From the NCBI GenBank assembly GCA_052327205.1, contig CM126202.1, positions 454,212,001 through 454,276,000 on the forward strand: DNA of 64,000 bases, written 5' to 3'. The notes under the pieces are model-generated. The model was not told the origin of the DNA. It saw nothing but the letters and a program-made list of their open reading frames with translations, and did no database searches. The stretch comes from Somniosus microcephalus. Its lineage: Eukaryota. A program made the position numbers and the translations under genes. Positions 1 through 64,000 of this stretch are shown here, piece by piece (within the stretch, counting starts at the first letter, position 1; every line of letters starts with the position of its first letter).

Positions 1-136
1 ATTTATATAAAGATAAAGAAGCAGTATCAATCACTGTGTTCCTTGATCAGTCAATATTAATAGTAGCATTTGCTTATTTATTTAATCCCTAATTTATATC
101 TGGTTGATAATCCTGCTAGGCCTCAATTGGGAAAAT

Positions 137-487
137 CTTAAGAAAGTGGGAAGGGAGGAGGTAAAAGGGCAGGAGTTGCATCTCCTGCGCTTGCATGGGA
201 AGGTGCCTTGGGAAGGGGAAGGAGTGATGTGGGTGATTGAGGAGTGGACCAGGGTGTCTCGGAGGGAACATTTCCTTCAGAATGCTGAAAGGGGAGGGGA
301 GAGGAAGATGAGTTTGGTGGTGGGGTCACGCTGGAGGTGGCTTATATGGCGGAGGATTATCCGTTGAAGGTGGAGGCTGGTGGGGTGGAAGGTGAGGTCA
401 AGGGGAACCCTATTGTGGTTCTAGGAGGGAAGGAAGGGGTGAGAGCAGATGTGCGGGAAATAGAATGGACACGGTTGAGGGCCATGT
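137..487 (-). mobile_element. Inverted partial copy of the adjacent Penelope-like element
   Basis: Reverse-complement counterpart of ~1255-1595. Minus-strand translation DMALNRVHSISRTSALTPS matches DMTLNRVFSISRTSALTPS in ORF 1050-1637. Confidence 0.85.
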
Positions 488-2348
488 CTCCCCCATCCAG
501 TTTTTTCCCACCTACATCTGCAACTCTTCCAATGCCCTCCGCCATTTTAACAGTTTCCAGTTTCCTGGCCCCAACCGCCTCCTTTTCACTATGGATGTCC
601 AATCCCTCCACACCTCCATCCCCCACCAGGATGGCCTGAGGGCGCTCCACTTCTTCCTTGAACAGAGGCCCAACCAGTCGCCATCCACCACTACCCTCCT
701 CCGCCTGGCTGAACTTGTTCTCACAGTGAACAACTTCTCCTTTGACTCCACTCACTTCCTCCAAATTAAAGGTGTTGCTATGGGTACCCGCATGGGTCCT
801 AGCTATACCTGCCTTTTCATGGGATATGTGGAACATTCTTTGTTCCAGTCCTACTCAGGTCCCCTCCCTCACCTCTTTTTCTGGTACATTGATGACTGTA
901 TCGGTGCCGTTTCCTGCTCTCGCCCTGAACTAGAAAATTTCATTGACTTCACTTCCAATTTCCACCCTTCCTTCACCTTCACATGATCCATCTCCGACTG
1001 TTCCCTTCCCTTCCTCGACTTCTCTGTCTCCATTTCTGGGGATAGGCTATTGGCAAACATCCGCTATAAGCCCACTGACTCCCACATCTACCTGGACTAC
1101 ACTTCCTCCCACCCCGCTTCCCGTAAGGACTCTATTCCATTCTTCCAGTTTCTCCGTCTCCGCCGCATCTGCTTTGACGACACCATCTTCCACACCAGTG
1201 CTTCAGACATGTCTTCCTTTTTCCTCAATCGAGGATTCCCCTCTACCGTGGTTGACATGACCCTCAACCGTGTCTTTTCTATCTCCCGCACTTCTGCTCT
1301 CACCCCTTCCCCTCTTTTCCAGAACCACGATAGGGTTCCCCTTGTCCTCACCTTTCACCCCACCAGCCTCCATATTCAATGTTTCATCCTCCGCCATTTC
1401 CGCCACCTCCAGCGTGATCCCACCACCAAACACATCGTCCCCTCACCTCCCCTTTCAGCATTCCGAAGGGACCGCTCCCTCCGCAACACCCTGGTCCACT
1501 CCTCAATAACCCCCAACTCCCCTTCCCCTTCCCATGGCACCTTCCTGTGCAAGTGCAGGAGATGCAACACCTGCCCCTTTACCTCCTCCCTTCCCACTGC
1601 CCAGGGCCCCAAACACCCCTTCCAGGTGAAACAGTGATTTACTTGTACTTCTCACAATTTAATATACTGTATTCACTGCTCACGATGCGGTCTCCTCTAC
1701 ATTAGAGTGACCAAACGCAGATTGGGGGACCGCTTTGTGGAAATCCTCTATTCAGTCCGTAAGTGTGACCCCGAGCTTCCGGTTGCCTGTCACTTTAATT
1801 CTCCGCTTCACTCCCACTCTGACCTCTCCGTCCTCGGCCTCTTGCATTGTTCCAATGAAGCTCAACGTAAGCTCGAGGAACAGCACCTCATCTTTTGAGT
1901 AGGCACTTTACAGCCTTCTGGACTCAACATGGAGTTCAACAATTTCAGATTGTAACCTCGGCCCCTATCTTTTTCCCCACAGGGCAGCTGTTGATGAATC
2001 TTCCCATTTACACTTCATCTAGAGCCATCTTTTGTTTCTTAACTTGTCCCATTACCATCTCCTTTTGCCTCGCACCATCATCCCTTTTGTCATTTAATCT
2101 CTCCTGCCTTCCACCCTATCACAGACCCTCCCTTTTGTTCTTTCATCCCCTCCCCCATTTCCCAGCCACTAAACTTGCTTAAAAACCTGTTCCATTTCCT
2201 GCTTTTTTCCAGTTCTGATGAAAGGTCGTCGACCTGAAACGTTAACTCTGTTTCTCTCTTCACAGATGCTGCCTGACCTGCTGAGTATCTCCAGCATTTT
2301 CTGTTTTTATTTCAGATTTCCAGCCTCTGCAGTATTTTGCTTTTGTAT
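488..2348 (+). mobile_element. Penelope-like retroelement (RT + GIY-YIG endonuclease), 5'-truncated and decayed, with 3' terminal region
   Basis: One reading frame broken by in-frame TGA codons ending at 986, 1637 and 1898. RT motifs MDVQSLHTSIPH, GVAMGTRMGPSY, YIDD; thumb YKPTDSHIYLDYTSSHP; Cys linker CKCRRCNTCPF; GIY-YIG-like LIYCIHCSRCGLLYI..TKRRLGDRFVE. Confidence 0.92.
2211..2247 (+). ncRNA. Minimal type I hammerhead ribozyme in the Penelope terminal region
   Basis: AGTT-CTGATGA-A-AGGTC-GTC-GACCT-GAAA-CG-TT-AACT: stem I AGTT/AACT, intact CUGAUGA and GAAA core, 5-bp stem II, palindromic mini stem III. Confidence 0.85.
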
Positions 2349-2496
2349 AAAGATTGTTATATGTCATTTCAGGAGTTGTTGCTCATCCCAACACTACTGC
2401 AGGGCTCAAAGAATTAAGGCGTAGCTCGTAAACTGCAATGCAGGTTAGTAACATGACAGTGCTTCATGTGTTGGTCTGAATTTACATAGAATTACA

Positions 2497-2845
2497 CAGC
2501 ACGGTGGCATAGTGGTTAGCACTGTTGCCTCACAGCACCAGGGACCCGGGTTCGAATCCGGCCTCGGGCGACTGTCTGTGTGGAGTTTGCACATTCTCCC
2601 CGTGTTTGCGTGGGTTTACTCCGGGTGCTCCGGTTTCCTCCCACAGTCCAAAGATGTGCGGGTTAGGTTGATTGGCTATGATAAATTGACCCTTAGTGTT
2701 AGGGGGATTAAATACGTGGGGTTACGGGGATAGGGTGGGATATGTGTTGGTGTAGGGGTTATGGGGATCGGGTGGGATATGCGTCGGTGCAGGCTCGATG
2801 GGCCGAAATGGCCTCGATCTGCACTGTGGGGTTTCTGTGATTCTG
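2497..2845 (+). mobile_element. tRNA-derived HE1-like V-SINE
   Basis: A box TGGCATAGTGG, B box GGTTCGAATCC, V-domain GTCTGTGTGGAGTTTGCACATTCTCCCCGTG..CTCCGGTTTCCTCCCACAGTCCAAAGA, CR1-like 3' tail. Near-identical copy at 63696. Confidence 0.85.
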
Positions 2846-3039
2846 TGTGAATATATCGCACAGAAACAGGCCATTCAGCCCACCTGGTCCATGCCGGTCT
2901 TTATGCTCTACACGAGCCTCCACTCTCTCCACTCTCTCAGTGAAGGGGATAATCCCATTGGCTGCCACGTTCACCTATATAACTAAACAGACCGCATTTA
3001 GAAGCAATTCACTGGGGTAACTCTTGACTTTGTGCAGTA

Positions 3040-3325
3040 GTGTAAAACACAGGAACAGGAGGAGGCCAGTCAGCCTCTCGAACCTGTTCCACCATTCAAT
3101 TAGATCATGGCTGATCTGTAACTTAACCCCATCTACCCGCTTTGGTTCATTAACCCTTAATACCCTAATCCAACAAAAATCTCTCAATCTCAGTTTTGAC
3201 ATTTTCAATTGACCCCCCCAGCCTCAAGAGCTTTTTGGGGGAGAGAGTTCCAGATTTCCACTATCCTTTGTGTGAAGAAATGCTTCCTGACATCACCCCT
3301 GAATGGCCTGGCTCTAATTTTAAGC
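3040..3325 (-). mobile_element. CR1 LINE 3' fragment
   Basis: Minus-strand RARPFRGDVRKHFFTQRIVEIWNSLPQ followed by CR1 3' UTR. Confidence 0.85.
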
Positions 3326-3560
3326 CAAGCCGCCTTGTTCTGGAGATAGGGAAAGTTGACTTCAATGGAAATAATAATAGGGAGGGATGTGAAACGGACT
3401 GCCGACTTGCTATCGCCCATTTTACACTGTCGCACAAGGTCAAGATCTACCCCCTTGTATGTGACGCACTTGGCAATTTTTTGAAGAGACACGATAGGCT
3501 GATAACGTGCAGCTTACCAGCACAGATCACTGGTTAGTTTGCGGCTAGGACTAGACTATT

Positions 3561-4322
3561 GGCCCAGAACTTGGTGTCGGGGGCTTGCTGCGCGTGCAAG
3601 CCCCCGATCTGCACTCACCCTGCGCGCTGACATCTGAAGCCCGGGCCTGCTTGCATTTCCTGTCACAGGCCCGGTTCAGATGTCAGCGCGCAGTGCTTAC
3701 CTGATCCAGCGGCGTAGTTAGTGCGATGTGCCGGCTGGGATCAGGTGAGCACTGTACAACCAATCAGGGGAGGGGAAGGTTCATTCATGAATTTGAGAGT
3801 AAGAACTGTCAAACTCATGAAAACTACGGGGACCCAAAACACTATTTAAACTTTAAATAAACATTTTAAAACATCCCAATCATTAAATTAAGTATAAATA
3901 AGTTTTAAAAAATAATTTAAACAATAATTTTTTTTTTTGAAAAAAATAAATTTTTAATAAAAAGGGTCTAAAACTAAACTTACCTTATTGTAGATTCTTT
4001 AAAATAATAAACCTGTGGGAAAAAAAATTCTAAATTGCACTAAGACACCACTTACCTGTAAAAATAAATACTTACGTGTGCTTTTTACAAGCGTAAAGAC
4101 CAGAGGCCTTTACACATGCGCAAATCCCCCAAAACAGAGGAAATCCAAGACGCACGCGCTGCCCCCTACAGCGCACGCGCTAGCCTCTTCAACTCGGGTT
4201 AGAGGAGAGGAAATGCCAGTTTTCAGCGCATGCGCTGTGCATGCTGAAAACCGGCATTTCCTCCGGCCAGATGCGTGAGTACCCCTTCCGTACTCACGCG
4301 TTTGGGGAGGAATTACTGCCCC
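3561..4322. mobile_element. Hairpin-rich MITE-like element, probably Harbinger-type
   Basis: ATT on both flanks (3558-3560, 4323-4325); imperfect TIRs GGCCCAGAACTT / AATTACTGCCCC; GC-rich hairpin arms around an AT-rich core. Confidence 0.55.
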
Positions 4323-4721
4323 ATTGTTTAGGGCATTGGCTTGCAGGGTTAACTGAGGAGGAAGAATCCCCGCCCACAGTGAGAAGTCAACATCCTAGAA
4401 ATAATCCTCAATCAAAATGTGGCGTTGCACAGATATCAGTGTCATATTATCAGCTCCCTGTTCAAGATAATCATGCAGATAGGATGCAAATCCTCCAGAC
4501 ACATCTAATGACACTATGCTGTCCCAAAAAGCAGAAATAATATCATATGTAAAGCACCCCGAGTCATTCTATTTCTATCTTAAATGCCACTGTCTGCACC
4601 TTGTCCACTAGTGTGTGTTTGCAAATGAAGATCAACAGGATTAGAACTTCTGTTGCTTCTCTATAAGGTTTCCCTCTATCCTACCATGGCTCCATTGTAA
4701 TGGTCCTAACAAGCAAAAGAA

Positions 4722-5178
4722 AATGAACTTGCATTTCTATAGCGCCCATCATGACCTCAGGACGTCCCGAAGCGCTTTACAGCCAATTAAGTACTTTTTG
4801 AAGTGTAGTGACTGTTGTAATGTAGGAAATGCGGCAGCCAATTTGCACACAGTAAAGTCCCACAAACAGCAATGTGATAATGATCAGATAATGTATTTTA
4901 CTGATGTTAATTGAGGGATATATATTGACCCAGGACACCGGGGAGAACTCCCTGCTCTTCTTTGAAATAGTGCCATCTTTTACGTCCACCTGAGAGAGCA
5001 GAATGGGCTTTGGTTTACCGTCTCTTCCGAAAGACGGCACGTCTGACAGTGCGGCACTCCCTCAGCGCTGTACTGGAGTGTCAGCCTAGACTTTTGTGCT
5101 CAAGTCCCTGGAGTGGGACTGTGAACCCACAACCTTCTGACTCAGAGGCAAGAGTGCTGCCCACTGAGCCACGACTGA
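4722..5178 (-). mobile_element. SacSINE1-like DeuSINE
   Basis: On the minus strand: tRNA-like head (GTGGCTCAGTGGGCAGCACTC..GGTTC), Deu-type core, tail ending GGCGCTATAGAAATGCAAG. Many copies in the window. Confidence 0.8.
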
Positions 5179-5235
5179 CTGAGCCAGGGCACCCACTCCC
5201 GGTCACTGTCCGGTGACACTGGGCGAGAGCAAGAT

Positions 5236-5381
5236 GATCATAGAATCATAGAATCGTACAGCACAGAAGGAGGCCATTCGGCCCATCGAGCCTGTGCCGG
5301 CTCTTTCGAAGAGCAATCCGGTTAGTCCCACTCCCCCGCTCTTTCCCCATACCCCTGCAATTTTTTCTCCTTCAAGTATTT
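5236..5381 (-). mobile_element. CR1 3' tail fragment
   Basis: (ATCATAGA)n tail, GAAGGAGGCCATTCGGCCC motif, KKLQGYGERAGEW. Confidence 0.75.
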
Positions 5382-6099
5382 AATAACTGTCACAGTTGAA
5401 GAGCCGCCCAACCAACACACACCATCCCTCTGACCCCTCCCCCGATTAGTGTTGTAATGTGGGGAAATGCAGCAGCCAATTTGCACACAGCAAGGTCCCA
5501 CAAACAGCAATGTGATAATGATCGGATGATGTTGGTTGAGGGATAAATATTGGCCCAGGACACTGGCCCACACACCAATGCTGTCAAGACTCGCACATTA
5601 ATAATGACAAGGAAATGGAAGCCCACGAGAATGTAGCCCAGCCTGTTGTTAGGAGAGAATAGTTTATTTTTTTTTAGACAAAGATTTTTCTTGTAGCACA
5701 TCTTGTTAAGATTTGGCAGTTTACAAGTGAAATTTTCATGCGTTGGATTTCCCAGCTCCTATTCTTATCGTAACTATATACTCAGCCGGTACATTACCTG
5801 CAGTTAAAGATAGTATTAGATTAAAGGAGGAGGCTTATAATGTTGCCAAAAAGAGCAGTAAGCCTAAGAGTTGGGAAGATTTTAGAATTCAGCAAAGGAG
5901 GACCAAGAAATTGTTAAAGAAAGGGAAAATAGAATATGAGAGTAAACTAGCGAGAGACATAAAAACAGATTGTAAAAGCTTCTATAGGTAAGTAAAAAGG
6001 AAAAGGTTAGCGAAAGTAAATGTGGGTCCCTTACAGGCTGAGACAGGAGAAATTATAATGGTGAATCAGGAAATGGCAGTGAAATTAAACAAATACTTT

Positions 6100-7652
6100 G
6101 GCCGCAAATTTAATCGTGCCGAGGGCGCGGGTTTGGAGGCGGGACCGATGTCAAAATCACAAAGATTTACAGCGGATAAGAAACCCACTGTCAACCCGCC
6201 TCCACACGAGTCTCCCAGGTGTTGGGTCTGTCAGCGCAGAACTGACCCGACACCAAGCGGCGGGGGAGACAATTCAGTTACTTAAATGGCTTGCCAAGAG
6301 CCAATTTAAGAGTCTTTTGAGGCTTTCTTGTAATTTTACCTTCTCCCCCACTGGTTATTCACTGTTCGGGGAACACGCCAGCTCAACCTGGCGTGTTGTG
6401 AGTCTGCTCTGATGTTTGTGAAAAGCTGACAGCTGCAGAAGTGGTGTCAAGGGTGCCATGTTGCAGATGGTGAGTTTCAGAGCACAGAAAATGTTGGTTA
6501 CTGCATTTTTAATACATATAGAGATTCCTTTAGCTTACAAGTTTTTAGATCCAACTGTATGTCCAATGCCACCTCATTGGGAGAACTTCTCTCACCAGTG
6601 ACAGATCGCTTCTGTCATCTCACCTGCAGCTGCCATCTATTCCAACAACATCAGAGCCATTGAAACAATCAGACCTTGGTCCTCCGAATCCTTCCAGGAT
6701 CAGCCCCAACACCAACATCACCAACCTCATCATCAACCTCCTCTGCCATCGCCTGATGCTGCACTGGACACAGGGCATCAGCCCCTGACAAAATTGCTAG
6801 CTGGGAGGCCAACAATGGCATCACCATGGCCAGACTTTCTTCAACTGATGCTGTAAACCCTGGCTGCCATATGATGCACCAGGTTGACACCATCCCACAC
6901 CAGCACCGTGAAGCATCCCTTTAATGTCCAAACCATTCCATGCACACACATCACTATAGCGGGATGGGGGGGGGGGGGGGAATTTATGACTGAACAATCA
7001 CTGGAACTCAGTAAGACACTTCTCAATGTGCGCTCAGATCTGTCTAATAAGGGGCACTCTTTGAAAATGAGATTTCACTGTATGACAACACATTACCAGA
7101 AACTTCACATTGACATTGGCTAAAACTTTCAAGTGCTTACCTTTGTGTGTGTTGTTAGTTGGTATGCTTGCAGTAGGATAAGGGTGAGTGCGAGGGTTGG
7201 CTAGTGAGATGGGGAAGTTATAAAGTAGATAGAGGGGGTTGGGTGGAGGTGCAAGGTAAGTTGGTGTCCTGGGGAGGTCTCTTCCACCCGTTGGAAGGGA
7301 AGACAACCCCCCTGCGTGCTGTGACTCCCTCCATAAGCATATGGAGTCATTGGAGAGCCTGGATGCAAGAGTTCAGCTTTGTCCAGTGATTGTCAGTGTT
7401 TACAGCACCTCAATGCTGTCAAACACTGACAGATCAACTGTCAAACTCCATGTGGACGTGGTCCCTTTAAGGAAACCGGCTGATGACGCGTCATCAAATG
7501 ATGTCATCAGACCCGCTTCCTGTTAATTGGCCGGTAACAAGGCCAATCAAGGTAAAATCATGTCTGCAGAGCAGACGCAGCTGGGAGCGGGAGCAGAACC
7601 AGAAAACCAGCTGTCCTGCCCCCATCCTGCATCCTCAATTAAATTTGTGGCC
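6100..7652. mobile_element. Non-autonomous Harbinger-type DNA transposon inserted in CR1
   Basis: 15-bp TIRs GGCCGCAAATTTAAT / ATTAAATTTGTGGCC; TTT duplicated at 6097-6099 and 7653-7655; interrupts the host CR1 frame. Confidence 0.8.
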
Positions 7653-8214
7653 TTTGTGTCTGTCTTCATGGAAGAAGAGGCAAAAATATTCCCGGAAATA
7701 GTGGAGAATCAAGGGTCCAACGAGAATGAGGAACTGAAAGAAATTAGTATTAGTAAAAAAATAGTACTGGAGAAATTAATGGGACTGAAAGCTGATAAAT
7801 CCCCTGGACCGGATGACCTACATCCTAGGGTTTTGAAAGAGGTGGCTATACAGATAGTGGATGCATTGGTTGTCATCTTCCAAAATTCCATAGATTCTGG
7901 AATGGTTCCTGCAGATTGGAAGGTAGCAAATGTAACCACACTATTTAAGAAAAGAGGGAGAGAGAAAACGGGGAACTACAGACCAGTTAGCTTGACATCA
8001 GTAGTAGGGAAAATGCTGGAATTTATTGTTAAGGACGTGATAACAGGGCACTTAGAAAATAATAATAGGATTGGGCAGAGTCAACACGGATTTATGAAAG
8101 GGAAATCATGTTTGACAAATCTGTTGAGATTTTTGAGGTTGTAACTAGCAGAATAGATAAGGGGGAACCAATGGATGTGGTGTATATGGGTTTTCAGAAG
8201 GCATTCAACAAGGT

Positions 8215-9390
8215 ACATAGACACATAGAAGATAGTAGCAGGAGTAGGCCATTCGGCCCTTCGAGCCTGCTCCGCCATTCAATGAGATCATGGCTGATCA
8301 TCCAAATTCAGTACCCGGTCCCTGCCTTCTCCCCATATCCCTTGATCCCTTTAACCTTAAGAAATATATCCAACTCTTTCTTGAATATACTTAATGAACT
8401 GGCCTCCACCGCCCTCTGTGGCAGAGAATTCCACAGGTTCACCACTCTCTGGGTGAAGAAATTCCTCCTCATTTCAGTCCTAAATGGCTTACCCCTTATC
8501 CTTAGACTATGACCCCTGGTTCTGGACTCCCCGGCCATCAGAAACATCCTTCCTGCATCTAGTCTGTCCAGGCCTGACAGAATTTTATAGGTTTCGATGA
8601 GATCCCCTCTCAATCTTCTAAACTCCAGTGAGTATAAGCCCAATCGACACAATCTCTCCTCATACGTCATCCCTGCCATCCCAGGTATCAGCCTGGTGAA
8701 TCTTCGCTGCACTCCCTCCAGGCAAGAACGTCCTTCCTCAGATAAGGCGACCAAAACTGCACACAATACTCAAGGTGTGGTCTCACCAAGGCCCTGTACA
8801 ACTGTAGCAAGGCATCCTTGTTCCTGTACTCGAACCCTCTTGCTACGAAGGCCAACACACCATTTGCCTTCTTAACCGCCTGCTGCACCTGCATGCTTAC
8901 CTTCAGCGACTGGTGTACAAGAACACCCAGGTCTCTTTGCACTTCCCCTTCTCCCAATCTATTACCATTCAAATAATAATCTGCCTTCCTATTTTTGCCA
9001 CCAAAGTGGATAACCTCACATTTATCCACATTATTGTGCATTTGCCATGTTTCTGCCCAATCACCCAACCTGTCCAAATCGTGCTGGAGTTTCACGACAT
9101 CCTCCTCACAGCATACCCTCCCCCCCAGCTTTGTGTCGTCTGCAAATTTGGAGATATTACATCCAATTCTCTCGTCCAGATCATTAATATATATTGTGAA
9201 CAGCTGGGGTCCTAGGACCGATCCTTGCGGTACCCCACTAGTCACTGCCTGCCACTCGGAAAACGACCCGTTTATTCCAACTCTTTGCTTTCTGTCCGCC
9301 TACCAGTTCTCTATCCAAGTCAATACCTTGCCCCCAATCCCATGTGCCTTAATTTTGCACGATAATCTCTTATGCGGGACCTTATCGAAA
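8215..9390 (-). mobile_element. Young CR1 (HER1-like), 5'-truncated, antisense within the older CR1
   Basis: RT motifs [10 protein letters not shown] and FADDTKL; (TTTCTATG)-type tail; AAGGT duplicated at 8210-8214 and 9394-9398. Confidence 0.92.
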
Positions 9391-9962
9391 GATAAGGTGC
9401 CACACAAGAGAGTATTAAACAAAATTAGGGCTCATGGGATTGGGGGTAATATATTAGCATGGATTGAGGATTGGTTAATGGACAGAAAACAGAGAGTAGG
9501 AATAAGCGGGTCATTTTCGGGTTGCGGGCTGTAACTCGTGGGGTACCGCAAGGATCAGTGCTTGGGCCTCAGCTATTCACAATCTATATCAATGATTTGG
9601 ATGAGGGGACCAAATGTAATATATCCAAGTTTGCTGATGATACAAAGCTGGGTGGGAATGTAAGTTGTGAGGAGGATCCAAAGAGGATTCAAAGGGGATA
9701 TAGACAGGCTATGTGAGTGGGCAAGAACATGGCAAATGGAATATAATGTGGAGACATGTGAAGTTATCCACTTTGGTAGGAAAATTAGAAAAGCAGAGTA
9801 TTTTTTAAATGATGAAAGATTGGGAAATGTTGGTGTTCAGAGGGACCTGGGTGTCCTTGTACACGAATCACTGAAAGTTAACATGCAGGTACAGCAAGCA
9901 ATTAGGAAAGCAAATGGTATGTTGCTCTTTATTAGAAGAGGATTTGAGTATAAGAGTAAAGA

Positions 9963-10116
9963 GAGAATCATAGAAAAACATAGAAAAATAGGAACAGGAG
10001 TAGGCTGTTCAGCCCTTCGAGCCTGCTCCGCCATTCAATATGATCATGGCTGATCCTCTATCTCAATAGCATATTCCTGCTCTCTCACCATACCCCTTGC
10101 TGCAATTTGTATCTAG
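9963..10116 (-). mobile_element. Short CR1 3'-tail insertion in the older CR1
   Basis: CATAGAAA repeats plus GAGCCTGCTCCGCCATTCAAT 3' UTR interrupting the host KSK|DV junction. Confidence 0.75.
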
Positions 10117-10358
10117 ACGTCTCACTGCAATTACATAGGGTCCTGGTGAGACCACACCTGGAGTATTGTGTACAGTTTTGGTCTCCTTACCTAAGGAAGG
10201 ATATACTTGCCATAGAGGGAGTGCAACGAAGGTTCACCAGACTGGTTCCTGAGATGGGGGGATTAACATAGAAACATAGAAGATAGGAGCAGGAGTAGGC
10301 CATTCGGCCCCTCGAGCCTGCTCCGCCATTCGATGAGATCATGGCTGATCATCCAAAC

Positions 10359-13219
10359 TCAGTACCCTGTACCTGCCTTCTCCCCATATCCCTTGATACC
10401 TTTAGCTCTAAGAAATATATCTAACTCCTTCTTGAATATATTTAAAGACTTGGCCTCAACCGCCTTCTGTGGTAGAGAATTCCAGAGGTTCACCACTCTC
10501 TGGGTGAAGAAATTCTTCCTCATCTCTGTCCTAAATGTCTTACCCCTTATCCTTAGACTATGACCCCTGGCTCTGGACACACCGACCATCGGGAACATTC
10601 TACCTGCATCTAGTTTGTCCAGACCTGTCAGAATTTTATAAGTTTCGATGAGATCCCCTCTCATTCTTCTAAACTCCAGCGAGTATAAGCCCAATCGACC
10701 CAATCTCTCCTCATACGTCATTCCTGCCATCCCAGGGATCAGCCTTGTGAACCTTCGCTGAACTCCTTCCATGGCAAGAACATTCTTCCTCAGATAAGGT
10801 GCCCAAAACTGCACACAGTACTCAAGGTGTGGTCTCACCAAGGCCCTGTACAACTGCAACAGGACATCCTTGCTCCTGTACTTAAACCCTTTTGCTATGA
10901 AGGCCAACATACCATTTGCCTTCTTCACCGCCTGCTGCACCTGCATGCTTACCTTCAGTGACTGGTGCACAAGGACACCCAGGTCTCGTTGCACTTCCCC
11001 TTCTCCCAATCTATTGCCATTCAGATAATAGTCTGCCTTTCTGTTTTTGACACCAAAGTGGATAACCTCGCATTTATCCACGTTATATTGCATCTGCCAC
11101 GCTTCTGCCCAATCACCCAAACTGTCCAAATCATCCTGGAGTTTCTCGGTATCCTCCTCGCAGCACACACGCCCACCCAGCTTTGTGTCGTCTGCAAACT
11201 TGGAGATATTACATCTAGTTCCCTTATCTAGATCATTAATGTATATTGTGAATAGCTGGGGTCCAAGGACCGATCCCTGCGGTACCCCACTAGTCACTGC
11301 CTGCCACTTGGAAAGAGACCCGTTAATTCCTACTCTCTGCTTTCTGTCCGCCAACCAGTTCTCTATCCAAGTCAATACCTTGCCCCCAATCCCATGTGCC
11401 TTAACTTTACACGCTAATCTCTTATGCGGGACCTTATCGAAAGCCTTTTGAAAGTCCAAATACACCACATCTACTGGTTCTCCCTTATCTATTTTCCCAG
11501 TTACATCCTCAAAAAATTCCAGTAGATTAGTCAAGCACGATTTACCTTTTGTAAATCCATGTTGACTTTGTCCGATCCTGTCACTGTTTTCCAAGTGCTC
11601 AGCTATTACATTCTTTATAATGGACTCTAGCATTTTCCCCACTACCGATGTCAGGCTTACCGGTCTGTAATTCCCCGCTTTCTCTCTACCACCCTTTTTG
11701 AATCGTGGGGTAACATTAGCTACCCTCCAATCCATGGGTACAGTTCCAGATTCCAGCGAATTTTGGAAGATGATCAGCAATGCATCTACTATTTCTAGGG
11801 CCACTTCCTTAAGTACCCTAGGATGTAGATTATCAGGCCCTGGGGATTTATCGGCCTTCAATCCCATCAATTTCCCTAACACCATTTCCCTACAAATACT
11901 GATTTCTTTCAGTTCCTCCCTCTCATCAGACCCTATGCTCTCCAACATCTCTGGGAGGTTATTTGTGTCCTCCTTTGTGAAGACAGAACCAAAATATGCA
12001 TTTAATTGGTCTGCCATTTCTTTGTTCCCCATTATAACATCCCCTGCTTCTGACTGCAAGGGACCTACACTTGATTTCACTAATCTTTTTCTCTTCACAT
12101 ATCTATAAAAGCTCTTACAGTCAGTTTTTATGTTCCCTGCAAGCTTACTTTCATATTCTATTTTCCCCTTCTTAATTAATCCCTTTGTCCTCCTTTGTTG
12201 AATCCTAAACTGCTCCCAATCCTCAGGGTTACTGCTTTTTCTGGCCAATTTATATGCCCTCTTCTTGGATCTTATGCTATCCCTAATTTCCCTTGTTAGC
12301 CATGGTTGAGTCACCCTTTTTGTTTTATTCTTATCCCAAACTGGGATTAACAACTTCTGTAGTTCATCCATGCAGTCTTTGAATGTTTGCCATTGCCTAT
12401 CCACCGTCAACCCTTTGAGTGACATTCCCCAATCAATCCAACCAATTCGCGCCTCATACCATCGTTGTTTCCTTTATTTAATTTCAGGAACCTAGTCTCT
12501 GAGTCAACTATTTCATTCTCCATCCTAATGAAGAATTCTATCATATTATGATCGCTCTGACCCAAGGGGCCTCGTACAACAGGATTGCTAATTAATCCTC
12601 TCTCATTACATAATACCCAGTCTAAGATGGCCTGATCTCTGGTTGGTTCCTCGACATATTGTTCCAGAAAACCATCCCGTAAACATTCTAGGAATTCCTC
12701 CTCCACAGTATTTTTACTAATTTGGTTAGCCCAATCTATATGTAAATTAAAGTCACCCATGATGACTCCTGTGCCCTTATTGCACGCATCTCTAATTTCC
12801 CGTTTAATGCCATCCCCAACCTCCGTATTACTGTTTGGAGGTCTATATACCACTCCCACTAACGTTTTCTGCCCCTTGATATTTCTCAGTTCTACCCATA
12901 CAGATTCCGCATCATCAGAGTTAATATCCTTCCTTTCCATTGTGTTAATCCCCTCTTTAACCGGCAATGCTACCCCACCTCCCTTTCTTTTTTGCCTATC
13001 CTTCCTAAATATTGAATACCCCTGGATGTTGAGTTCCCAGCCTTGGCCATCCTGGAGCCATGTTTCTGTAATCCCAATCAAATCATATTCGTTTACCTCT
13101 ATTTGCGCAGCTAATTCAGCCACCTTGTTCCGAATGCTCCTTGCATTAAGACACAAAGCCTTCAGGCTTGTTTTTTTAACGCTCTCAGACCTACATGAAT
13201 TATTATTTACTGTGACCAT
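10359..13219 (-). pseudogene. CR1 ORF2, APE endonuclease + reverse transcriptase, one frameshift near 12440
   Basis: EN motifs LNARSI, ITETWL, GVVYRPP, MGDFN, SDHN (13219-12407). RT motifs [36 protein letters not shown] (12425-10359). The frame is open upstream to 13351. Confidence 0.93.
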
Positions 13220-13341
13220 GTTTGATTTAAACCGTTGAGTTCTTTGCCTTCTAATTTTGTTTTTCTCCTTCCTTTCTTTTGCTTTTTTCCTTGTTTCCCT
13301 TTCCTCTGTCTCCCTACTCAGGTTCCCAACCTCCTGCCACT

Positions 13342-14292
13342 TTAGTTTAAACCCTCCCCAACAGCACTAGCAAACACTCCCCCTAGGACATCGGTCCCGG
13401 CCCTGCCCAGGTGCAAACCTTCCTGTTTGTACTGGTCCCACCTCTCCCAGAACCGGTTCCAATGTCCAAGGAATTTGAATCCCTCCCCCTTGCACCATTT
13501 CTCTAGCCACGTATTCATTTGAAATATCCTCCTATTTCTACTCTGACTAGCACGTGACACTGGTAGCAATCCTGAGATTACTACCTTTGAGGTCCTATTT
13601 TTTAATTTACCTCCTAACTCCCTATATTCTGCTTTTAGGACCTCATCCCGTTTTGTACCTATATCGTTGGTGCCTATGTGCACCACGACAACTGGCTGTT
13701 CGCCCTCCCCCTCCAAAATGTTCTGCAGCCGCTCTGAGACATCCTTGACCCTTGCACCAGGGAGGCAACACACCATCCTGGAGTCTCGATTGCGGCCGCA
13801 AAAACGCCTATCTATTCCCCTTACAATTGAGTCCCCTATCACTAGAGCTTTCCCACTCTTTTTCCTCCCAGCCTGTGCAGCAGAGCCACCCATGGTGCCA
13901 GGAAGTTGGCTGCTGCTGCCTTCCCCTGATGAGTCATCCCCCCCAACAGTATTTAAAGTGGTATATCTGTTGGAGAGGGGGATGGCCGCAGGGGATTCCT
14001 GCACTACCTGCCTGCACCTCTTACTCTGCCTGCTGGTCACCCATTCCCTTCCTGCCTGTACACACTTTACCTGCGGTGTGACCAACTCACTATATGTGAT
14101 ATTCACGACGTCCTCAGCATCGCGAATGCTCCAAAATGAATCCATCCGCAGCTCCAGTGCCGCAATGCGGTCTGTCAGTAGCTGCAGCTGGACACACTTC
14201 CCGCACACATGGTCGTCAGGGATGCAGGAAGCGTCCCTGATTTCCCACATAGAGCAGGAGGAGCACACTACGGGGCTGGGCTGTCCTGCCAT
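13342..14292 (-). CDS. CR1 ORF1p: N-terminal Cys zinc-finger/coiled coil plus SGNH/GDSL esterase domain (316 aa)
   Basis: CSSC..CGKC followed by a heptad segment; GDSIVR (block I), PGA, HIGTND (block III), GLHL (block V). Known architecture of esterase-type CR1 ORF1. Confidence 0.9.
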   Translation of the reverse strand: MAGQPSPVVCSSCSMWEIRDASCIPDDHVCGKCVQLQLLTDRIAALELRMDSFWSIRDAEDVVNITYSELVTPQVKCVQAGREWVTSRQSKRCRQVVQESPAAIPLSNRYTTLNTVGGDDSSGEGSSSQLPGTMGGSAAQAGRKKSGKALVIGDSIVRGIDRRFCGRNRDSRMVCCLPGARVKDVSERLQNILEGEGEQPVVVVHIGTNDIGTKRDEVLKAEYRELGGKLKNRTSKVVISGLLPVSRASQSRNRRIFQMNTWLEKWCKGEGFKFLGHWNRFWERWDQYKQEGLHLGRAGTDVLGGVFASAVGEGLN

Positions 14293-15304
14293 GACTTACC
14301 CTTTAACTAATTAATTAAAATTAAATGAATCCCACCAATTTCTCTGCAGTTAAATTATATATTTAAGGGCCCTGGTTTACAAACTGTCCCCGCTACACCA
14401 CAGAGACTTTAAAAGCTATAAACCACAGACTTAAAGTTTTAAAACGAGAGAAATACTCCAATCAATCACCTACCTGTTTTGTGGTGACGTCACACCTCGA
14501 ATACTTTTTACCTCCCTCCTTCCCTGAGATTGGAGATTGGTGAGGCCCACCTGAGCCTCTGGGGCCTTTTGTAGTCGCTCTGCCGCTCCGAGATTCCTCC
14601 CACCGCTGCCGATTGTCCTATGAGGAGAGATTGAGTAGACTAGGCTTATATTCTCTCGAGTTTAAAAGAATGAGAGGTGATCTCATTGAAACATACAAAA
14701 TTCTTACAGGGCTTGACAGGGTAAATGCAGGGAGGATGTTTCCCTGGTTGGGGAGTCTAGAACCAGGGGTCACTGTCTCAGAATAAGGGGTCGGCCATTT
14801 AGGACTGAGATGAGGAGGAATTTCTTCACTCAGAGGGTGGTGAATCTTTGGAATTCTCTACCCCAGAGGGCTGTGGAGGCTCAGTCATTGAGTATATTCA
14901 AGACAGAGATCGATAGATTTTTGAATATTAAGGGAATCAAGGGATATGGGGATAGTGCAGGAAAGTGGAGATGAGGTAGAAGATCAGCCATAATCCTATT
15001 CAATGGCGGAGCAGGCTCGAGGGGCCGAATGGCCTACTCCTGCTCCTATTTCATATGTTCTTATGTTCTTATGTACACCCCCGTGTTGAACAAAGAGCCC
15101 CTTTTATCAGCTTCTGCATTTAATCCGTATTCCAGGAGCCCAAGGTCAGTGAACCAACTCCTGCTCTTTATCCTGCAGAGTCCAGTTTCCTTCGACCAAA
15201 AGCAGAGAACTGGATCTCCAAGTACAGCTGAGTCCAGAGCAATTGAATTCAACCGTACCGACACCAGGGAGGGGGGTCACAGACACAGGGAGGGGGTCAC
15301 AGAA

Positions 15305-16268
15305 ATGGACGAGGGAATTGGATGTAATATCTCCAAATTTGCAGATGACACAAAGCTGGGTGGGAGGTTATGCTGTGAGGAGGATGTCGTGAAACTCCAG
15401 TATGATTTGGATAGGTTGGGTGATTGGGCAGAAACATGGCAAATGCACTATAATGTGGATAAATGTGAGGTTATCCACTTTGGTGGCAAAACAGGAAGGC
15501 AGATTATTATTTGAATGGCAATAGATTGGGAGAAGGGGAAGTGCAAAGAGACCTGGGTGTTCTTGTGCACCAGTCGCTGAAGGTAAGCATGCAGGTGCAG
15601 CAGGCGGTTAAGAAGGCAAATGGTATGTTGGCCTTCGTAGCAAGAGGGTTCGAGTACAAGAACAAGGATGTCTTGCTGCAGTTGTACAGGGCCTTGGTGA
15701 GACCACACCTTGAGTATTGTGTGCAGTTTTGGTCACCTTACCTGAGGAAGGATGTTCTTGCCATGGAAGGAGTGCAGCGAAGATTCACCAGGCTGATACT
15801 TGGGATGGCAGGAATGACGTACGAGGAGAGATTCTGTCGATTGGGCTTATACTCACTGGAGTTTAGAAGATTGAGAGGGGATCTCATCGAAACCTATAAA
15901 ATTCTGTCAGGCCTGGACAGACTAGATGCAGGAAGGATGTTTCTGATGGCCGGGGAGTGCAGAACCAGGGGTCATAGTCTAAGGATAAGGGGTAAGCCAT
16001 TTAGGACTGAAATGAGGAGGAATTTCTTCACCCAGAGAGTGGTGAACCTGTGGAATTCTCTGCCACAGAGGGCGGTGGAGGCCAGTTCATTAAATATATT
16101 CAAGAAAGAGTTGGATATATTTCTTAAGGCTAAAGGGATCAAGGGATATGGGGAGAAGGCAGGGACAGGGTACTGAATTTGGATGATCAGCCATGATCTC
16201 ATCGAATGGTGGAGCAGGCTCGAGGGGCCGAATGGCCTACTCCTGCTCCTATCTTCTATGTTTCTATG
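15305..16268 (+). mobile_element. Young CR1 3' fragment inserted in the minisatellite
   Basis: [17 protein letters not shown] ... GIKGYGEKAGTGY, tail TCTTCTATGTTTCTATGT; minisatellite units on both sides. Confidence 0.92.
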
Positions 16269-18279
16269 TGAGGGGGGGTCACAGACATGGGGAGGGGGTC
16301 ACAGACATGGGGAGGAGGGTCACAGACATGGGGATGAGGGTCACAGACACGGGGAGGAGGGTCACAGACTCAGGGAGGGGGGTCACAGACACGGGGAGGG
16401 GGTCACAGACACGGGGAGGGGTCACAGACACGGGGAGGGGGTCACAGACACGGGGAGGGGTCACAGACACAGGGGGGTCACAGACACGGGGAGGGGGTCA
16501 CTGACACGGGGAGGGGGGGTCACAGACACGGGGAGGGGTCACAGACACGGGGAGGGGGTCACAGACACAGGGAGGGGGTCACAGACACGGGGAGGGGTCA
16601 CAGACACGGGGAGGGGGTCACAGACACGGGGAGGGGTCACAGACACAGGGAGGGGGTCACAGACACGGGGAGGAGGTCACAGACAGGGGGAGGGGGGTCA
16701 CAGACACGGGGCGGGGGGTCACAGACACGGCGAGGGGTCACAGACATGGGGAGGGCGGTCACAGACAGGGGGAGGGCGGTCACAGACACGGGGAGGAGGT
16801 CACAGACATGGGGAGGGGGCTCACAGACACGGGGAGGAGGTCACAGACAGGGGGAGGGCGGTCACAGACACGGGGAGGAGGTCACAGACAGGGGGAGGGC
16901 GGTCACAGACACGGGGACGGCGGTCACAGACACGGGAAGGAGGTCACAGACAGGGGGAGGGCGGTCTCAGCCAAGGAAGGGGGGTCACAGACACAGGGAG
17001 GGGTCACAGACACGGGGAGGGGTCACAGACAGGGGGAGGGCGGTCACAGACACGGGGAGGAGGTCACAGACAGGGGGAGGGCGGTCACAGACACGGGGAG
17101 GAGGTCACAGACAGGGGGAGGGCGGTCACAGACACAGGGAGGGCGGTCACAGACACGGGGAGGGGTCACAGACACGGGGAGGGGTCACAGACAGGGGGAG
17201 GGCGGTCACAGACACGGGGATGGCAGTCACAGACAGGGGGAGGGCGGTCACAGACACGGGGAGGAGGTCACAGACAGGGGGAGGGGGGTCACAGACAGGG
17301 GGAGGGGGGTCACAGACACGGGGAGGGGGGTCACAGACATGGGGAGGAGGTCACAGACAGGGGGAGGGCGGTCACAGACACGGGGAGGGCGGTCACAAAC
17401 ACGGGGAGGAGGTCACAGACACGGGGAGGGGGGTCACAGACACGGGGAGGGCTCACAGACACGGGGAGGGGGGTCACAGACACGGGGAGGGGGGTCACAG
17501 ACACGGGGAGGGCGGTCACAGACACGGGGAGGAGGTCACAGACACGGGGAGGGTGGTCACAGACACGGGGAGGGGTCACAGACACGGGGAGGGGGGTCAC
17601 AGACACGGGGAGGAGGTCACAGACACGGGGAGGGCGGTCACAGACACGGGGAGGGGTCACAGACACGGGGAGGGCGGTCACAGACACGGGGAGGAGGTCA
17701 TAGGCACGGGGAGGGCGGTCACAGATACGGGGAGGGGTCACAGACACGGAGAGGGTGGTCACAGACACGGGGAGGGGGTCACAGACACGGGGAGGGGAGT
17801 CACAGACAGGGGGAGGGCGGTCACAGACACGGGGAGGGGGTCACAGACATGGGGAGGGGGATCACAGGCACGGGAAGGAGAGTCACAGACAGGGGGAGGG
17901 CGGTCACAGACACGGGGAGGAGGTCACAGACACGGGGAGGGCGGTCACAGACACGGGGAGGAGGTCACAGACACGGGGAGGATGGTCACAGACACGGGGA
18001 GGAGGTCACAGACACGGGGAGGAGGTCACAGACAGGGGGAGGAGGTCACAGACAGGGGGAGGGCGGTCACAGACACGGGGAGGAGGTCACAGACACGGGG
18101 AGGGCGGCCACAGACACGGGGAGGAGGTCTCAGACACGGGGAGGGGGTCACAGACACAGGGAGGGGGATCACAGACACGGGAGGAGGGTCACAGACACGG
18201 GGAGGGGGGTCACAGACACAGGGAGGGGGGTCACAGACATGGGAAGGGGGGTCACACTCAGGGGGTGGAGGTCACAGAC

Positions 18280-19065
18280 AAGAATACCCTCAGTCAACTA
18301 GTCCTGGGACTCAGTGAAGTAACTACTAACAATACTAACAATAACCAGCCCCAGGACAGTGACAGGGGTAACACAAAGAATTCGACCCAACACAATCGTC
18401 GCTAAGCAAAAGGAAAAATATCTGACATATTGGGCAGAAACAACAAAAACCCAAAGCAAACTCAATTGCTACTTGGCCCTAAACAGACAATACAACATAG
18501 CTGATTACCTGACCATGGTAAAGGATAACAAACTGAGAAGAACCTTGACAAGGTACAGACTTAGCGAACATAGCCTAGCGATCGAAAAAGGCAGACACAG
18601 GCAGACCAGGCTGCCAAGAGAGGACAGGATATGCTCTCACTGCAGTCAGGGAGTGGTGGAGACAGAGATGCACTTCCTCACAGCTTGTGGAAAATATCAG
18701 GGCATCAGGGAGAATTTCTACCAAAAATTCTCACAAATATGCCCTGATTTCAGAAATCTGAATGACAACCAAAAACTCCCATTCCTACTGGGAGAGGAGA
18801 GAAGCTGTATAACACTGGCGGCACACTATGTTACAGCTTGCCATGAACAGAGGGACAACCAGTAAACTAAGAAAAGAATATATATAAACAATGCGAATGT
18901 ATATTTATACACTCAGGGATATACCTGTTTATACACTGTATGAATAGAACTGCGTTTATGTGCTAAACCATAAATGTATTTTGATGCTTTGGCAACATAA
19001 GATGTAACTTATCATGCCAATAAAGCGATTTGAATTGTGAATTGTGAATTGTGAATTGTGAATTG
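18280..19065 (+). mobile_element. Non-LTR retrotransposon 3' fragment, RTEX-like, with (GAATTGT)n tail
   Basis: ORF end with RLSEHSLAIEKGRH and CCHC knuckle CSHC-x8-H-x4-C, then AATAAA and a tandem tail. Clade assigned from memory of fish RTE-X elements. Confidence 0.7.
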
Positions 19066-19357
19066 GGAGGGCGGTCACAGACACGGGAAGGGGGCCACAG
19101 ACACGGGGAGGGGGATCACAGACACGGGAAGGAGAGTCACAGACAGGGGGAGGGGTCACAGACACGGGGAGGAGGGTCACAGACACGGGGAGGTGGATCA
19201 CAGACATGGGGAGGGGGATCACAGACATGGGGAGGGGTATCACAGACACGGCGAGGGGGATCACAGACACGGGAAGGAGTGCCACAGACAGGGGGAGGGG
19301 TCACAGACACGGGGAGGAGGGTCATAGACATGGGGAGGGGGATCACAGACATGGGGA

Positions 19358-19850
19358 GGGGGCAATTTTAATCGAACCCGCCTGTCACTAGTTTTCGCCC
19401 CGCCCGGTTTTACGTCAGTGCAGAGTTTTATTGCACGGGATGTCAGGTCGGTGTTCCACCCGATCCCACAGGTTTCCCGCTCGGAGAGTTAGGTCAAAAT
19501 TACTCCCGGGGTTCGTGGAATCCGAGATAAAGGAACCCCTTGCGCCCCGCCCCATGTCATCTATTAGTTTCCGCTTCCAAGACAAAAGAGTTGGAGGCGA
19601 TTTTAACTCTAGTCGCTCAGCAGAAACCTGGCGGGCGGGCAGTTAAAATCGCCTGCGGGCTCTTCCCTGTCCGAAAGCTGCCATGATCGCAACATCTGCA
19701 ATTTTAACCCGCTCTCCTGAGGCAGGCAGCGAGAACAGACGCCCGGAGCCAACGGGGTCCTTCTTTACACAGGCATGTTGCGGCCCGATGACATCATTGA
19801 GACCCGAGTATAATTTTAACCCTGAGCGGGGAATCCACCTGGAGTGAAAT
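19358..19850. mobile_element. Degenerate MITE-like DNA element(s)
   Basis: GGGGCAATTTTAA start, recurring ATTTTAAC / GTTAAAAT inverted motifs, CpG-rich. Ends unresolved. Confidence 0.35.
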
Positions 19851-19904
19851 ATCCATTTCATCTTTTGTATTTGTTGTGGAAACTTGTTTACTTTTCAGTG
19901 CTCA

Positions 19905-22900
19905 GCACCAACCCCAACCCCCACCCAACCTCCCTCACTCCCAAGCCCCAACATCCCCAATCACCCCCATCCCCCCACACTCCCCAACCCCCCACCCACC
20001 AACCCCCACACTCCCCATCTCCCCCACACTCCCCAATCCCCCATCTCCCCCACACTCCCCAATCCCCCCATCTCCCCCACACTCCTCAATCCCCCCATCT
20101 CCCCCATACTCCCCAATCCCCCCATCTCCCCCACACTCCCCAATCCCCCCAAACCCCACACTCCCCAACCCCCCACCCACCAACCCCCACACTCCCCAAT
20201 CCCCCCATCTCCCCCACACTCCCCAATCCCCCCAAACCCCACACTCCCCAACCCCCCACCCACCAACTCCCACATTCCCCATCTCCCCATCCCCCCACAC
20301 TCCCCAATCCCTTACCCCGAACCCCCACACTCCCCAATCCCCCCATCTCCCCAATCACCCCCATCCCCCCACACTCCCCAACCCCCCACCCACCAACCCC
20401 CACACTCCCCCACACTCCCCAATCCCCCATCTCCCCCACACTCCCCAATCCCCCCATGTCCCCCACACTCCCCAATCCCCCCATCTCCCCCACACTCCCC
20501 AATCCCCCCATCTCCCCACACTCCCCAATCCCCCCATCTCCCCGACACTCCCCAATCCCCCCATCTCCCCCACACTCCCCAATCCCCCCATCTCCCCCAC
20601 ACTCCCCAATCCCCCCATCTCCCCCACACTCCCCAATCCCCCCATCTCCCCACACTCCCCAATCCCCCCATCTCCCCCACACTCCCCAATCCCCCCATCT
20701 CCCCCACACTCCCCAATCCCCCCATCTCCCCCACACTCCCCAATCCCCCACCCCCAACCCCCACACTCCCCAACCCCCCACCCACCAACCCCCACACTCC
20801 CCAATCCCCCATCTCCCCCACACTCCCCAATACCCCCATCTCCCCCACACTCCCCATTCCCCCCATCTCCCCCACACTCCCCAATCCCCCCATCTCCCCC
20901 ACACTCCCCAATCCCCCCATCTCCCCCACACTCCCCAATCCCCCCATCTCCCCCACACTCCCCAATCCCCCACCCCCAACCCCCACACTCCCCAATCCCC
21001 CCATCTCCCCCACACTCCCCAATCCCCCCATCTCCCCCACACTCCCCAATCCCACCATCTCCCCCACACTCCCCAATCCCCCATCTCCCCCACACTCCCC
21101 AATCCCCCACAAACCCCACACTCCCCAACCCCCCACCCACCAACCCCCACACTCCCCAACCCTCCACCCACCAACCCCCACACTCCCCAATCCCCCATCT
21201 CCCCCACACTCCCCAACCCCCCATCTCCTCCACACTCCCCATCCCCCCATCTCCCCCACACACCCCATCCCCACATCTCCCCCACACTCCCAAATCCCCC
21301 CATCTCCCTCACACTGCCCATCCCCCTATCTCCCCCACATACCCCATCCCACCATCTCCCCCACACTCCCCAATCCCCCATCCCCACACACTCCACACAG
21401 TCCCCAATCCCCCCATCCCACCACACTCCCCAAACCCCCACCCCCCAACACCCACACTCTCCCATCTCCCCGATCTCCCCCACACTCCCCAATCCCCCCA
21501 TCCTCCCCCAGCTCCCCAACACCCCCCATCTCCCCCACACTCCCCAATGCCCCCATCCCCCCAAACTCCCCAATCCCCCACACTCCCTAATCCCCCCATC
21601 ACCCCCACACTCCCTAATCCCCCATCACCCCCACACTCCCCAATCCCCCATCCACCCCACACTCCCCAATCCCCCCATCCACCCCACACTCCCAATCCCC
21701 CCATCTCCCCCAAATTCCCCAATCCCCCCATCTCCCCCACACTCCCCAATCCCCCATCTCCCCCACACTCCCCAATCCCCCCATCTCCCCCACACTCCCC
21801 AATCCCCCCATCTCCCCACACACCCCAATCCCCCATCTCCCCCACACTCCCCAATCCCCCCATCTACCCCACACTCCCCAATCCCCCCATTCCCCCACAC
21901 TCCCCAATCCCCCATCTCCCCCACACTCCCCAATCCCCCCATCTCCCCCACACTCCCCAATCCCCCCATCTCCCCCACACTCCCCAATCCCCCCATCTCC
22001 CCCACACTGCCCAATCCCCCATCTCCCCCACACTCACCAATCCCCCCATCTCCCCCACACTCCCTAATCCACCCATCTCCCCCACACTCCCCAATCCCCA
22101 CAACTTCCCCACACTCCCCAATCCCCCCATCTCCCCCACACTCCCCAATCCCCCCATCTCCCCCACACTCCCCAATCCCCCCAACCCCCAAACCCCACAC
22201 TCCCCAACCCCCCACCCACCAACACCCACACACCCCAACCCCCCACCCACCAACCCCCACACTCCCTATCCCCCATCTCGCCCACACTCCCCATCCCACC
22301 ATCTCCCCCACACTCCCCAATCCCCCCATCTCCCCCACACTTACCATCCCCCCATCTTCCCCACACTCCCCATCCTCCCATCTCCCCCACACTCCCCAAT
22401 CCCCCATCTACCCCACACTCCCCATCCCCCCCATCTCCCCCACACTCCCCAATCCCCCCAATCCCCCCCACACTCCCCAATCCGACCCATCCCACCCACA
22501 CTCCCCAATCCCCCCATCCCCGCACCCCCATCTCCCCGCAACACTCCCCAATCCCCCCCATCCCCCCCACACTCCCCAATCCCCACACCCCCCCACACTC
22601 CCCAATCCCCCATCCCCCCCCCACACTCCCCAATCCCCCCACCCCCCCCACACTCCCCAATCCCCCCATCTCCCCCACAATCCCCCCCACCCCCCCCACA
22701 CTCACCAATCCCCACATCTCCCCCACACTCCCCAATCCCCCCATCTCCCCCACACTCCCCAATCCCCCCATCCCCCCCCAGACTCCCCCCAATCCTCCCA
22801 TCCCCCCCACACTCCCCAATCCCCCCGTCCCCCCCAGGCTCCCCAATCCCCCCATCCCCCCCCACACTCCACCCCAATCCCCCCCATCCCCCCCAGACTC

Positions 22901-25900
22901 CCCAATCCCCCCATCTCCCCCACACTCCCCAATCTCCCATCCCCCCACATTCCCCAATCTCCCCATCCCCCCACACTCCCCAATTGCCCCACCCCCCCCA
23001 CACTCCCCAATCCCCCCACCCCCCCACATGCCCCAATCCCCCCCATCCACCCCACACTGCCCAATCCCCCCATCTCCCCCCCACAATCCCCAATCCCCCC
23101 CATCTCCCCCCAAACTCCCTAATCCCCCCACCTCCCCCACAGTCCCCATCTCCCCACCCCCCACACTCCCCAATCCCCCCATCTGCCCCACACACCCCAA
23201 TCCCCCCATCTCCCCCACACTCACCAATCCCCCCATCTCCCCCACACTCCCCAATACCCCCATCACCCCCACACTCCCCAATCTCCCCATCTCCCCCACA
23301 CCCCCACCCCCCAACCCCCCATCTCCCCCACACTCCCCAATCCCCCCCATTCCCCCACCACACTCCCCAATCCCCCATCTCCCCCACACTCCCCAATCCC
23401 CCCATCCCCCCCACACTCCCCAATCCCCCAAACCCCACACACCCCAAACCCCCACCCACCACCCCCACACTCCCCAACCCCCCACCCAACAACCCCCACA
23501 CTCCCCCAACCCCCAAACCACCCTATCCCCCATCACCCCCACACTCCCCATCCCACCATCTCCCCCACACTCCCCAATCCCCCCATCTCCCCCCACACTT
23601 ACCATCCCCCCCATCTTCCCCACACTCCCCATCCTCCCATCTCCCCCACACTCCCCAATCCCCCATCTCCCCCACACTCCCCATCCCCCCATCTCCCCCA
23701 CACTCCCCAATCCCCCCCCACACTCCCCAATCCGACCCATCCCACCCACACTCTCCAATCCCCCCCATCCCCCCAATCCCCCCACCCCCCCACACTCCCC
23801 AATCCCCCCACCCCCCCACACTCCCCAATCCCCCACCCCCATCCCTCCCCACCACACTCCCCAATCCCCCATCCCCCCACACTCCCCAATCCCCCATCCC
23901 CCCACACTCCCCAATCCTCCATCTCCCCCACACTCCCCAATCCCCAATCCCCCATCTCCCCCTACACTCCCCAATCCTCCATCTCCCCCACACTCCCCAA
24001 TCCCCAATCCCCCATCTCCCCTACACCCCCCAATCACCCACACCCAACCCCCACACTCCCCAATCCCCCCATCCCCCCACACTCCCCAATCCCCCCATCC
24101 CCCCACACTCTCCAATCCCCCCATCCCCTCACACTCCCCAATCTCCCCCACACTGCCCAAACCCCCACACTCCCCAATCACCCCACACTCTCCAATCCCC
24201 CCCACACTCCCCAATCTCCCCCACACTCCCCAATCCCCCACCCCAACCCCCAGATGCCCCAATCCCCCCATCTCCCCCACACTCCCCAATCCCCCCATCT
24301 CCCCCACACTCCCCAATCCCCCCATCTCCCCCACACTCCCCAATCCCCCCATCCCCCCACACTCCCCAATCCCCCCATACCCACACTCCCTAATCCCCCC
24401 ATCTCCCCATCTCCCCCACACTCCCCAATCCCTGCATCCCCCCCACACTCCCCAATCCCCCCATCCCCCCCCACACTCCCCAATCCCCCCATCCCCCCCC
24501 CACACTCCCCAATCCCCCCATCCCCCCCACACTCCCCAATCCCCCCATACCCCCAGACTCCCCAATCCCCCCATACCCCCAGACTCCCCAATCCCCCCAT
24601 ACCCCCAGACTCCCCAATCCCCCCATCACCCCCACACTCCCCAATCCCCCCATCACCCCCACACTCCCCAATCCCCCCATCCCCCAACACTCCCCCACAC
24701 TCCCCAATCCCCCCATCCCCCCACACTCCCCAATCCCCCCATCTCCCCCACACTCCCCCATCCCCCCCACACTCCCCCATCTCCCCCATCACTCCCACAC
24801 TCCCCAATCCCCCCATCCTCCCCCAGACTCCCCAATCCCCACATCTCCCCCACACTCCCCAATCCCCCCATACCCACACTCCCTAATCCCCCCATCTCCC
24901 CCACACTCCCCAATCCCCCCATACTCCCCAATCCCCCCATCCCCCCAGGCTCCCCAATCCCCCCATACTCCCCAATCCCCCCATCCCCCCCAGGCTCCCC
25001 AATCCCCCCCATACCCCCCCAGACTCCCCAATCCCCCCATCACCCCCACACTCCCCAATCCCCCCATCTCCCCCACACTCCCCAATCCCCCCAATCCCCC
25101 CCACACTCCCCAATCCCCCCCATTCCCCCCCACACTCCCCAATCCCCCCACCCCCCCACACTCCCCAATCCCCCCCCATCCCCCCCCCACACTCCCCAAT
25201 CCCCCCCATCCCCCCCCACACTCCCCAATTCCTGGACTAGGGACAGGGTCACTGGCAAGGCTTGGAAGCAAAGCAGAGCCAGGCCTGGTTAGTACCTGAA
25301 CGGGTGACCATCAGGGAAGACCAGGTGCAGAAGGTCACAGAAGGAGCCCCGAGGAGGGGCGGTTGGTGAGAAGGTCACGGAAGGAGGAGCGGCTGGTGAG
25401 CAGGCCCGGGCGTTGGGCTGAAGATTGTCGGACAGGAGGAATGGTGGAAATGGAATGGCGGCGCGCACCGACGCAGCGGCTTTGCTTCTCCCAGTCATGG
25501 AAGCTTGCAAGATCATATTTCGTTGTTCATGTACTTGTGCAATGACAATAAAGTTGAATTATTATTAATTATTATCCCCCCCCCACACTCCCCAATGCCC
25601 CCATCTCCCCCACACTCCCCAATCTCCCCATCTCCCCCACACTCCCCAATCCCCCCATCTCCCCCACACTCCCCAATCCCCCCATCTCCCCCACACTCCC
25701 TCCATCTCCCCCACACTCCCCAATCTCCCATCTCCCCCACACCCCCAATCTCCCCATCTCCCCCACACTCCCCAATCTCCCCATCTCCCCAATCTCCCCA
25801 TCTCCCCCACACTCCCCAATCTCCCCCACACTCCCCAATCTCCCCATCTCCCCCACACTCCCCAATCTCCCCATCTCCCCCACACTCCCCAATCCCCCCA

Positions 25901-27180
25901 CACTCCCCAATCCCCCCACACTCCCCAATCCCCCTATCTCCTCCACACTCCCCAATCCCCCCATCTCCCCCACACTCCCCAATCACCATCTCCCCCACAC
26001 TCCCCAATCCCCACACTCCCTCATCCCCCCACTCCCATCTCCCCCCCACACTCCCCAATCCCCCCATCCCCCCCCACACTCCCCAATCCCCCCATCCCCC
26101 CACACACTCCCCAATCCCCCATCTCCCCCACACTCCCCAATCCCCCCATCTCCCCCACACTCCCCAATCCCCCCATCTCCCCCACACTCCTCAATCTCCC
26201 CATCCCCCCACACTCCCCAATCCCCCCATCTCCCCCACACTCCCCAATCCCCCCATCTCCCCCACACTCCCCAATCCCCCCATCTCCCCCACACTCCCCA
26301 ATCCCCCCATCTCCCCCACACTCCCCAATCCCCCATCTCCCCCACACTCCCCAATCCCCCCACACTCCCCAATCCCCCCATCTCCCCCACACTCCCCAAT
26401 CCCCCATCTCCCCCACACTCCCCAATCCCCCCACACTCCCCAATCCCCCCATCTCCCCCACACTCCCCAATCCCCCCATCCCCCCACACTCCCCAATCCC
26501 CCCATCTCCCCCACACTCCCCAATCCCCCCATCTCCCCCACACTCCCCAATCCCCCCATCTCCCCCACACTCCCCAATCCCCCCATCTCCCCCACACTCC
26601 CCAATCCCCCCATCTCCCCCACACTCCCCAATCCCCCCATCTCCCCCACACTCCCCAATCCCCCCATCTCCCCCACACTCCCCAATCACCATCTCCCCCA
26701 CACTCCCCAATCCCCACACTCCCTCATCCCCCCACTCCCATCTCCCCCCCACACTCCCCAATCCCCCCATCCCCCCCCACACTCCCCAATCCCCCCCATC
26801 CCCCCCCACACTCCCCAATCCCCCCCATCCCCCCCACACTCCCCAATCCCCCCATCCCCCCACACACTCCCCAATCCCCCATCTCCCCCACACTCCCCAA
26901 TCCCCCATCTCCCCCACACTCCCCAATCCCCCCATCTCCCCCACACTCCCCAATCCCCCATCTCCCCCACACTCCCCAATCCCCCCATCCCCCCACACTC
27001 CCCAATCCCCCCATCTCCCCCACACTCCCCAATCCCCCCATCTCCCCCACACTCCCCAATCCCCCCATCTCCCCCACACTCCCCAATCCCCCCATCTCCC
27101 CCACACTCCCCAATCCCCCCATCTCCCCCACACTCCCCCAATCTCCCCCACACTCCCCAATCACCCCAGCTCCCCCCCAC
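19905..27180. repeat. ~7-kb C-rich satellite, ~26-27-bp unit CCCCAATCCCCCCATCTCCCCCACACT, interrupted at 25230-25575
   Basis: Directly visible; the + strand is almost G-free; internal block duplications. Confidence 0.97.
25230..25575 (+). mobile_element. Short retroposon: 5S rRNA-derived head, GC-rich body, Rex1/Babar-type 3' tail (SINE3-like)
   Basis: 25261-25334 aligns without gaps to vertebrate 5S rRNA nt 44-117 (58/74 by hand count). Tail ..GTACTTGTGCAATGACAATAAAGTTGA(ATT)n resembles the LINE tail at 35418-35500. Confidence 0.8.
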
Positions 27181-27326
27181 TGCTGAGATCAATAGGCTTT
27201 TGCAAGACAAGTTTATAAATGGATAAGGAGCCAAGGCAGGTGGATGGAGTTAGGATACAGATCAGCTGTGATCTCATTGAATGGAGGAACAGGCTCGAGG
27301 GGCTGAATGGCCTCCTTCTGCTCCTA
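27181..27326 (+). mobile_element. CR1 3' tail fragment
   Basis: GATCAGCTGTGATCTCATTGAATGG..GGCTCGAGGGGCTGAATGGCCT. Confidence 0.7.
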
Positions 27327-27850
27327 CGTTCCACCCTCCGAACATCTGGTAAGTGCGCCTTTAAGAAAGGTCAGAGTTCGAGAAACTTAATTAAACCTGA
27401 GTCGTATTCAGATTGGCAAAAAAAAACCGAGGCAGCACTGCGCCTGATTCAGCAGGCAATTTGCTATTGTGATAAATGTGAGATTTGGCTGCTTATTATC
27501 AGCCTCCATTCTCACACAGGCGCTTGTACAGTGAAGGAGTGTGTGGCACAGGGAGAGAGAGAAAGAAAAAAAATCGGAAATTTACATTTGGACTTCGAGT
27601 AACATGGCAAAGGGTATTTGCAAATAACAGCGCGAGACTCAGCACTTTCATTGTCTGCGAGACTCTGTTTCCCTCTGATATGAAAATTCAATTATTTTAC
27701 AGCCAGACCCTACCATTCAACCATCATCTCGCTGACAACCAGTCTAAGTGTGGAGCCTGGTGCCTCTGTGGGCAGCTTGCTGACTAGATAGCGCTCTGCC
27801 GCATTCTCAAATGTGACATTATTTTTTTTTTGCAAGACTCGTGAGCACAG

Positions 27851-27878
<28 letters not shown>
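27851..27878. repeat. (AC)n microsatellite
   Basis: Direct observation. Confidence 0.9.
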
Positions 27879-27881
<3 letters not shown>

Positions 27882-28515
27882 ATTGCCGGAAGATTTTTGC
27901 ATTCACGGAGCGAAAATTAATCAACTCAACCCTGCATTATCCAGTGTCTGTAATTTTGTCTTTTAATCTACATATTGAATTTTTTTTCTTTTAAAAGTTT
28001 AATTTCCTGCAGAGGCTGATAGTAATCGTATATTTAAAATGTTAAATGCTGCCAGTGTGTATTATTCAGACGCAGCGCATGCACATGAATATATAATGTG
28101 CTTTCGTAGGATACAGTGGGTTAACAATAGTTGTTTTTTTGCCTCATTAAAAAGGAGGTCTGAACTCCTTAAAGAGATAGGATCTGTTTCTCAGTAACCA
28201 ACAAAAGCTGGGTCTCTTGCCTCGCGCTAGTTCCCCCTCTCTTGCCAGCTTTCACCTCTCTCCCACCTTTAACCGGCCTCAATCCGTGTGTCCATTAACC
28301 ATGTCCATGAGCCCTGACAACGAATGCCAGCAGGTTGAATGCAACTGTTTGCATATTGTGCTGTTGTCACTGTGAGGAGTCGAGCCCAGCTGAGGATGGG
28401 GTGCGTGGGGTGGCACTGGCCACAGGTGACATCAGGTTAACCCTTCGGATGCACTTCCGAAGTGCTCACATGACAGAAATATAACTCGATCTACGAAAAG
28501 AGTAAAGCAGCGATT

Positions 28516-29350
28516 CATAGAAACATAGAAGATAGGAGCAGGAGTAGGCCATTCGGCCCCTCGAGCCTGCTCCGCCATTTAATGAGACCATGGCTGATCA
28601 TCCAAATTCAGTACCCTGTCCCTGCTTTCTCCCCATAGCCCTTGATCCCTTTAGCCTTAAGAAATATATCTAACTCCTTCTTGAATACACTTAATGAATT
28701 GGCCTGAACTGCCTTGTGTGGCAGAGAATTCCACAGGTTCACCACTCTCTGGGTGAGGAAATTCCTCCTCATCTCAGTCCTAAATGGCCTACCCCTTATC
28801 CTTAGACTGTGACCCCTGGTTCTGGACTCCCCGCCATCGGGAACATTCTTCCTGCATCTAGTCTGTCTAGTCCTGTTAGAATTTTATAAGTTTCAATGAA
28901 ATCCCCTCTCATTCTTCTAAACTCCAGCAAATATCAGCCCAATCGACCCAATCTCTCCTCATACGTCATTCCTGCCATCCCAGGTATCAGCCTGGTGAAT
29001 CTTCGCTGCACTCCCTCCATGGCAAGAACATCCTTCCTCAGATAAGGTGACCAAAACTGCACACAATACTCAAGGTGTGGTCTCACCAAGGCCCTGTACA
29101 ACTGCAGCAAGACATCCTTGTTCCTGTACTCAAACCCTCTCGCTACGAAGGCCAACATACCATTTGCCTTCTTAACCGCCTGCTGCACCTGCATGCTTAC
29201 CTTCAGCGACTGGTGCACAAGGACACCCAGGTCTCGTTGCACTTCCCCTTTTCCCAATCTATTGCCATTCAGATAATAATCTGTCTTCCTGTTTTTGCCA
29301 CCAAAGTGGATAACCTCGCATTTATCCACATTATACTGCATCTGCCATGC
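28516..29350 (-). mobile_element. Young CR1 3' fragment
   Basis: WQMQYNVDKCEVIHFG...MTYEERLGRLG plus the same tail as the other young copies. Confidence 0.92.
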
Positions 29351-29410
29351 AGAGTGATACTCGGAATGAGAGTTCTTAGGGTGAAAACAATTCACTGGGG
29401 CAGAGAAGGT

Positions 29411-29540
29411 TACAACAACAACAACCTGCATTCATATAGCGCCTTAAGCATAGTAAAATTTCCCAGGGCGCTTCACAGGAGCGATTATCAGACAAAATCT
29501 GGCACCGAGTCACATAAGGAAATAAGCTGACCAAAAGCAT
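29411..29540 (-). mobile_element. L2-type 3' tail fragment
   Basis: (CAA)n, GCATTCATATAGCGCCTT; same tail as the L2 piece at 52465-53050. Confidence 0.65.
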
Positions 29541-29552
29541 AACACTGTCAGC

Positions 29553-30212
29553 TGTGGCTCAGTGGACAGCACTCTTGCCTCTGAGTCAGGAGATTGTGGG
29601 TTCATAGTCCCACTCCAGGGACTTGAGCACAAAAATCTAGACTGACACCCCAGTGCAGTGCTGCGGTAGTGTTACACTGTCGGAGGTGCCGTCTTTCAGG
29701 TGTCGATGTTTAAAAAAAAGAGACTTGCATTTATACAGCGCGTTTCACACCCACCGAACGTCTCAAAGCGTTTTACAGCCAATGAATTACTTTTTTTGGA
29801 GTGCAGTCACTGTTGTAATGTAGGAAACACGGCAGCCAATTTGCACACAGCAAGATCCCACAAACAGCAATGTGATAATGACCAGATCATCTGTTTTAGT
29901 GATGTTGGTTGAGGGATAAATATTTGCCCCAGGACACCAGGGAGCACTCCCCTGCTCGTCTTCGAAATAGTGCCGTGGGATCTTTTACATCCACCTGAGA
30001 GAGCAGACGGGGCCTCGGTTTAATGTCTCATCTGAAAGACGGCACCTCCGACAGTGCATCACTCCCGCAGCACTGCACTGGGAGTACCAGCCTAGATTTA
30101 TGTGCTCAAGTCCCTGGAGTGGGAGTTGAACCCCCAACCTTCAGACTTAAAATGTACTTCATTGGCTGTAATGCGCTTTGGGACGTCCTGAGGTCATGAA
30201 ATGCGCTGTGTC
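29553..30212. mobile_element. Two nested DeuSINEs: + head (29553-29705) and tail (30150-30212) around a minus copy (29720-30145)
   Basis: GTGGCTCAGTGGACAGCACTC head, then a reverse-complement copy, then GTACTTCATTGGCTGTAA tail. Confidence 0.75.
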
Positions 30213-30898
30213 AAAGTTAGTTCCTTCTGCCACCATTTCCTTCCCTCCATCCTTGCTGATCATCTGTTCCACATGTTTATCACCAATTTACTGAAAACTC
30301 ATTCTTGAATTTCCCATGTTTATGTCGTCGGCCTTAATTTGAGGCTATAACTTCCTATTCTTGAATTCTGTACTTGGCAGAAAATCTTATCCGAGTCCAC
30401 ATTCTCCAAATTATATTAAATACTCCTATCAAATCACCCCTCCGGGTAGCTAACTTCTCCTTAGAGCTCCGTTGCCTCAATTCTGGAATTAATCCAGAAA
30501 AAAAATCTACCACTCCTTCCATTAACTTAATATCCTTTTTGAAATAGGGCGTCAAACTGCGCGCAGTACCGCAAGTGGCAAATTCTTCCCGCTCAGCAGT
30601 TTTGGAACAACAGGGTTGCAGTTCTTTGCATCACATATATCATTCCCCAGGGGACAATGAACAAATGTACAATTACAGTAACAGCTTAGAACAAAATGTT
30701 ATCATAACAGCAGTGCGTACAAAGATGGTGGCTTAGTATAATCAAAGATGGCAGCTTGGGGTAATCAAAGATGGCAGTTTGATATAATCACAAAGGACAC
30801 TACAAATGGGAGCCTACTGTGATCTGTGCAAAAATAATTTCAGAGGAGGTTTTGAAAGCGAAATCTTCAATCTTTTAAAAATCTCACTAAAGATATAA

Positions 30899-31091
30899 GC
30901 CTAGAAATTAAGTTTGGCGATATTAATAGATGAACACTTAATGGATTCATATGACATTTCTCTGCTATTTTAATGCAGGTGTCAACCTATTCATTTTAAG
31001 TGGATTATGCAACTGCTAAAGTACCAGACAATAGAATGTCACGGGGATACATTAAGCATTCATCCGTTAATATCGCCAGTAGTTTCTGGAC
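30899..31091. mobile_element. Old palindromic MITE with Harbinger-like end
   Basis: GCCTAGAAATT..TGGCGATATTAA and TTAATATCGCCA..AGTTTCTGG form inverted arms. Confidence 0.5.
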
Positions 31092-31779
31092 GGTTTTTAC
31101 AATGGCCCTCTACATTGTTGCTACCAGCCTCATCTTCAATTTACTTAACTGATCCATTTTGGACAAGATTGAAATCCTAATACCTGCCCAGGTCCATCGG
31201 CCTCCGTGCTAAAATACATCCGTACAGTCCTGGGGGAGTTTTGCTTTCTTTACTATTTCTAATCAGCGGGGAATGCTGTTCAGTACTGGAGTTAAATTCC
31301 AAAGTACACGGGAACCTGCTATCTTCTGAGATGTGCCTGTACGAGCGATTTCCGCCTCGATCTGAATTATTCCAGCTAACTCACTGATTAGTGAATGTGA
31401 AGATCACAAGATGGTGACAGCTGAGAAAGACCATTCCGCCCTTTTACATATCGTCCTATTTCCACCGCACATTTGTTCCCAGTGGGAGTCACAAGACTTA
31501 AAGACAGACACAGATGAGGGAGGCCATTTGGCCCATCTTAAAACTCATCCATCTAGGAAAAAAAGACCTATATTTTCCCAAATTACATCATTTTATTATA
31601 TTACTTCTTCCACTACCATACCCAGGAGACCATTCCAAGTATTTGTTTGAAGAGGTTTTCCTGAAGCTTCCTTTTCATTAGATTTAACGTCTCTCCGCTT
31701 GTTCTAGTATCTTGGTCTACCTTGAAGTGATGCTCCAGATAAAACCTCATCTATAGCATTTAATATCCTGCGTGCTTCT

Positions 31780-32500
31780 AGAATCATAGAATCATAGAAT
31801 GGTTACAGCACAGAAGGAGGCCATTCGGTCCATCGAGCCCGTGCCAGCTCTCTACAAGAGCACTTCAGCTAGTCCCACTCCCCCGCCCTTTCCCTGTAGC
31901 CCTGCAACTTTTTCCCCTTGGGTACTTCTCCAATTCCCTTTAGAAAGCCATGATTGAGTCTGCCTCCACCACCCTTTCAGGCTGTGAATTCCAGATCCTA
32001 ACCACTCGCTGAGTAAAAAAGTTTTTGGTTCTTCTGCCAATCACCTTGAATATGTGTCCTCTGGTTCTCGACCCTTCCGCCAATGGGAACAGTTTCTCTC
32101 TGTCTACTCTGTCCAGACCCCTCATGATTCTGAACACCTCGATCAAATCTCCTCTCAACCTTCTCTGCTCTAAGGAGAACAACCCCAGCTTCTTCAGTCT
32201 CTCCACGTAACTGAAGTCCCTCATCCCTGGAATCATTCTCGTAAATCGTTTCTGCACCCTCTCTAAGGCCTTTACACCCTTCCTAAAGTGCGGTGCCCAG
32301 AATTGGACACAATACTCCAGTTGAGGTCGGACCAGTGTTTTATACAGGTTCATCATAACTTCCTTGCTTTTGTACTTTATGCCTCTATTTATGAAGCTCA
32401 GGATCCCGAATGCTTTTTTAACCGCTTTCTCAACCTGCCCTGCCACCTTTAACGATTTGTGCCCAGGTCTCTATGTTCATGCACCCCCTTTAGGATTGTA
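31780..32500 (-). mobile_element. CR1 3' fragment (second subfamily)
   Basis: ORF 31940-32446 [20 protein letters not shown]; (AGAATCAT)n tail. Confidence 0.9.
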
Positions 32501-32616
32501 AAAGATCTTTTCTCTGTCACTTCAATGCAAGACTAAAAAGCACCAGTTTCTCCAGTCTTTCCTCATAATTCAATCCTTTCCCACAAGAGATCAGCCTCGT
32601 GGTCCTTCTCTTACAC

Positions 32617-33000
32617 CACAACAACAACCACTTGCATTTATATAGCGGCCTTTGACATAGTGAACCATCCCAAGGTGCTTCACAGGAGCGATTATAAAAC
32701 AAAATTTGACACCGAGCCACATAAGGAGATATTAAGACAGGAAAGAGGTAGGTTTCAAGGAGCGTCTTAAAGGATGAGAGAGAGGTAGAGAGGCGGAGAG
32801 GTTTAGGGAGGGAATTCCAGAGCTTAGGGCCCAGGCAGCTGGAAGTACGGCTGCCAATGGTGGAGCGATGGAAATCGGGGATGTGCAGGAGCGCAGAGAC
32901 CTCGGTGGGGGGTTATAGGGCTGGGGGAGGTTACAGAGATAGGGAGGGGCGAGGCCATGGAGGGATTTGAAAACAAGGATGAGAATTTTTAAATCACGGT
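32617..33000 (-). mobile_element. L2 LINE 3' fragment
   Basis: KILILVFKSLHGLAPPYL on the minus strand; (CAA)n tail. Confidence 0.8.
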
Positions 33001-33289
33001 ACCTCCTCCAAAGCCTGACTAATTCCCTTTTGTCTTTAAGACCAAAATTGAGCGGAATATTCAAGGTGCAGTCTGACGACAATTTACCATGACATCTTCT
33101 GATTTGAACAGTCAACTTTGGCTCAGTTGTGTAGTGCTCTTGTCTCTAATTTAGAAGCTCGTGGGTTGAAGTCATGCTCCAGCACCTCAGTTGATAGTTG
33201 AGGCCGATATGTCAGTACAATGCTGAGAGAGCGCTGCTTTGTCAGAGGTGACGACACTTGAGTGTGTTCAGAGGGATGATAAAATTCTT

Positions 33290-33727
33290 GGGGCTAAAAG
33301 GGGTAAATTATGAGGACAGGTTGCACAGACTGGGCCTGAATTTAGAAGATTAAAGGGTGATCTAATTGAGGTGTTTAAGATGATTACAGAATTTGACAGG
33401 GCAGAGAGAGAGAAACTATTTCCTCCGGTGGGGGGAGTCCAGAACAAGGGGGCAGATCCTTAAAATTAGAGCCAGGCCGTTCAGGGGTGATGTCAGGAAG
33501 CATTTCTTCACACAAAGGGTGGTGGAAATCTGGAACAATTTCTCCCAAAAAGCTGTTGAGGCTGGGGGTCAATTGAAACTTTCAAAACTGTGATTGATAG
33601 ATTTTTGTTAGGCATGGGAGGTCACAGAACCAAGGCGGGTAGATGGAGTTAAGTTACAGATCAGCCGTGATCTAATTGAATGGTGGAACAGGCTCGAGGG
33701 GCCGTATGGCCTCCTCCTGTTCCTATT
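33290..33727 (+). mobile_element. CR1 3' fragment
   Basis: GESRTRGQILKIRARPFRGDVRKHFFTQRVV plus 3' UTR. Confidence 0.85.
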
Positions 33728-34516
33728 ATTTGAGGACAACCCCAACTGGTTCACTGATGTCATTCAGGGGTGGACGTTTGATGGACTCAAGGTGGCCTGG
33801 TTAAACCAACCAGCCAGTTGTGAGGGTAAAACAGGATGGCTATGAACATTACCAGTGATCCCGAGAACAACTGAATAAAAAAATAAATACTGCACAGTCG
33901 TCCCTCTAAGCAGAGCTTTAAAGCATAAATAGAGTAATGCCCTCCTGTTTAGAGGTTAATCTGTATTTACACAATATTCAAGGATAAACACCACAGATTT
34001 AAATGTTTCCTGAGAGAGGGAAAATACAAAAGATTCACACCGTTGACATATTCAAGCAGACAATAGACTCGAATCTTGTGCGCATATGCGCTGAATTATG
34101 TCACATGAATTAACCATGAACTGCAACAGAAATAATCCGGATTTCATCTACAGATTTTAAAGTGCAATTCCCTTGAAATAAAAGGTTACTTCGCAAAGAT
34201 TTAACCTTGGGACTTTACAGCCTCTTGTATGCTGGTTTTTTAAAATCATATTTCCGTGAGCCTGGTCCAGCTTCCTGTCCCATTACATCCACTTTCCGTA
34301 CTCCAGCATCAGGAAGAACCGGAATTACTAGCCTTAACAGCGAACGACAGGATCAAGATTTGACATCGTAAATAGCGGGCGCCAGGCGCCTAGAATTTGA
34401 ATTTTAAAAGACCAAAATGAAATGTTATGGGGATTTTTAATAGAGGTGTTCAAAATCATGAGGGATTTTGATAGAGTAAATAAGGAGAAACTGTTTCCGC
34501 TGGCAGGAGGGTCGGT

Positions 34517-35280
34517 CTGTGCACCAGTCGCTGAAGGTAAGCACGATAGCAAAATACTGCAGAAGTTGGAAATCCGAAATAACAACAGAAGGTAAGCATG
34601 CAGGTGCAGCAGGCGGTTAAGAAGGCAAATGGTATGTTGGCCTTCGTAGCGAGAGGGTTTGAGTACAGGAATAAGGATGTCTTGCTGCAGTTGTACTGGG
34701 CCTTGGTGAGACCACATCTTGAGTATTGTGTGCAGTTTTGGTCGCCTTATCTGAGGAAGCATGTTCTTGCCATGGAGGGAGTGCAGCGAAGGTTCACCAG
34801 GCTGATACCTGGGATGGCAGGAATGACGTATGAGGAGAGATTGGGTCGATTGGGTTTATACTCGCTGGAGTTTAGAAGAATGAGAGGGGACCTCATTGAA
34901 ACTTATATAATTCTAACAGGACTAGACAGACTAGATGCAGGAAGGATGTTCCCGATGGTCGGGGTGTCCAGAACCAGGGGTCACAGTCTAAGGATAAGGG
35001 GTAAGCCATTTAGCACAGAGATGAGGAGGATTTTCTTCACCCAGAGAGTGGTGAACCTGTGGAATTCTCTACCACAGAAGGCAGTAGAGGCCAATTCATT
35101 AAATATATTCAAGAAGGAGTTGGATATATTTCTTAAGGCTAAAGGGATCAAGGGATATGGAGAGAAGGCAGGAGTGGGGTACTGAATTTGGATGATCAGC
35201 CATGATCTCATTGAATGGCGGAGCAGGCTCGAGGGGCCGAATGGCCTACTCCTGCTCCTATCTTCTATGTTTCTATGTTT
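34517..35280 (+). mobile_element. Young CR1 3' fragment nested in an older CR1 piece (34430-35345)
   Basis: ORF 34598-35185; tail TTCTATGTTTCTATG; host CR1 sequence resumes at ~35290. Confidence 0.9.
34544..34587 (-). mobile_element. 44-bp Penelope terminal fragment with 11-bp TSD
   Basis: GAAGGTAAGCA duplicated at 34533-34543 and 34588-34598; the insert matches the reverse complement of ~2300-2342. Confidence 0.8.
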
Positions 35281-35417
35281 TTTAATCAGTTGACACAGAT
35301 TTAAGGTAATTGGCAAAAGAACCAGAGGAGAGATGAAGAGAAAATTCAGTTACCTTTGAATAAATGTTAACATATTATACAGGGGACTATTAGCCAAATG
35401 TTTTTTTGTTCCCTGTC

Positions 35418-36169
35418 ATAATAATAATAACCATAATCAACTTTATTGTCATTGTTAGTGCACAAGTGCAGTACAATGAAATGTAGGCTTGCGGCTCCCG
35501 AGAGTGTACATTTAGATTAAGACATTTAAACATTCAACATACATTTGGCTTGTAATACATTAACATAAACATAATAAAGTGCATTGGCAGATGTGCAGGC
35601 TTTAGAGTTTATTTGTGGAGTTCAGTAGGATGACAGCCCTGGGGAAGAAGTTGTTCCTAAATCTGGTCGTTCGGATGCGAATGCATCTGTAGCGTCTCCC
35701 AGATGGCAGGGGGGCGAACAAACTGTGGCTGGGGTGGGTAGGGTCTTTGATGATGGTCAGTGACCTCTGTAAACAGCGTTTCTGGTATATGTGCTCTATG
35801 GTCGGTAGCTGGGTACCGGTAATGCGTTGGGCAGTTTTGACTACCCGCTGCAGGGCTTTCCGGTCATAGGAGCTACAGCTGCCATACCATACTGTGATAC
35901 AGTTCGTCAGGATGCTCTCTATTGTGCAGCGGTAAAAGTTAGAGAGGATCAGGGGTGACAGGTTACATCCCTTCAGCCTCCTTAGGAAATATAGGCGCTG
36001 CTGGGCCTTCTTCACCAAAGAGGAGGTATTGAGGGACCAGGAGAGGTCTTCCGTGATGTGGACTCTGAGGAACTTAAAGCTGTCCACCCTTTCCACCACA
36101 GCCCCATGGATGTGGATAGGGGTGTGACTTCCGCCTTTAGACTTCCTGAAGTCCACAATGATTTCCTTG
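35418..36169 (-). mobile_element. Rex1/Babar-type LINE 3' fragment
   Basis: ORF 35602-36156 with KKAQQRLYFLRRL, ESILTNCITVWYG, LPSGRRYR (DUF1891-type C-terminus); AATAAAG..(TTA)n tail; possible CTGTC TSD at 35413-35417 and 36170-36174. Confidence 0.88.
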
Positions 36170-36214
36170 CTGTCTTGCTAAGAGGCATTATTAAAGCTGT
36201 ACCATAAACATATG

Positions 36215-36912
36215 GGCCTAGAAATTGAGTGGGCTTTGCGCCCATTTTGCGGCGCTAGAGGTCATTGCGCTGGACATACAGCCGGTTCAGAAATTCCCTG
36301 GGGCCCTACCATCGGCGGTAGACCGGTTGCGCTGCGCCGGCACCGATGACGTCATCGGTGTGCGCAGCGTCCCGGTTGCCGTGGTGACGGGCCCCAGCGC
36401 CGAAATTGAGTTGCGGCCGCCTCGCCCGTGGCAGCCGCAACTAAGACTCTGGCAACCGAGTCTTACAGGAGTTTGCGCCGGCGCATTAAGGTCGCGCGGC
36501 GGCCGGCCGCTTTCCCGCCGGCCGCCTGCCCGCACCTCCCTCCCCGGACTCCTCCACCCCCCCCCGCGGAACAGATGCTTCTGGGCTGCGAGCCCGGCAC
36601 TTCCCCGAGGTGCCGGGCTCATTTTTGTGAAGATTTTACCGGCCAGCGGGCGGGTGCAGGCAGCTCCTCCTTAACTGAAGGAGGAGGCCTGCACTTCCCG
36701 AGCCTGCCGCACCGCATCGGGTGCCGCAGCGCCGGAATAGCGCCGCAATGCGGCAGGTAGCGCCCATTTTCAGGCGCAAACACCCTTCAGTAGCGCCGGC
36801 AGCCATTTGGGCGTGGCGCTACTGAATTTTTGGCGCGCGCAGGGGGACTTAGCGCCGGCGCTAACTTTCCGGCGCTAAAGCCCTGGCGCGGCGCCAACTG
36901 AATTTCTAGGCC
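36215..36912. mobile_element. Harbinger-derived MITE (698 bp)
   Basis: TIRs GGCCTAGAAATTGAGT / ACTGAATTTCTAGGCC, matching the autonomous element; ATG duplicated at 36212-36214 and 36913-36915. Confidence 0.92.
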
Positions 36913-36974
36913 ATGGCCTTTAATGATCGCCATTTTGCCAAAGAATGCAGCCAGCCAATTGAAGGACATAAATT

Positions 36975-37272
36975 GGAAACATAGGAACAGCTTTTTGGGG
37001 GCGAGAGTTCCAGATTTTTGTGTGAAGATGTACTTCCTGACATCAGTCCTGAACGGCCCAGCTCTAATTTTAAGGTTCTGCCCCCTTGTTCTGGACTCCC
37101 CCCACCAGAGGAAATAGTTTCTCTCCATCTACCCGATCAACTCCTTTAATCACCTGAAAACACCTTGATCAGATCACCCCCTTAATCTTCCGCACCCGAG
37201 GGAACACAAGCCCAGTCCGTGCAACCTGTCCTCGTAATTTAACCCTTTTCGCCCCCAGTATCATTCTGGTGA
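36975..37272 (-). mobile_element. CR1 fragment
   Basis: GESRTRGQNLKIRAGPFRTDVRK on the minus strand. Confidence 0.8.
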
Positions 37273-37364
37273 ATCATCCTGTGGCACGATTGGCACCCCT
37301 GCCAGCACACCAGTCACGCCCCGAGATGACCGATTCTGGGTCGTCCGCTTCGGTTTTGCACGTG

Positions 37365-38145
37365 TGAGATCTCTGCGCTCCTCTACTTCAGTCCTCTTGA
37401 GCATCCCTGATTATAATCGCTCCACCATTGGTGGCCGTGCCTTCTGTTGCCTGGGCCCTAAGCTCTGGAATTGCCTCCCTAAACCTCTCCGCCTCTCTTT
37501 CCTCCTTTAAGACGCTCATTAAAACCTACCTCTTTGACCAAGCTTTTGGTCACCTGCCCTAATTTATCCTTATGTGGCTCGGTGTCAAATTTTTTGCCTT
37601 ATCGCACTCCTGTGATGCGCCTTGGGACATTTTACTATGTTAAAGGCCGTAGAGCGTGGAGCGTGGAGCGTGGAGCCAGCGACGATGAAGAGGAGGCCGC
37701 ATTGGAGCATTCACATCCCGACGGTGTGTTCGGCGAGTCGGGCAGAGGAGCGCAGCGCAACGAGCAGCAGCAGCAGACTCAACGACACGCTGCAGCACGT
37801 CGGCCGGCAGCTCCATTTCGGGTAACTCGCAGTCCGGATGGGAGGAGGGGAGCTGGGCACGGTGGCCAGAACGGGAGAAGCAGGCCACCACACGTGGAGC
37901 CGGCAACAGTGAGGAGGAGGCCGCGGTGAAGAGGAGGACGGAGCGGCTGAGGGACATCGTGCTCCCACTGCCACGGGAAGCCATTGTATTGACTCTGAAC
38001 GCGGCGCTGTATGTATAGCTGACGCGTCCCCACGGGGAACAAGCATTCCATTGTACTTGTTACATATGGCAAATAAATCTAATCTGAATCTGAATCTGAA
38101 TCTGAATCTTATATAAATACAAGTTGTTGTTGTGGTTGTTGTTAT
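37365..38145 (+). mobile_element. L2 3' fragment split by an insertion at 37648-38109
   Basis: GGTGGCCGTGCCTTC..CTCTGGAA..GGGACATTTTACTATGTTAAAGGC | TATATAAATACAAGTTGTTG. Confidence 0.8.
37648..38109 (+). mobile_element. Unclassified CpG-rich short retroposon with Rex1-like tail and (TCTGAA)n end
   Basis: Interrupts the L2 tail; ends CAAGCATTCCATTGTACTTGTTACATATGGCAAATAAA followed by a hexamer repeat. Confidence 0.65.
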
Positions 38146-38919
38146 TGTGGCAAGTTCGCGCAACAACCAATTTCTAGGCCATTGTCTCTTTCGATCTCCC
38201 AATCTATGGTGCTATTAATCTGCCTTGGGGGGGAAAAAAATCAAAATCAAATATGCTAAAGTAGGTATTTTAGGAATCCAGTCTTGCTGACTTTTCGAAA
38301 AGCAGCTCTCTGAGTATTTTAATTACAATTTTGGCGTGTTCATGTGAGATCCCAAACCTACGGTTCATTCATCATTAATTTCAATTTTGATAAAGCCTGA
38401 AGCTTTATCAGAGAAGCTGTACCAAATTCTGGCAGGGAATATAATTGGATTAGCTTTCAGATTTGACAGTGTCTTTCTGCAATGCTGTGTTGGAATCTGT
38501 TTGAAGTGAACTTCTACTGCAGATTAATATGCAAAAAGGTGCCCAATTCTAACAATTGGACTGAGGTTATAAACTGCTAAAGGGTAACTTACTCCTCGTA
38601 CCATTCGTGTTCCGTCGAGCTCATTTAAAAATAAGTCGTTTACAGGAAGGTAATGGACTTTGTTTCAAAGAAAAGTCATAGAAATCTCCCCATTTTCCAA
38701 ATAACTATTACTTGTATTATTACATCTTCGGTAGAGTTTGAGATGGTCGCTATTGAAAAAAGAAGGTGCATTGTGGAGATTTAAATGCAAACTAAGCAAA
38801 GAGGCAAAGCCCAAATCATCACAGGCTCCTCAAAATCCTTCTCTTCCACTGCATCTTTGACCTCTCACCCCAACCCTCTCCATTTCCCATTTTCAGCTTG
38901 GGATCAGCTTTGCTCCGTA

Positions 38920-39177
38920 AGAAACATAGAAACATAGAAACATAGAAGATAGGAGCAGGAGTAGGCCATTCGGCCCCTCGAGCCTGCTCCGCCATTCAAT
39001 GCGATCATGGCTGATCATCCAAATTCAGTACCCTGTCCCTGCTTTCTCCCCATATCCCTTGACCCCTTTAGCCTTAAGAAATGTATCCAACTCCTTCTTG
39101 AATATATTTAATGAATTGGCCTCTACTGCCTTCTGTGGTAGAGAATGCCACAGGTTCACCACTCTCTGGGTGAAGAA
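38920..39177 (-). mobile_element. Young CR1 3' tail fragment
   Basis: (AGAAACAT)n, FTQRVVNLWHSLPQKAVE. Confidence 0.9.
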
Positions 39178-39764
39178 TGTGGGGCACTGTGATAGATCTT
39201 CCCGCACGTGTGGAATGCGACAGAAATTCCAAACCATTCACATTGCGAATGGTAATTGCCATCCACTGCTAATTTCATGAAATATGCCCAATTATGCCAT
39301 GCATAATACATTAATTTGACGATAATACCCCAAGCAATACAGCAAGAAAGCATGCAGAATTAATCAAGTTGCGTGTATTAATTGGATTAACGTTCCCAAC
39401 AAAATACATGTTTAGACTAGTGTCATTGGGTATGCGTGGAGCTGGGAGCTGGGAGGTGATGATGTGAATGAAATATTTTTTAAGTAGTTTCTATATTTTG
39501 TTCGAACAAGTTTACTCCACCCTTGATAAACCATTTAACATTTATAACAAGTCGTCTCCAGTGTCACTGCTTGGTTTGTGCCAACTGAAAGAACTTCACA
39601 CGTAATTATAATGAAACACGAGACGACACGACAGTAAGCAGGTGAGAATACACTGCAATCTCTTGCTAATGTGTTTCACCTCGGATACTGTGATTATAAA
39701 TGGTGCTTTTCCACAGTTTTCATGCTGCTGGGAACCCAAAGTTTGGGTTTTGTGCTGGGACCTA

Positions 39765-39985
39765 AGGCCTAATCTCTGGAATTCCCGCCCTAAACCTTTC
39801 CGCCTCGCTAGCTCTCTCTCTCCTCCTTCAAAACGCTCCTTAAAACCTATCTCTATGCCCAGGCTCTTGGTCATCTGTCCTAATATCACCTTATGTAAAT
39901 TTTGTTTGATAACGCTCCTGCGAAACTCTTTGGGAGGATTTATTACTTTAAAGGCGCTACATAAAGGCAAGTTGTCATTGTTGTT
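39765..39985 (+). mobile_element. L2 3' fragment
   Basis: CTCTGGAATTCC..AAAGGCGCTACATAAAGGCAAGTTG. Confidence 0.7.
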
Positions 39986-40144
39986 AGACTTGCTAAAACC
40001 GGCAGCCTGGAAGACCCATGAGAAACAGGAGCTTCCCAGTCGCTACTCTCAGTGAATCTGACAGTTTTATAGACCCTATACTTTTGGGAACCCAATGACA
40101 GGAGTAGTTTGGGATACAATGGTGTCAGCCATGGCTCAAAGATA

Positions 40145-40386
40145 GAAAGAAAGAAAGACTTGCATTTCTACAGCGCCTTTCACGCCCACCAGACGTCCCA
40201 AAGCGCTTTACAGCCAATGAAGTACTTTTTGAAGTGTAGTCACTGTTGCAATGTGGGAAACGCGGCAAATCATTTGTGCCCAAAAAGCTCCAACAAACAG
40301 CAATGTGATAATGACCAGATCATCTGTTTTAGTGATGTTGGTTGGGGGATAAGTATTGGCCAGGTCACTGGGGAGAACTCCCCTGC
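40145..40386 (-). mobile_element. DeuSINE 3' half
   Basis: Reverse complement of the DeuSINE tail and core. Confidence 0.8.
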
Positions 40387-41297
40387 TCAGTGGTAGCACT
40401 CTTGACTCTGAGTCAGAGGTTGTGGGTTGAAGTCCCACTCCAGAGACTTAAACAAATAATCTAGGTTGACATTTCTGTTCAGTACTGAGGGAGTGCTGCA
40501 TTGTCGGAGGGGCAGTACTGAGGGAGCGCTACACTGTCGGAGGGGCAGTACTGAGGGAGTGCTACACTGTCGGAGGGGCAGTACTGAGGGAGTGCTGCAC
40601 TGTCGGAGGGGCAGTGCTGAGGGAGTGCTGCACTGTCGGAGGGGCAGTACTGAGGGAGTGCTGCACTGTCGGAGGGGCAATACTGAGGGAATGCTGCACT
40701 GTCGGAGGGGCAGTACTGAGGGAGTGCTGCACTGTCAGAGGGACAGTAATGAGGGAGTGCTGCACTGTCGGAGGTGCAGTAATGAGGGAGTGCTGCACTG
40801 TCGGAGGTGCAGTACTGAGGGAGCGCCGCACTGTCAGAGGGGCAGTACTGAGGGAGCACCGCACTGTCGGAGGGGCAATACTGAGGGAGTGCTGCACTGT
40901 CGGAGGGGCAGTACTGAGGGAGTGCTGCACTGTTGGAGGGACAGTGCTGAGGGAGTGCTGCACTGTTGGATGTGCCGTCTTTTGGATGAGATGTTAAACT
41001 GAGGCCCCGTCTGCTCTCTCAGGTGGAGTAAAGGATCCCACGGCCACTATTTCGAAGATGAGCAGGGGAATTCTCCCTGGTGTCCCGGCCAATATTTATC
41101 CCTCAATCAACATCACTAAGAAACAGATTATCTGGTCATTATCACATTGTTGTTTGTGGGAGCTTGCTGTGCACAAATTGGCTGCTACATTTCCTACATT
41201 ACAACAGTGACTACACTTCAAAAGTACTTCATTGGCTGTAAAGCGCTTTGGAACATCCTGAGGTCGTGAAAGGCGCTATAGAAATGCAAATCTCTCT
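40384..41297 (+). mobile_element. Full DeuSINE with an internal tandem expansion
   Basis: Head GCTCAGTGGTAGCACTC..GGGTTGAAGTCCC; core resumes at ~40972; tail AAAGGCGCTATAGAAATGCAA. Confidence 0.88.
40480..40975. repeat. 15 copies of a 33-bp unit CAGTACTGAGGGAGTGCTGCACTGTCGGAGGGG
   Basis: Counted from the 11-aa periodicity STEGVLHCRRG in ORF 40466-41002. Confidence 0.93.
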
Positions 41298-41564
41298 TTT
41301 AGAGTAATTGAGTAATTTGAGACATGGCGTGTGGTGAGTGCTCGAGAGGAACAGGAGACTTTGGACCTCTGGTTCCCAAAGCTCTCCCCCACTGGGGGTT
41401 TTCCTCACCTCGTGTCTGGGTCTGTTGTAGACTCACTGATAGAGATTGATCGCTGGGGTTAGTCAACAACCCCATTATTGTTGAATCATGCGACTACCAG
41501 GATGGTAGAAGGTGAACTAGATGAACCTCGGCCTTGCAATTCCTAAGAAGAAAAAGAAGACAAA

Positions 41565-41791
41565 GACTTGCATTTCTATAGCGCCTTTCACAGCCTCAGG
41601 ACGTCCAAAAGCTCTTCACAGCCAATGAAGTACTTTTTGAAGTGTCGCCACTGTTGTAATGTGGGAAACATGGCAGGCAAATTCAGCACAGCAAGCTTCC
41701 ACAAACAGCCATGTGATAGTGACCAGATAATCTGTTTTAGTGATGTTGATTGAGGGATAAATATTGGCCAGGACACTGGGGAGAACTCCTG
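41565..41791 (-). mobile_element. DeuSINE 3' half
   Basis: Same sequence as 40145-40386. Confidence 0.8.
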
Positions 41792-41827
41792 CACACTATA
41801 AAAATGCCTATAAAGTCAGCTTAAGAA

Positions 41828-42030
41828 TAACAACAACTTGCATTTATAAAGCACCTTTAACGTAGTAAAACGTCCCTCGGCGTTTCACAGGGGCGTTATC
41901 AGACAAAACTTGACACCGTGTCACACAAGGAGTCATTAGGACAGGTGACCAAAAGCTTGGTCAAAGAGATAGATTTTAAGGAGTGATTTAAAGGGGGAGA
42001 GAGAGGTTTAGGGAGGGAATTCCAGAGTTT
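41828..42030 (-). mobile_element. L2 3' fragment
   Basis: (CAA)n, GCATTTATAAAGCACCTTT, GGTTTAGGGAGGGAATTCCAGAG. Confidence 0.7.
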
Positions 42031-42042
42031 AGTGCTTAAAAT

Positions 42043-42622
42043 CTTCCTTCTTCTTCTTAGGCAGTCCCTCGGAACCGAGGATGACTTGCTTCCACATTAA
42101 AAATGAGTTCTCAGGTGACTGATGAGTCCAATGCGGGACCTACAGTCTCTGTCACAGGTGGGGCAGACGGTGGTTGAAGGGGCGGGTGGGTGGGGTGCTT
42201 GGGTTGATGTGCGCTCCTTGCTCTGCCTGTGCTTGGCTTCCGCTTGCTCCCGGCGAAGAGACTCGAGGTGTTCGGCGCCTTCCCGGATGCTTCTCCTCCA
42301 CTTTGTGCGGTTTTGGGCCAGGGATTCCCAGGTGTCGGTGGGGATGTTACACTTTTTCAAGGAGGCTTTGAGGGTGTCCTTGAAGCGTTTCCTCTGCCCA
42401 CCTGGGGCTCTCTTGCCGTGCCGGAGCTCCGAGTAGAGCGCTTGTTTTGGGAGTCTCGTATCGAGCATGCGGACAATGTGACCCGTCCATCGGAGCTGAT
42501 CGAGCGTGGTCAAAGCTTCGATGCTGGGGATGTTGGCCTGAGCGAGAACACTGATGTTGGTGCGCCTATCCTGCCAATGGATTTGCAGGATCTTGCGGAG
42601 GCAGCATTGGTGGGACCTCTCC
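42043..42622 (-). mobile_element. RTE-clade LINE 3' fragment with 12-bp TSD
   Basis: QLRWTGHIVRM, GGQRKRFKDTLK, CPTC..SHLRTH; (GAA)n tail; AGTGCTTAAAAT at 42031-42042 and 42623-42634. Confidence 0.92.
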
Positions 42623-43189
42623 AGTGCTTAAAATATTGGAGTTAAAGGGAACGGTATCACACTATAGGCAAGAAATTGCTCTCGGCGATATAAGCAGACA
42701 AATCCTTTATGCGTTCATACAACATTCCATCGGCTGTTTTAAAGGAGGCAACAAAACATTGAAAATAAACTGTTAAACAGCAGACAGAGAAATTGCTCTG
42801 ACTGTGTTAAGGGTTTTAATGGAAAGTGGCCTAGAAATTCAGTATAGCCACTTTTGGGGCGGTAAAGTCGGGCGGCCGCTAAAGTTTGCGCCCGCCGGAA
42901 AGTGGAGGCCACTTCGCCGATATTCAGTAGCTTTGGCCAAGGAGTTTGCTCGAGCGCTAAAACTGGCGATGCACGGCTATCTTTAGGCGCTAAGCCGGCG
43001 GTGCAGACTGATACCGCCGAGGCCGGGCGCAGCGCAGGTGCGGTCATGTCTTGATTGACAGCAGACACCCTGGCGCCGGCCAGCTCTTAAAGGGGGAAGG
43101 GTCGACTTGGTCTGCTGCCACGCCCTGGATACTGCAGCCCTCCAGCTAGGCCTAAACACTGCTGCTGGAGAGAAATAGCGCCAGGAAGG

Positions 43190-44848
43190 ATGCAGAGGGC
43201 CCGTGAGCGAGCGCAGCGCTTCTCTGCCCATGATTTAAAGGTGCTGGTTAGGGCTTTGGAGAGGAGACGCCATATCTTGTTCCCGGACAGTGGCAAGAAG
43301 CCTGCCACCAGGGTCTACAGGAGAGCCTGGAGGGATATCGCCCAGAGGGTCACAGCTACCTGCGATGTCCCCAGGACTGGTGTCCAATGCCGGAAAAAGT
43401 TTAACGACCTCACTCGGATTGTCAGGGTGAGTACCCTTTCCAGTGTCCTCCTCATCCTTGCATGTGCACCTCACATTATGGGCAAAGGGACCTCAAAGCC
43501 CTAATGGCCAGCCCTCATCCAGCAGCTATGGCACTGGCATGAACATCCATTGCACTTTCTGCACTTTACACACTGGCCAAGCTATTCGACCATGGGAGGC
43601 AGTGCACACAACAACAGGGCACCACACTGTACTTAGAGGCCGTCCTTTCTCTTGCAGGCCAAGCTGGCCCAGAATCTGAAGAGCCGGACTGTCACCGGGG
43701 GAGGCCGTGCCCAGTTCCAGCAGCTCAGTGACCTGGAGGAGCGCGTGGGTCGACTCATGGGTGGCTGGCTGATTGGCCCCGTTGCATGTGGAGATGCCGA
43801 CCCTGTGCTGGGCCCCAATGGTAAGGACATGACCTTTTGGACCTCTCTCGTTCCCCTTGCGCTTCAGATCTACATCCTTTGCCACTGTCCGACCAATGCG
43901 CTGAATGCCACCACTCATGCCTCCCTCGCTGACGCCCTGTCCTCACTCTAAAGCTACTCTTGTGCCTTCCTGCTTTCAGCTGGTGAGGAGGAGGTACCTG
44001 AAGCTGCCACTGACAGTCCCTCGGAAGAGGAGGACGAGGAGGAGCAAGAGGAAGGCGGCCCATCGGGGGAACCCTCATCCGCGCCAGGGGATGGCAATGG
44101 AGGGGAGACGTCTTCCCTGGAGGAGAGCCAGGGGGAAGTGTTGCAGGGGGGTGTAGCTCCTGTGCCCAGTGGCGTCGAGCCACGCGGGAAGGGTCGGGAA
44201 GCTCGGCTGCCTTCTCCCCAGAGGGGGGAAGTGTTGCAGGGGAGTGTAGTTGCTGGGCCCAGTGGCGTCCAGCCACGCGGGAAGGGCCGGCCAGGTCGGC
44301 GGCCTTCTCCCCAGAGGGAGAGTCCGGCCTCCAGTCCGGAGACGGTCCTCGTCCAGGAGGTGCGCCTCCTCGATCAAATGTCCGCGGACTCGGATCACCG
44401 GCACACCGAGTTCATGGGGGTTGTGGCACGGTTGCCTGAGGCCATCGAGTCCCTGGCTCATAGTGTGTCCGATTTCGGGGCCTCACAGGCCAGGGGTTTC
44501 GAACAACTCGGGGCAGCACAGGCCAGGGGTCTCGAACAATTCGGCGCAGCACAGGACGCGAGTCGGGCCGAATTCAGGGCAGCACAGGACGCGAGTCGGG
44601 ACGACTTCAGGGCAGCACAGGCAGCGAGTGGCCAGTTGATCAGTGGTGCCATGCAGTCACTGGCTGGTCTGATGCGGGCACAGACCAGGGCAGTGCGGGC
44701 ACTCACTGCTGCCACACTCGCTGTCTCAGCCAGGCATTGCCAGGGCACCCGCCGTGCTGCAGCAGCACAGCGGTCTGGCCTTCAGCAGATTGCTACGCTT
44801 GCTGCAGTGCCAGCCCGGCCGAGTGCCAGTGTCTCAGGCGAGCAGTGA
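43190..44848 (+). CDS. Harbinger Myb/SANT-like DNA-binding protein; predicted exons 43190-43426, 43658-43820, 43980-44848 (422 aa)
   Basis: Trihelix motif RFSAHDLKVLV..W.DIA..V..RTGVQCRKKFNDL; GT-AG introns in compatible phases (0, then 1); exon 2 has the TGGG..LSDLEE motif; acidic linker; AATAAA at 45364. Confidence 0.85.
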
Positions 44849-45496
44849 GCGCCTGGCATCAGCCAGCTTGCCCCCATTGCTGCAGCCGCCACTGACACTC
44901 CCCCAGCAAAGCTGCCACGAGCTGCTGGACAGACTAATGCTGCCCAGCCACAGCTGCAGCAGTCAGCAGCCGGCCCCTTGAGGGCCAGAGCTCGTCTAGG
45001 CCGACCCCCAAGGGCATCTGCCGTCACGCAATGTGCCCCTCAGGAGCCTTCCCCCAGCCTTGCAGCACCCACAGGGCCCAGGTTGAGGCGGAGCAGCAGG
45101 TCGGCCAGGGGCCGGAAAAGGCTGGACAAGGACTCGCCCTCTCGGCACACAAAGTAGAGTGTGTTGCCAAATGTTTTTTTATATGGGGGTGGTTGTGTTG
45201 TCTATGGGGGGGGTTCTTTTGGTAAGGCCAAGGATGAAGGCCATTTGGATGGAAAAGTTTTGTTATTCCTCCCCAGGTTGTGGGAGTGAGATATGTTTTT
45301 GACTGTTTTTTGGGGGTGTTGTCTGTTTTTGGGTTTCATGTGGGAAGGGCCCTGAGTTTGTTCAATAAAGCTTTTTCTTTATTCAGCTTGTCCATGTGTG
45401 ATGTTTCAAGTGGTTGTTGCGTTAACCGGCTGAGGGCTTGCGGAGCGGCTGCATTCATGTCCCTTCATTGCCACAAGCCATTCCCTGACAGGGGGC

Positions 45497-46642
45497 CTAG
45501 AAGTGTCGTTCAATAAGCCGCCGACGGACGGCCCTTGGACCTTGTGGCTCCCTCCTGGGCTGGTACTCCTCCTCCTCCTCCTCCTCATGGTCCTCCTGCT
45601 CGTCCTCCTGAGGTGGTGGTCCAACGTGAGGTGGCAGTGCCTGAGTCCTGCGGATAGCCAGGCTGTGCAGCATGCAGCAAACGACGACGAACTGGGAGAC
45701 TCTATCCAGCGAATACTGCAGAGATCGGCCGGAGCGATCCAGGCAGCGGAACCGTTGCTTGAGGACGCCAATCGTTTGCTCTATGATGTTCCTTGTGGCT
45801 TGATGGCTTTCGTTGTATGCCTCCTCAGCAGGGGTCCTGGGCGCGCGGAGCGGGGTCATGAGCCATGTACACAAAGGATAGCCTTTGTCCCCGATAAGCC
45901 ATCTTCTTGGGGGAGGCTGTGCCTGGAACATGTCAGCCACAGTAGTCTGGCGCAGGATAAATGCATCGTGGCTGCTGCCTGGAAAGCGGGCATTGACAGC
46001 TAGGATGCGCTGCCTGTGGTCACACACCAGCTGTACATTGAGGGAATGGTAGCCCTTCCGGTTGCGGTAATCCTCGGCATTGTCGATAGGTGCCCGCAAA
46101 GCCACATGCGTGCAGTCAATGGCGCCCTGCACCATGGGGAAGTCCGCGATCCTCGCAAATCCGACTGCACGCTGCTCCTGCCTCTCCAGGGTCATGGGGA
46201 AGGAGATGAATTGGTGTCTCCTTGTGAAAAGGGCATCGGTGACCTGCCGGATGCAGCGATGCACGGCGAACTGGTATATGTTAGCTATGTCCCCAGCAGC
46301 GGCTTGGAAGGAGCCGCTTGCATAAAAGTTCAGAGCCACCGTGACCTTCACTTCCACCGACAGAGACGTCCTGCACATCAGCTGTGGACGCAGATCTCTG
46401 GGAAGCAGCTGGCAGATCTCTGCAACCACCTCCCTTCTGAAGCGCAGCCTCTTAACACACTGCGCGGCAGTCATGGTGAGATAGGACACCTGCTGGCGGT
46501 ATTCCCTGAGCGGGTAAGGCCTATGTTGCCGACGCCTGATGCCCCCTCTGCGTCTAGGCATGGCTGCCCCTCTCACACAGCGTCTGCGAGCCCTTCGCAC
46601 ATAATGCTGGAACTGAGGGTTGGAACCCCATGCAGCCCCCAT
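45497..46642 (-). CDS. Harbinger DDE transposase (HARBI1 family), ~381 aa from ATG 46642; frame open from 46777
   Basis: GAIDCTHV, NRKGYHSLNVQLVCD, FPGSSHDAFIL, IGDKGYP, YNESH..TRNIIEQTIGVLKQRFRCL; no stops or frameshifts. Confidence 0.95.
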   Translation of the reverse strand: MGAAWGSNPQFQHYVRRARRRCVRGAAMPRRRGGIRRRQHRPYPLREYRQQVSYLTMTAAQCVKRLRFRREVVAEICQLLPRDLRPQLMCRTSLSVEVKVTVALNFYASGSFQAAAGDIANIYQFAVHRCIRQVTDALFTRRHQFISFPMTLERQEQRAVGFARIADFPMVQGAIDCTHVALRAPIDNAEDYRNRKGYHSLNVQLVCDHRQRILAVNARFPGSSHDAFILRQTTVADMFQAQPPPRRWLIGDKGYPLCTWLMTPLRAPRTPAEEAYNESHQATRNIIEQTIGVLKQRFRCLDRSGRSLQYSLDRVSQFVVVCCMLHSLAIRRTQALPPHVGPPPQEDEQEDHEEEEEEEYQPRREPQGPRAVRRRLIERHF

Positions 46643-46790
46643 AATATACTTGCAAACAATGAAATCACAATGAGGCAAATTTCCAAGCTCTGGCCAGAAG
46701 CCAAAAATACCTCTCCTATGTTGGGCCAAATCAGTAAGGTCTCTTCCTTGGTCTCTGTCCAGAAATCCGTTGCACAAAAGTCATTGCAGC

Positions 46791-46810
46791 AAAATGGCTG
46801 GCCTTTATAG
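46791..46810 (-). promoter_or_regulatory. Putative transposase core promoter (TATA box followed by a YY1-like motif)
   Basis: Minus strand CTATAAAGGCCAGCCATTTT, ~160 bp upstream of the transposase ATG. Confidence 0.4.
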
Positions 46811-47804
46811 TTCAGTGTAAGTGCCCTTTAATTAGCGCTCCCCGAGGCCCGCAGGGCCTCTGCTGCGTTCCACTTCACAGTTCTTAGCACCGCCACGCCC
46901 ACATTGGGCGGGCGCGACTGAAGTTCCGGTTTGGGGCGCACAAAGGGCGTTGCACGACGAAATGACATCATAAGCTGCGCGCGCAGCTGAGCGCGCGCAA
47001 ACACTTTGCGCCGGCGCTAAATGTCTACTGAAGTTGGGCGTAGGCGCAGATCGCCCTGCGCCCGGCCGCTAAGTGCCTAGCGCTCGAGATCTACTCCTCC
47101 TAAGGCGCTAACGGCTGGCGCACGCAACTGAATTTCTAGGCCAGTGTTTTTCAATTCTTCCTTTACCTGCGGAGTCAGATAGAAATACAAGTTGTTTATA
47201 CGATATTATCGGCAGCAGTAATTTCTAGGCTCACAAGTCATTTTCTCCCTTGTAAAGAGAAATCCTAATTCCTAAGAAACTGATAACCTCAGAGGGAGAG
47301 GGTTGAGGCAGATATAACACCAACTAGCCTTTTCTCACCTCGTTCTGACAATTATTCATCAATTACTTGTAATCTCCCTAATTCCCTTAATCTGTCATTT
47401 CTCTTCTCTCACTTGAGTTTTATTTTTGTCACACCTTCTCGGAGTCCTGCAAAAACTGACAGTATTAAAGCTCATTTATTAAGAACGCGTGGAAAAAAAA
47501 GTGCAGGGACAGCCACCCTGCCTCTGAAAGAATGTGCAAAGTATTGCACAGTAGGAGCACCATTGTGCACCAGGAGATGTTTTATTGCTGAAGGACCAAC
47601 CCATTTCCTTTAATGGTCAATTAAGATAGACCGCTATACTCTGCTGCTGTTCTACACCCATCCTATTCAGTACCACAAAATTCTCACCTGCAGGAGTCAG
47701 GATTAACAATAGAAAGGTAACTGAGGTTGAATATTACCTCATTTCCATCATCTATTTGTAAAGAAGACATGCAAAATATGTAGGGTGCCACTGAAAGCTA
47801 TAGA

Positions 47805-47912
47805 CAACAACAACAACAACGTGTATTTATACAGCGCCTTTAACATAGTCAAATGTCCCAGCGGCTTCACAGGAGCGATTATTTGACACTGAGCCACATA
47901 AAGGAGATATTA
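47805..47912 (-). mobile_element. L2 3' tail fragment
   Basis: (CAA)n, TATTTATACAGCGCCTTT, GAGCCACATAAAGGAGATATTAG. Confidence 0.65.
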
Positions 47913-47919
47913 GAACCAT

Positions 47920-48607
47920 GGCCTAGAAATTGGGTTTTGGCTTAGCCAGGGCTTTAGCGCCGGAAATTAGTGCCGGCGCTAAGTCCCCTGCGCGCGCCAA
48001 AAATTCAGTGGCGCCGCGCCCAAACGGCTGCCGGCGCTACTGAAGGGTCTTAGCGCCTGGAAAAGGGTGCTAACTGCCATTTCGCGCCGCAATTCCGGCG
48101 CTGCGGCACCCGATGCGGTGCGGCAGGCTGGGGAAGTGCAGGCCTCCTCCTTCCGTTAAGGAGGAGCTGCCTGCACCCGGCCGCGGCCCGCGCAAATCTG
48201 TTTAGAAATGAGCCCGGCACCTCGGACAAGTGCCGGGCTTGCATCTGTTCCGGGGGGGGGGGGGGGGAGAGAAGTCCGGGGAGGGAGCTGCGGGCAGGCG
48301 GCCGGCGGGAAAGCGGCCGGCCGCCGCGGGGCCTTTAATGCGCCGGCGCTAACTGCAGTAAGGCACCTCTGACAAAACGCTGGTTGCGGCTGCCACGGGC
48401 GAGGCGGCCGCAACTCAATTTCGGAGTTCGGGCGGGTTACCACGGCAACCGGGACGCTGCGCACACCGATGACGTCATCAGTGCCGGCGCAGCGCTACCG
48501 GAGCAACGCCGATTTAGGGCCCCAGGGAATTTCACTACTGGCCATAACTCCGGCGCAAGGCCCTCTAGCGCCTCAAATGAGGCGCTAAGGCTACTGAATT
48601 TTCAGCC
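47920..48607. mobile_element. Harbinger-derived MITE, same family as 36215-36912, opposite orientation
   Basis: GGCCTAGAAATT / ACTGAATTTTCAGCC ends; CAT/GAT flanks; collinear reverse-complement similarity to 36215-36912. Confidence 0.9.
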
Positions 48608-48992
48608 GATAGAAACATAGAAGATAGGAGCAGGAGTAGGCCATTCGGCCCCTCGAGCCTGCTCCGCCATTCAATGCGATCATGGCTGATCATCCAAATT
48701 CAGTACCCTGTCCCTGCTTTCTCCCCATATCCCTTGATCCCTTTAGCCTTAAGAAATATATCCAACTCCTTCTTGAATATATTTAATGAATTGGCCTCAA
48801 CTGCCATGTGTGGCAGAGAATTCCACAGGTTCACCACTCTCTGGGTGAAGAAATTCCTCCTCATCTCAGTTCTAAATGGCTTACCCCTTATCCTTAGACT
48901 GTGACCCCTGGTGCTGGACTCCCCCGCCATCGGGAACATCATTCCTGCATCTAGTCTGTCTAGTCCTGTTAGAATTTTATAAGTTTCAATGA
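48608..48992 (-). mobile_element. Young CR1 3' fragment
   Basis: ORF 48700-48942 and tail. Confidence 0.9.
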
Positions 48993-48999
48993 GAAAATG

Positions 49000-49275
49000 A
49001 ACAGATAATCTTTTTTAGTGATGTTGGTTGAGGGATAAATATTGACCCAGGACACCAGGGAGAACTCCCCAGCTCTTCTTTGAAATAGTGGCCATGAGAT
49101 TTTTCATGTCCACCTGAGAGAGCAGGTGGTGCCTCGGTTTAACGTCTCATCCGAAAGACGGCACATCTGGAGTGTCAGCCTAGATTTGTGTTCAAGTCTC
49201 TGAAATGGGGATTGAATCCACAACCTTTTGGACTCTAAGGCATGAGTGCCGCCCATTGAGACATGGCTGACACTG
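49000..49275 (-). mobile_element. DeuSINE 5' half
   Basis: GATGTTGGTTGAGGGATAAATATT..GAAAGACGGCAC.. Confidence 0.7.
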
Positions 49276-49435
49276 CCGTGGGGTCCGTCTTCGGTTACTA
49301 ATTATTCTTCCTTCACTGCTGTGGTTGCCAACTCTGGTTGGACCACACTCTGGGAGGTTTCGCCATGTGAATTCCCACCCCCATCTGCCGCACTCCCATG
49401 CCCCTGCCATTGGCCACACAACAGGCCAATCAGTC

Positions 49436-50585
49436 AAAGTTAAAGCACATGGGATTGGGGGTAAGGTACTGACTTGGATAGAGAACTGGTTGGCAGACAG
49501 GACGCAAAGAGTTGGAATAAATGGGTCTTTTTCCGAGTGGCAGGCTGTGACTAGTGGGGTACCGCAGGGATCTGTGCTAGGACCCCAGCTATTCACAATA
49601 TATATTAATGATCTAGACGAGGGAACTAGATGTAATATCTCCAAGTTTGCAGATGACACAAAGCTGGGTGGGCGTGTATGCTGTGAGGAGGATGCAAAGA
49701 AACTCCAGTATGATTTAGACAGGTTGGGTGATTGGGCAGAAGCATGGCAGATGCAATATAACGTGGATAAATGCGAGGTTATCCACTTTGGTGGCAAAAA
49801 CAGGAAGGCAGATTATTATCTGAACGGCAATAGATTGGGAGAAGGGGAAGTGCAACGAGACCTGGGTGTCCTTGTGCACCAGACGCTGAAGGTAAGCATG
49901 GAGGTGCAGCAGGCGGTTAAGAAGGCAAATGGTATGTTGGCCTTCATAGCGAGAGAATTCGAGTATAGGAGCAAGGATGTCTTGCTGCAGTTGTACAGGC
50001 CTTGGTGAGACCACACCTTGAGTATTGTGTGCAGTTTTGGTCGCCTTATCTGAGGAAGGATGTTCTTGCCATGGAAGGAGTGCAGCGAAGATTCACCAGA
50101 CTGATACCTGGGATGGCAGGAATGACGTATGAGGAGAGATTGGGTCGATTGGGCTTGTATTCGCTAGAGTTTAGAAGAATGAGAGGGGATCTCATTGAAA
50201 CTTATAAAATTCTAACAGGACTAGACAGACTAAATGCAGCAAGGATGTTCCCGATGGCGGGGGAGTCCAGAACCAGGGGTCACAGTCTAAGGATATGGGG
50301 TAAGCCATTTAGGACTGAGATGAGGAAGAATTTCTTCACCCAGAGAGTGGTGAACCTGTGGAATTCTCTACCACAGAAGGCAGTTGAGGCTATTTCAGTA
50401 AATATATTCAAGAAGGAGTTAGATATATTTCTTAAGGCTAAAAGGATCACGGGATATGGGGAGAAGGCAGGGACGGGGGAACTGAGTTTGGATGATCAGC
50501 CATGATTGCATTGAATGGCAGAGCAGGCTCGAGGGGCCGAATGGCCTACTCCTGCTCCTATCTTCTATGTTTCTATATTTCTATG
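49436..50585 (+). mobile_element. Young CR1, 5'-truncated
   Basis: KVKAHGIGGKV..FADDTKL..; frameshift near 50000; tail. Confidence 0.92.
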
Positions 50586-50694
50586 AAAGAGTCATCTTTA
50601 CATCTGGAGACTCCAGGACGATCCGGGAGGGTTGGCAACGCCTCTGAGTCAGAAGGTCATGGGTTACAAGCCCCACTCTGGAGACAACAGACCC

Positions 50695-51090
50695 AGACAT
50701 GAGGCGAGGAAAACCCCCAGCGGTGGAGAACTTTGGGAACCAGAGGTCCAAAGTCACCTCTTCCTCCCGAGCACATTACACTCACCACTCGTCATGTCTC
50801 AAATTGCTCCTGTACTGTTTTCCTAAAATATTATTTTCTGAAATACATCTCTCTAATTTGCATTTGATTGAATCAATACAAACTGCTTCCACCATCTCCC
50901 CAGGGAGCCTGTCCCACAGATTGACCACTCGCTCACTGAAATAGTGTTTCCTCAGATTAGTTTTAAATTTACCCCCTTCAAGCGCGGGCCATGTCCTCTG
51001 GTTCCACTGTTCTGGACAAGGTGAGACAGCTCGTCACGGTCGACATTATCCAGTCCCGTTAGAAACCTAAAACCGGCAATCATATCTTGA
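50695..51090 (-). mobile_element. 3' region of a further CR1-group LINE family (also at 41300-41545, 52345-52445, 53090-53270)
   Basis: Shared GAGACATG..GGTGAGTG..CTTTGGACCTCTGGTTCCCAAAG..GGGGGTTTTCCTC 3' UTR among the four copies. Confidence 0.6.
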
Positions 51091-51269
51091 GGCTCTCAGC
51101 GCACTGACTGCCAAATACATCTCTCTGTATTCAATTAAAGCTCCACCAGCTGACGGACGTTGCCCGAATCGATGATCATCGCCACGCTTCCTTTTATTTT
51201 CCTGCTGCCTGTTTTGAAAAAGCATAGTACTTTAATACTATTAGTAAATCAGAAAGCAAGAATGTGCAC

Positions 51270-52152
51270 CTATATAGCTTCTCACCAAATCCTCATGACA
51301 ACTCAAAGTGTTTCATCTGCCATGAATTACTTTTGAAGAGCAGCCACTCTTGTTATGTGGGAAACACAATAGCCAATTTGCACACAGCAAGCTCCCACCA
51401 ACAGCAATGAGATAAATAACAGGATAACTTGTTCCTGATCGTGTTGGTTGAAGGGGGAATGCTGACCAGAACACTATAAAGTTCAACTCATCACACTGCT
51501 TCAAATCTTATATGCTCTCCTGAACAGGTAGAGGGAGCCTCGGTTTAACAACTCACCTGGAAGATCGCACCTCTGACAGTGCCGCATTCCCGGGGCTAAA
51601 AGGGCTAAATTACGAGGACAGGTGGCACAGACTAGGCTTGTATTCCCTTGAATATAGAAGATTAAGGGGTGATCTAATTGAGATGTTTAAAATGATCAAA
51701 GGATTCGATAGGGTAGAGAGAGAAACTATTTCCTCTGGTGGGGGGAGTCCAGAACAAGGGGGCAGAACCGTAAAATTAGAGCCAGGCCGTTCAGGGGTGA
51801 TGTCAGGAAGCACTTCTTCACACAAAGGGTGGTGGAAATCTGGAACTCTCTCCCCCAAAAAGCTGTTGAGGCTGGGGCTCAATTGTAAATTTCTAAACTA
51901 AGACTGCTAGGTTTTTATTTGGGATGGGTATTAAAGGTTACAGAACTAAGGCAGGTAAAGATACCGATCAGCCATGAATTAATTGAATGACGGAACAGGC
52001 TCGAGGGGCTGAATGGCCTCCTACCGTTCCTTTGTACGTTACGTTCTGCACTGAAGTGTTAGCCCAGACCACGTTCTCAAGTCCTGGATTGTGACTTGAA
52101 CCCACAGAGCTCTAACTCGGAGGCGAGAGTGCTACCAACTGAGCCAAACTGA
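51270..52152 (-). mobile_element. Decayed DeuSINE split by a + strand CR1 3' fragment (51592-52030)
   Basis: SINE halves at 51270-51590 and 52045-52152; CR1 YSLEYRRLRGDLIEMFK between them. Confidence 0.7.
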
Positions 52153-52464
52153 CAATTGCACAGCAAATGGGGCATTAAGTACATTACCCCATACCAAATA
52201 AATGCCCCCCACCCAGTCATCTGCTTGGTAATGTTCAGCACATTGAATATAGTCAATCCATCTTCATCCAAACACAACAGCGAATCTGGCTGCTTTATAC
52301 TGCAGCCCAGGATTTGAGAGAGTGATGTAACTGTTCTCCTTTCCTCATTCAAATGCAAATTAGATAGATTTCTTTCAGAAAATGTCACTTTGGGATCCAG
52401 TATTTGAGTAATTTGAGACATGACATGTGGTAAGTGTATCAAGCTTAGGAGGAACTTTGGACCT

Positions 52465-53050
52465 ATGCCTTGTTACTTCTAGACTTGACTATTCCAACGC
52501 ACTCCTGGCCGGCCTCCCGCGTTCTACCCTACATAAATTTGAGGTCATCCAAAACTCGGCTGCCCCTGTCCTAACTCGCACCAAGTCCCGTTCGCCCACC
52601 ACCACTGTGCTCGCTGACTTTCATTGACTCCTGGTTAAGCAGCGCCTCGATTTTAAAATTCTCATCCTTGTTTTCAAATCCCTCCATGGCCTCGCCCCGC
52701 CCTGTCTGTAACCTCCTCCAGCCACACAACCCCCCCCTCCCCCGAGATATCGCTCTCCTCTAATTCTGGCCTCTTGAACATCCCTGATTTTAATCGCTCC
52801 ATCATTGGTGGCCGTGCCTTCAGCTGCCGGGGCCCTAAGCTCAGGAATTTCCTCCCTAAACTTCTCCGCCTCTCTACCTCCCTCTACTCCTTTAAGACAC
52901 TCCTTAAAACCTAATTCTTTGACCAAGCTTTTGGTCATCTGCCCTAATATCTCCTTATGTGGCTCGGTGACAAATTTTGTTTTATAACCTTCCTGTGAAA
53001 CGCCTTGGGACATTTTACTACATTAAAGGCGCTGTATAAATACAACTACT
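52465..53050 (+). mobile_element. L2 LINE 3' fragment
   Basis: VTSRLDYSNALLAGLP..IQNSAA.VLTRTK, typical L2 ORF2 C-terminus; tail AAAGGCGCTGTATAAATACAA. Confidence 0.88.
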
Positions 53051-53319
53051 TCTTCTTCTTCTTACTCCACCTCCTCCTTCTCCTCCTCTCCACCACTGGG
53101 GGTTTTCCTCGCCTCATGTCTGGGTCTGTTGTAGACTCATTGATCGAGATTGATCGCTGTGATTGGTCAACAACTGCAGTATCATTGTATCATGTGACTA
53201 CCAGGATGAGAGAAGGTGAATTAGATGGACCTTGGCCTTTGTTCGTCTAGCAATTCCTAAGTTCCTATGTAAAGGTAAGCCAGGGCATTTTAGGTGTACC
53301 ACTACAATACGATCTACTC

Positions 53320-53822
53320 TTGAAATGAAAGCAAATGCTGCAGTCAACTTGCGCACAGCAAGATCCCATAAATAGTAATAATAAGAAAGACAGACAGACT
53401 TACTAACTGACTAGTAACTTGCTGACTAGTAACTTACTGACTGTCTGACTGCCTAGTAACTTACTGACTGACTTACTTACTTACATTTATACAGCGCCTT
53501 TCATGATGACTTCAGGACATCCCAAATGTTTCCCACATTACAACAGCGACTACACTTCAAAAGTACTTCATTGGCTGTAAAGTGCTTTGGGACGTCCGGT
53601 GGTCGTGAAAGGCGCGATAGAAATGCAAGTTTTTTTTTCCTTCTTTTCTTTCAAAGTGCTTTACAGCCAATGAAGTACTTTTTAGAAGTGCAGTCACTGT
53701 TGTAATGTCGGAAATGTGGTAGTCACTTTGCGCACAGCAAGCTCCCACAAACAGCAATGTGAAAAATAACCACAGAATCTGTTGTAGTGATGTTGGTTGA
53801 GGGACAAACATTGGCCCAGGAT
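53320..53822. mobile_element. Cluster of DeuSINE fragments in both orientations plus a (GACT/ACTT)n microsatellite
   Basis: Recurring ACAGCCAATGAAGTACTTTT and GCACAGCAAG motifs; simple repeat at 53388-53484. Confidence 0.65.
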
Positions 53823-54249
53823 GACCGATATATGATGTCACTGCAGAGAGAACAGCTGCATGCGAGATGATGTCATCGCGGTACGTTATCACGACACCGT
53901 TACCGAAACGCACTGCCCCATTACAGATCCGGGGAAAATCCAATTTAAAAAAACCCCCAAATCCAGCAAATTAAAATCAATGATCCCACAAGGCTTTGTG
54001 AGAGGCGTGCTACGGGAGTCAGTGACTGCAGAACAACACAACAGCAGCTTACATGAGAGTCATGTATTCATTGTTTGTGGTGTGGATTGAATTGTTGAGT
54101 GAATGATTAGACAACTGCGCTGCCAAGGTTTGCAAAATTGGCTAGTTTTAAATCAGAAGATTATGATCCAACTATAATCTGGATCCAGGGCAGGGCAAAA
54201 AAAATCCTTGGTAAGCTCATTTTTTGGTGTGATTCAGCTGTATTTATGT

Positions 54250-54680
54250 GGAGAGATTAGAGGAGCTGGGATCATTCTCCTTAGAGTAGGGAAGTTTAAG
54301 AGGAGAATTAATAGAGGTGTTCAAAATTACAAGGTGTTTTGATAGAGTAAATAAGGAGAAACTGTTTCCATCTGCAGGAGGGGCAGTAACCAGAGGACAC
54401 AGATTGAAGAGACTTGGGAAAAGAACCAGAGGGGAAATGAGAAGAAGTTTTTACGCAGCGAGTTGTTGTGATCTGGAACGCGCTGCCTGAAAGGGCGGTG
54501 GAAGCAGATTCAATAGTAACTTTCAAAAGAGAATTGGATAAATACTTGAAAAGGAGAAATTGTCAGGGCTCTGGGGAAAGAGCGGTGGGGGGGGGGGATT
54601 AATTGGAGAGCCCTTTCAAAGAGCTGGCACAGGCACAATGGGCCAAATGGCCTGCTTCTGTGCTGCATCATTCTATGATT
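54250..54680 (+). mobile_element. CR1 3' fragment
   Basis: TTCTCCTTAGAG..GGAGAAACTGTTTCCA..GGGCCAAATGGCCT..TTCTATGATT. Confidence 0.8.
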
Positions 54681-55579
54681 TACCCGCCTTGCATCTGCCG
54701 AGATTATGTGCTCCAGTCCGGCGGTGTGGCTTGAACCCACAACCACCTAACTCGGAGGCGAGTGTGTACCACCAACTGAACCCAACAGACACTAGAGCTG
54801 CCCTTCAGTCTAGAGAAGGTTAATGAAATGTGAAGACCGACAACTCGCACTGAACGGTAGCTGAGTTTTAAATCTGTGATGTTACTTTCATCCTATTAAT
54901 CTAAGTGCGTTGTATTACTTGAATAATTCAATGTGCATGCTAATTAGTGTTATTGTACTTCACATAATTCAGGATGGTACATTAATTAGCTGGAGAGAAA
55001 CTCACCTAATAAAAAAGTTTTAGTGCTAGAAATAATTTATCATTGATTAACTAATTAGAAAAAAACTGCTTTATAATAGCTTCAATTAGCGTACAAATGT
55101 TCTTCACAATAAAAGTCCGATGGGGGCACTTTCTATTCTGTATTGTCTAAATCACTATGTCTTAATAGAATTAATTTTGAAGTATGTGCTTTTCATCATC
55201 AATTCCACTTCTCCAGATAATTGCGATGACAGCTGATTTGCAAGAAGCACTGTTAAAAAATATTACCGAATAATGAACCCGCTGACACCTTTCTCTGGTG
55301 CATACAAGGGATAATCTTCTCGCTTTACATGGGTAACAGGGAACCGCACACACCTGTTGGAAATTCTGGTCAGCGCGCCGCGGGAATTTCCGACCAATTT
55401 GGTCAGAAAAGTCGTGTGCGGGACGGACGATGATTTTGCTCTTAAAATCACAGAAATTTACTGCACAGAAGGAGGCCGTTCGGCCCAGCGTGTCTGTGCC
55501 AGAATCTGGGGTGAGGTTCCCCACCCCCTAGAAACAGGTTGGAAAAATTGGCCCACTATAACCTCTCGATCTCCCGTGG

Positions 55580-55905
55580 CATCGTGCTCCTTGAGTTGGC
55601 CTTCCCCTGCCCGCCGGGTCTCACTTAGGGCGGCAATGTCAATGTCAAAATGTCTGAGCTCCTGGGCAACGATAGCAGTACGACATTCCGGTCTGTCACT
55701 GTTGGGGTTGTCCACGAGGGTCCTGACGTTCCAGGTCCCGAACTTCATTTTAAAGGGAGGAAGATGCCTGTGCCTGAATTCTTTTAACATTGGGTGGCCG
55801 TTGCACACCAGCTACCACACGGGCTTGACAGAGCAAGATCTTGGTCCAATGGCAAGGGGATCCAAGACGATTGGAGACCAGGCTCTGCTACAATGGCCTA
55901 GCACA
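55580..55905 (-). mobile_element. RTE-clade LINE 5' fragment (5' UTR plus endonuclease start)
   Basis: MKFGTWNVRTL..RTAIVAQEL..DIDIAALSETR..GEGQLKE. Confidence 0.85.
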
Positions 55906-56429
55906 CACACACAAACATACTGCTACTGTCCTCCTCCCTCCTTCCCACAGGTCCTCTCTGCCTGGGTTTCGTAGGATGCATTGTGGTCCTCCCGACCTCG
56001 CTGTTGGCTCTTGCCGCACCTTCCCTGGGCCCCGACCCCGCTGCTGGTCCACACTGCGCCACTCCTGGGCCAATGACCTCGCTGCTGGGCTCATCCTCGC
56101 TCCTGGGTCCTGGCCTCGGACATGAATGATGTTGTCTCTCACAGGATCAAATTAGCACTGATATTCTCGTGATCCCTGGCCCCGAGCTCCACTTGTGATC
56201 CACTAGTCACTAGATCACTAGTCTAGTGGGGAAGTGTAGTCTTGACGACAGAGAGGTCTGGGAATTTGGGAGCTAAGTTTAAGTGAAGAGACAGTGCTCA
56301 CTGTCAGGAAGTGTCTGCTGATGTAAGATTTTAAATATATTTTCGATAGTTATTGTTTGGATCTTGATGCGATGGTCTACAGTGAATATTTATCAGTGGA
56401 AGCTCATCAAGTTAATCTGGCAAGTACCT

Positions 56430-56700
56430 GAGCTATATGGACTAAGAATTTCCAAGGTTTGATCCCCAGGCGTGCTGAGGTAGTTAACCCTTAGTTGAGG
56501 CTTTTACAATTGACCTCAGACCCGAGCTGGGGCAGTGGTAGGGCTGCCATTCCTGACCTCAAATCCCTTGGGTTACAAAGGGAGTAATTGGACAGAGTTC
56601 CTGTCGCTAATTCCCACCCAGAGATCTCAGCTTGGAATGTGTATGAATGGAGAGTGGGAAGGGACAACTTTGGGATTGGGGGAGTAGCTTCCTCAACACT
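56430..56700 (+). mobile_element. Old tRNA-derived SINE remnant (LF-SINE-like)
   Basis: B-box-like GGTTTGATCCCC followed by GTGCTGAG.TAG; resemblance from memory only. Confidence 0.3.
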
Positions 56701-57021
56701 CCCTATCAAGAGTTGCCCGTGAATCGTGGCCAGTTGGGCTTTAAATCTTTCCTGTTTTTTGGAAGAGACATTAAACCAAGGCCGCGCATGCCTGCTCAGG
56801 TAATTGTAAATGACCCCAGGGCCGCATTCGATGAGTTCATGGTCAACATTCCTCCCTCATTAAAACTCTCAAAGGCAATCATATTGTAACTGGCTCATGT
56901 CCACAGCTACTGCTGATGGTGCTGACTGGGTAAGGGTGACAGTTCGACATATTGTTCTTAAGTCCATTTGCCTGAATAAAAAATGTCACAGAGTGCTACA
57001 GCCTAGAAATTACTTTTTTAA

Positions 57022-58597
57022 AAATTCATTCCTGGGATGTGGGCATTACTGGCAAGGCCAGCATTTATTGCCCATCCCTAATTGCCCTTGAGAAGGTGGT
57101 GGCTCACCACCTTCTTGAACCACTGCAGTCCGTGAGGTGAAGGTACTCCCGCAGTGCTGTTAGGGAGGGAGTTCCAGGATTTTGACCCAGCGGCGATGAA
57201 GGAACGACGATATATTTCCAAGTCAGGATGGTGTGTAACTTGGAGGGGCACTTGGAGATGGTGGTGTTCCCATGCACCTGCTGCCCTTGTCCTTCTAGGT
57301 GGAAGAGGTCGCGGGTTTGGGAGATGCTGTCGAAGAAGCCTTGACAAATTGCTTCAGTGCATCTTGTAGACGGTACACACTGCAGCCACGGTACGCCGGT
57401 GGTGGAGGGAGTGAATGTTTAAGGTGGTGGATGGGGTGCCAATCAAGCAGGCTGCTTTGTCCTGGATGGTGTCGAGCTTCTTGAGTGTTGTTGGAGCTGC
57501 ACTCATCCAGGCAAGTGAAGAGTATTCCATCACATTCCTGACTTGTGCCTTGTAGATGGTGGAAAGTTTTGGGGAGTCAGGAGATGAGACACTTGCCGCA
57601 GAATACCCAGCCTCTGACCTGCTCTTGCTGCCACAGTATTTATGTGGCTGGTCCAGTTAAGTTTCTGGTCAATGTCGAACCCCAGGATGTTGATGGTGGG
57701 GGATTCAGTGATGGTAATGCTGTTGAATGTCAAGGGGCGGTGGTTAGACTCTCGCTTGTTGGAGATAGTCATTTCCTGGCACTTGTGTGGCACAAAATTA
57801 CCTGCCACTTATCAGCCCAAGCCCGAATGTTGTCCAGTTCTTGCTGCATGCGGGCATGGACTGCTTCATTATCTGAGGAGTTGCAAATGGAACTGAACAC
57901 TGTGCAGTCATCAGTGAACATCCCCATTTCTGACCTTATGATGGAGGGAAGGTCATTGATGAAGCAGCTGAAGATGGTTGGACCTAGGACACTGCCCTGA
58001 GGAATTCCTGCAGCGATGTCCTGGAGCTGAGATGATTGACCTCCAACAACCACAACCATCTTCCTTTATGCTAGGTATGACTCCAGCCAGTGGAGAGTTT
58101 TCCCATTGACTTCAATTTTACTAGGGCTCCTTGATGCCAAACTCGGTCAAATGCTGCCTTGATGTCAAGGGCAGTCACTCTCACCTCACCTCTGGAATGA
58201 GGTCTGGAGCCGAGTGGTCCTGGCGGAATCCAAACTGAGCATCAGTGAGCAGGTTATTGGTGAGTAAGTGTCGCTTGATAGCAGTATCGATAACACCTTC
58301 CATCACTTTGCTGATGATTGAGAATAGACTGATGGGGCGGTAGTTGGCCAGGTTGGATTTGTCCTGCTTTTTGTGGACAGGACATAACTGGGCAGTTTTC
58401 ACAATTGTCGGGTAGATGCCAGTGTTGTAGCTGTACTGGAACAGCTTGGCTAGCGGCGCGGCTACTTCTGGAGCACAAGTCTTCAGCACGACAGCCGGGA
58501 TGTTGTCGGGGCCCACAGCCTTTGCTGTATCCAGTGCGCTCAGCCGTTTCTTGATATCACGTGGAGTGAATCGAATTGGCTGAAGACTGGCTTCTGT
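57022..58597 (-). mobile_element. CR1-group LINE RT/3' fragment (distinct family); second tail copy at 60845-61040
   Basis: [43 protein letters not shown]; tail GGGCAATAAATGCTGGCCTTGCCAG. Confidence 0.88.
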
Positions 58598-58689
58598 TGC
58601 TGATATCAGTAAGCAAGGGTTTGCAAATGACATTTCTCTGTTCACTATTTTAATGCTGATGCTATAACTCCTCTATTTTGGATGAATGA

Positions 58690-60073
58690 AAGAATCATAG
58701 AAAGTTACGACACAGAAGGAGGCCATTCGGCCCATCGTGTCTGTGCCGGCCGACAAAGAGCTCTCCAGCCTAATCCCACTTTCCAGCTCTTGGTCCGTAG
58801 CCCTGTAGGTTACGGCACTTCAAGTGCCTATCCAAGTACTTTTTAAATGTGATGAGGGTTTCTGCCTCTACCACCCTTTCAGGCAGTGAGTTCCAGACCC
58901 CCACCACCCTCTGGGTGAAGAAAGTTCCCCTCAACTCCCCTCTAATCCTCTACCAATTACTTTAAATCTATCCCCCCTGGTTCTTAACCCCTCTGCTAAG
59001 GGAAATAGGTCCTTCCTATCAACTCTATCTGAGCCCCTCATAATTTTATACACCACAATAAGGTCTCCCCTCAGCCTCCTCTGTTCCAAAGAAAACAACC
59101 CCAGCCTATCCAGTCTTTCCTTATAGCTAAAATTCCCCAGCCCAGGCAACATCCTCATAAATCTCCTCTGCACCCTCTCTTGTGCAATCACATCTTTCCT
59201 GTAATGTGGTGACCAGAATTGCATGCAGTAATCTATCTGTGGCCTAATGTTTTATACAGTTCAAGCATAACCTCCCTACTCTTATATTCTATGCCTCGGC
59301 TAATAAAGGAAAGTATCCCGTATGCCTTCTTAACCACCTTATCTACCTGTCCTGCTACCTTCAGGGATCTGTGGACATGCACTCTAAGGTCCCTCTTTCC
59401 TTCTATGCTTCTCAGTGTCCTACTATTTATTGTGTATTCCCTTGCCCCGTTAGCCCTCCCCAAATGCATTAGCTCACACTTCTCCAAATTGAATTCCATT
59501 TGCCACGTTTCTGCCCACCTGACCATTCCATTAATATCTACCTGCAGTCCACAGCTTCCTTCCTCAGTATCAACCACACGGCCAATTTTTGTATCATCTG
59601 CGAACTTCTTGATCATGCCTCCTACATTGAAGTCTAAATCATTGATATATACTACAAAAAGCAAAGGACCGAGTACTGAGCCCTGCGGAACCCCACTGGA
59701 AACAGCTGTCCAGTCATAAAAACACCCATCGACCATTACCCTTTGCTTCCTGCCTCTGAGCCAATTTTGGATTCACCTTGTCACTTTCCCTTGGATCCCA
59801 TGGGCTTTTACTTTTCTGACCAGTCTGCCATGTGGGACCTTGTCAAAAGTCTTGCTAAAATGTAGACTACATCAAACGCGCTACCCTCATCGACCTTCCT
59901 TGTTACCTCCTCAAAAAATTCAATCAAGTTAGTCAGACACGAACTTCCCTTAACAAATCCACGCTGACTGTCCTTGATTAATCCGTGCCTTTCTAAACGA
60001 CGGTTAATACTGTCCCTCAGAATTTTTTCCAATAATTTGCCCACCACCGACGTAAGGCTGACCAGCCTGTAAT
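58690..60073 (-). mobile_element. CR1 RT/3' fragment
   Basis: [27 protein letters not shown]; tail TTCTATGATTC. Confidence 0.9.
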
Positions 60074-60082
60074 TAGGGCTGA

Positions 60083-60426
60083 CAGGGCTTTGATGAGACC
60101 ACACCTGGAGTACTGTGCACAGTTTTGGTCTCCTTATCTAAGGAAGGATATACTTGCCTTGGAGGCGGTGCAACGAAGGTTCACTAGATTGATTCCTGGG
60201 ATGAGAGGGCTGTCCTATGATGAGAGATTGAGTAGAATAGGCCGATACTCTCTGGAGTTTAGAAGAATGAGAGGTGATCTCATTGAAACATACAAGATTC
60301 TGAAGGGGATTGACAGGATAGGTGCAGGGAGGCTGGTTCCCCCTGGCTGGAGAGTCTAGAACTAGGGGGCATAGTCTCAGGATAAGTGGTAGGCCATTTA
60401 GGACAGAGATGAGCAGAAATTTCTTT
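60083..60426 (+). mobile_element. CR1 fragment
   Basis: [18 protein letters not shown]. Confidence 0.85.
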
Positions 60427-60469
60427 ATATGTTCATCCACTAATAACTCCTGTTAGCCTAGATATTACA

Positions 60470-60697
60470 TCAACAACAACTTGTATTTGCATAGTGTCTT
60501 TAATATAGTAAAACATCCTAAGGTGCCGGAAGCATTATCAAACAAAATTTGACACCAAGCCAAATAAAGAGAGATTTGGACAGGTGAGGGTAGGTTTTAG
60601 GGAGCAACTTAAAGGAGAGAGAGTTAGAGGCGGAGAGGTTTAGGGAGGGAATTCCAGAGCTTAGGGCCCAGGCAACTAAAGGCACGGTCACCAATGC
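60470..60697 (-). mobile_element. L2 3' fragment
   Basis: (CAA)n and GGTTTAGGGAGGGAATTCCAGAGCTTAGGGCC. Confidence 0.75.
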
Positions 60698-61084
60698 AAA
60701 TCGGTTACTATTGGTGATATCACTACAGTGGTCTCGCTCTCTCTCTTAATCGCAACATCTGTTCACCAGTGGTGCATCGACTCCTGAAACTGAAATATTA
60801 GTCATGGCATTTTCAGTTGGAGAAAGCATTTGGCTTGTGGTATTTTTTCTCGGGATGTGGGCATCGCTGGCAAGGCCAGCATTTATTGCCCATCCATCCC
60901 TAGTTGCCCTTGAGAAGGTGGTGGTGGTGAGCCGCCTTCTTGAACCACTGCAGTCCGTGTGGTGAAGGTGCTCCCACAGTGCTGTTTGGTAGAGAGTTCC
61001 AGGAATTTGACCCAGCGACGATGAAGTAGCGACGATGTATGTCATGAAATCTCACGGGAGGAGATGTATTTTATTTAGCATATC

Positions 61085-61530
61085 AGTTTGGCTCCTTTTG
61101 TGATTGAGCCAGAAGGTTGTGGGGTCAAACTTCATTGCAGAACCTGAGCACGTAGAGGATGAATTTCCGTGGGGATTTTCCCGCTCTTCTGCCAAAGTTG
61201 CAGTGGACAAGTGGAAGAACCCCCGTTAAAAGTCACCCCCATAAACGAGACAGAAACTTCAGTGTAGTACTGGGGGAAAGCTATATTGCCAGAGGTCCCG
61301 TCTTCCAGATAAGATGTCCAGGTGACGTCAGGTGGATGTAAAAGATCCCAATGTGCCAATTAAGGAAGTTCTTCTGGTCAATGTTCATCTCGCAACCAAA
61401 ACTGGTTATTCATTTATTTGCTATTTGTGGGATCTTGCTGTGTGGAAATTGGCCCGTGCATTTGCCTACATAACAACGGTGACTATACGTCAAAAGTAAT
61501 GAATTGGCTGTAAAGCACTCTGGGATGCGA
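61085..61530 (+). mobile_element. Decayed DeuSINE
   Basis: CAGAAGGTTGTGGG, GGTGGATGTAAAAGATCCCA, TTGGCTGTAAAGCAC. Confidence 0.6.
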
Positions 61531-61557
61531 AGGCAAGTATATAAAGTATATAATATA

Positions 61558-61935
61558 TTAGGGTGACCTAATAGAGGTTTTTAAAATTATGAAAGGTTTT
61601 GATAGAGTGGATACAGAGAGAGTGTTTCCACTTGTGGGGAAGAGCATAACTAGAGGCCATCAATATAAGATAGTCACCAAGAAATCCAATAGGGAATTCA
61701 GAAGAAACTTCTTTATCCGGAGAGTGGTGAGAATGTGGAACTCACTACCACAGGGAGGGGTTGAGGCGAATAGTATCGATGCATTTAAGGGGAGGCGCAT
61801 GAGGGAGAAGGGAATAGAGGGTTACGCTGATAGAGTTAGATGGGGAAAGACGGGAGGAGGCTGGAGTGGAGCATAAACACCGGCATGGACTGGTTGGGCC
61901 GAATGGCCTGTTTCTGTGCCGTATATCCGATGTAA
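61558..61935 (+). mobile_element. CR1 3' fragment
   Basis: MKGFDRVD..RRNFFIRRVVRMWNSLPQ. Confidence 0.85.
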
Positions 61936-63344
61936 TCACAGGTAAGTGCAAATTCCTTCTGTAAAACTGCACTAAAAGGAAAATAATAAATATTGGATAG
62001 GAAATTCACAATTTGGTTTGAACTTGTTTCATCATTATAATAGCACGGTTTATTTTCCTCTTTTAAGGTTGCCCCTGTTTAAAAAAAACATTGAAGTGGA
62101 TTTGGCAAAGAAATGAAATTATTTAAAATGGACGTGCAGGTCTCTTTTTGTCCTTGCTCTGGAGAGGTCTCCGCAGGTCAGGTTCCAGATATCGAGCTGT
62201 GATCGCAGTGTGCAGGGGCCGACTGCGGGATGACTTCACAATACGATAGCAACCTCAAAAGTGCAAACCGCAAAGACACTAAAACGTCAATCCTTGTTAG
62301 CGAGTCTCATACAGGTTTACGTAGAGTGCCTGTGAAATGCAATAATGGGGACAGGCCCAGGGTGTAGATTCTGAGGTTCGCTACTGATTGCACGACTCCC
62401 CAGTCCAGCACACATCACCCAGCACATTCCTTGTCATTCTGCAGTGCTGTGTTCAGAAGGCGTTCTCTCAGACTCCAGCGTGTCCTTGTGCCCTTGTCCA
62501 TTCTTTGGAAGAATGCCTGATGCTTTGCCTTTGGTGGGAACCACAGTTTGTTTCTTTTTTTTAAAATTCAGAGCTTTTCAATGCGACGGCACTGAGGCTA
62601 CATTCAGTGTGCGGCTAAAGGAGTACAGATTGACAGAGCCAGGCTTCGGAGGCATGGGTCTGATTGGCTACTCCTGCAGCTCTCAGCAGTTTCAGTCAAA
62701 AGCAGCAGCGATGTAATTGCAGGGTCAGGAATCAGCATTCAGGAAGAGCCAATTAACTTTCTCAGGAAGGTCCAAAAACATAAGACTTTACGATAAGATG
62801 TTCAGCTGCCTCATCGCATTTCTTGTTTTTATATTATTGCACCATGTGATGCATATTTAACCATAGGAATACTACCTATTCAGCCTGACTGCTGCTTTCG
62901 TCATTCAAATTGTCGTCCCAATTTGACTAAGCTCTTCCTTGGGAATGTCGTATTGAACATGTTTATACTTGTACTGATATTTTTCATTGGAGTACAAGGC
63001 ACACAGCAATTTTAGAATGAATGTAATAGACTTTTGTATCAATTGGAGGTTCAGTTATATGTCTGGACAAGAACCTCCCTGAAAATGCAATGGAAGGAAA
63101 GCTTTATGGTGGAACAAAAATACAGTCAGTGTTGCCCAGCCAGCTGCATCGCCATCAGGCAATGCCCTGTCAGCCATGGCTCAGTGGGTCGCTCTCTCTA
63201 GGTGGGAGGGGCTAGGAGTGAGCAGGTGCTGCTGGGGGCTTGATTGCTGCAGGGAGTTGGAGCAAGTTTGTAAAAAGTTGGTGGTGGGCCTTTCAGAAAC
63301 ATAGAAACGTGCTGTGATTATCTCTCTGCCGAGGTGTGATAAAG

Positions 63345-63547
63345 GGCAGTTAGAAAGATTACCTGTAATCATCTGGCAGTTTCTCTGCCTATATATGCTG
63401 TGCCTGTATGCTTCTCTTCACTTCACCTGATGAAGGAGCAGCGCTCCGAAAGCTTGTGATTTCAAATAAAGTTGTTGGACTATAACCTGGTGTTGTGTGA
63501 CTTCCTACATTTGTCCACCCCAGTCCAACACCGGCATCTCCACATCA
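63345..63547 (+). mobile_element. Penelope-type terminal repeat fragment (second family)
   Basis: TATATA, hammerhead motif, AATAAA, then a GTTGGACT..AGTCCAAC inverted pair: a pLTR-like layout. Confidence 0.6.
63423..63459 (+). ncRNA. Minimal type I hammerhead ribozyme
   Basis: TCAC-CTGATGA-A-GGAGC-AGC-GCTCC-GAAA-GC-TT-GTGA: all core nucleotides present and both stems paired. Confidence 0.88.
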
Positions 63548-63548
63548 C

Positions 63549-63695
63549 AGAAACATAGAAACATAGAAGATAGGAGCAGGAGTAGGCCATTTGGCCCCTC
63601 GAGCCTGCTCCGCCATTTAATGAGATCATGGCTGATCATCCAAATTCAGTACCCTGTCCCTGCTTTCTCCCCATATCCCTTGATCCCTTTAGCCT
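63549..63695 (-). mobile_element. Young CR1 3' tail
   Basis: (AGAAACAT)n plus the shared 3' UTR. Confidence 0.88.
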
Positions 63696-63933
63696 GGGCA
63701 GCACGGTGGCATAGTGGTTAGCACTGTTGCCTCACAGCGCCAGGGACCCGGGTTCGAATCCAGCCTCGGGTGACTGTCTGTGTGGAGTTTGCACATTCTC
63801 CCCGTGTTTGCGTGGGTTTTCTCCAGGTGCTCCGGTTTCCTCCCATAATCCAAAGATGTGCAGGTTAGGTTGATTGGCTATGATAAATTGACCCTTAGTG
63901 TTAGGGGGATTAAATACATGGGGTTACAGGAGA
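63696..63933 (+). mobile_element. HE1-like V-SINE, interrupted at ~63934 by GC-rich sequence running off the window
   Basis: A and B boxes and V-domain nearly identical to 2497-2730. Confidence 0.85.
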
Positions 63934-64000
63934 TAGCAGGGAGGAGCAGCGAGGAGGAGCCCGGTACAAAAACCGGCGACCAGCGAGGCCCGAGACCACG

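What the first reader, a model, noticed from the sequence alone, without database searches (positions are those of the whole stretch)
13300..13356. Candidate -1 programmed ribosomal frameshift (U_UUA_AAC) joining CR1 ORF1 to ORF2
Seen on the minus strand: ORF1 ends GGT TTA AAC TAA, so the heptamer T_TTA_AAC (13351-13345) is in the exact X_XXY_YYZ phase and is followed immediately by the stop. The -1 frame (TTT AAA CTA AAG TGG CAG..) is stop-free for 44 codons (FKLKWQEVGNLSRETEERETRKK..) and runs in frame into the endonuclease ATG at 13219. Eight nt downstream is a weak hairpin, CAGGAGGTTGGGAACCTG, in a purine-rich tract. Known: UUUAAAC is the canonical slippery site of coronaviruses and some retroviruses, whereas the LINE ORF2s studied (L1, SART1) use reinitiation or translational coupling. 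Inference: this CR1 may make a Gag-Pol-like ORF1-ORF2 fusion carrying the esterase domain. I cannot confirm whether this is already reported.
Basis: partly seen in the sequence, partly recalled or inferred. Interest (0 to 1): 0.75.

Follow-up and report, generated by a model that had tools for sequence, protein, structure and literature searches.

The report
Ribosomal slip site in CR1 LINEs
A very common jumping gene of sharks, amphibians, reptiles and birds ends its first gene with the seven-letter 'slippery' word that viruses use, with its second gene lying one base back, so its copying enzyme is likely made by ribosomes slipping into one fused protein rather than by starting afresh.

Summary
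Observation confirmed: U_UUA_AAC (13351-13345, minus) ends ORF1 of a near full-length esterase-type CR1 LINE, in phase, directly before UAA; the -1 frame is open for 60 codons into the endonuclease. It is conserved, not chance. TTA and AAC stand in 12 of 12 junctions with DNA, although other shared codons match only 32% of the time. ORF2 is in the -1 frame in 8 of 9 junctions; 3 of those 8 have no AUG before the endonuclease. 104 of 168 homologous ORF1 proteins end in Leu-Asn; distant ones end in Gln-Gly-Asn or Ser-Lys-Asn, fitting G_GGA_AAC and A_AAA_AAC (inferred, no DNA). AUG 13219 is not kept in close relatives. Best reading (0.83): -1 frameshifting makes an ORF1-ORF2 fusion; untested at the bench. 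This copy's ORF2 is broken. Ten paper searches found no report for CR1, but the original CR1 papers and Repbase were not searchable. The scan noted the same idea earlier on another genome (e1-8041403).

The parts
10265..14610 (-). Near full-length esterase-type CR1 LINE, 4346 bp, inserted into an older opposite-strand CR1 fragment
   Evidence: flanks join into one CR1 3' fragment
14611..14614 (-). 5' target-site duplication AATC
10261..10264 (-). 3' target-site duplication AATC
14293..14610 (-). 5' UTR, 318 nt
13342..14292 (-). ORF1, 316 aa: Cys-rich N-terminus, SGNH/GDSL esterase, ends ...GEGLN*
   Evidence: profile matches the ORF1 esterase 4c1b at E 4.5e-40
13348..13354 (-). Second in-phase canonical heptamer G_GGT_TTA overlapping the main one
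   Evidence: same letters by eye in stingray, sawfish and catshark consensuses; absent in bird-type loci
13345..13351 (-). Slippery heptamer U_UUA_AAC in X_XXY_YYZ phase
   Evidence: conserved in 12 of 12 junctions, one as G_UUA_AAC
13342..13344 (-). ORF1 stop codon directly 3' of the heptamer
   Evidence: a stop stands here in 10 of 12 junctions (TAG 7, TGA 2, TAA 1)
13325..13334 (-). G-rich tract starting 11 nt after the heptamer (GGAGGTTGGG here); candidate 3' stimulator
   Evidence: G at +11 and +12 in 10 of 10, at +14 and +15 in 9 of 10; 97-99% of laid depth in four runs reads G at 13332 where this copy has A
13166..13345 (-). Open -1-frame linker, 60 codons, Lys/Arg/Glu-rich; length and sequence vary between lineages (27-87 codons)
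13217..13219 (-). In-frame ATG in good context (AAC ATG G), not conserved across relatives
12539..13165 (-). APE-type endonuclease domain of ORF2
   Evidence: PF03372 and PF14529
12440..12470 (-). Region where ORF2 of this copy changes frame (broken copy)
11040..11690 (-). Reverse transcriptase domain
   Evidence: PF00078, E 2e-34
10265..10361 (-). ORF2 stop and 3' UTR ending in TTCTATGT repeats

Best explanation
The U_UUA_AAC word at the end of CR1 ORF1 is a conserved sequence signal that likely makes a fraction of ribosomes slip back one base, so that ORF2 would be made as an ORF1-linker-endonuclease-RT fusion of about 1,310 residues. Shown: the word, its phase, the adjacent stop, the open -1 frame, the lack of a conserved AUG and a G-run at +11 are shared from sharks to birds. 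Inferred: most ribosomes stop at the adjacent codon and release ORF1p; a minority, paused by the stop codon and by the G-run (likely through a bound protein or a weak G-quadruplex, not a hairpin or pseudoknot), slip on Leu and Asn tRNAs and continue ...GEGL(N/K)LKWQ...; this would fix a Gag/Gag-Pol-like ratio and carry ORF2p into the ORF1p particle.
For: (1) Codon-level invariance: TTA and AAC in 12 of 12 junctions; TTA is 19 of 168 Leu codons and AAC 28 of 60 Asn codons elsewhere in these ORF1 ends; among six divergent loci shared amino acids use the same codon in 132 of 412 pairs, Leu 15 of 75. The preceding base is T in 11 of 12 and G in L002; G_UU(A) is the tolerated form of equine arteritis virus (PMC5009743). 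(2) ORF2 in -1 frame in 8 of 9 junctions that include the endonuclease; linker stop-free in 7 of those 8 over 27-87 codons. (3) No in-frame ATG before the endonuclease in L001, L017, L018; only at its first residue in L005; in L001 the first Met lies 14 codons inside, past the NARS motif. The window's Met is replaced in P0239 and P0240 (62-67% identical). (4) 104 of 168 proteins that reach the profile end finish in LN; the residue before LN can end in U in 103 of 104 (background 18% unable, P 4e-8; 55 of 56 among 50% clusters, P 2e-4); LN sits -4 to +13 residues from the domain end, so it follows the stop, not the fold. (5) Ten end in GN (nine after Gln, one after Ser) and two in SKN; LSGN and LSKN are sisters (support 0.993) and one FLN lies among QGN ends. 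These fit G_GGA_AAC and A_AAA_AAC, which with U_UUA_AAC are named among the most shifty heptamers for mammalian ribosomes (PMC5009743). (6) By eye, 17 of 23 TTTAAACTA and 2 of 7 TTTAAACTG hits in the consensus table of PMC13343379 lie at ORF1 ends of shark, ray, chimaera, bony fish, coelacanth, frog, lizard and crocodilian families; none of 23 displayed hits (of 34) for synonymous variants did.
Against: No experiment, ribosome profile or peptide. No conserved hairpin or pseudoknot (z -0.89 to 1.46 in 10 loci; no nearby C-run in 6 of 10); a two-tier G-quadruplex is predicted in only 4 of 10. This copy has a good-context AUG 18 codons before the endonuclease, with no variant row among the 40 of 97 shown; 4 of 8 -1 junctions have some upstream in-frame AUG. 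Some shark families have a UAAUG stop-start overlap (ScyCan_CR1-1a, SquAca_CR1-17a and -6c; P0239 starts MWQG). Counter-examples: L020 (+1, stop lost, looks decayed), L014 (divergent, no heptamer, endonuclease in +1), P0241 (annotated ORF enters the endonuclease from another linker frame). The GN/KN heptamers are inferred from protein only. Profile A1 was built from sequences I chose, 30 of 31 ending in LN, which may favour LN ends. Six of the 11 loci share one data-set prefix, and all are related by descent.
Confidence: 0.83

Rival explanations
1. ORF2 is made by termination-reinitiation or scanning after the ORF1 stop (as proposed for SART1 and L1), with an AUG or non-AUG start; the conserved word helps termination or ribosome retention.
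For: SART1 uses an overlapping stop-restart and L1 an unconventional reinitiation (PMC5972666; PMC5009743). UAAUG overlap in some shark families; good-context AUG at 13219; the stop is always adjacent.
Against: No in-frame AUG within 45 nt of the stop in 11 of 12 junctions downstream (only L004); TURBS-like UGGGA within 40-90 nt upstream in only 4 of 12. In two of four runs most laid depth (87%, 75%) reads A at 13340, which puts an AUG right after the stop in the +1 frame, not the ORF2 frame (my frame count). Reinitiation does not explain invariant TTA-AAC, an open -1 frame from the heptamer on, or the GN/KN ends.
Confidence: 0.09
2. Leu-Asn at the C-terminus is needed by the ORF1 protein; the DNA word is inherited baggage and ORF2 is expressed in some other way.
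For: L315 and N316 cap the last esterase helix in most vertebrate families.
Against: Synonymous codons are not tolerated; the base before TTA is fixed; LN shifts by up to 17 residues relative to the domain; the related L2-type esterase clade (support 0.993) lacks the LN end, and the match to the solved chain 4c1b stops at profile position 310, before it.
Confidence: 0.04
3. The motif is a DNA or RNA-processing element (TATA-like internal promoter or splice signal) that yields an ORF2-only mRNA.
For: TTTAAA followed by a G-box resembles promoter words; some families read TAG|GT.
Against: An ORF2-only mRNA needs an AUG, missing in 3 of 8; the AG|GT letters are absent in TAA and TGA families; strict codon phase and -1 frame would not be required.
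Confidence: 0.04

Closest known systems
Canonical -1 programmed ribosomal frameshifting of nidoviruses and retroviruses (IBV U_UUA_AAC, equine arteritis virus G_UUA_AAC)
   Same: Same heptamer and phase; polymerase ORF in the -1 frame; structural/abundant protein upstream (PMC5009743 passages).
   Different: No pseudoknot or stem-loop 5-8 nt downstream (spacing from PMC3919603); host is a non-LTR retrotransposon.
Protein-stimulated frameshifting at PRRSV nsp2 (nsp1beta plus poly(C)-binding protein)
   Same: Short unstructured homopolymer-rich motif 11 nt 3' of the shift site (CCCANCUCC, PMC5009743; here a G-run at +11).
   Different: G-rich, not C-rich; no binding protein identified; resemblance of spacing only.
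Dictyostelium TRE5-A and TRE3-A (APE-type non-LTR elements)
   Same: A review's figure legend states both require a -1 frameshift for ORF2 (PMC5911963).
   Different: Different lineage and ORF1; I saw only that sentence, no slip site or assay.
Vertebrate canonical CR1 with esterase (type IV) ORF1
   Same: Esterase ORF1, APE and RT in ORF2, short 3' repeat, no poly(A) (PMC13343379 section 15; PMC4120745 passages).
   Different: Those texts describe two separate ORFs; 'frameshift' occurs 0 times in PMC13343379, PMC3905857 and PMC4120745.
L1 and SART1 ORF2 translation
   Same: Bicistronic LINE RNA, low ORF2 output expected.
   Different: Reinitiation or coupling, separate ORF2p; here no conserved start and an open -1 frame from a slippery word.

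Membership tests
Esterase-type vertebrate CR1 LINE | ORF1 with SGNH esterase | tested here: met
   PF13472 E 1.2e-12; 4c1b E 4.5e-40; homologs in sharks, rays, coelacanth, Xenopus
Esterase-type vertebrate CR1 LINE | ORF2 with APE endonuclease and RT | tested here: met
   broken by a frame change in this copy
Esterase-type vertebrate CR1 LINE | Short tandem 3' repeat, no poly(A), short TSD | tested here: met
   TTCTATGT repeats and AATC duplication
Esterase-type vertebrate CR1 LINE | RT phylogeny within canonical CR1 | not tested
   no RT tree built; assignment rests on ORF1 neighbours and on matching junctions in consensuses labelled CR1
-1 programmed ribosomal frameshift | X_XXY_YYZ heptamer in 0-frame phase | tested here: met
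-1 programmed ribosomal frameshift | Heptamer conserved at nucleotide level beyond protein need | tested here: met
   12 of 12 versus 32% background
-1 programmed ribosomal frameshift | Downstream ORF open in -1 frame from the slip site | tested here: met
   8 of 9 in -1, 7 of 8 stop-free
-1 programmed ribosomal frameshift | 3' stimulator (any kind) | tested here: inconclusive
   conserved G-run at +11 of unknown action
-1 programmed ribosomal frameshift | Transframe product shown | not testable with these tools
   needs reporter, ribosome profiling or mass spectrometry
Pseudoknot/hairpin-stimulated -1 frameshift (coronavirus, retrovirus type) | Stable RNA structure 5-8 nt downstream | tested here: not met
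Protein-stimulated frameshift (PRRSV type) | Protein bound to a motif about 11 nt downstream | not testable with these tools
   spacing matches; binding untested
Termination-reinitiation (SART1, calicivirus type) | Conserved AUG overlapping or near the stop | tested here: not met
   in-frame AUG shortly downstream in 1 of 12 junctions; UAAUG in some shark consensuses only

The most novel reading that the evidence does not exclude
Esterase-type CR1 LINEs across jawed vertebrates, and likely beyond, make ORF2p only as an ORF1-ORF2 fusion through a protein-triggered -1 frameshift: a host G-run-binding protein or ORF1p itself binds the G tract at +11, and lineages have swapped among the three most slippery heptamers while keeping the mechanism. 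This would be a regulated, trans-activated frameshift in a LINE.
Probability: 0.25. Interest if true: 0.9.

Novelty: new variant of a known kind. Interest (0 to 1): 0.76.

Why it matters
How LINEs translate ORF2 is an open question studied mainly in L1 and SART1, where reinitiation is the model. CR1-group elements fill 22-34% of shark and ray genomes (PMC13343379) and dominate birds and reptiles. A conserved -1 frameshift would mean their RT is tethered to an esterase ORF1p as in Gag-Pol, that ORF2 annotations starting at the first AUG are wrong, and that 'intact copy' calls should require the junction. The signal is about 30 nt long, so it is directly testable in a reporter, and the unstructured G-run would be a new kind of frameshift stimulator.

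Tried and rejected
Own genome not held; only one ORF1-bearing copy in the window. Long-range pairing of the G tract with a C-rich stretch in ORF1 rejected: best partners fall at unrelated places in 10 loci. TURBS and splice readings not supported. DNA for GN/KN-ending relatives not obtained: viral contigs gave nothing, genome contigs four weak hits in bacterial assemblies, plasmids and phages no match; the one motif hit in viral contigs (L042) looks non-coding. Of 37 metagenome loci, 11 reach the ORF1 end with the heptamer; 13 are cut before the end or lack a C-terminal match; 13 are divergent or GDSL-like matches without the heptamer, of which only L014 has an endonuclease hit. No RNA holder listed. 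Laid contigs show no variant row at 13341-13359, but only 40 of 97 rows were shown, so this is weak. Longer-protein search gave 3 hits; P0236 and P0040 join ORF1 to the endonuclease through the FKL frame, but may be mutated copies or gene-model artefacts and are not counted as evidence of fusion. GN/KN clusters carry no usable organism names. No structure or complex was predicted.

Full report
What is there. The finding lies in a 4346-bp LINE on the minus strand (10265-14610) with an AATC duplication, inserted into an older CR1 fragment. ORF1 is 316 aa with an SGNH esterase; ORF2 has an APE endonuclease and RT but changes frame near 12450 in this copy. The nearest named ORF1 proteins are from a sawshark (74-76%), then rays and other sharks, so the window is likely from an elasmobranch (inference). 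It is the only copy in the window with ORF1, and no genome is held.

Observation. One of 159 long frames in the window ends in a canonical in-phase heptamer, this one; the background is 5 of 1305 codon positions in the element. A second canonical word, G_GGT_TTA, overlaps it. The hairpin is no better than shuffles.

Conservation in DNA. A metagenome scan with an ORF1 alignment gave 37 loci; 11 reach the ORF1 end with the heptamer, 13 stop short and 13 are divergent matches without it. In the 11 and the window, Leu-Asn is always TTA AAC, preceded by T (11) or G (1), while other shared residues use the same codon in 132 of 412 pairs among six divergent loci; the four with intact frames are 25-46% identical in protein, and two of the six have broken frames. 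A stop follows directly in 10 of 12, as TAG, TGA or TAA. Of nine junctions that include the endonuclease, eight have it in the -1 frame, seven with a stop-free linker of 27-87 codons; L020 is +1 and has lost its stop. At one in three per locus, 8 or more of 9 has a chance near 0.001 (my arithmetic; the loci are related, and six of the 11 share a data-set prefix). L014, a divergent locus without heptamer, has the endonuclease in +1. In the consensus table of PMC13343379, read by eye, 17 of 23 TTTAAACTA and 2 of 7 TTTAAACTG hits are ORF1 ends of shark, ray, chimaera, bony fish, coelacanth, frog, lizard and crocodilian families; of 34 hits for six synonymous variants 23 were displayed and none was at an ORF1 end. 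These consensuses contain many deletions, so phase was not scored on them, and I do not know how many CR1 rows lack the motif.

Conservation in proteins. 51 of 89 first-search homologs end in LN. With the profile search added, 168 of 229 proteins reach the profile end: 104 end LN, 10 GN, 2 KN. The residue before LN is one of 13 amino acids and can end in U in 103 of 104; before GN it is Gln (9) or Ser (1), which can end in G. The end shifts by -4 to +13 residues against the domain. On a FastTree tree of 117 esterase domains, vertebrate-type clades end in LN, an L2-like clade does not, and LN, GN and KN ends mix in a further group that also holds 19 other ends. U_UUA_AAC, G_GGA_AAC and A_AAA_AAC are listed among the most shifty heptamers (PMC5009743). 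The GN/KN reading is inference without DNA, and my profile was seeded with LN-ending sequences.

Start codon. Three of eight -1 junctions have no AUG before the endonuclease and one only at its first residue. The window's AUG is in good context and shows no variant among the 40 of 97 rows displayed for four runs, but it is replaced in two close relatives. Some shark families have UAAUG, so reinitiation could contribute there; in two runs most depth instead has an AUG right after the stop in the wrong frame.

Stimulator. No conserved fold lies downstream, and no consistent long-range partner. What is conserved is a G-run: G at +11 and +12 in 10 of 10, at +14 and +15 in 9 of 10, including third codon positions of Lys, Gln, Ser and Gly; this copy has an A at +13 where 97-99% of laid depth has G. 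The spacing equals that of the protein-bound PRRSV motif. G-quadruplexes can stimulate -1 shifting on U3A3C with a best spacer of 6-8 nt (PMC3919603), but only 4 of 10 loci give a two-tier prediction. Gly-rich linker coding may explain part of the tract.

Mechanism and odds. -1 frameshifting to an ORF1-ORF2 fusion 0.83; reinitiation 0.09; protein-level constraint 0.04; promoter or splice element 0.04. Sequence features are shown; slippage, its rate, the stimulator's action and the fate of the fusion are inferred.

Literature. Ten searches were run; none listed a paper on CR1 frameshifting. Seen: passages of PMC13343379 plus section 15 and supplement hits; passages of PMC3905857, PMC4120745, PMC5911963, PMC5009743 (first 300,000 of 449,034 characters; 'CR1' 0 times), PMC1965478, PMC11835228 (first half), PMC5972666, PMC2734521, PMC3919603. 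PMC5911963 states a -1 frameshift for Dictyostelium TRE5-A and TRE3-A, so frameshifting in a LINE is not without precedent. The original chicken and turtle CR1 descriptions of the 1990s (recalled, not seen) and Repbase/Dfam notes could not be searched and may remark on it.

Verdict. Real, conserved, and best read as a -1 frameshift signal with an unusual downstream element: a new variant of a known mechanism, interest 0.76.

Noticed in passing
window 14473 and 14299, minus: Two splice-donor-like words in the 5' UTR (CAG|GTAGGT and G|GTAAGT just before the ORF1 ATG); similar words appear by eye in shark CR1 consensus 5' UTRs. Several named host proteins contain ORF1 pieces.
   Followed up: no
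window 13354-13345, minus: Tandem overlapping slippery words G_GGT_TTA and T_TTA_AAC in shark and ray families ending GLN.
   Followed up: partly
window about 13420, minus: This copy reads EGLHL where relatives read DGLHL in the esterase Asp-x-x-His motif.
   Followed up: no
window 16177-18317 and about 20001-28000: Long tandem arrays with extreme strand skew (GC skew +0.40 and down to -0.99) that give long spurious ORFs.
   Followed up: no
window 5809-63693: At least a dozen 5'-truncated CR1 3' fragments at 63-95% identity to this element, several nested.
   Followed up: no
P0007: A CR1 ORF1 60% identical to this one is deposited under Pseudomonas aeruginosa on a 4159-bp contig, likely host contamination.
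   Followed up: no
L014 930-1145: Divergent esterase LINE without a slippery word; endonuclease in the +1 frame.
   Followed up: partly
P0170, P0174, P0195, P0209, P0214: A clade with internal (S/T/R)KN followed by a variable tail, possibly A_AAA_AAC with a later stop.
   Followed up: no
PMC13343379 supplement, SquAca_CR1-18 and -3: TTTAAACTA followed by a G-rich word also occurs in the 5' UTR of two dogfish CR1 consensuses.
   Followed up: no

Follow-up and report, generated by a model that had tools for sequence, protein, structure and literature searches.

A 5S-headed SINE family carrying 5' and 3' pieces of a Rex1-type LINE in Somniosus microcephalus

The element and its family

The stretch analysed here (the window) comprises 64,000 nucleotides of Somniosus microcephalus contig CM126202.1. 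At 25230-25575 it holds a composite element lying within a C-rich satellite array and, on the other strand, a fragment of a Rex1-clade LINE (Table 1). The element is bounded by a candidate target-site duplication, which is weak because the flank is itself a tandem repeat; a run of at least 8 C before the core is found in only 12 of 180 satellite units, three of them at the insertion site.

Table 1. Positions of the element's modules, its insertion site and the LINE fragment in the window.
Feature	Position	Strand	Evidence
C-rich ~27-bp satellite array, insertion target of the window copy	19946..27150	.	TRF period 27, ~270 copies
Candidate 20-bp target-site duplication, left copy, inside the satellite	25210..25229	+	exact 20-mer at both sites
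Non-5S leader; window copy lacks approximately the first 7-8 nt of the family 5' end	25230..25260	+	7/31 to 5S
5S rRNA nt 44-117; T-run terminator of 5S absent	25261..25334	+	58/74 ungapped; RF00001 E 1.6e-4; run of 4 T absent from element
Pol III type-1 internal control region: box A 25267-25281, IE 25284-25289, box C 25297-25314	25267..25314	+	11/15, 6/6, 12/18 to 5S
Purine-rich spacer with internal duplications, length variable between copies and organisms	25337..25453	+	internal repeats; read joints
5' part of Rex1 LINE: start codon at 25455 and first 12-13 codons	25454..25492	+	MAARTDAAA match, PSSM
Rex1-type 3' UTR tail, predicted stem-loop ~25520-25545	25495..25557	+	52/72 to window LINE tail
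(ATT)n terminal microsatellite, common family 3' end	25558..25575	+	diverging loose ends
Candidate 20-bp target-site duplication, right copy	25577..25596	+	exact 20-mer at both sites
5'-truncated Rex1-clade LINE fragment: C-terminal ~200 codons, stop 35604-35602, 3' UTR, microsatellite	35421..36213	-	PF09004 E 1.5e-16

Evidence for the family comes from public reads and contigs of four runs out of 22, namely X2 (organism B), X8 (organism C), X11 (organism D) and the RNA run X20, which yielded 1896, 177 and 3214 matching contigs and 516 matching reads, respectively. In X2 and X8 the depth spans all 29 bins of the element, and 1354 of the 1896 X2 contigs are at least 95% like it. Common 5' and 3' ends recur across the three organisms. 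Among the matches listed, 29 contigs of X2 and 155 of X11 run into unrelated flanks beyond the common 5' boundary, and the loose ends of 26 X20 reads and 15 X2 contigs diverge behind 25567. Summed depth, which is no true copy number, gives a rough bracket of 500-15,500 copies in X2.

SINEBase defines a SINE as an interspersed element of less than 1 kb with at least 60% identity to tRNA, 5S or 7SL RNA over at least 60 nt (PMC3531059). The element is ~350 nt long with unrelated flanks past its common ends, matches 5S at 58 of 74 positions, and has a body and a LINE tail that set it apart from an RNA pseudogene. That it is multi-copy follows indirectly, from the distinct 5' flanks of the 155 listed contigs of organism D and from the depth bracket of organism B, that is, from reads and not from the host assembly. 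Patterns for the tail, head and Rex1 start gave no match in viral, metagenome and prokaryote collections, and the fold of the whole element is unremarkable (z -1.16).

The 5S-derived head and the 5' leader

The first-pass annotation had aligned 25261-25334 with 5S rRNA nt 44-117, ungapped and with 16 mismatches in 74, and had noted that the 5' ~30 nt do not resemble 5S; both observations hold. As 5S reference we used a full-length vertebrate-type 5S gene on a metagenome contig (L043:86-204, 115 bits), for which the head is the sole blastn match in the window (E 8e-13). The local alignment scores 92.5, against a maximum of 42.5 among 1000 shuffles. The covariance-model check proposed at that stage also picks out the head: Rfam RF00001 gives 25.6 bits (E 0.54) on the whole window and 30.6 bits (E 1.6e-4) on 25200-25600, both under the gathering score of 38.

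This segment covers the type-1 internal control region, whose box limits follow what we take to be the Xenopus numbering. SINE3 heads are described as 5S rRNA-derived with boxes A, IE and C, all of which are found here (11/15, 6/6 and 12/18), and replacement of 5S nt 1-43 is not named as disqualifying (Kojima 2018, PMC5786205; Kojima 2020, PMC7245038). At 25270 and 25299 the window copy departs from 5S, and nearly all family reads, in all runs, have the 5S letter. These two belong to 14 head variants among the matches listed. Five go toward the 5S letter, namely 25270 and 25299 throughout and, in organism D, 25296, 25311 and 25319; a sixth, 25301T, does so in part of organism D, three go away from it and five match 5S neither way. 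With two private changes, one each in boxes A and C, the window copy is probably a weakened passenger.

Upstream of the head, the family extends past the window copy: among the matches listed, loose ends before 25234 have 12-13 nt in common and then diverge (32 reads of X20, 29 contigs of X2, 155 contigs of X11). The family's first 12 nt are predicted to pair with 25238-25249 in a 12-bp hairpin, a duplex of -19.7 kcal/mol for which the element offers no better site. The family thus begins with ~40 nt that form a family-specific hairpin in place of 5S nt 1-43 at near-equal spacing, with the family start at 25221-25222 lying 3-4 nt downstream of the expected 5S +1 at 25218. A rearranged 5S origin of the leader was rejected, as 25230-25260 agrees with 5S nt 13-43 at only 7 of 31 positions and scores under the shuffle median; an Rfam search gave no support for a tRNA or other Rfam origin.

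The Rex1-derived pieces and the LINE in the window

Between head and tail the first-pass annotation saw a ~160-bp GC-rich body. Its spacer at 25337-25453 is unassigned, but its last ~40 nt (25454-25492) turn out to be the start of a Rex1 ORF. The spacer contains an 18-nt repeat at 40-nt spacing and a 30-nt tandem repeat; joints in the reads skip 31 nt or repeat 40 nt, and in organism D the depth is zero at 25374-25397. The translation of 25455-25481, MAARTDAAA, forms residues 1-9, the N-terminus, of 5 of 120 full-length Rex1-type proteins and agrees at 7 or more of 9 residues with 36 of them, compared with none of 120 CR1 controls above 5/9. With a Rex1 N-terminal PSSM, 25454-25492 ranks first of 127,918 13-mers of the window (26.6 vs 13.6 bits). 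The five exact matches are from teleost or unnamed sources, and the motif is absent from three shark-named Rex1 proteins (P0320, P0340, P0343). In organism D the depth of this piece equals that of the tail (~850,000), whereas the spacer before it drops to 0-5,300. Reads and contigs departing at 25492 stay in frame, a 30-nt loose end among the matches listed encoding RLSVFTLLL, hydrophobic as in Rex1 N-termini.

Blastn of the tail against the window returns a single non-self match under E 0.01, 35506-35421 on the minus strand (73% over 90 columns, E 6e-8). The alignment with a Rex1-type LINE that had been noted at first pass is thus borne out, with its coordinates corrected from 35418-35500 to 35421-35506. 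Without the microsatellite, the tail has 52 identities in 72 columns (~72%) with a 6-nt indel, a score reached by none of 2000 shuffles; it scores 66.5 with the window LINE and 18.5-30 with the 3' ends of eight further LINE-like ORFs there. The tail hairpins of SINE and LINE, equal in position, do not exceed shuffled sequences in stability (z 1.14 and 0.38, respectively).

A LINE 5' part in the body of a SINE is what marks bipartite-LINE SINEs (Kojima 2018). Here that part is represented by the Rex1 N-terminal 9-mer, and the tail stems from the 3' end of the same LINE clade. Judged from its sequence, the element joins a 5S promoter head to a bipartite (5' plus 3') Rex1.

The homologs of the LINE at 35421-36213 are fish proteins with RT and PF09004, at no more than 74-75% identity. 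Its ORF resembles named Rex1 elements, agreeing with Repbase-named Xenopus REX1-9 at 40 of 65 aa (aligned by hand), and its assignment to the Rex1/Babar clade is by this similarity and not by an RT tree. In tblastn, a full Rex1 ORF matches there with residues 662-863 only, so that the RT core is absent from the fragment. The Rex1 primer RTX1-F1 encodes FSSAFNT, which occurs in 53 of 120 homologs, with a variant in 27 and no match in 40; the CR1 ORF of the window has FQKAFDK. That CR1 ORF matches Chiloscyllium and Hypanus proteins at 76%, 76% and 71%, versus 32-53% for bird and turtle proteins.

The first-pass annotation proposed this LINE as partner of the SINE. A reading with the same architecture, in which the LINE family represented at 35421-36213 is the mobiliser, appears unlikely to us. 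It would account for the tail matching nowhere else in the window, for the equal hairpin position and for the family letters at 25501 and 25516, which shift toward, and equal, those of the window LINE. However, for copies that are mostly more than 95% alike, a partner agreeing at 52/72 with a 6-nt indel is rather distant, the fragment has no RT core, and in 32 X20 reads among the matches listed the tail is common from 25495 on with different sequence upstream, which suggests a closer Rex1 donor or a longer subfamily. Since the LINE is 5'-truncated without RT core, its tail agrees at 52/72 and the reads point to a closer Rex1 family, it is probably a sister family of the partner rather than the mobiliser. 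A 13-mer from reads departing at 25494 matches its 3' UTR at 35557-35569 (0.02 expected). We infer the autonomous Rex1 partner from loose-end consensus strings and from linkage by equal counts in 2 X8 contigs; Rex1 proteins have no loci in the viral, metagenome, prokaryote or plasmid collections.

Proposed mechanism and relation to known SINEs

We consider it likely that the window copy, slightly shortened at its 5' end, belongs to a young SINE family of high copy number, in which a 5' hairpin, a 5S promoter half and a spacer of variable length precede ~40 nt from the start of a Rex1 LINE, followed by a Rex1-type 3' tail. The family is likely transcribed by Pol III and likely mobilised by a Rex1 protein that recognises the common tail. 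Of this explanation, the modules, the common ends, insertion at many independent sites and the derivation of both LINE pieces from Rex1 are observed. TFIIIA and TFIIIC on boxes A, IE and C would place the transcription start at the 5' end of the family, ~45 nt before box A. Pol III, meeting neither the 5S terminator nor an internal T4, would read through the tail into the flank, and an autonomous Rex1 ORF protein would prime reverse transcription at the (ATT)n end. The autonomous Rex1 family would have its own 5' end, without a 5S head. The SINE likely arose when an internally deleted (bipartite) Rex1 acquired the 5S-derived head via a template switch, a route proposed for RTE and Vingi by Kojima 2018 (PMC5786205).

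It is improbable, in our view, that an autonomous Rex1 LINE is itself 5S-headed, with hairpin, 5S segment and spacer as its original 5' UTR, and that the SINE is this LINE minus its middle. The start codon does follow directly after the spacer. Against this, contigs with LINE-type variants appear aligned over 25454-25492 only, among the matches listed: the variants 25469, 25485 and 25486 (2.9% of X2 depth) have equal depth of 102.8 in 2 contigs of X8, with end distances that confine the match to this interval. These X8 contigs have dissimilar sequence before 25454 (agreement 0.65), and in X2 an aligned end is never more than 16 letters away from the 25469 variant. Moreover, Pol III is terminated by T-runs, which makes a multi-kb Pol III transcript unlikely.

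We give as little credence to a bipartite Rex1 derivative driven by Pol II or by read-through, with the 5S segment as cargo rather than a working promoter. A free Pol III transcript was not seen in X20, where reads lie on both strands within longer transcripts, 32 of them among the matches listed continuing into upstream flanks, and where read starts pile up at 25242 and 25284, away from the family 5' end. The signal of X20 is read-through on both strands. Boxes A and C are only 73% and 67% like 5S, and a Pol II initiator may lie in the Rex1 5' piece. Against the cargo reading stand a fixed family 5' end ~230 nt upstream of the Rex1 piece and 45-46 nt before box A, which is type-1 promoter spacing, the intact IE (6/6), a family nearer to 5S than the window copy, and the missing T4 run. 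Pol III transcription of the family from the 5S promoter is likely on the evidence of its sequence. Finally, a single-copy chimera of a 5S pseudogene fragment beside a LINE tail, which the first-pass annotation had named as its own refutation, can practically be dismissed: although blastn finds no second copy in the 64-kb window, thousands of contigs across the whole length of the element, with common ends, exist in three organisms.

The advance is the discovery of a transposable-element family, with no new mechanism. More tentatively, it may be the first SINE on a bipartite Rex1, the third LINE clade after RTE and Vingi; its Rex1 5' piece may be kept because Rex1 transposition depends on it as a nucleotide signal in cis, and its head may be a natural transplant of a promoter, with only the 5S internal control region retained and the upstream transcribed part swapped for a hairpin at equal spacing. 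Kojima 2018 (PMC5786205) is the single source for the novelty of a bipartite Rex1: LINE 5' parts in SINE middles are given there only for RTE and Vingi, Rex is never mentioned, and only four clades form bipartite non-autonomous LINEs, for an unknown reason, perhaps sampling bias. The Rex1 case is a direct test of this clade limit and supports a general route from internally deleted LINE to SINE. As the 40-nt Rex1 piece is kept between organisms while the adjoining spacer changes, it is a candidate cis-element of a little-studied LINE clade; the cis-signal reading, if true, would also explain the near-invariant MAARxDAAA start of Rex1 proteins across fishes.

In the literature covered, a young, abundant 5S-headed family would be the first for cartilaginous fishes, of use in repeat annotation and as insertion markers. 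In a literature search, neither a 5S-headed shark or ray SINE nor a pair explicitly called 5S/Rex1 came up, and the SINE table of PMC10946416 has no 5S-headed family for cartilaginous fishes. The chondrichthyan SINEs HE1, SacSINE1 and CmiSINEs, likely from the same host group, are all tRNA-headed with CR1/L2 tails, unlike the 5S/Rex1 element. SINE2-5_NV of Nematostella, with Rex1-24_NV, likewise carries a Rex1 tail but has a tRNA head, and no bipartite structure is reported for it in the passages covered.

The DeuSINEs, among them SINE3-1, AmnSINE1, OS-SINE1 and SacSINE1, have a Deu domain of ~330 bp in vertebrates. The absence of a Deu core noted at first pass is supported by length, since the 117 nt left unassigned, internally duplicated and partly missing in organism D, offer no space for it. 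Zebrafish SINE3-1 and AmnSINE1 have the same 5S type-1 promoter boxes in the head, but a Deu core and CR1-4_DR-type tails where the shark element has a Rex1 tail; vertebrate SINE3 families are mobilised by the CR1 clade (Kojima 2020, PMC7245038). OS-SINE1 of salmonids joins a 5S head, a Deu domain and an RSg-1 tail (PMC3747384; PMC3272025). It shares with our family the 5S head, a fish host and a LINE tail not named CR1/L2, but differs in host lineage and in the Rex1 5' piece of the shark element. RSg-1 is presumably Rex1-like; if it is Rex1-clade, the 5S/Rex1 pairing itself may not be new and OS-SINE1 may pre-empt it. Of the possibly undescribed 5S-SINE/Rex1 pair suggested at first pass, what stands is a SINE family of many copies in which a 5S type-1 segment is joined to a Rex1-type tail, but "undescribed" is unsupported given OS-SINE1 (5S, Deu and RSg-1).

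The nearest relatives in design are Ped-1, CoeSINE5, SINE-1_Pmo and HaSE3, 5S-headed SINEs on bipartite RTE LINEs (Kojima 2018, PMC5786205). Like these, the shark element has a 5S head followed by 5' and 3' parts of one LINE, and for both a template switch onto a LINE with an internal deletion is the proposed origin. It has the same working design and yet stands outside the described families, as its donor is of Rex1 type, not RTE or Vingi; its LINE 5' piece is coding (start codon plus 12 codons) and not UTR, and a hairpin takes the place of 5S nt 1-43.

Copies, ends and 5S-derived head of the family

The element at 25230-25575 is a copy of a real SINE3-type family on Rex1, with a replaced 5' leader. 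Four of 22 candidate public sequencing runs supplied the family counts: 1896 contigs in X2 and 516 RNA reads in X20 (both organism B), 177 contigs in X8 (organism C) and 3214 contigs in X11 (organism D). Depth was obtained over 29/29 element bins in X2 and X8 and 27/29 in X11; none of the contigs listed covers the entire element. Upstream of 25234, loose ends have 12-13 letters in common and then diverge (32 reads in X20, 29 contigs in X2, 155 in X11), and those downstream of 25567 diverge once (ATT)n has been passed. Shared boundaries followed by divergence show that both ends of the family are fixed and that its copies sit at many different sites, in agreement with the first-pass annotation, which had taken the element for a SINE. 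The window copy lacks approximately 7-8 nt of the family 5' end and probably one more base near 25233. At least 95% identity in 1354 of the 1896 X2 contigs indicates a young family. Dividing summed depth by single-locus-like depth brackets the copies at approximately 500-15,500, which is not a true copy number. The window copy lies in a C-rich satellite, and a 20-bp direct repeat on both sides of it, with a long C-run present in 12 of 180 satellite units, has modest support as a candidate TSD.

With the Rfam 5S model, the whole window gave a weak match to the element head (E 0.54), and 25200-25600 a clear one (E 1.6e-4), yet its 30.6 bits did not reach the cut-off of 38. A pattern scan of metagenome contigs for the IE motif provided 120 loci as potential 5S references; 20 were put through Rfam and 9 accepted as 5S. 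L043, a vertebrate-type gene of full length, served as the main reference, and L062 and L020 were used for checking. The gapless match of 25261-25334 to 5S nt 44-117 claimed in the first-pass annotation proved accurate, with 58/74 positions identical to L043 (54/74 and 56/74 for L062 and L020), as did its view that the 5' leader is unlike 5S (7/31 identical upstream of 25261). Nearly all run sequences examined carry the 5S letter at 25270 and 25299, where the window copy does not, and organism D is nearer to 5S at three further head positions; the 14 head variants listed comprise 6 toward the 5S letter, 3 away from it and 5 neither.

The 5' end of the family projects to 25221-25222, and a colinear 5S +1 would be at 25218. 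Its first 12 nt are fully complementary to 25238-25249 (-19.7 kcal/mol, the best site within the element). The 5S terminator is missing and a T4 run is absent throughout. Type-1 promoters fix the start approximately 50 nt upstream of box A, irrespective of the sequence there; with this rule, the head spacing, the boxes and the lack of T4 make an anatomy compatible with transcription by Pol III. The X20 RNA reads come from both strands, extend into flanks and show no pile-up at the family 5' end.

Rex1-derived parts of body and tail

The body behind the 5S match, described by the first-pass annotation as GC-rich, contains a Rex1 5' piece at 25454-25492 that had been overlooked: 25455-25481 translates to MAARTDAAA, the Rex1 N-terminus. 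In 120 Rex1-type proteins collected with the N-terminal third of P0045, a Rex1-type protein chosen as query for its similar start, 5 have this exact start and 36 match at least 7/9 residues, nearly all at the ORF start; no CR1 control protein (0/120) exceeds 5/9. A PSSM from 93 N-termini, selected by methionine position and independent of the window sequence, places 25455 at rank 1 of 127,918 window 13-mers (26.6 vs 13.6 bits). The motif is absent from the three shark-named Rex1 proteins found.

Variants at 25469, 25485 and 25486 have identical depth and contig counts in X8, and end distances limit the match to 25454-25492. A loose end downstream of 25492 continues in frame as RLSVFTLLL, resembling the hydrophobic stretch that Rex1 proteins carry directly behind this motif (58% hydrophobic, 31 proteins). 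We read these variants, linked by counts and not by haplotypes, as an autonomous Rex1 partner without the 5S head. LINE-type variants make up approximately 3% of X2 depth; in organism D, the Rex1 piece equals the tail in depth and spacer depth is near zero. In X20, the LINE-type variant at 25485 accounts for 18% of RNA reads vs 3% of DNA depth, an excess in one run which hints that autonomous Rex1 is transcribed, with reads that could stem from host flanks. Gene models extending upstream of the Rex1 start have Lys before Met in 9/13 cases, and the organism D SINE has AAG before ATG (window 25452-25465); this context resembles a YY1-type initiator motif, from which Pol II might transcribe Rex1 as from an internal promoter.

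The tail alignment to the window's Rex1-type LINE, 35506-35421 (-), likewise held (E 6e-8 within the window). Minus the microsatellite, 52/72 columns are identical, a score reached by 0/2000 shuffles; the 3' ends of 8 other LINE-like frames stay below half of it. A tail hairpin lies at the equivalent location in SINE and LINE, with stability no better than shuffles. Homologs of the LINE protein are fish RT proteins (at most 75% identity); FSSAFNT, the peptide of Rex1 primer RTX1-F1, or a close variant occurs in 80 of the best 120. Its first 65 residues have 40 matches, counted by hand, to the Repbase-named Xenopus REX1-9 (supplement of PMC4635592).

The first-pass annotation had proposed this LINE as the element's partner. 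The related Rex1-type tail stands, but the fragment has no RT core, so this copy is unable to mobilise anything, and a tail identity of approximately 72% is low for the mobilising partner of a young family. Among the X20 RNA reads, 32 match the tail from 25495 onward but differ in sequence upstream, and 38 diverge at 25494 into sequence with a 13-mer matching the window LINE 3' UTR at 35557-35569 (0.02 expected); such departures imply that closer donors or longer-tailed subfamilies exist.

The modules run in the order hairpin, 5S nt 44-117, spacer, Rex1 5' piece, Rex1 3' UTR and (ATT)n, with common ends at multiple loci. We consider it probable that one explanation covers this architecture: Pol III would transcribe the element from the 5S boxes, a Rex1 protein would recognise its tail, and target-primed reverse transcription would insert new copies, the family having arisen when a template switch joined a 5S-derived head to a bipartite Rex1.

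Other features of the window and the metagenome loci

Features of the window; limits of box A, IE and box C follow Xenopus numbering
Feature	Position	Strand	Remarks
Box A	25267-25281	+	11/15 to 5S
IE	25284-25289	+	6/6 to 5S
Box C	25297-25314	+	12/18 to 5S
Rex1-type LINE fragment	35421-36213	-	C-terminal ~200 residues, PF09004
CR1-type LINE, near full-length	10359-14295	-	
CR1 ORF1-like frame	13342-14295	-	
CR1 endonuclease frame	12407-13366	-	
CR1 RT frame	10359-12473	-	
C-rich satellite hosting element	19946-27150		period 27
G/C-skewed minisatellite/satellite arrays, three long	16177-18317, 19946-27150, 40460-41018		produce long spurious open frames
Open frame, 427 aa, DDE_Tnp_4 (Harbinger-type nuclease)	45497-46780	-	
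Acidic low-complexity ORF	43952-44848	+	adjoins DDE_Tnp_4 frame

Against Chiloscyllium and Hypanus proteins the CR1 ORF reaches 71-76% identity, compared with 32-53% for those of birds and turtles, which makes a shark or ray the likely host; about ten more 3' fragments of this family, about 90-97% alike, lie in the window. The Rex1-type protein (35605-36177, -) is up to 74-75% identical to teleost elements, equalling the best shark/ray matches of the window CR1; horizontal transfer may account for this, or else strong constraint on the protein. The DDE_Tnp_4 frame and adjacent acidic ORF are possibly a Harbinger transposon.

Most of the 120 IE-motif loci (e.g., L024, L030, L037, L072, L108) are not 5S genes: a tRNA-like 5' part is followed by the 5S promoter's 3' half and then by a common body. 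They are apparently composite tRNA/5S SINE heads, from host DNA in animal-associated metagenomes, and a separate instance in which the 5' part of a 5S control region has been swapped. L009, L022, L049, L054 and related loci (JAAUYM01 contigs) have full-length 5S-like heads (Rfam 61-82 bits) and common downstream sequence where the terminator is expected; they are probably another SINE3-like family.

Comparison with known SINEs

RSg-1, the tail of OS-SINE1, is presumably Rex1-like. Ohshima 2013 (PMC3747384) describes OS-SINE1 as 5S, Deu and RSg-1 tail, and a Nematostella tRNA SINE with a Rex1 tail; Kojima 2020 (PMC7245038) attributes vertebrate SINE3 to CR1-clade LINEs. In the available portions of the survey of SINEs containing 5' and 3' parts of one LINE (Kojima 2018, PMC5786205), LINE 5' parts within SINE bodies come only from RTE and Vingi, bipartite non-autonomous LINEs only from RTE, Ingi, Vingi and R2, and Rex is not mentioned. 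The comparison also drew on PMC5499810, PMC3531059, PMC10946416, PMC5753468, PMC4824008, PMC6274825, PMC2746220, PMC3272025 and PMC5381603. Our literature searches, which were not aimed at bipartite Rex1 and had the SINEBase family table and the Repbase and Dfam libraries outside their scope, returned no such family. The 5S-headed bipartite-RTE SINEs have the same way of working, and the element differs from them by its Rex1 basis and its replaced 5' leader.
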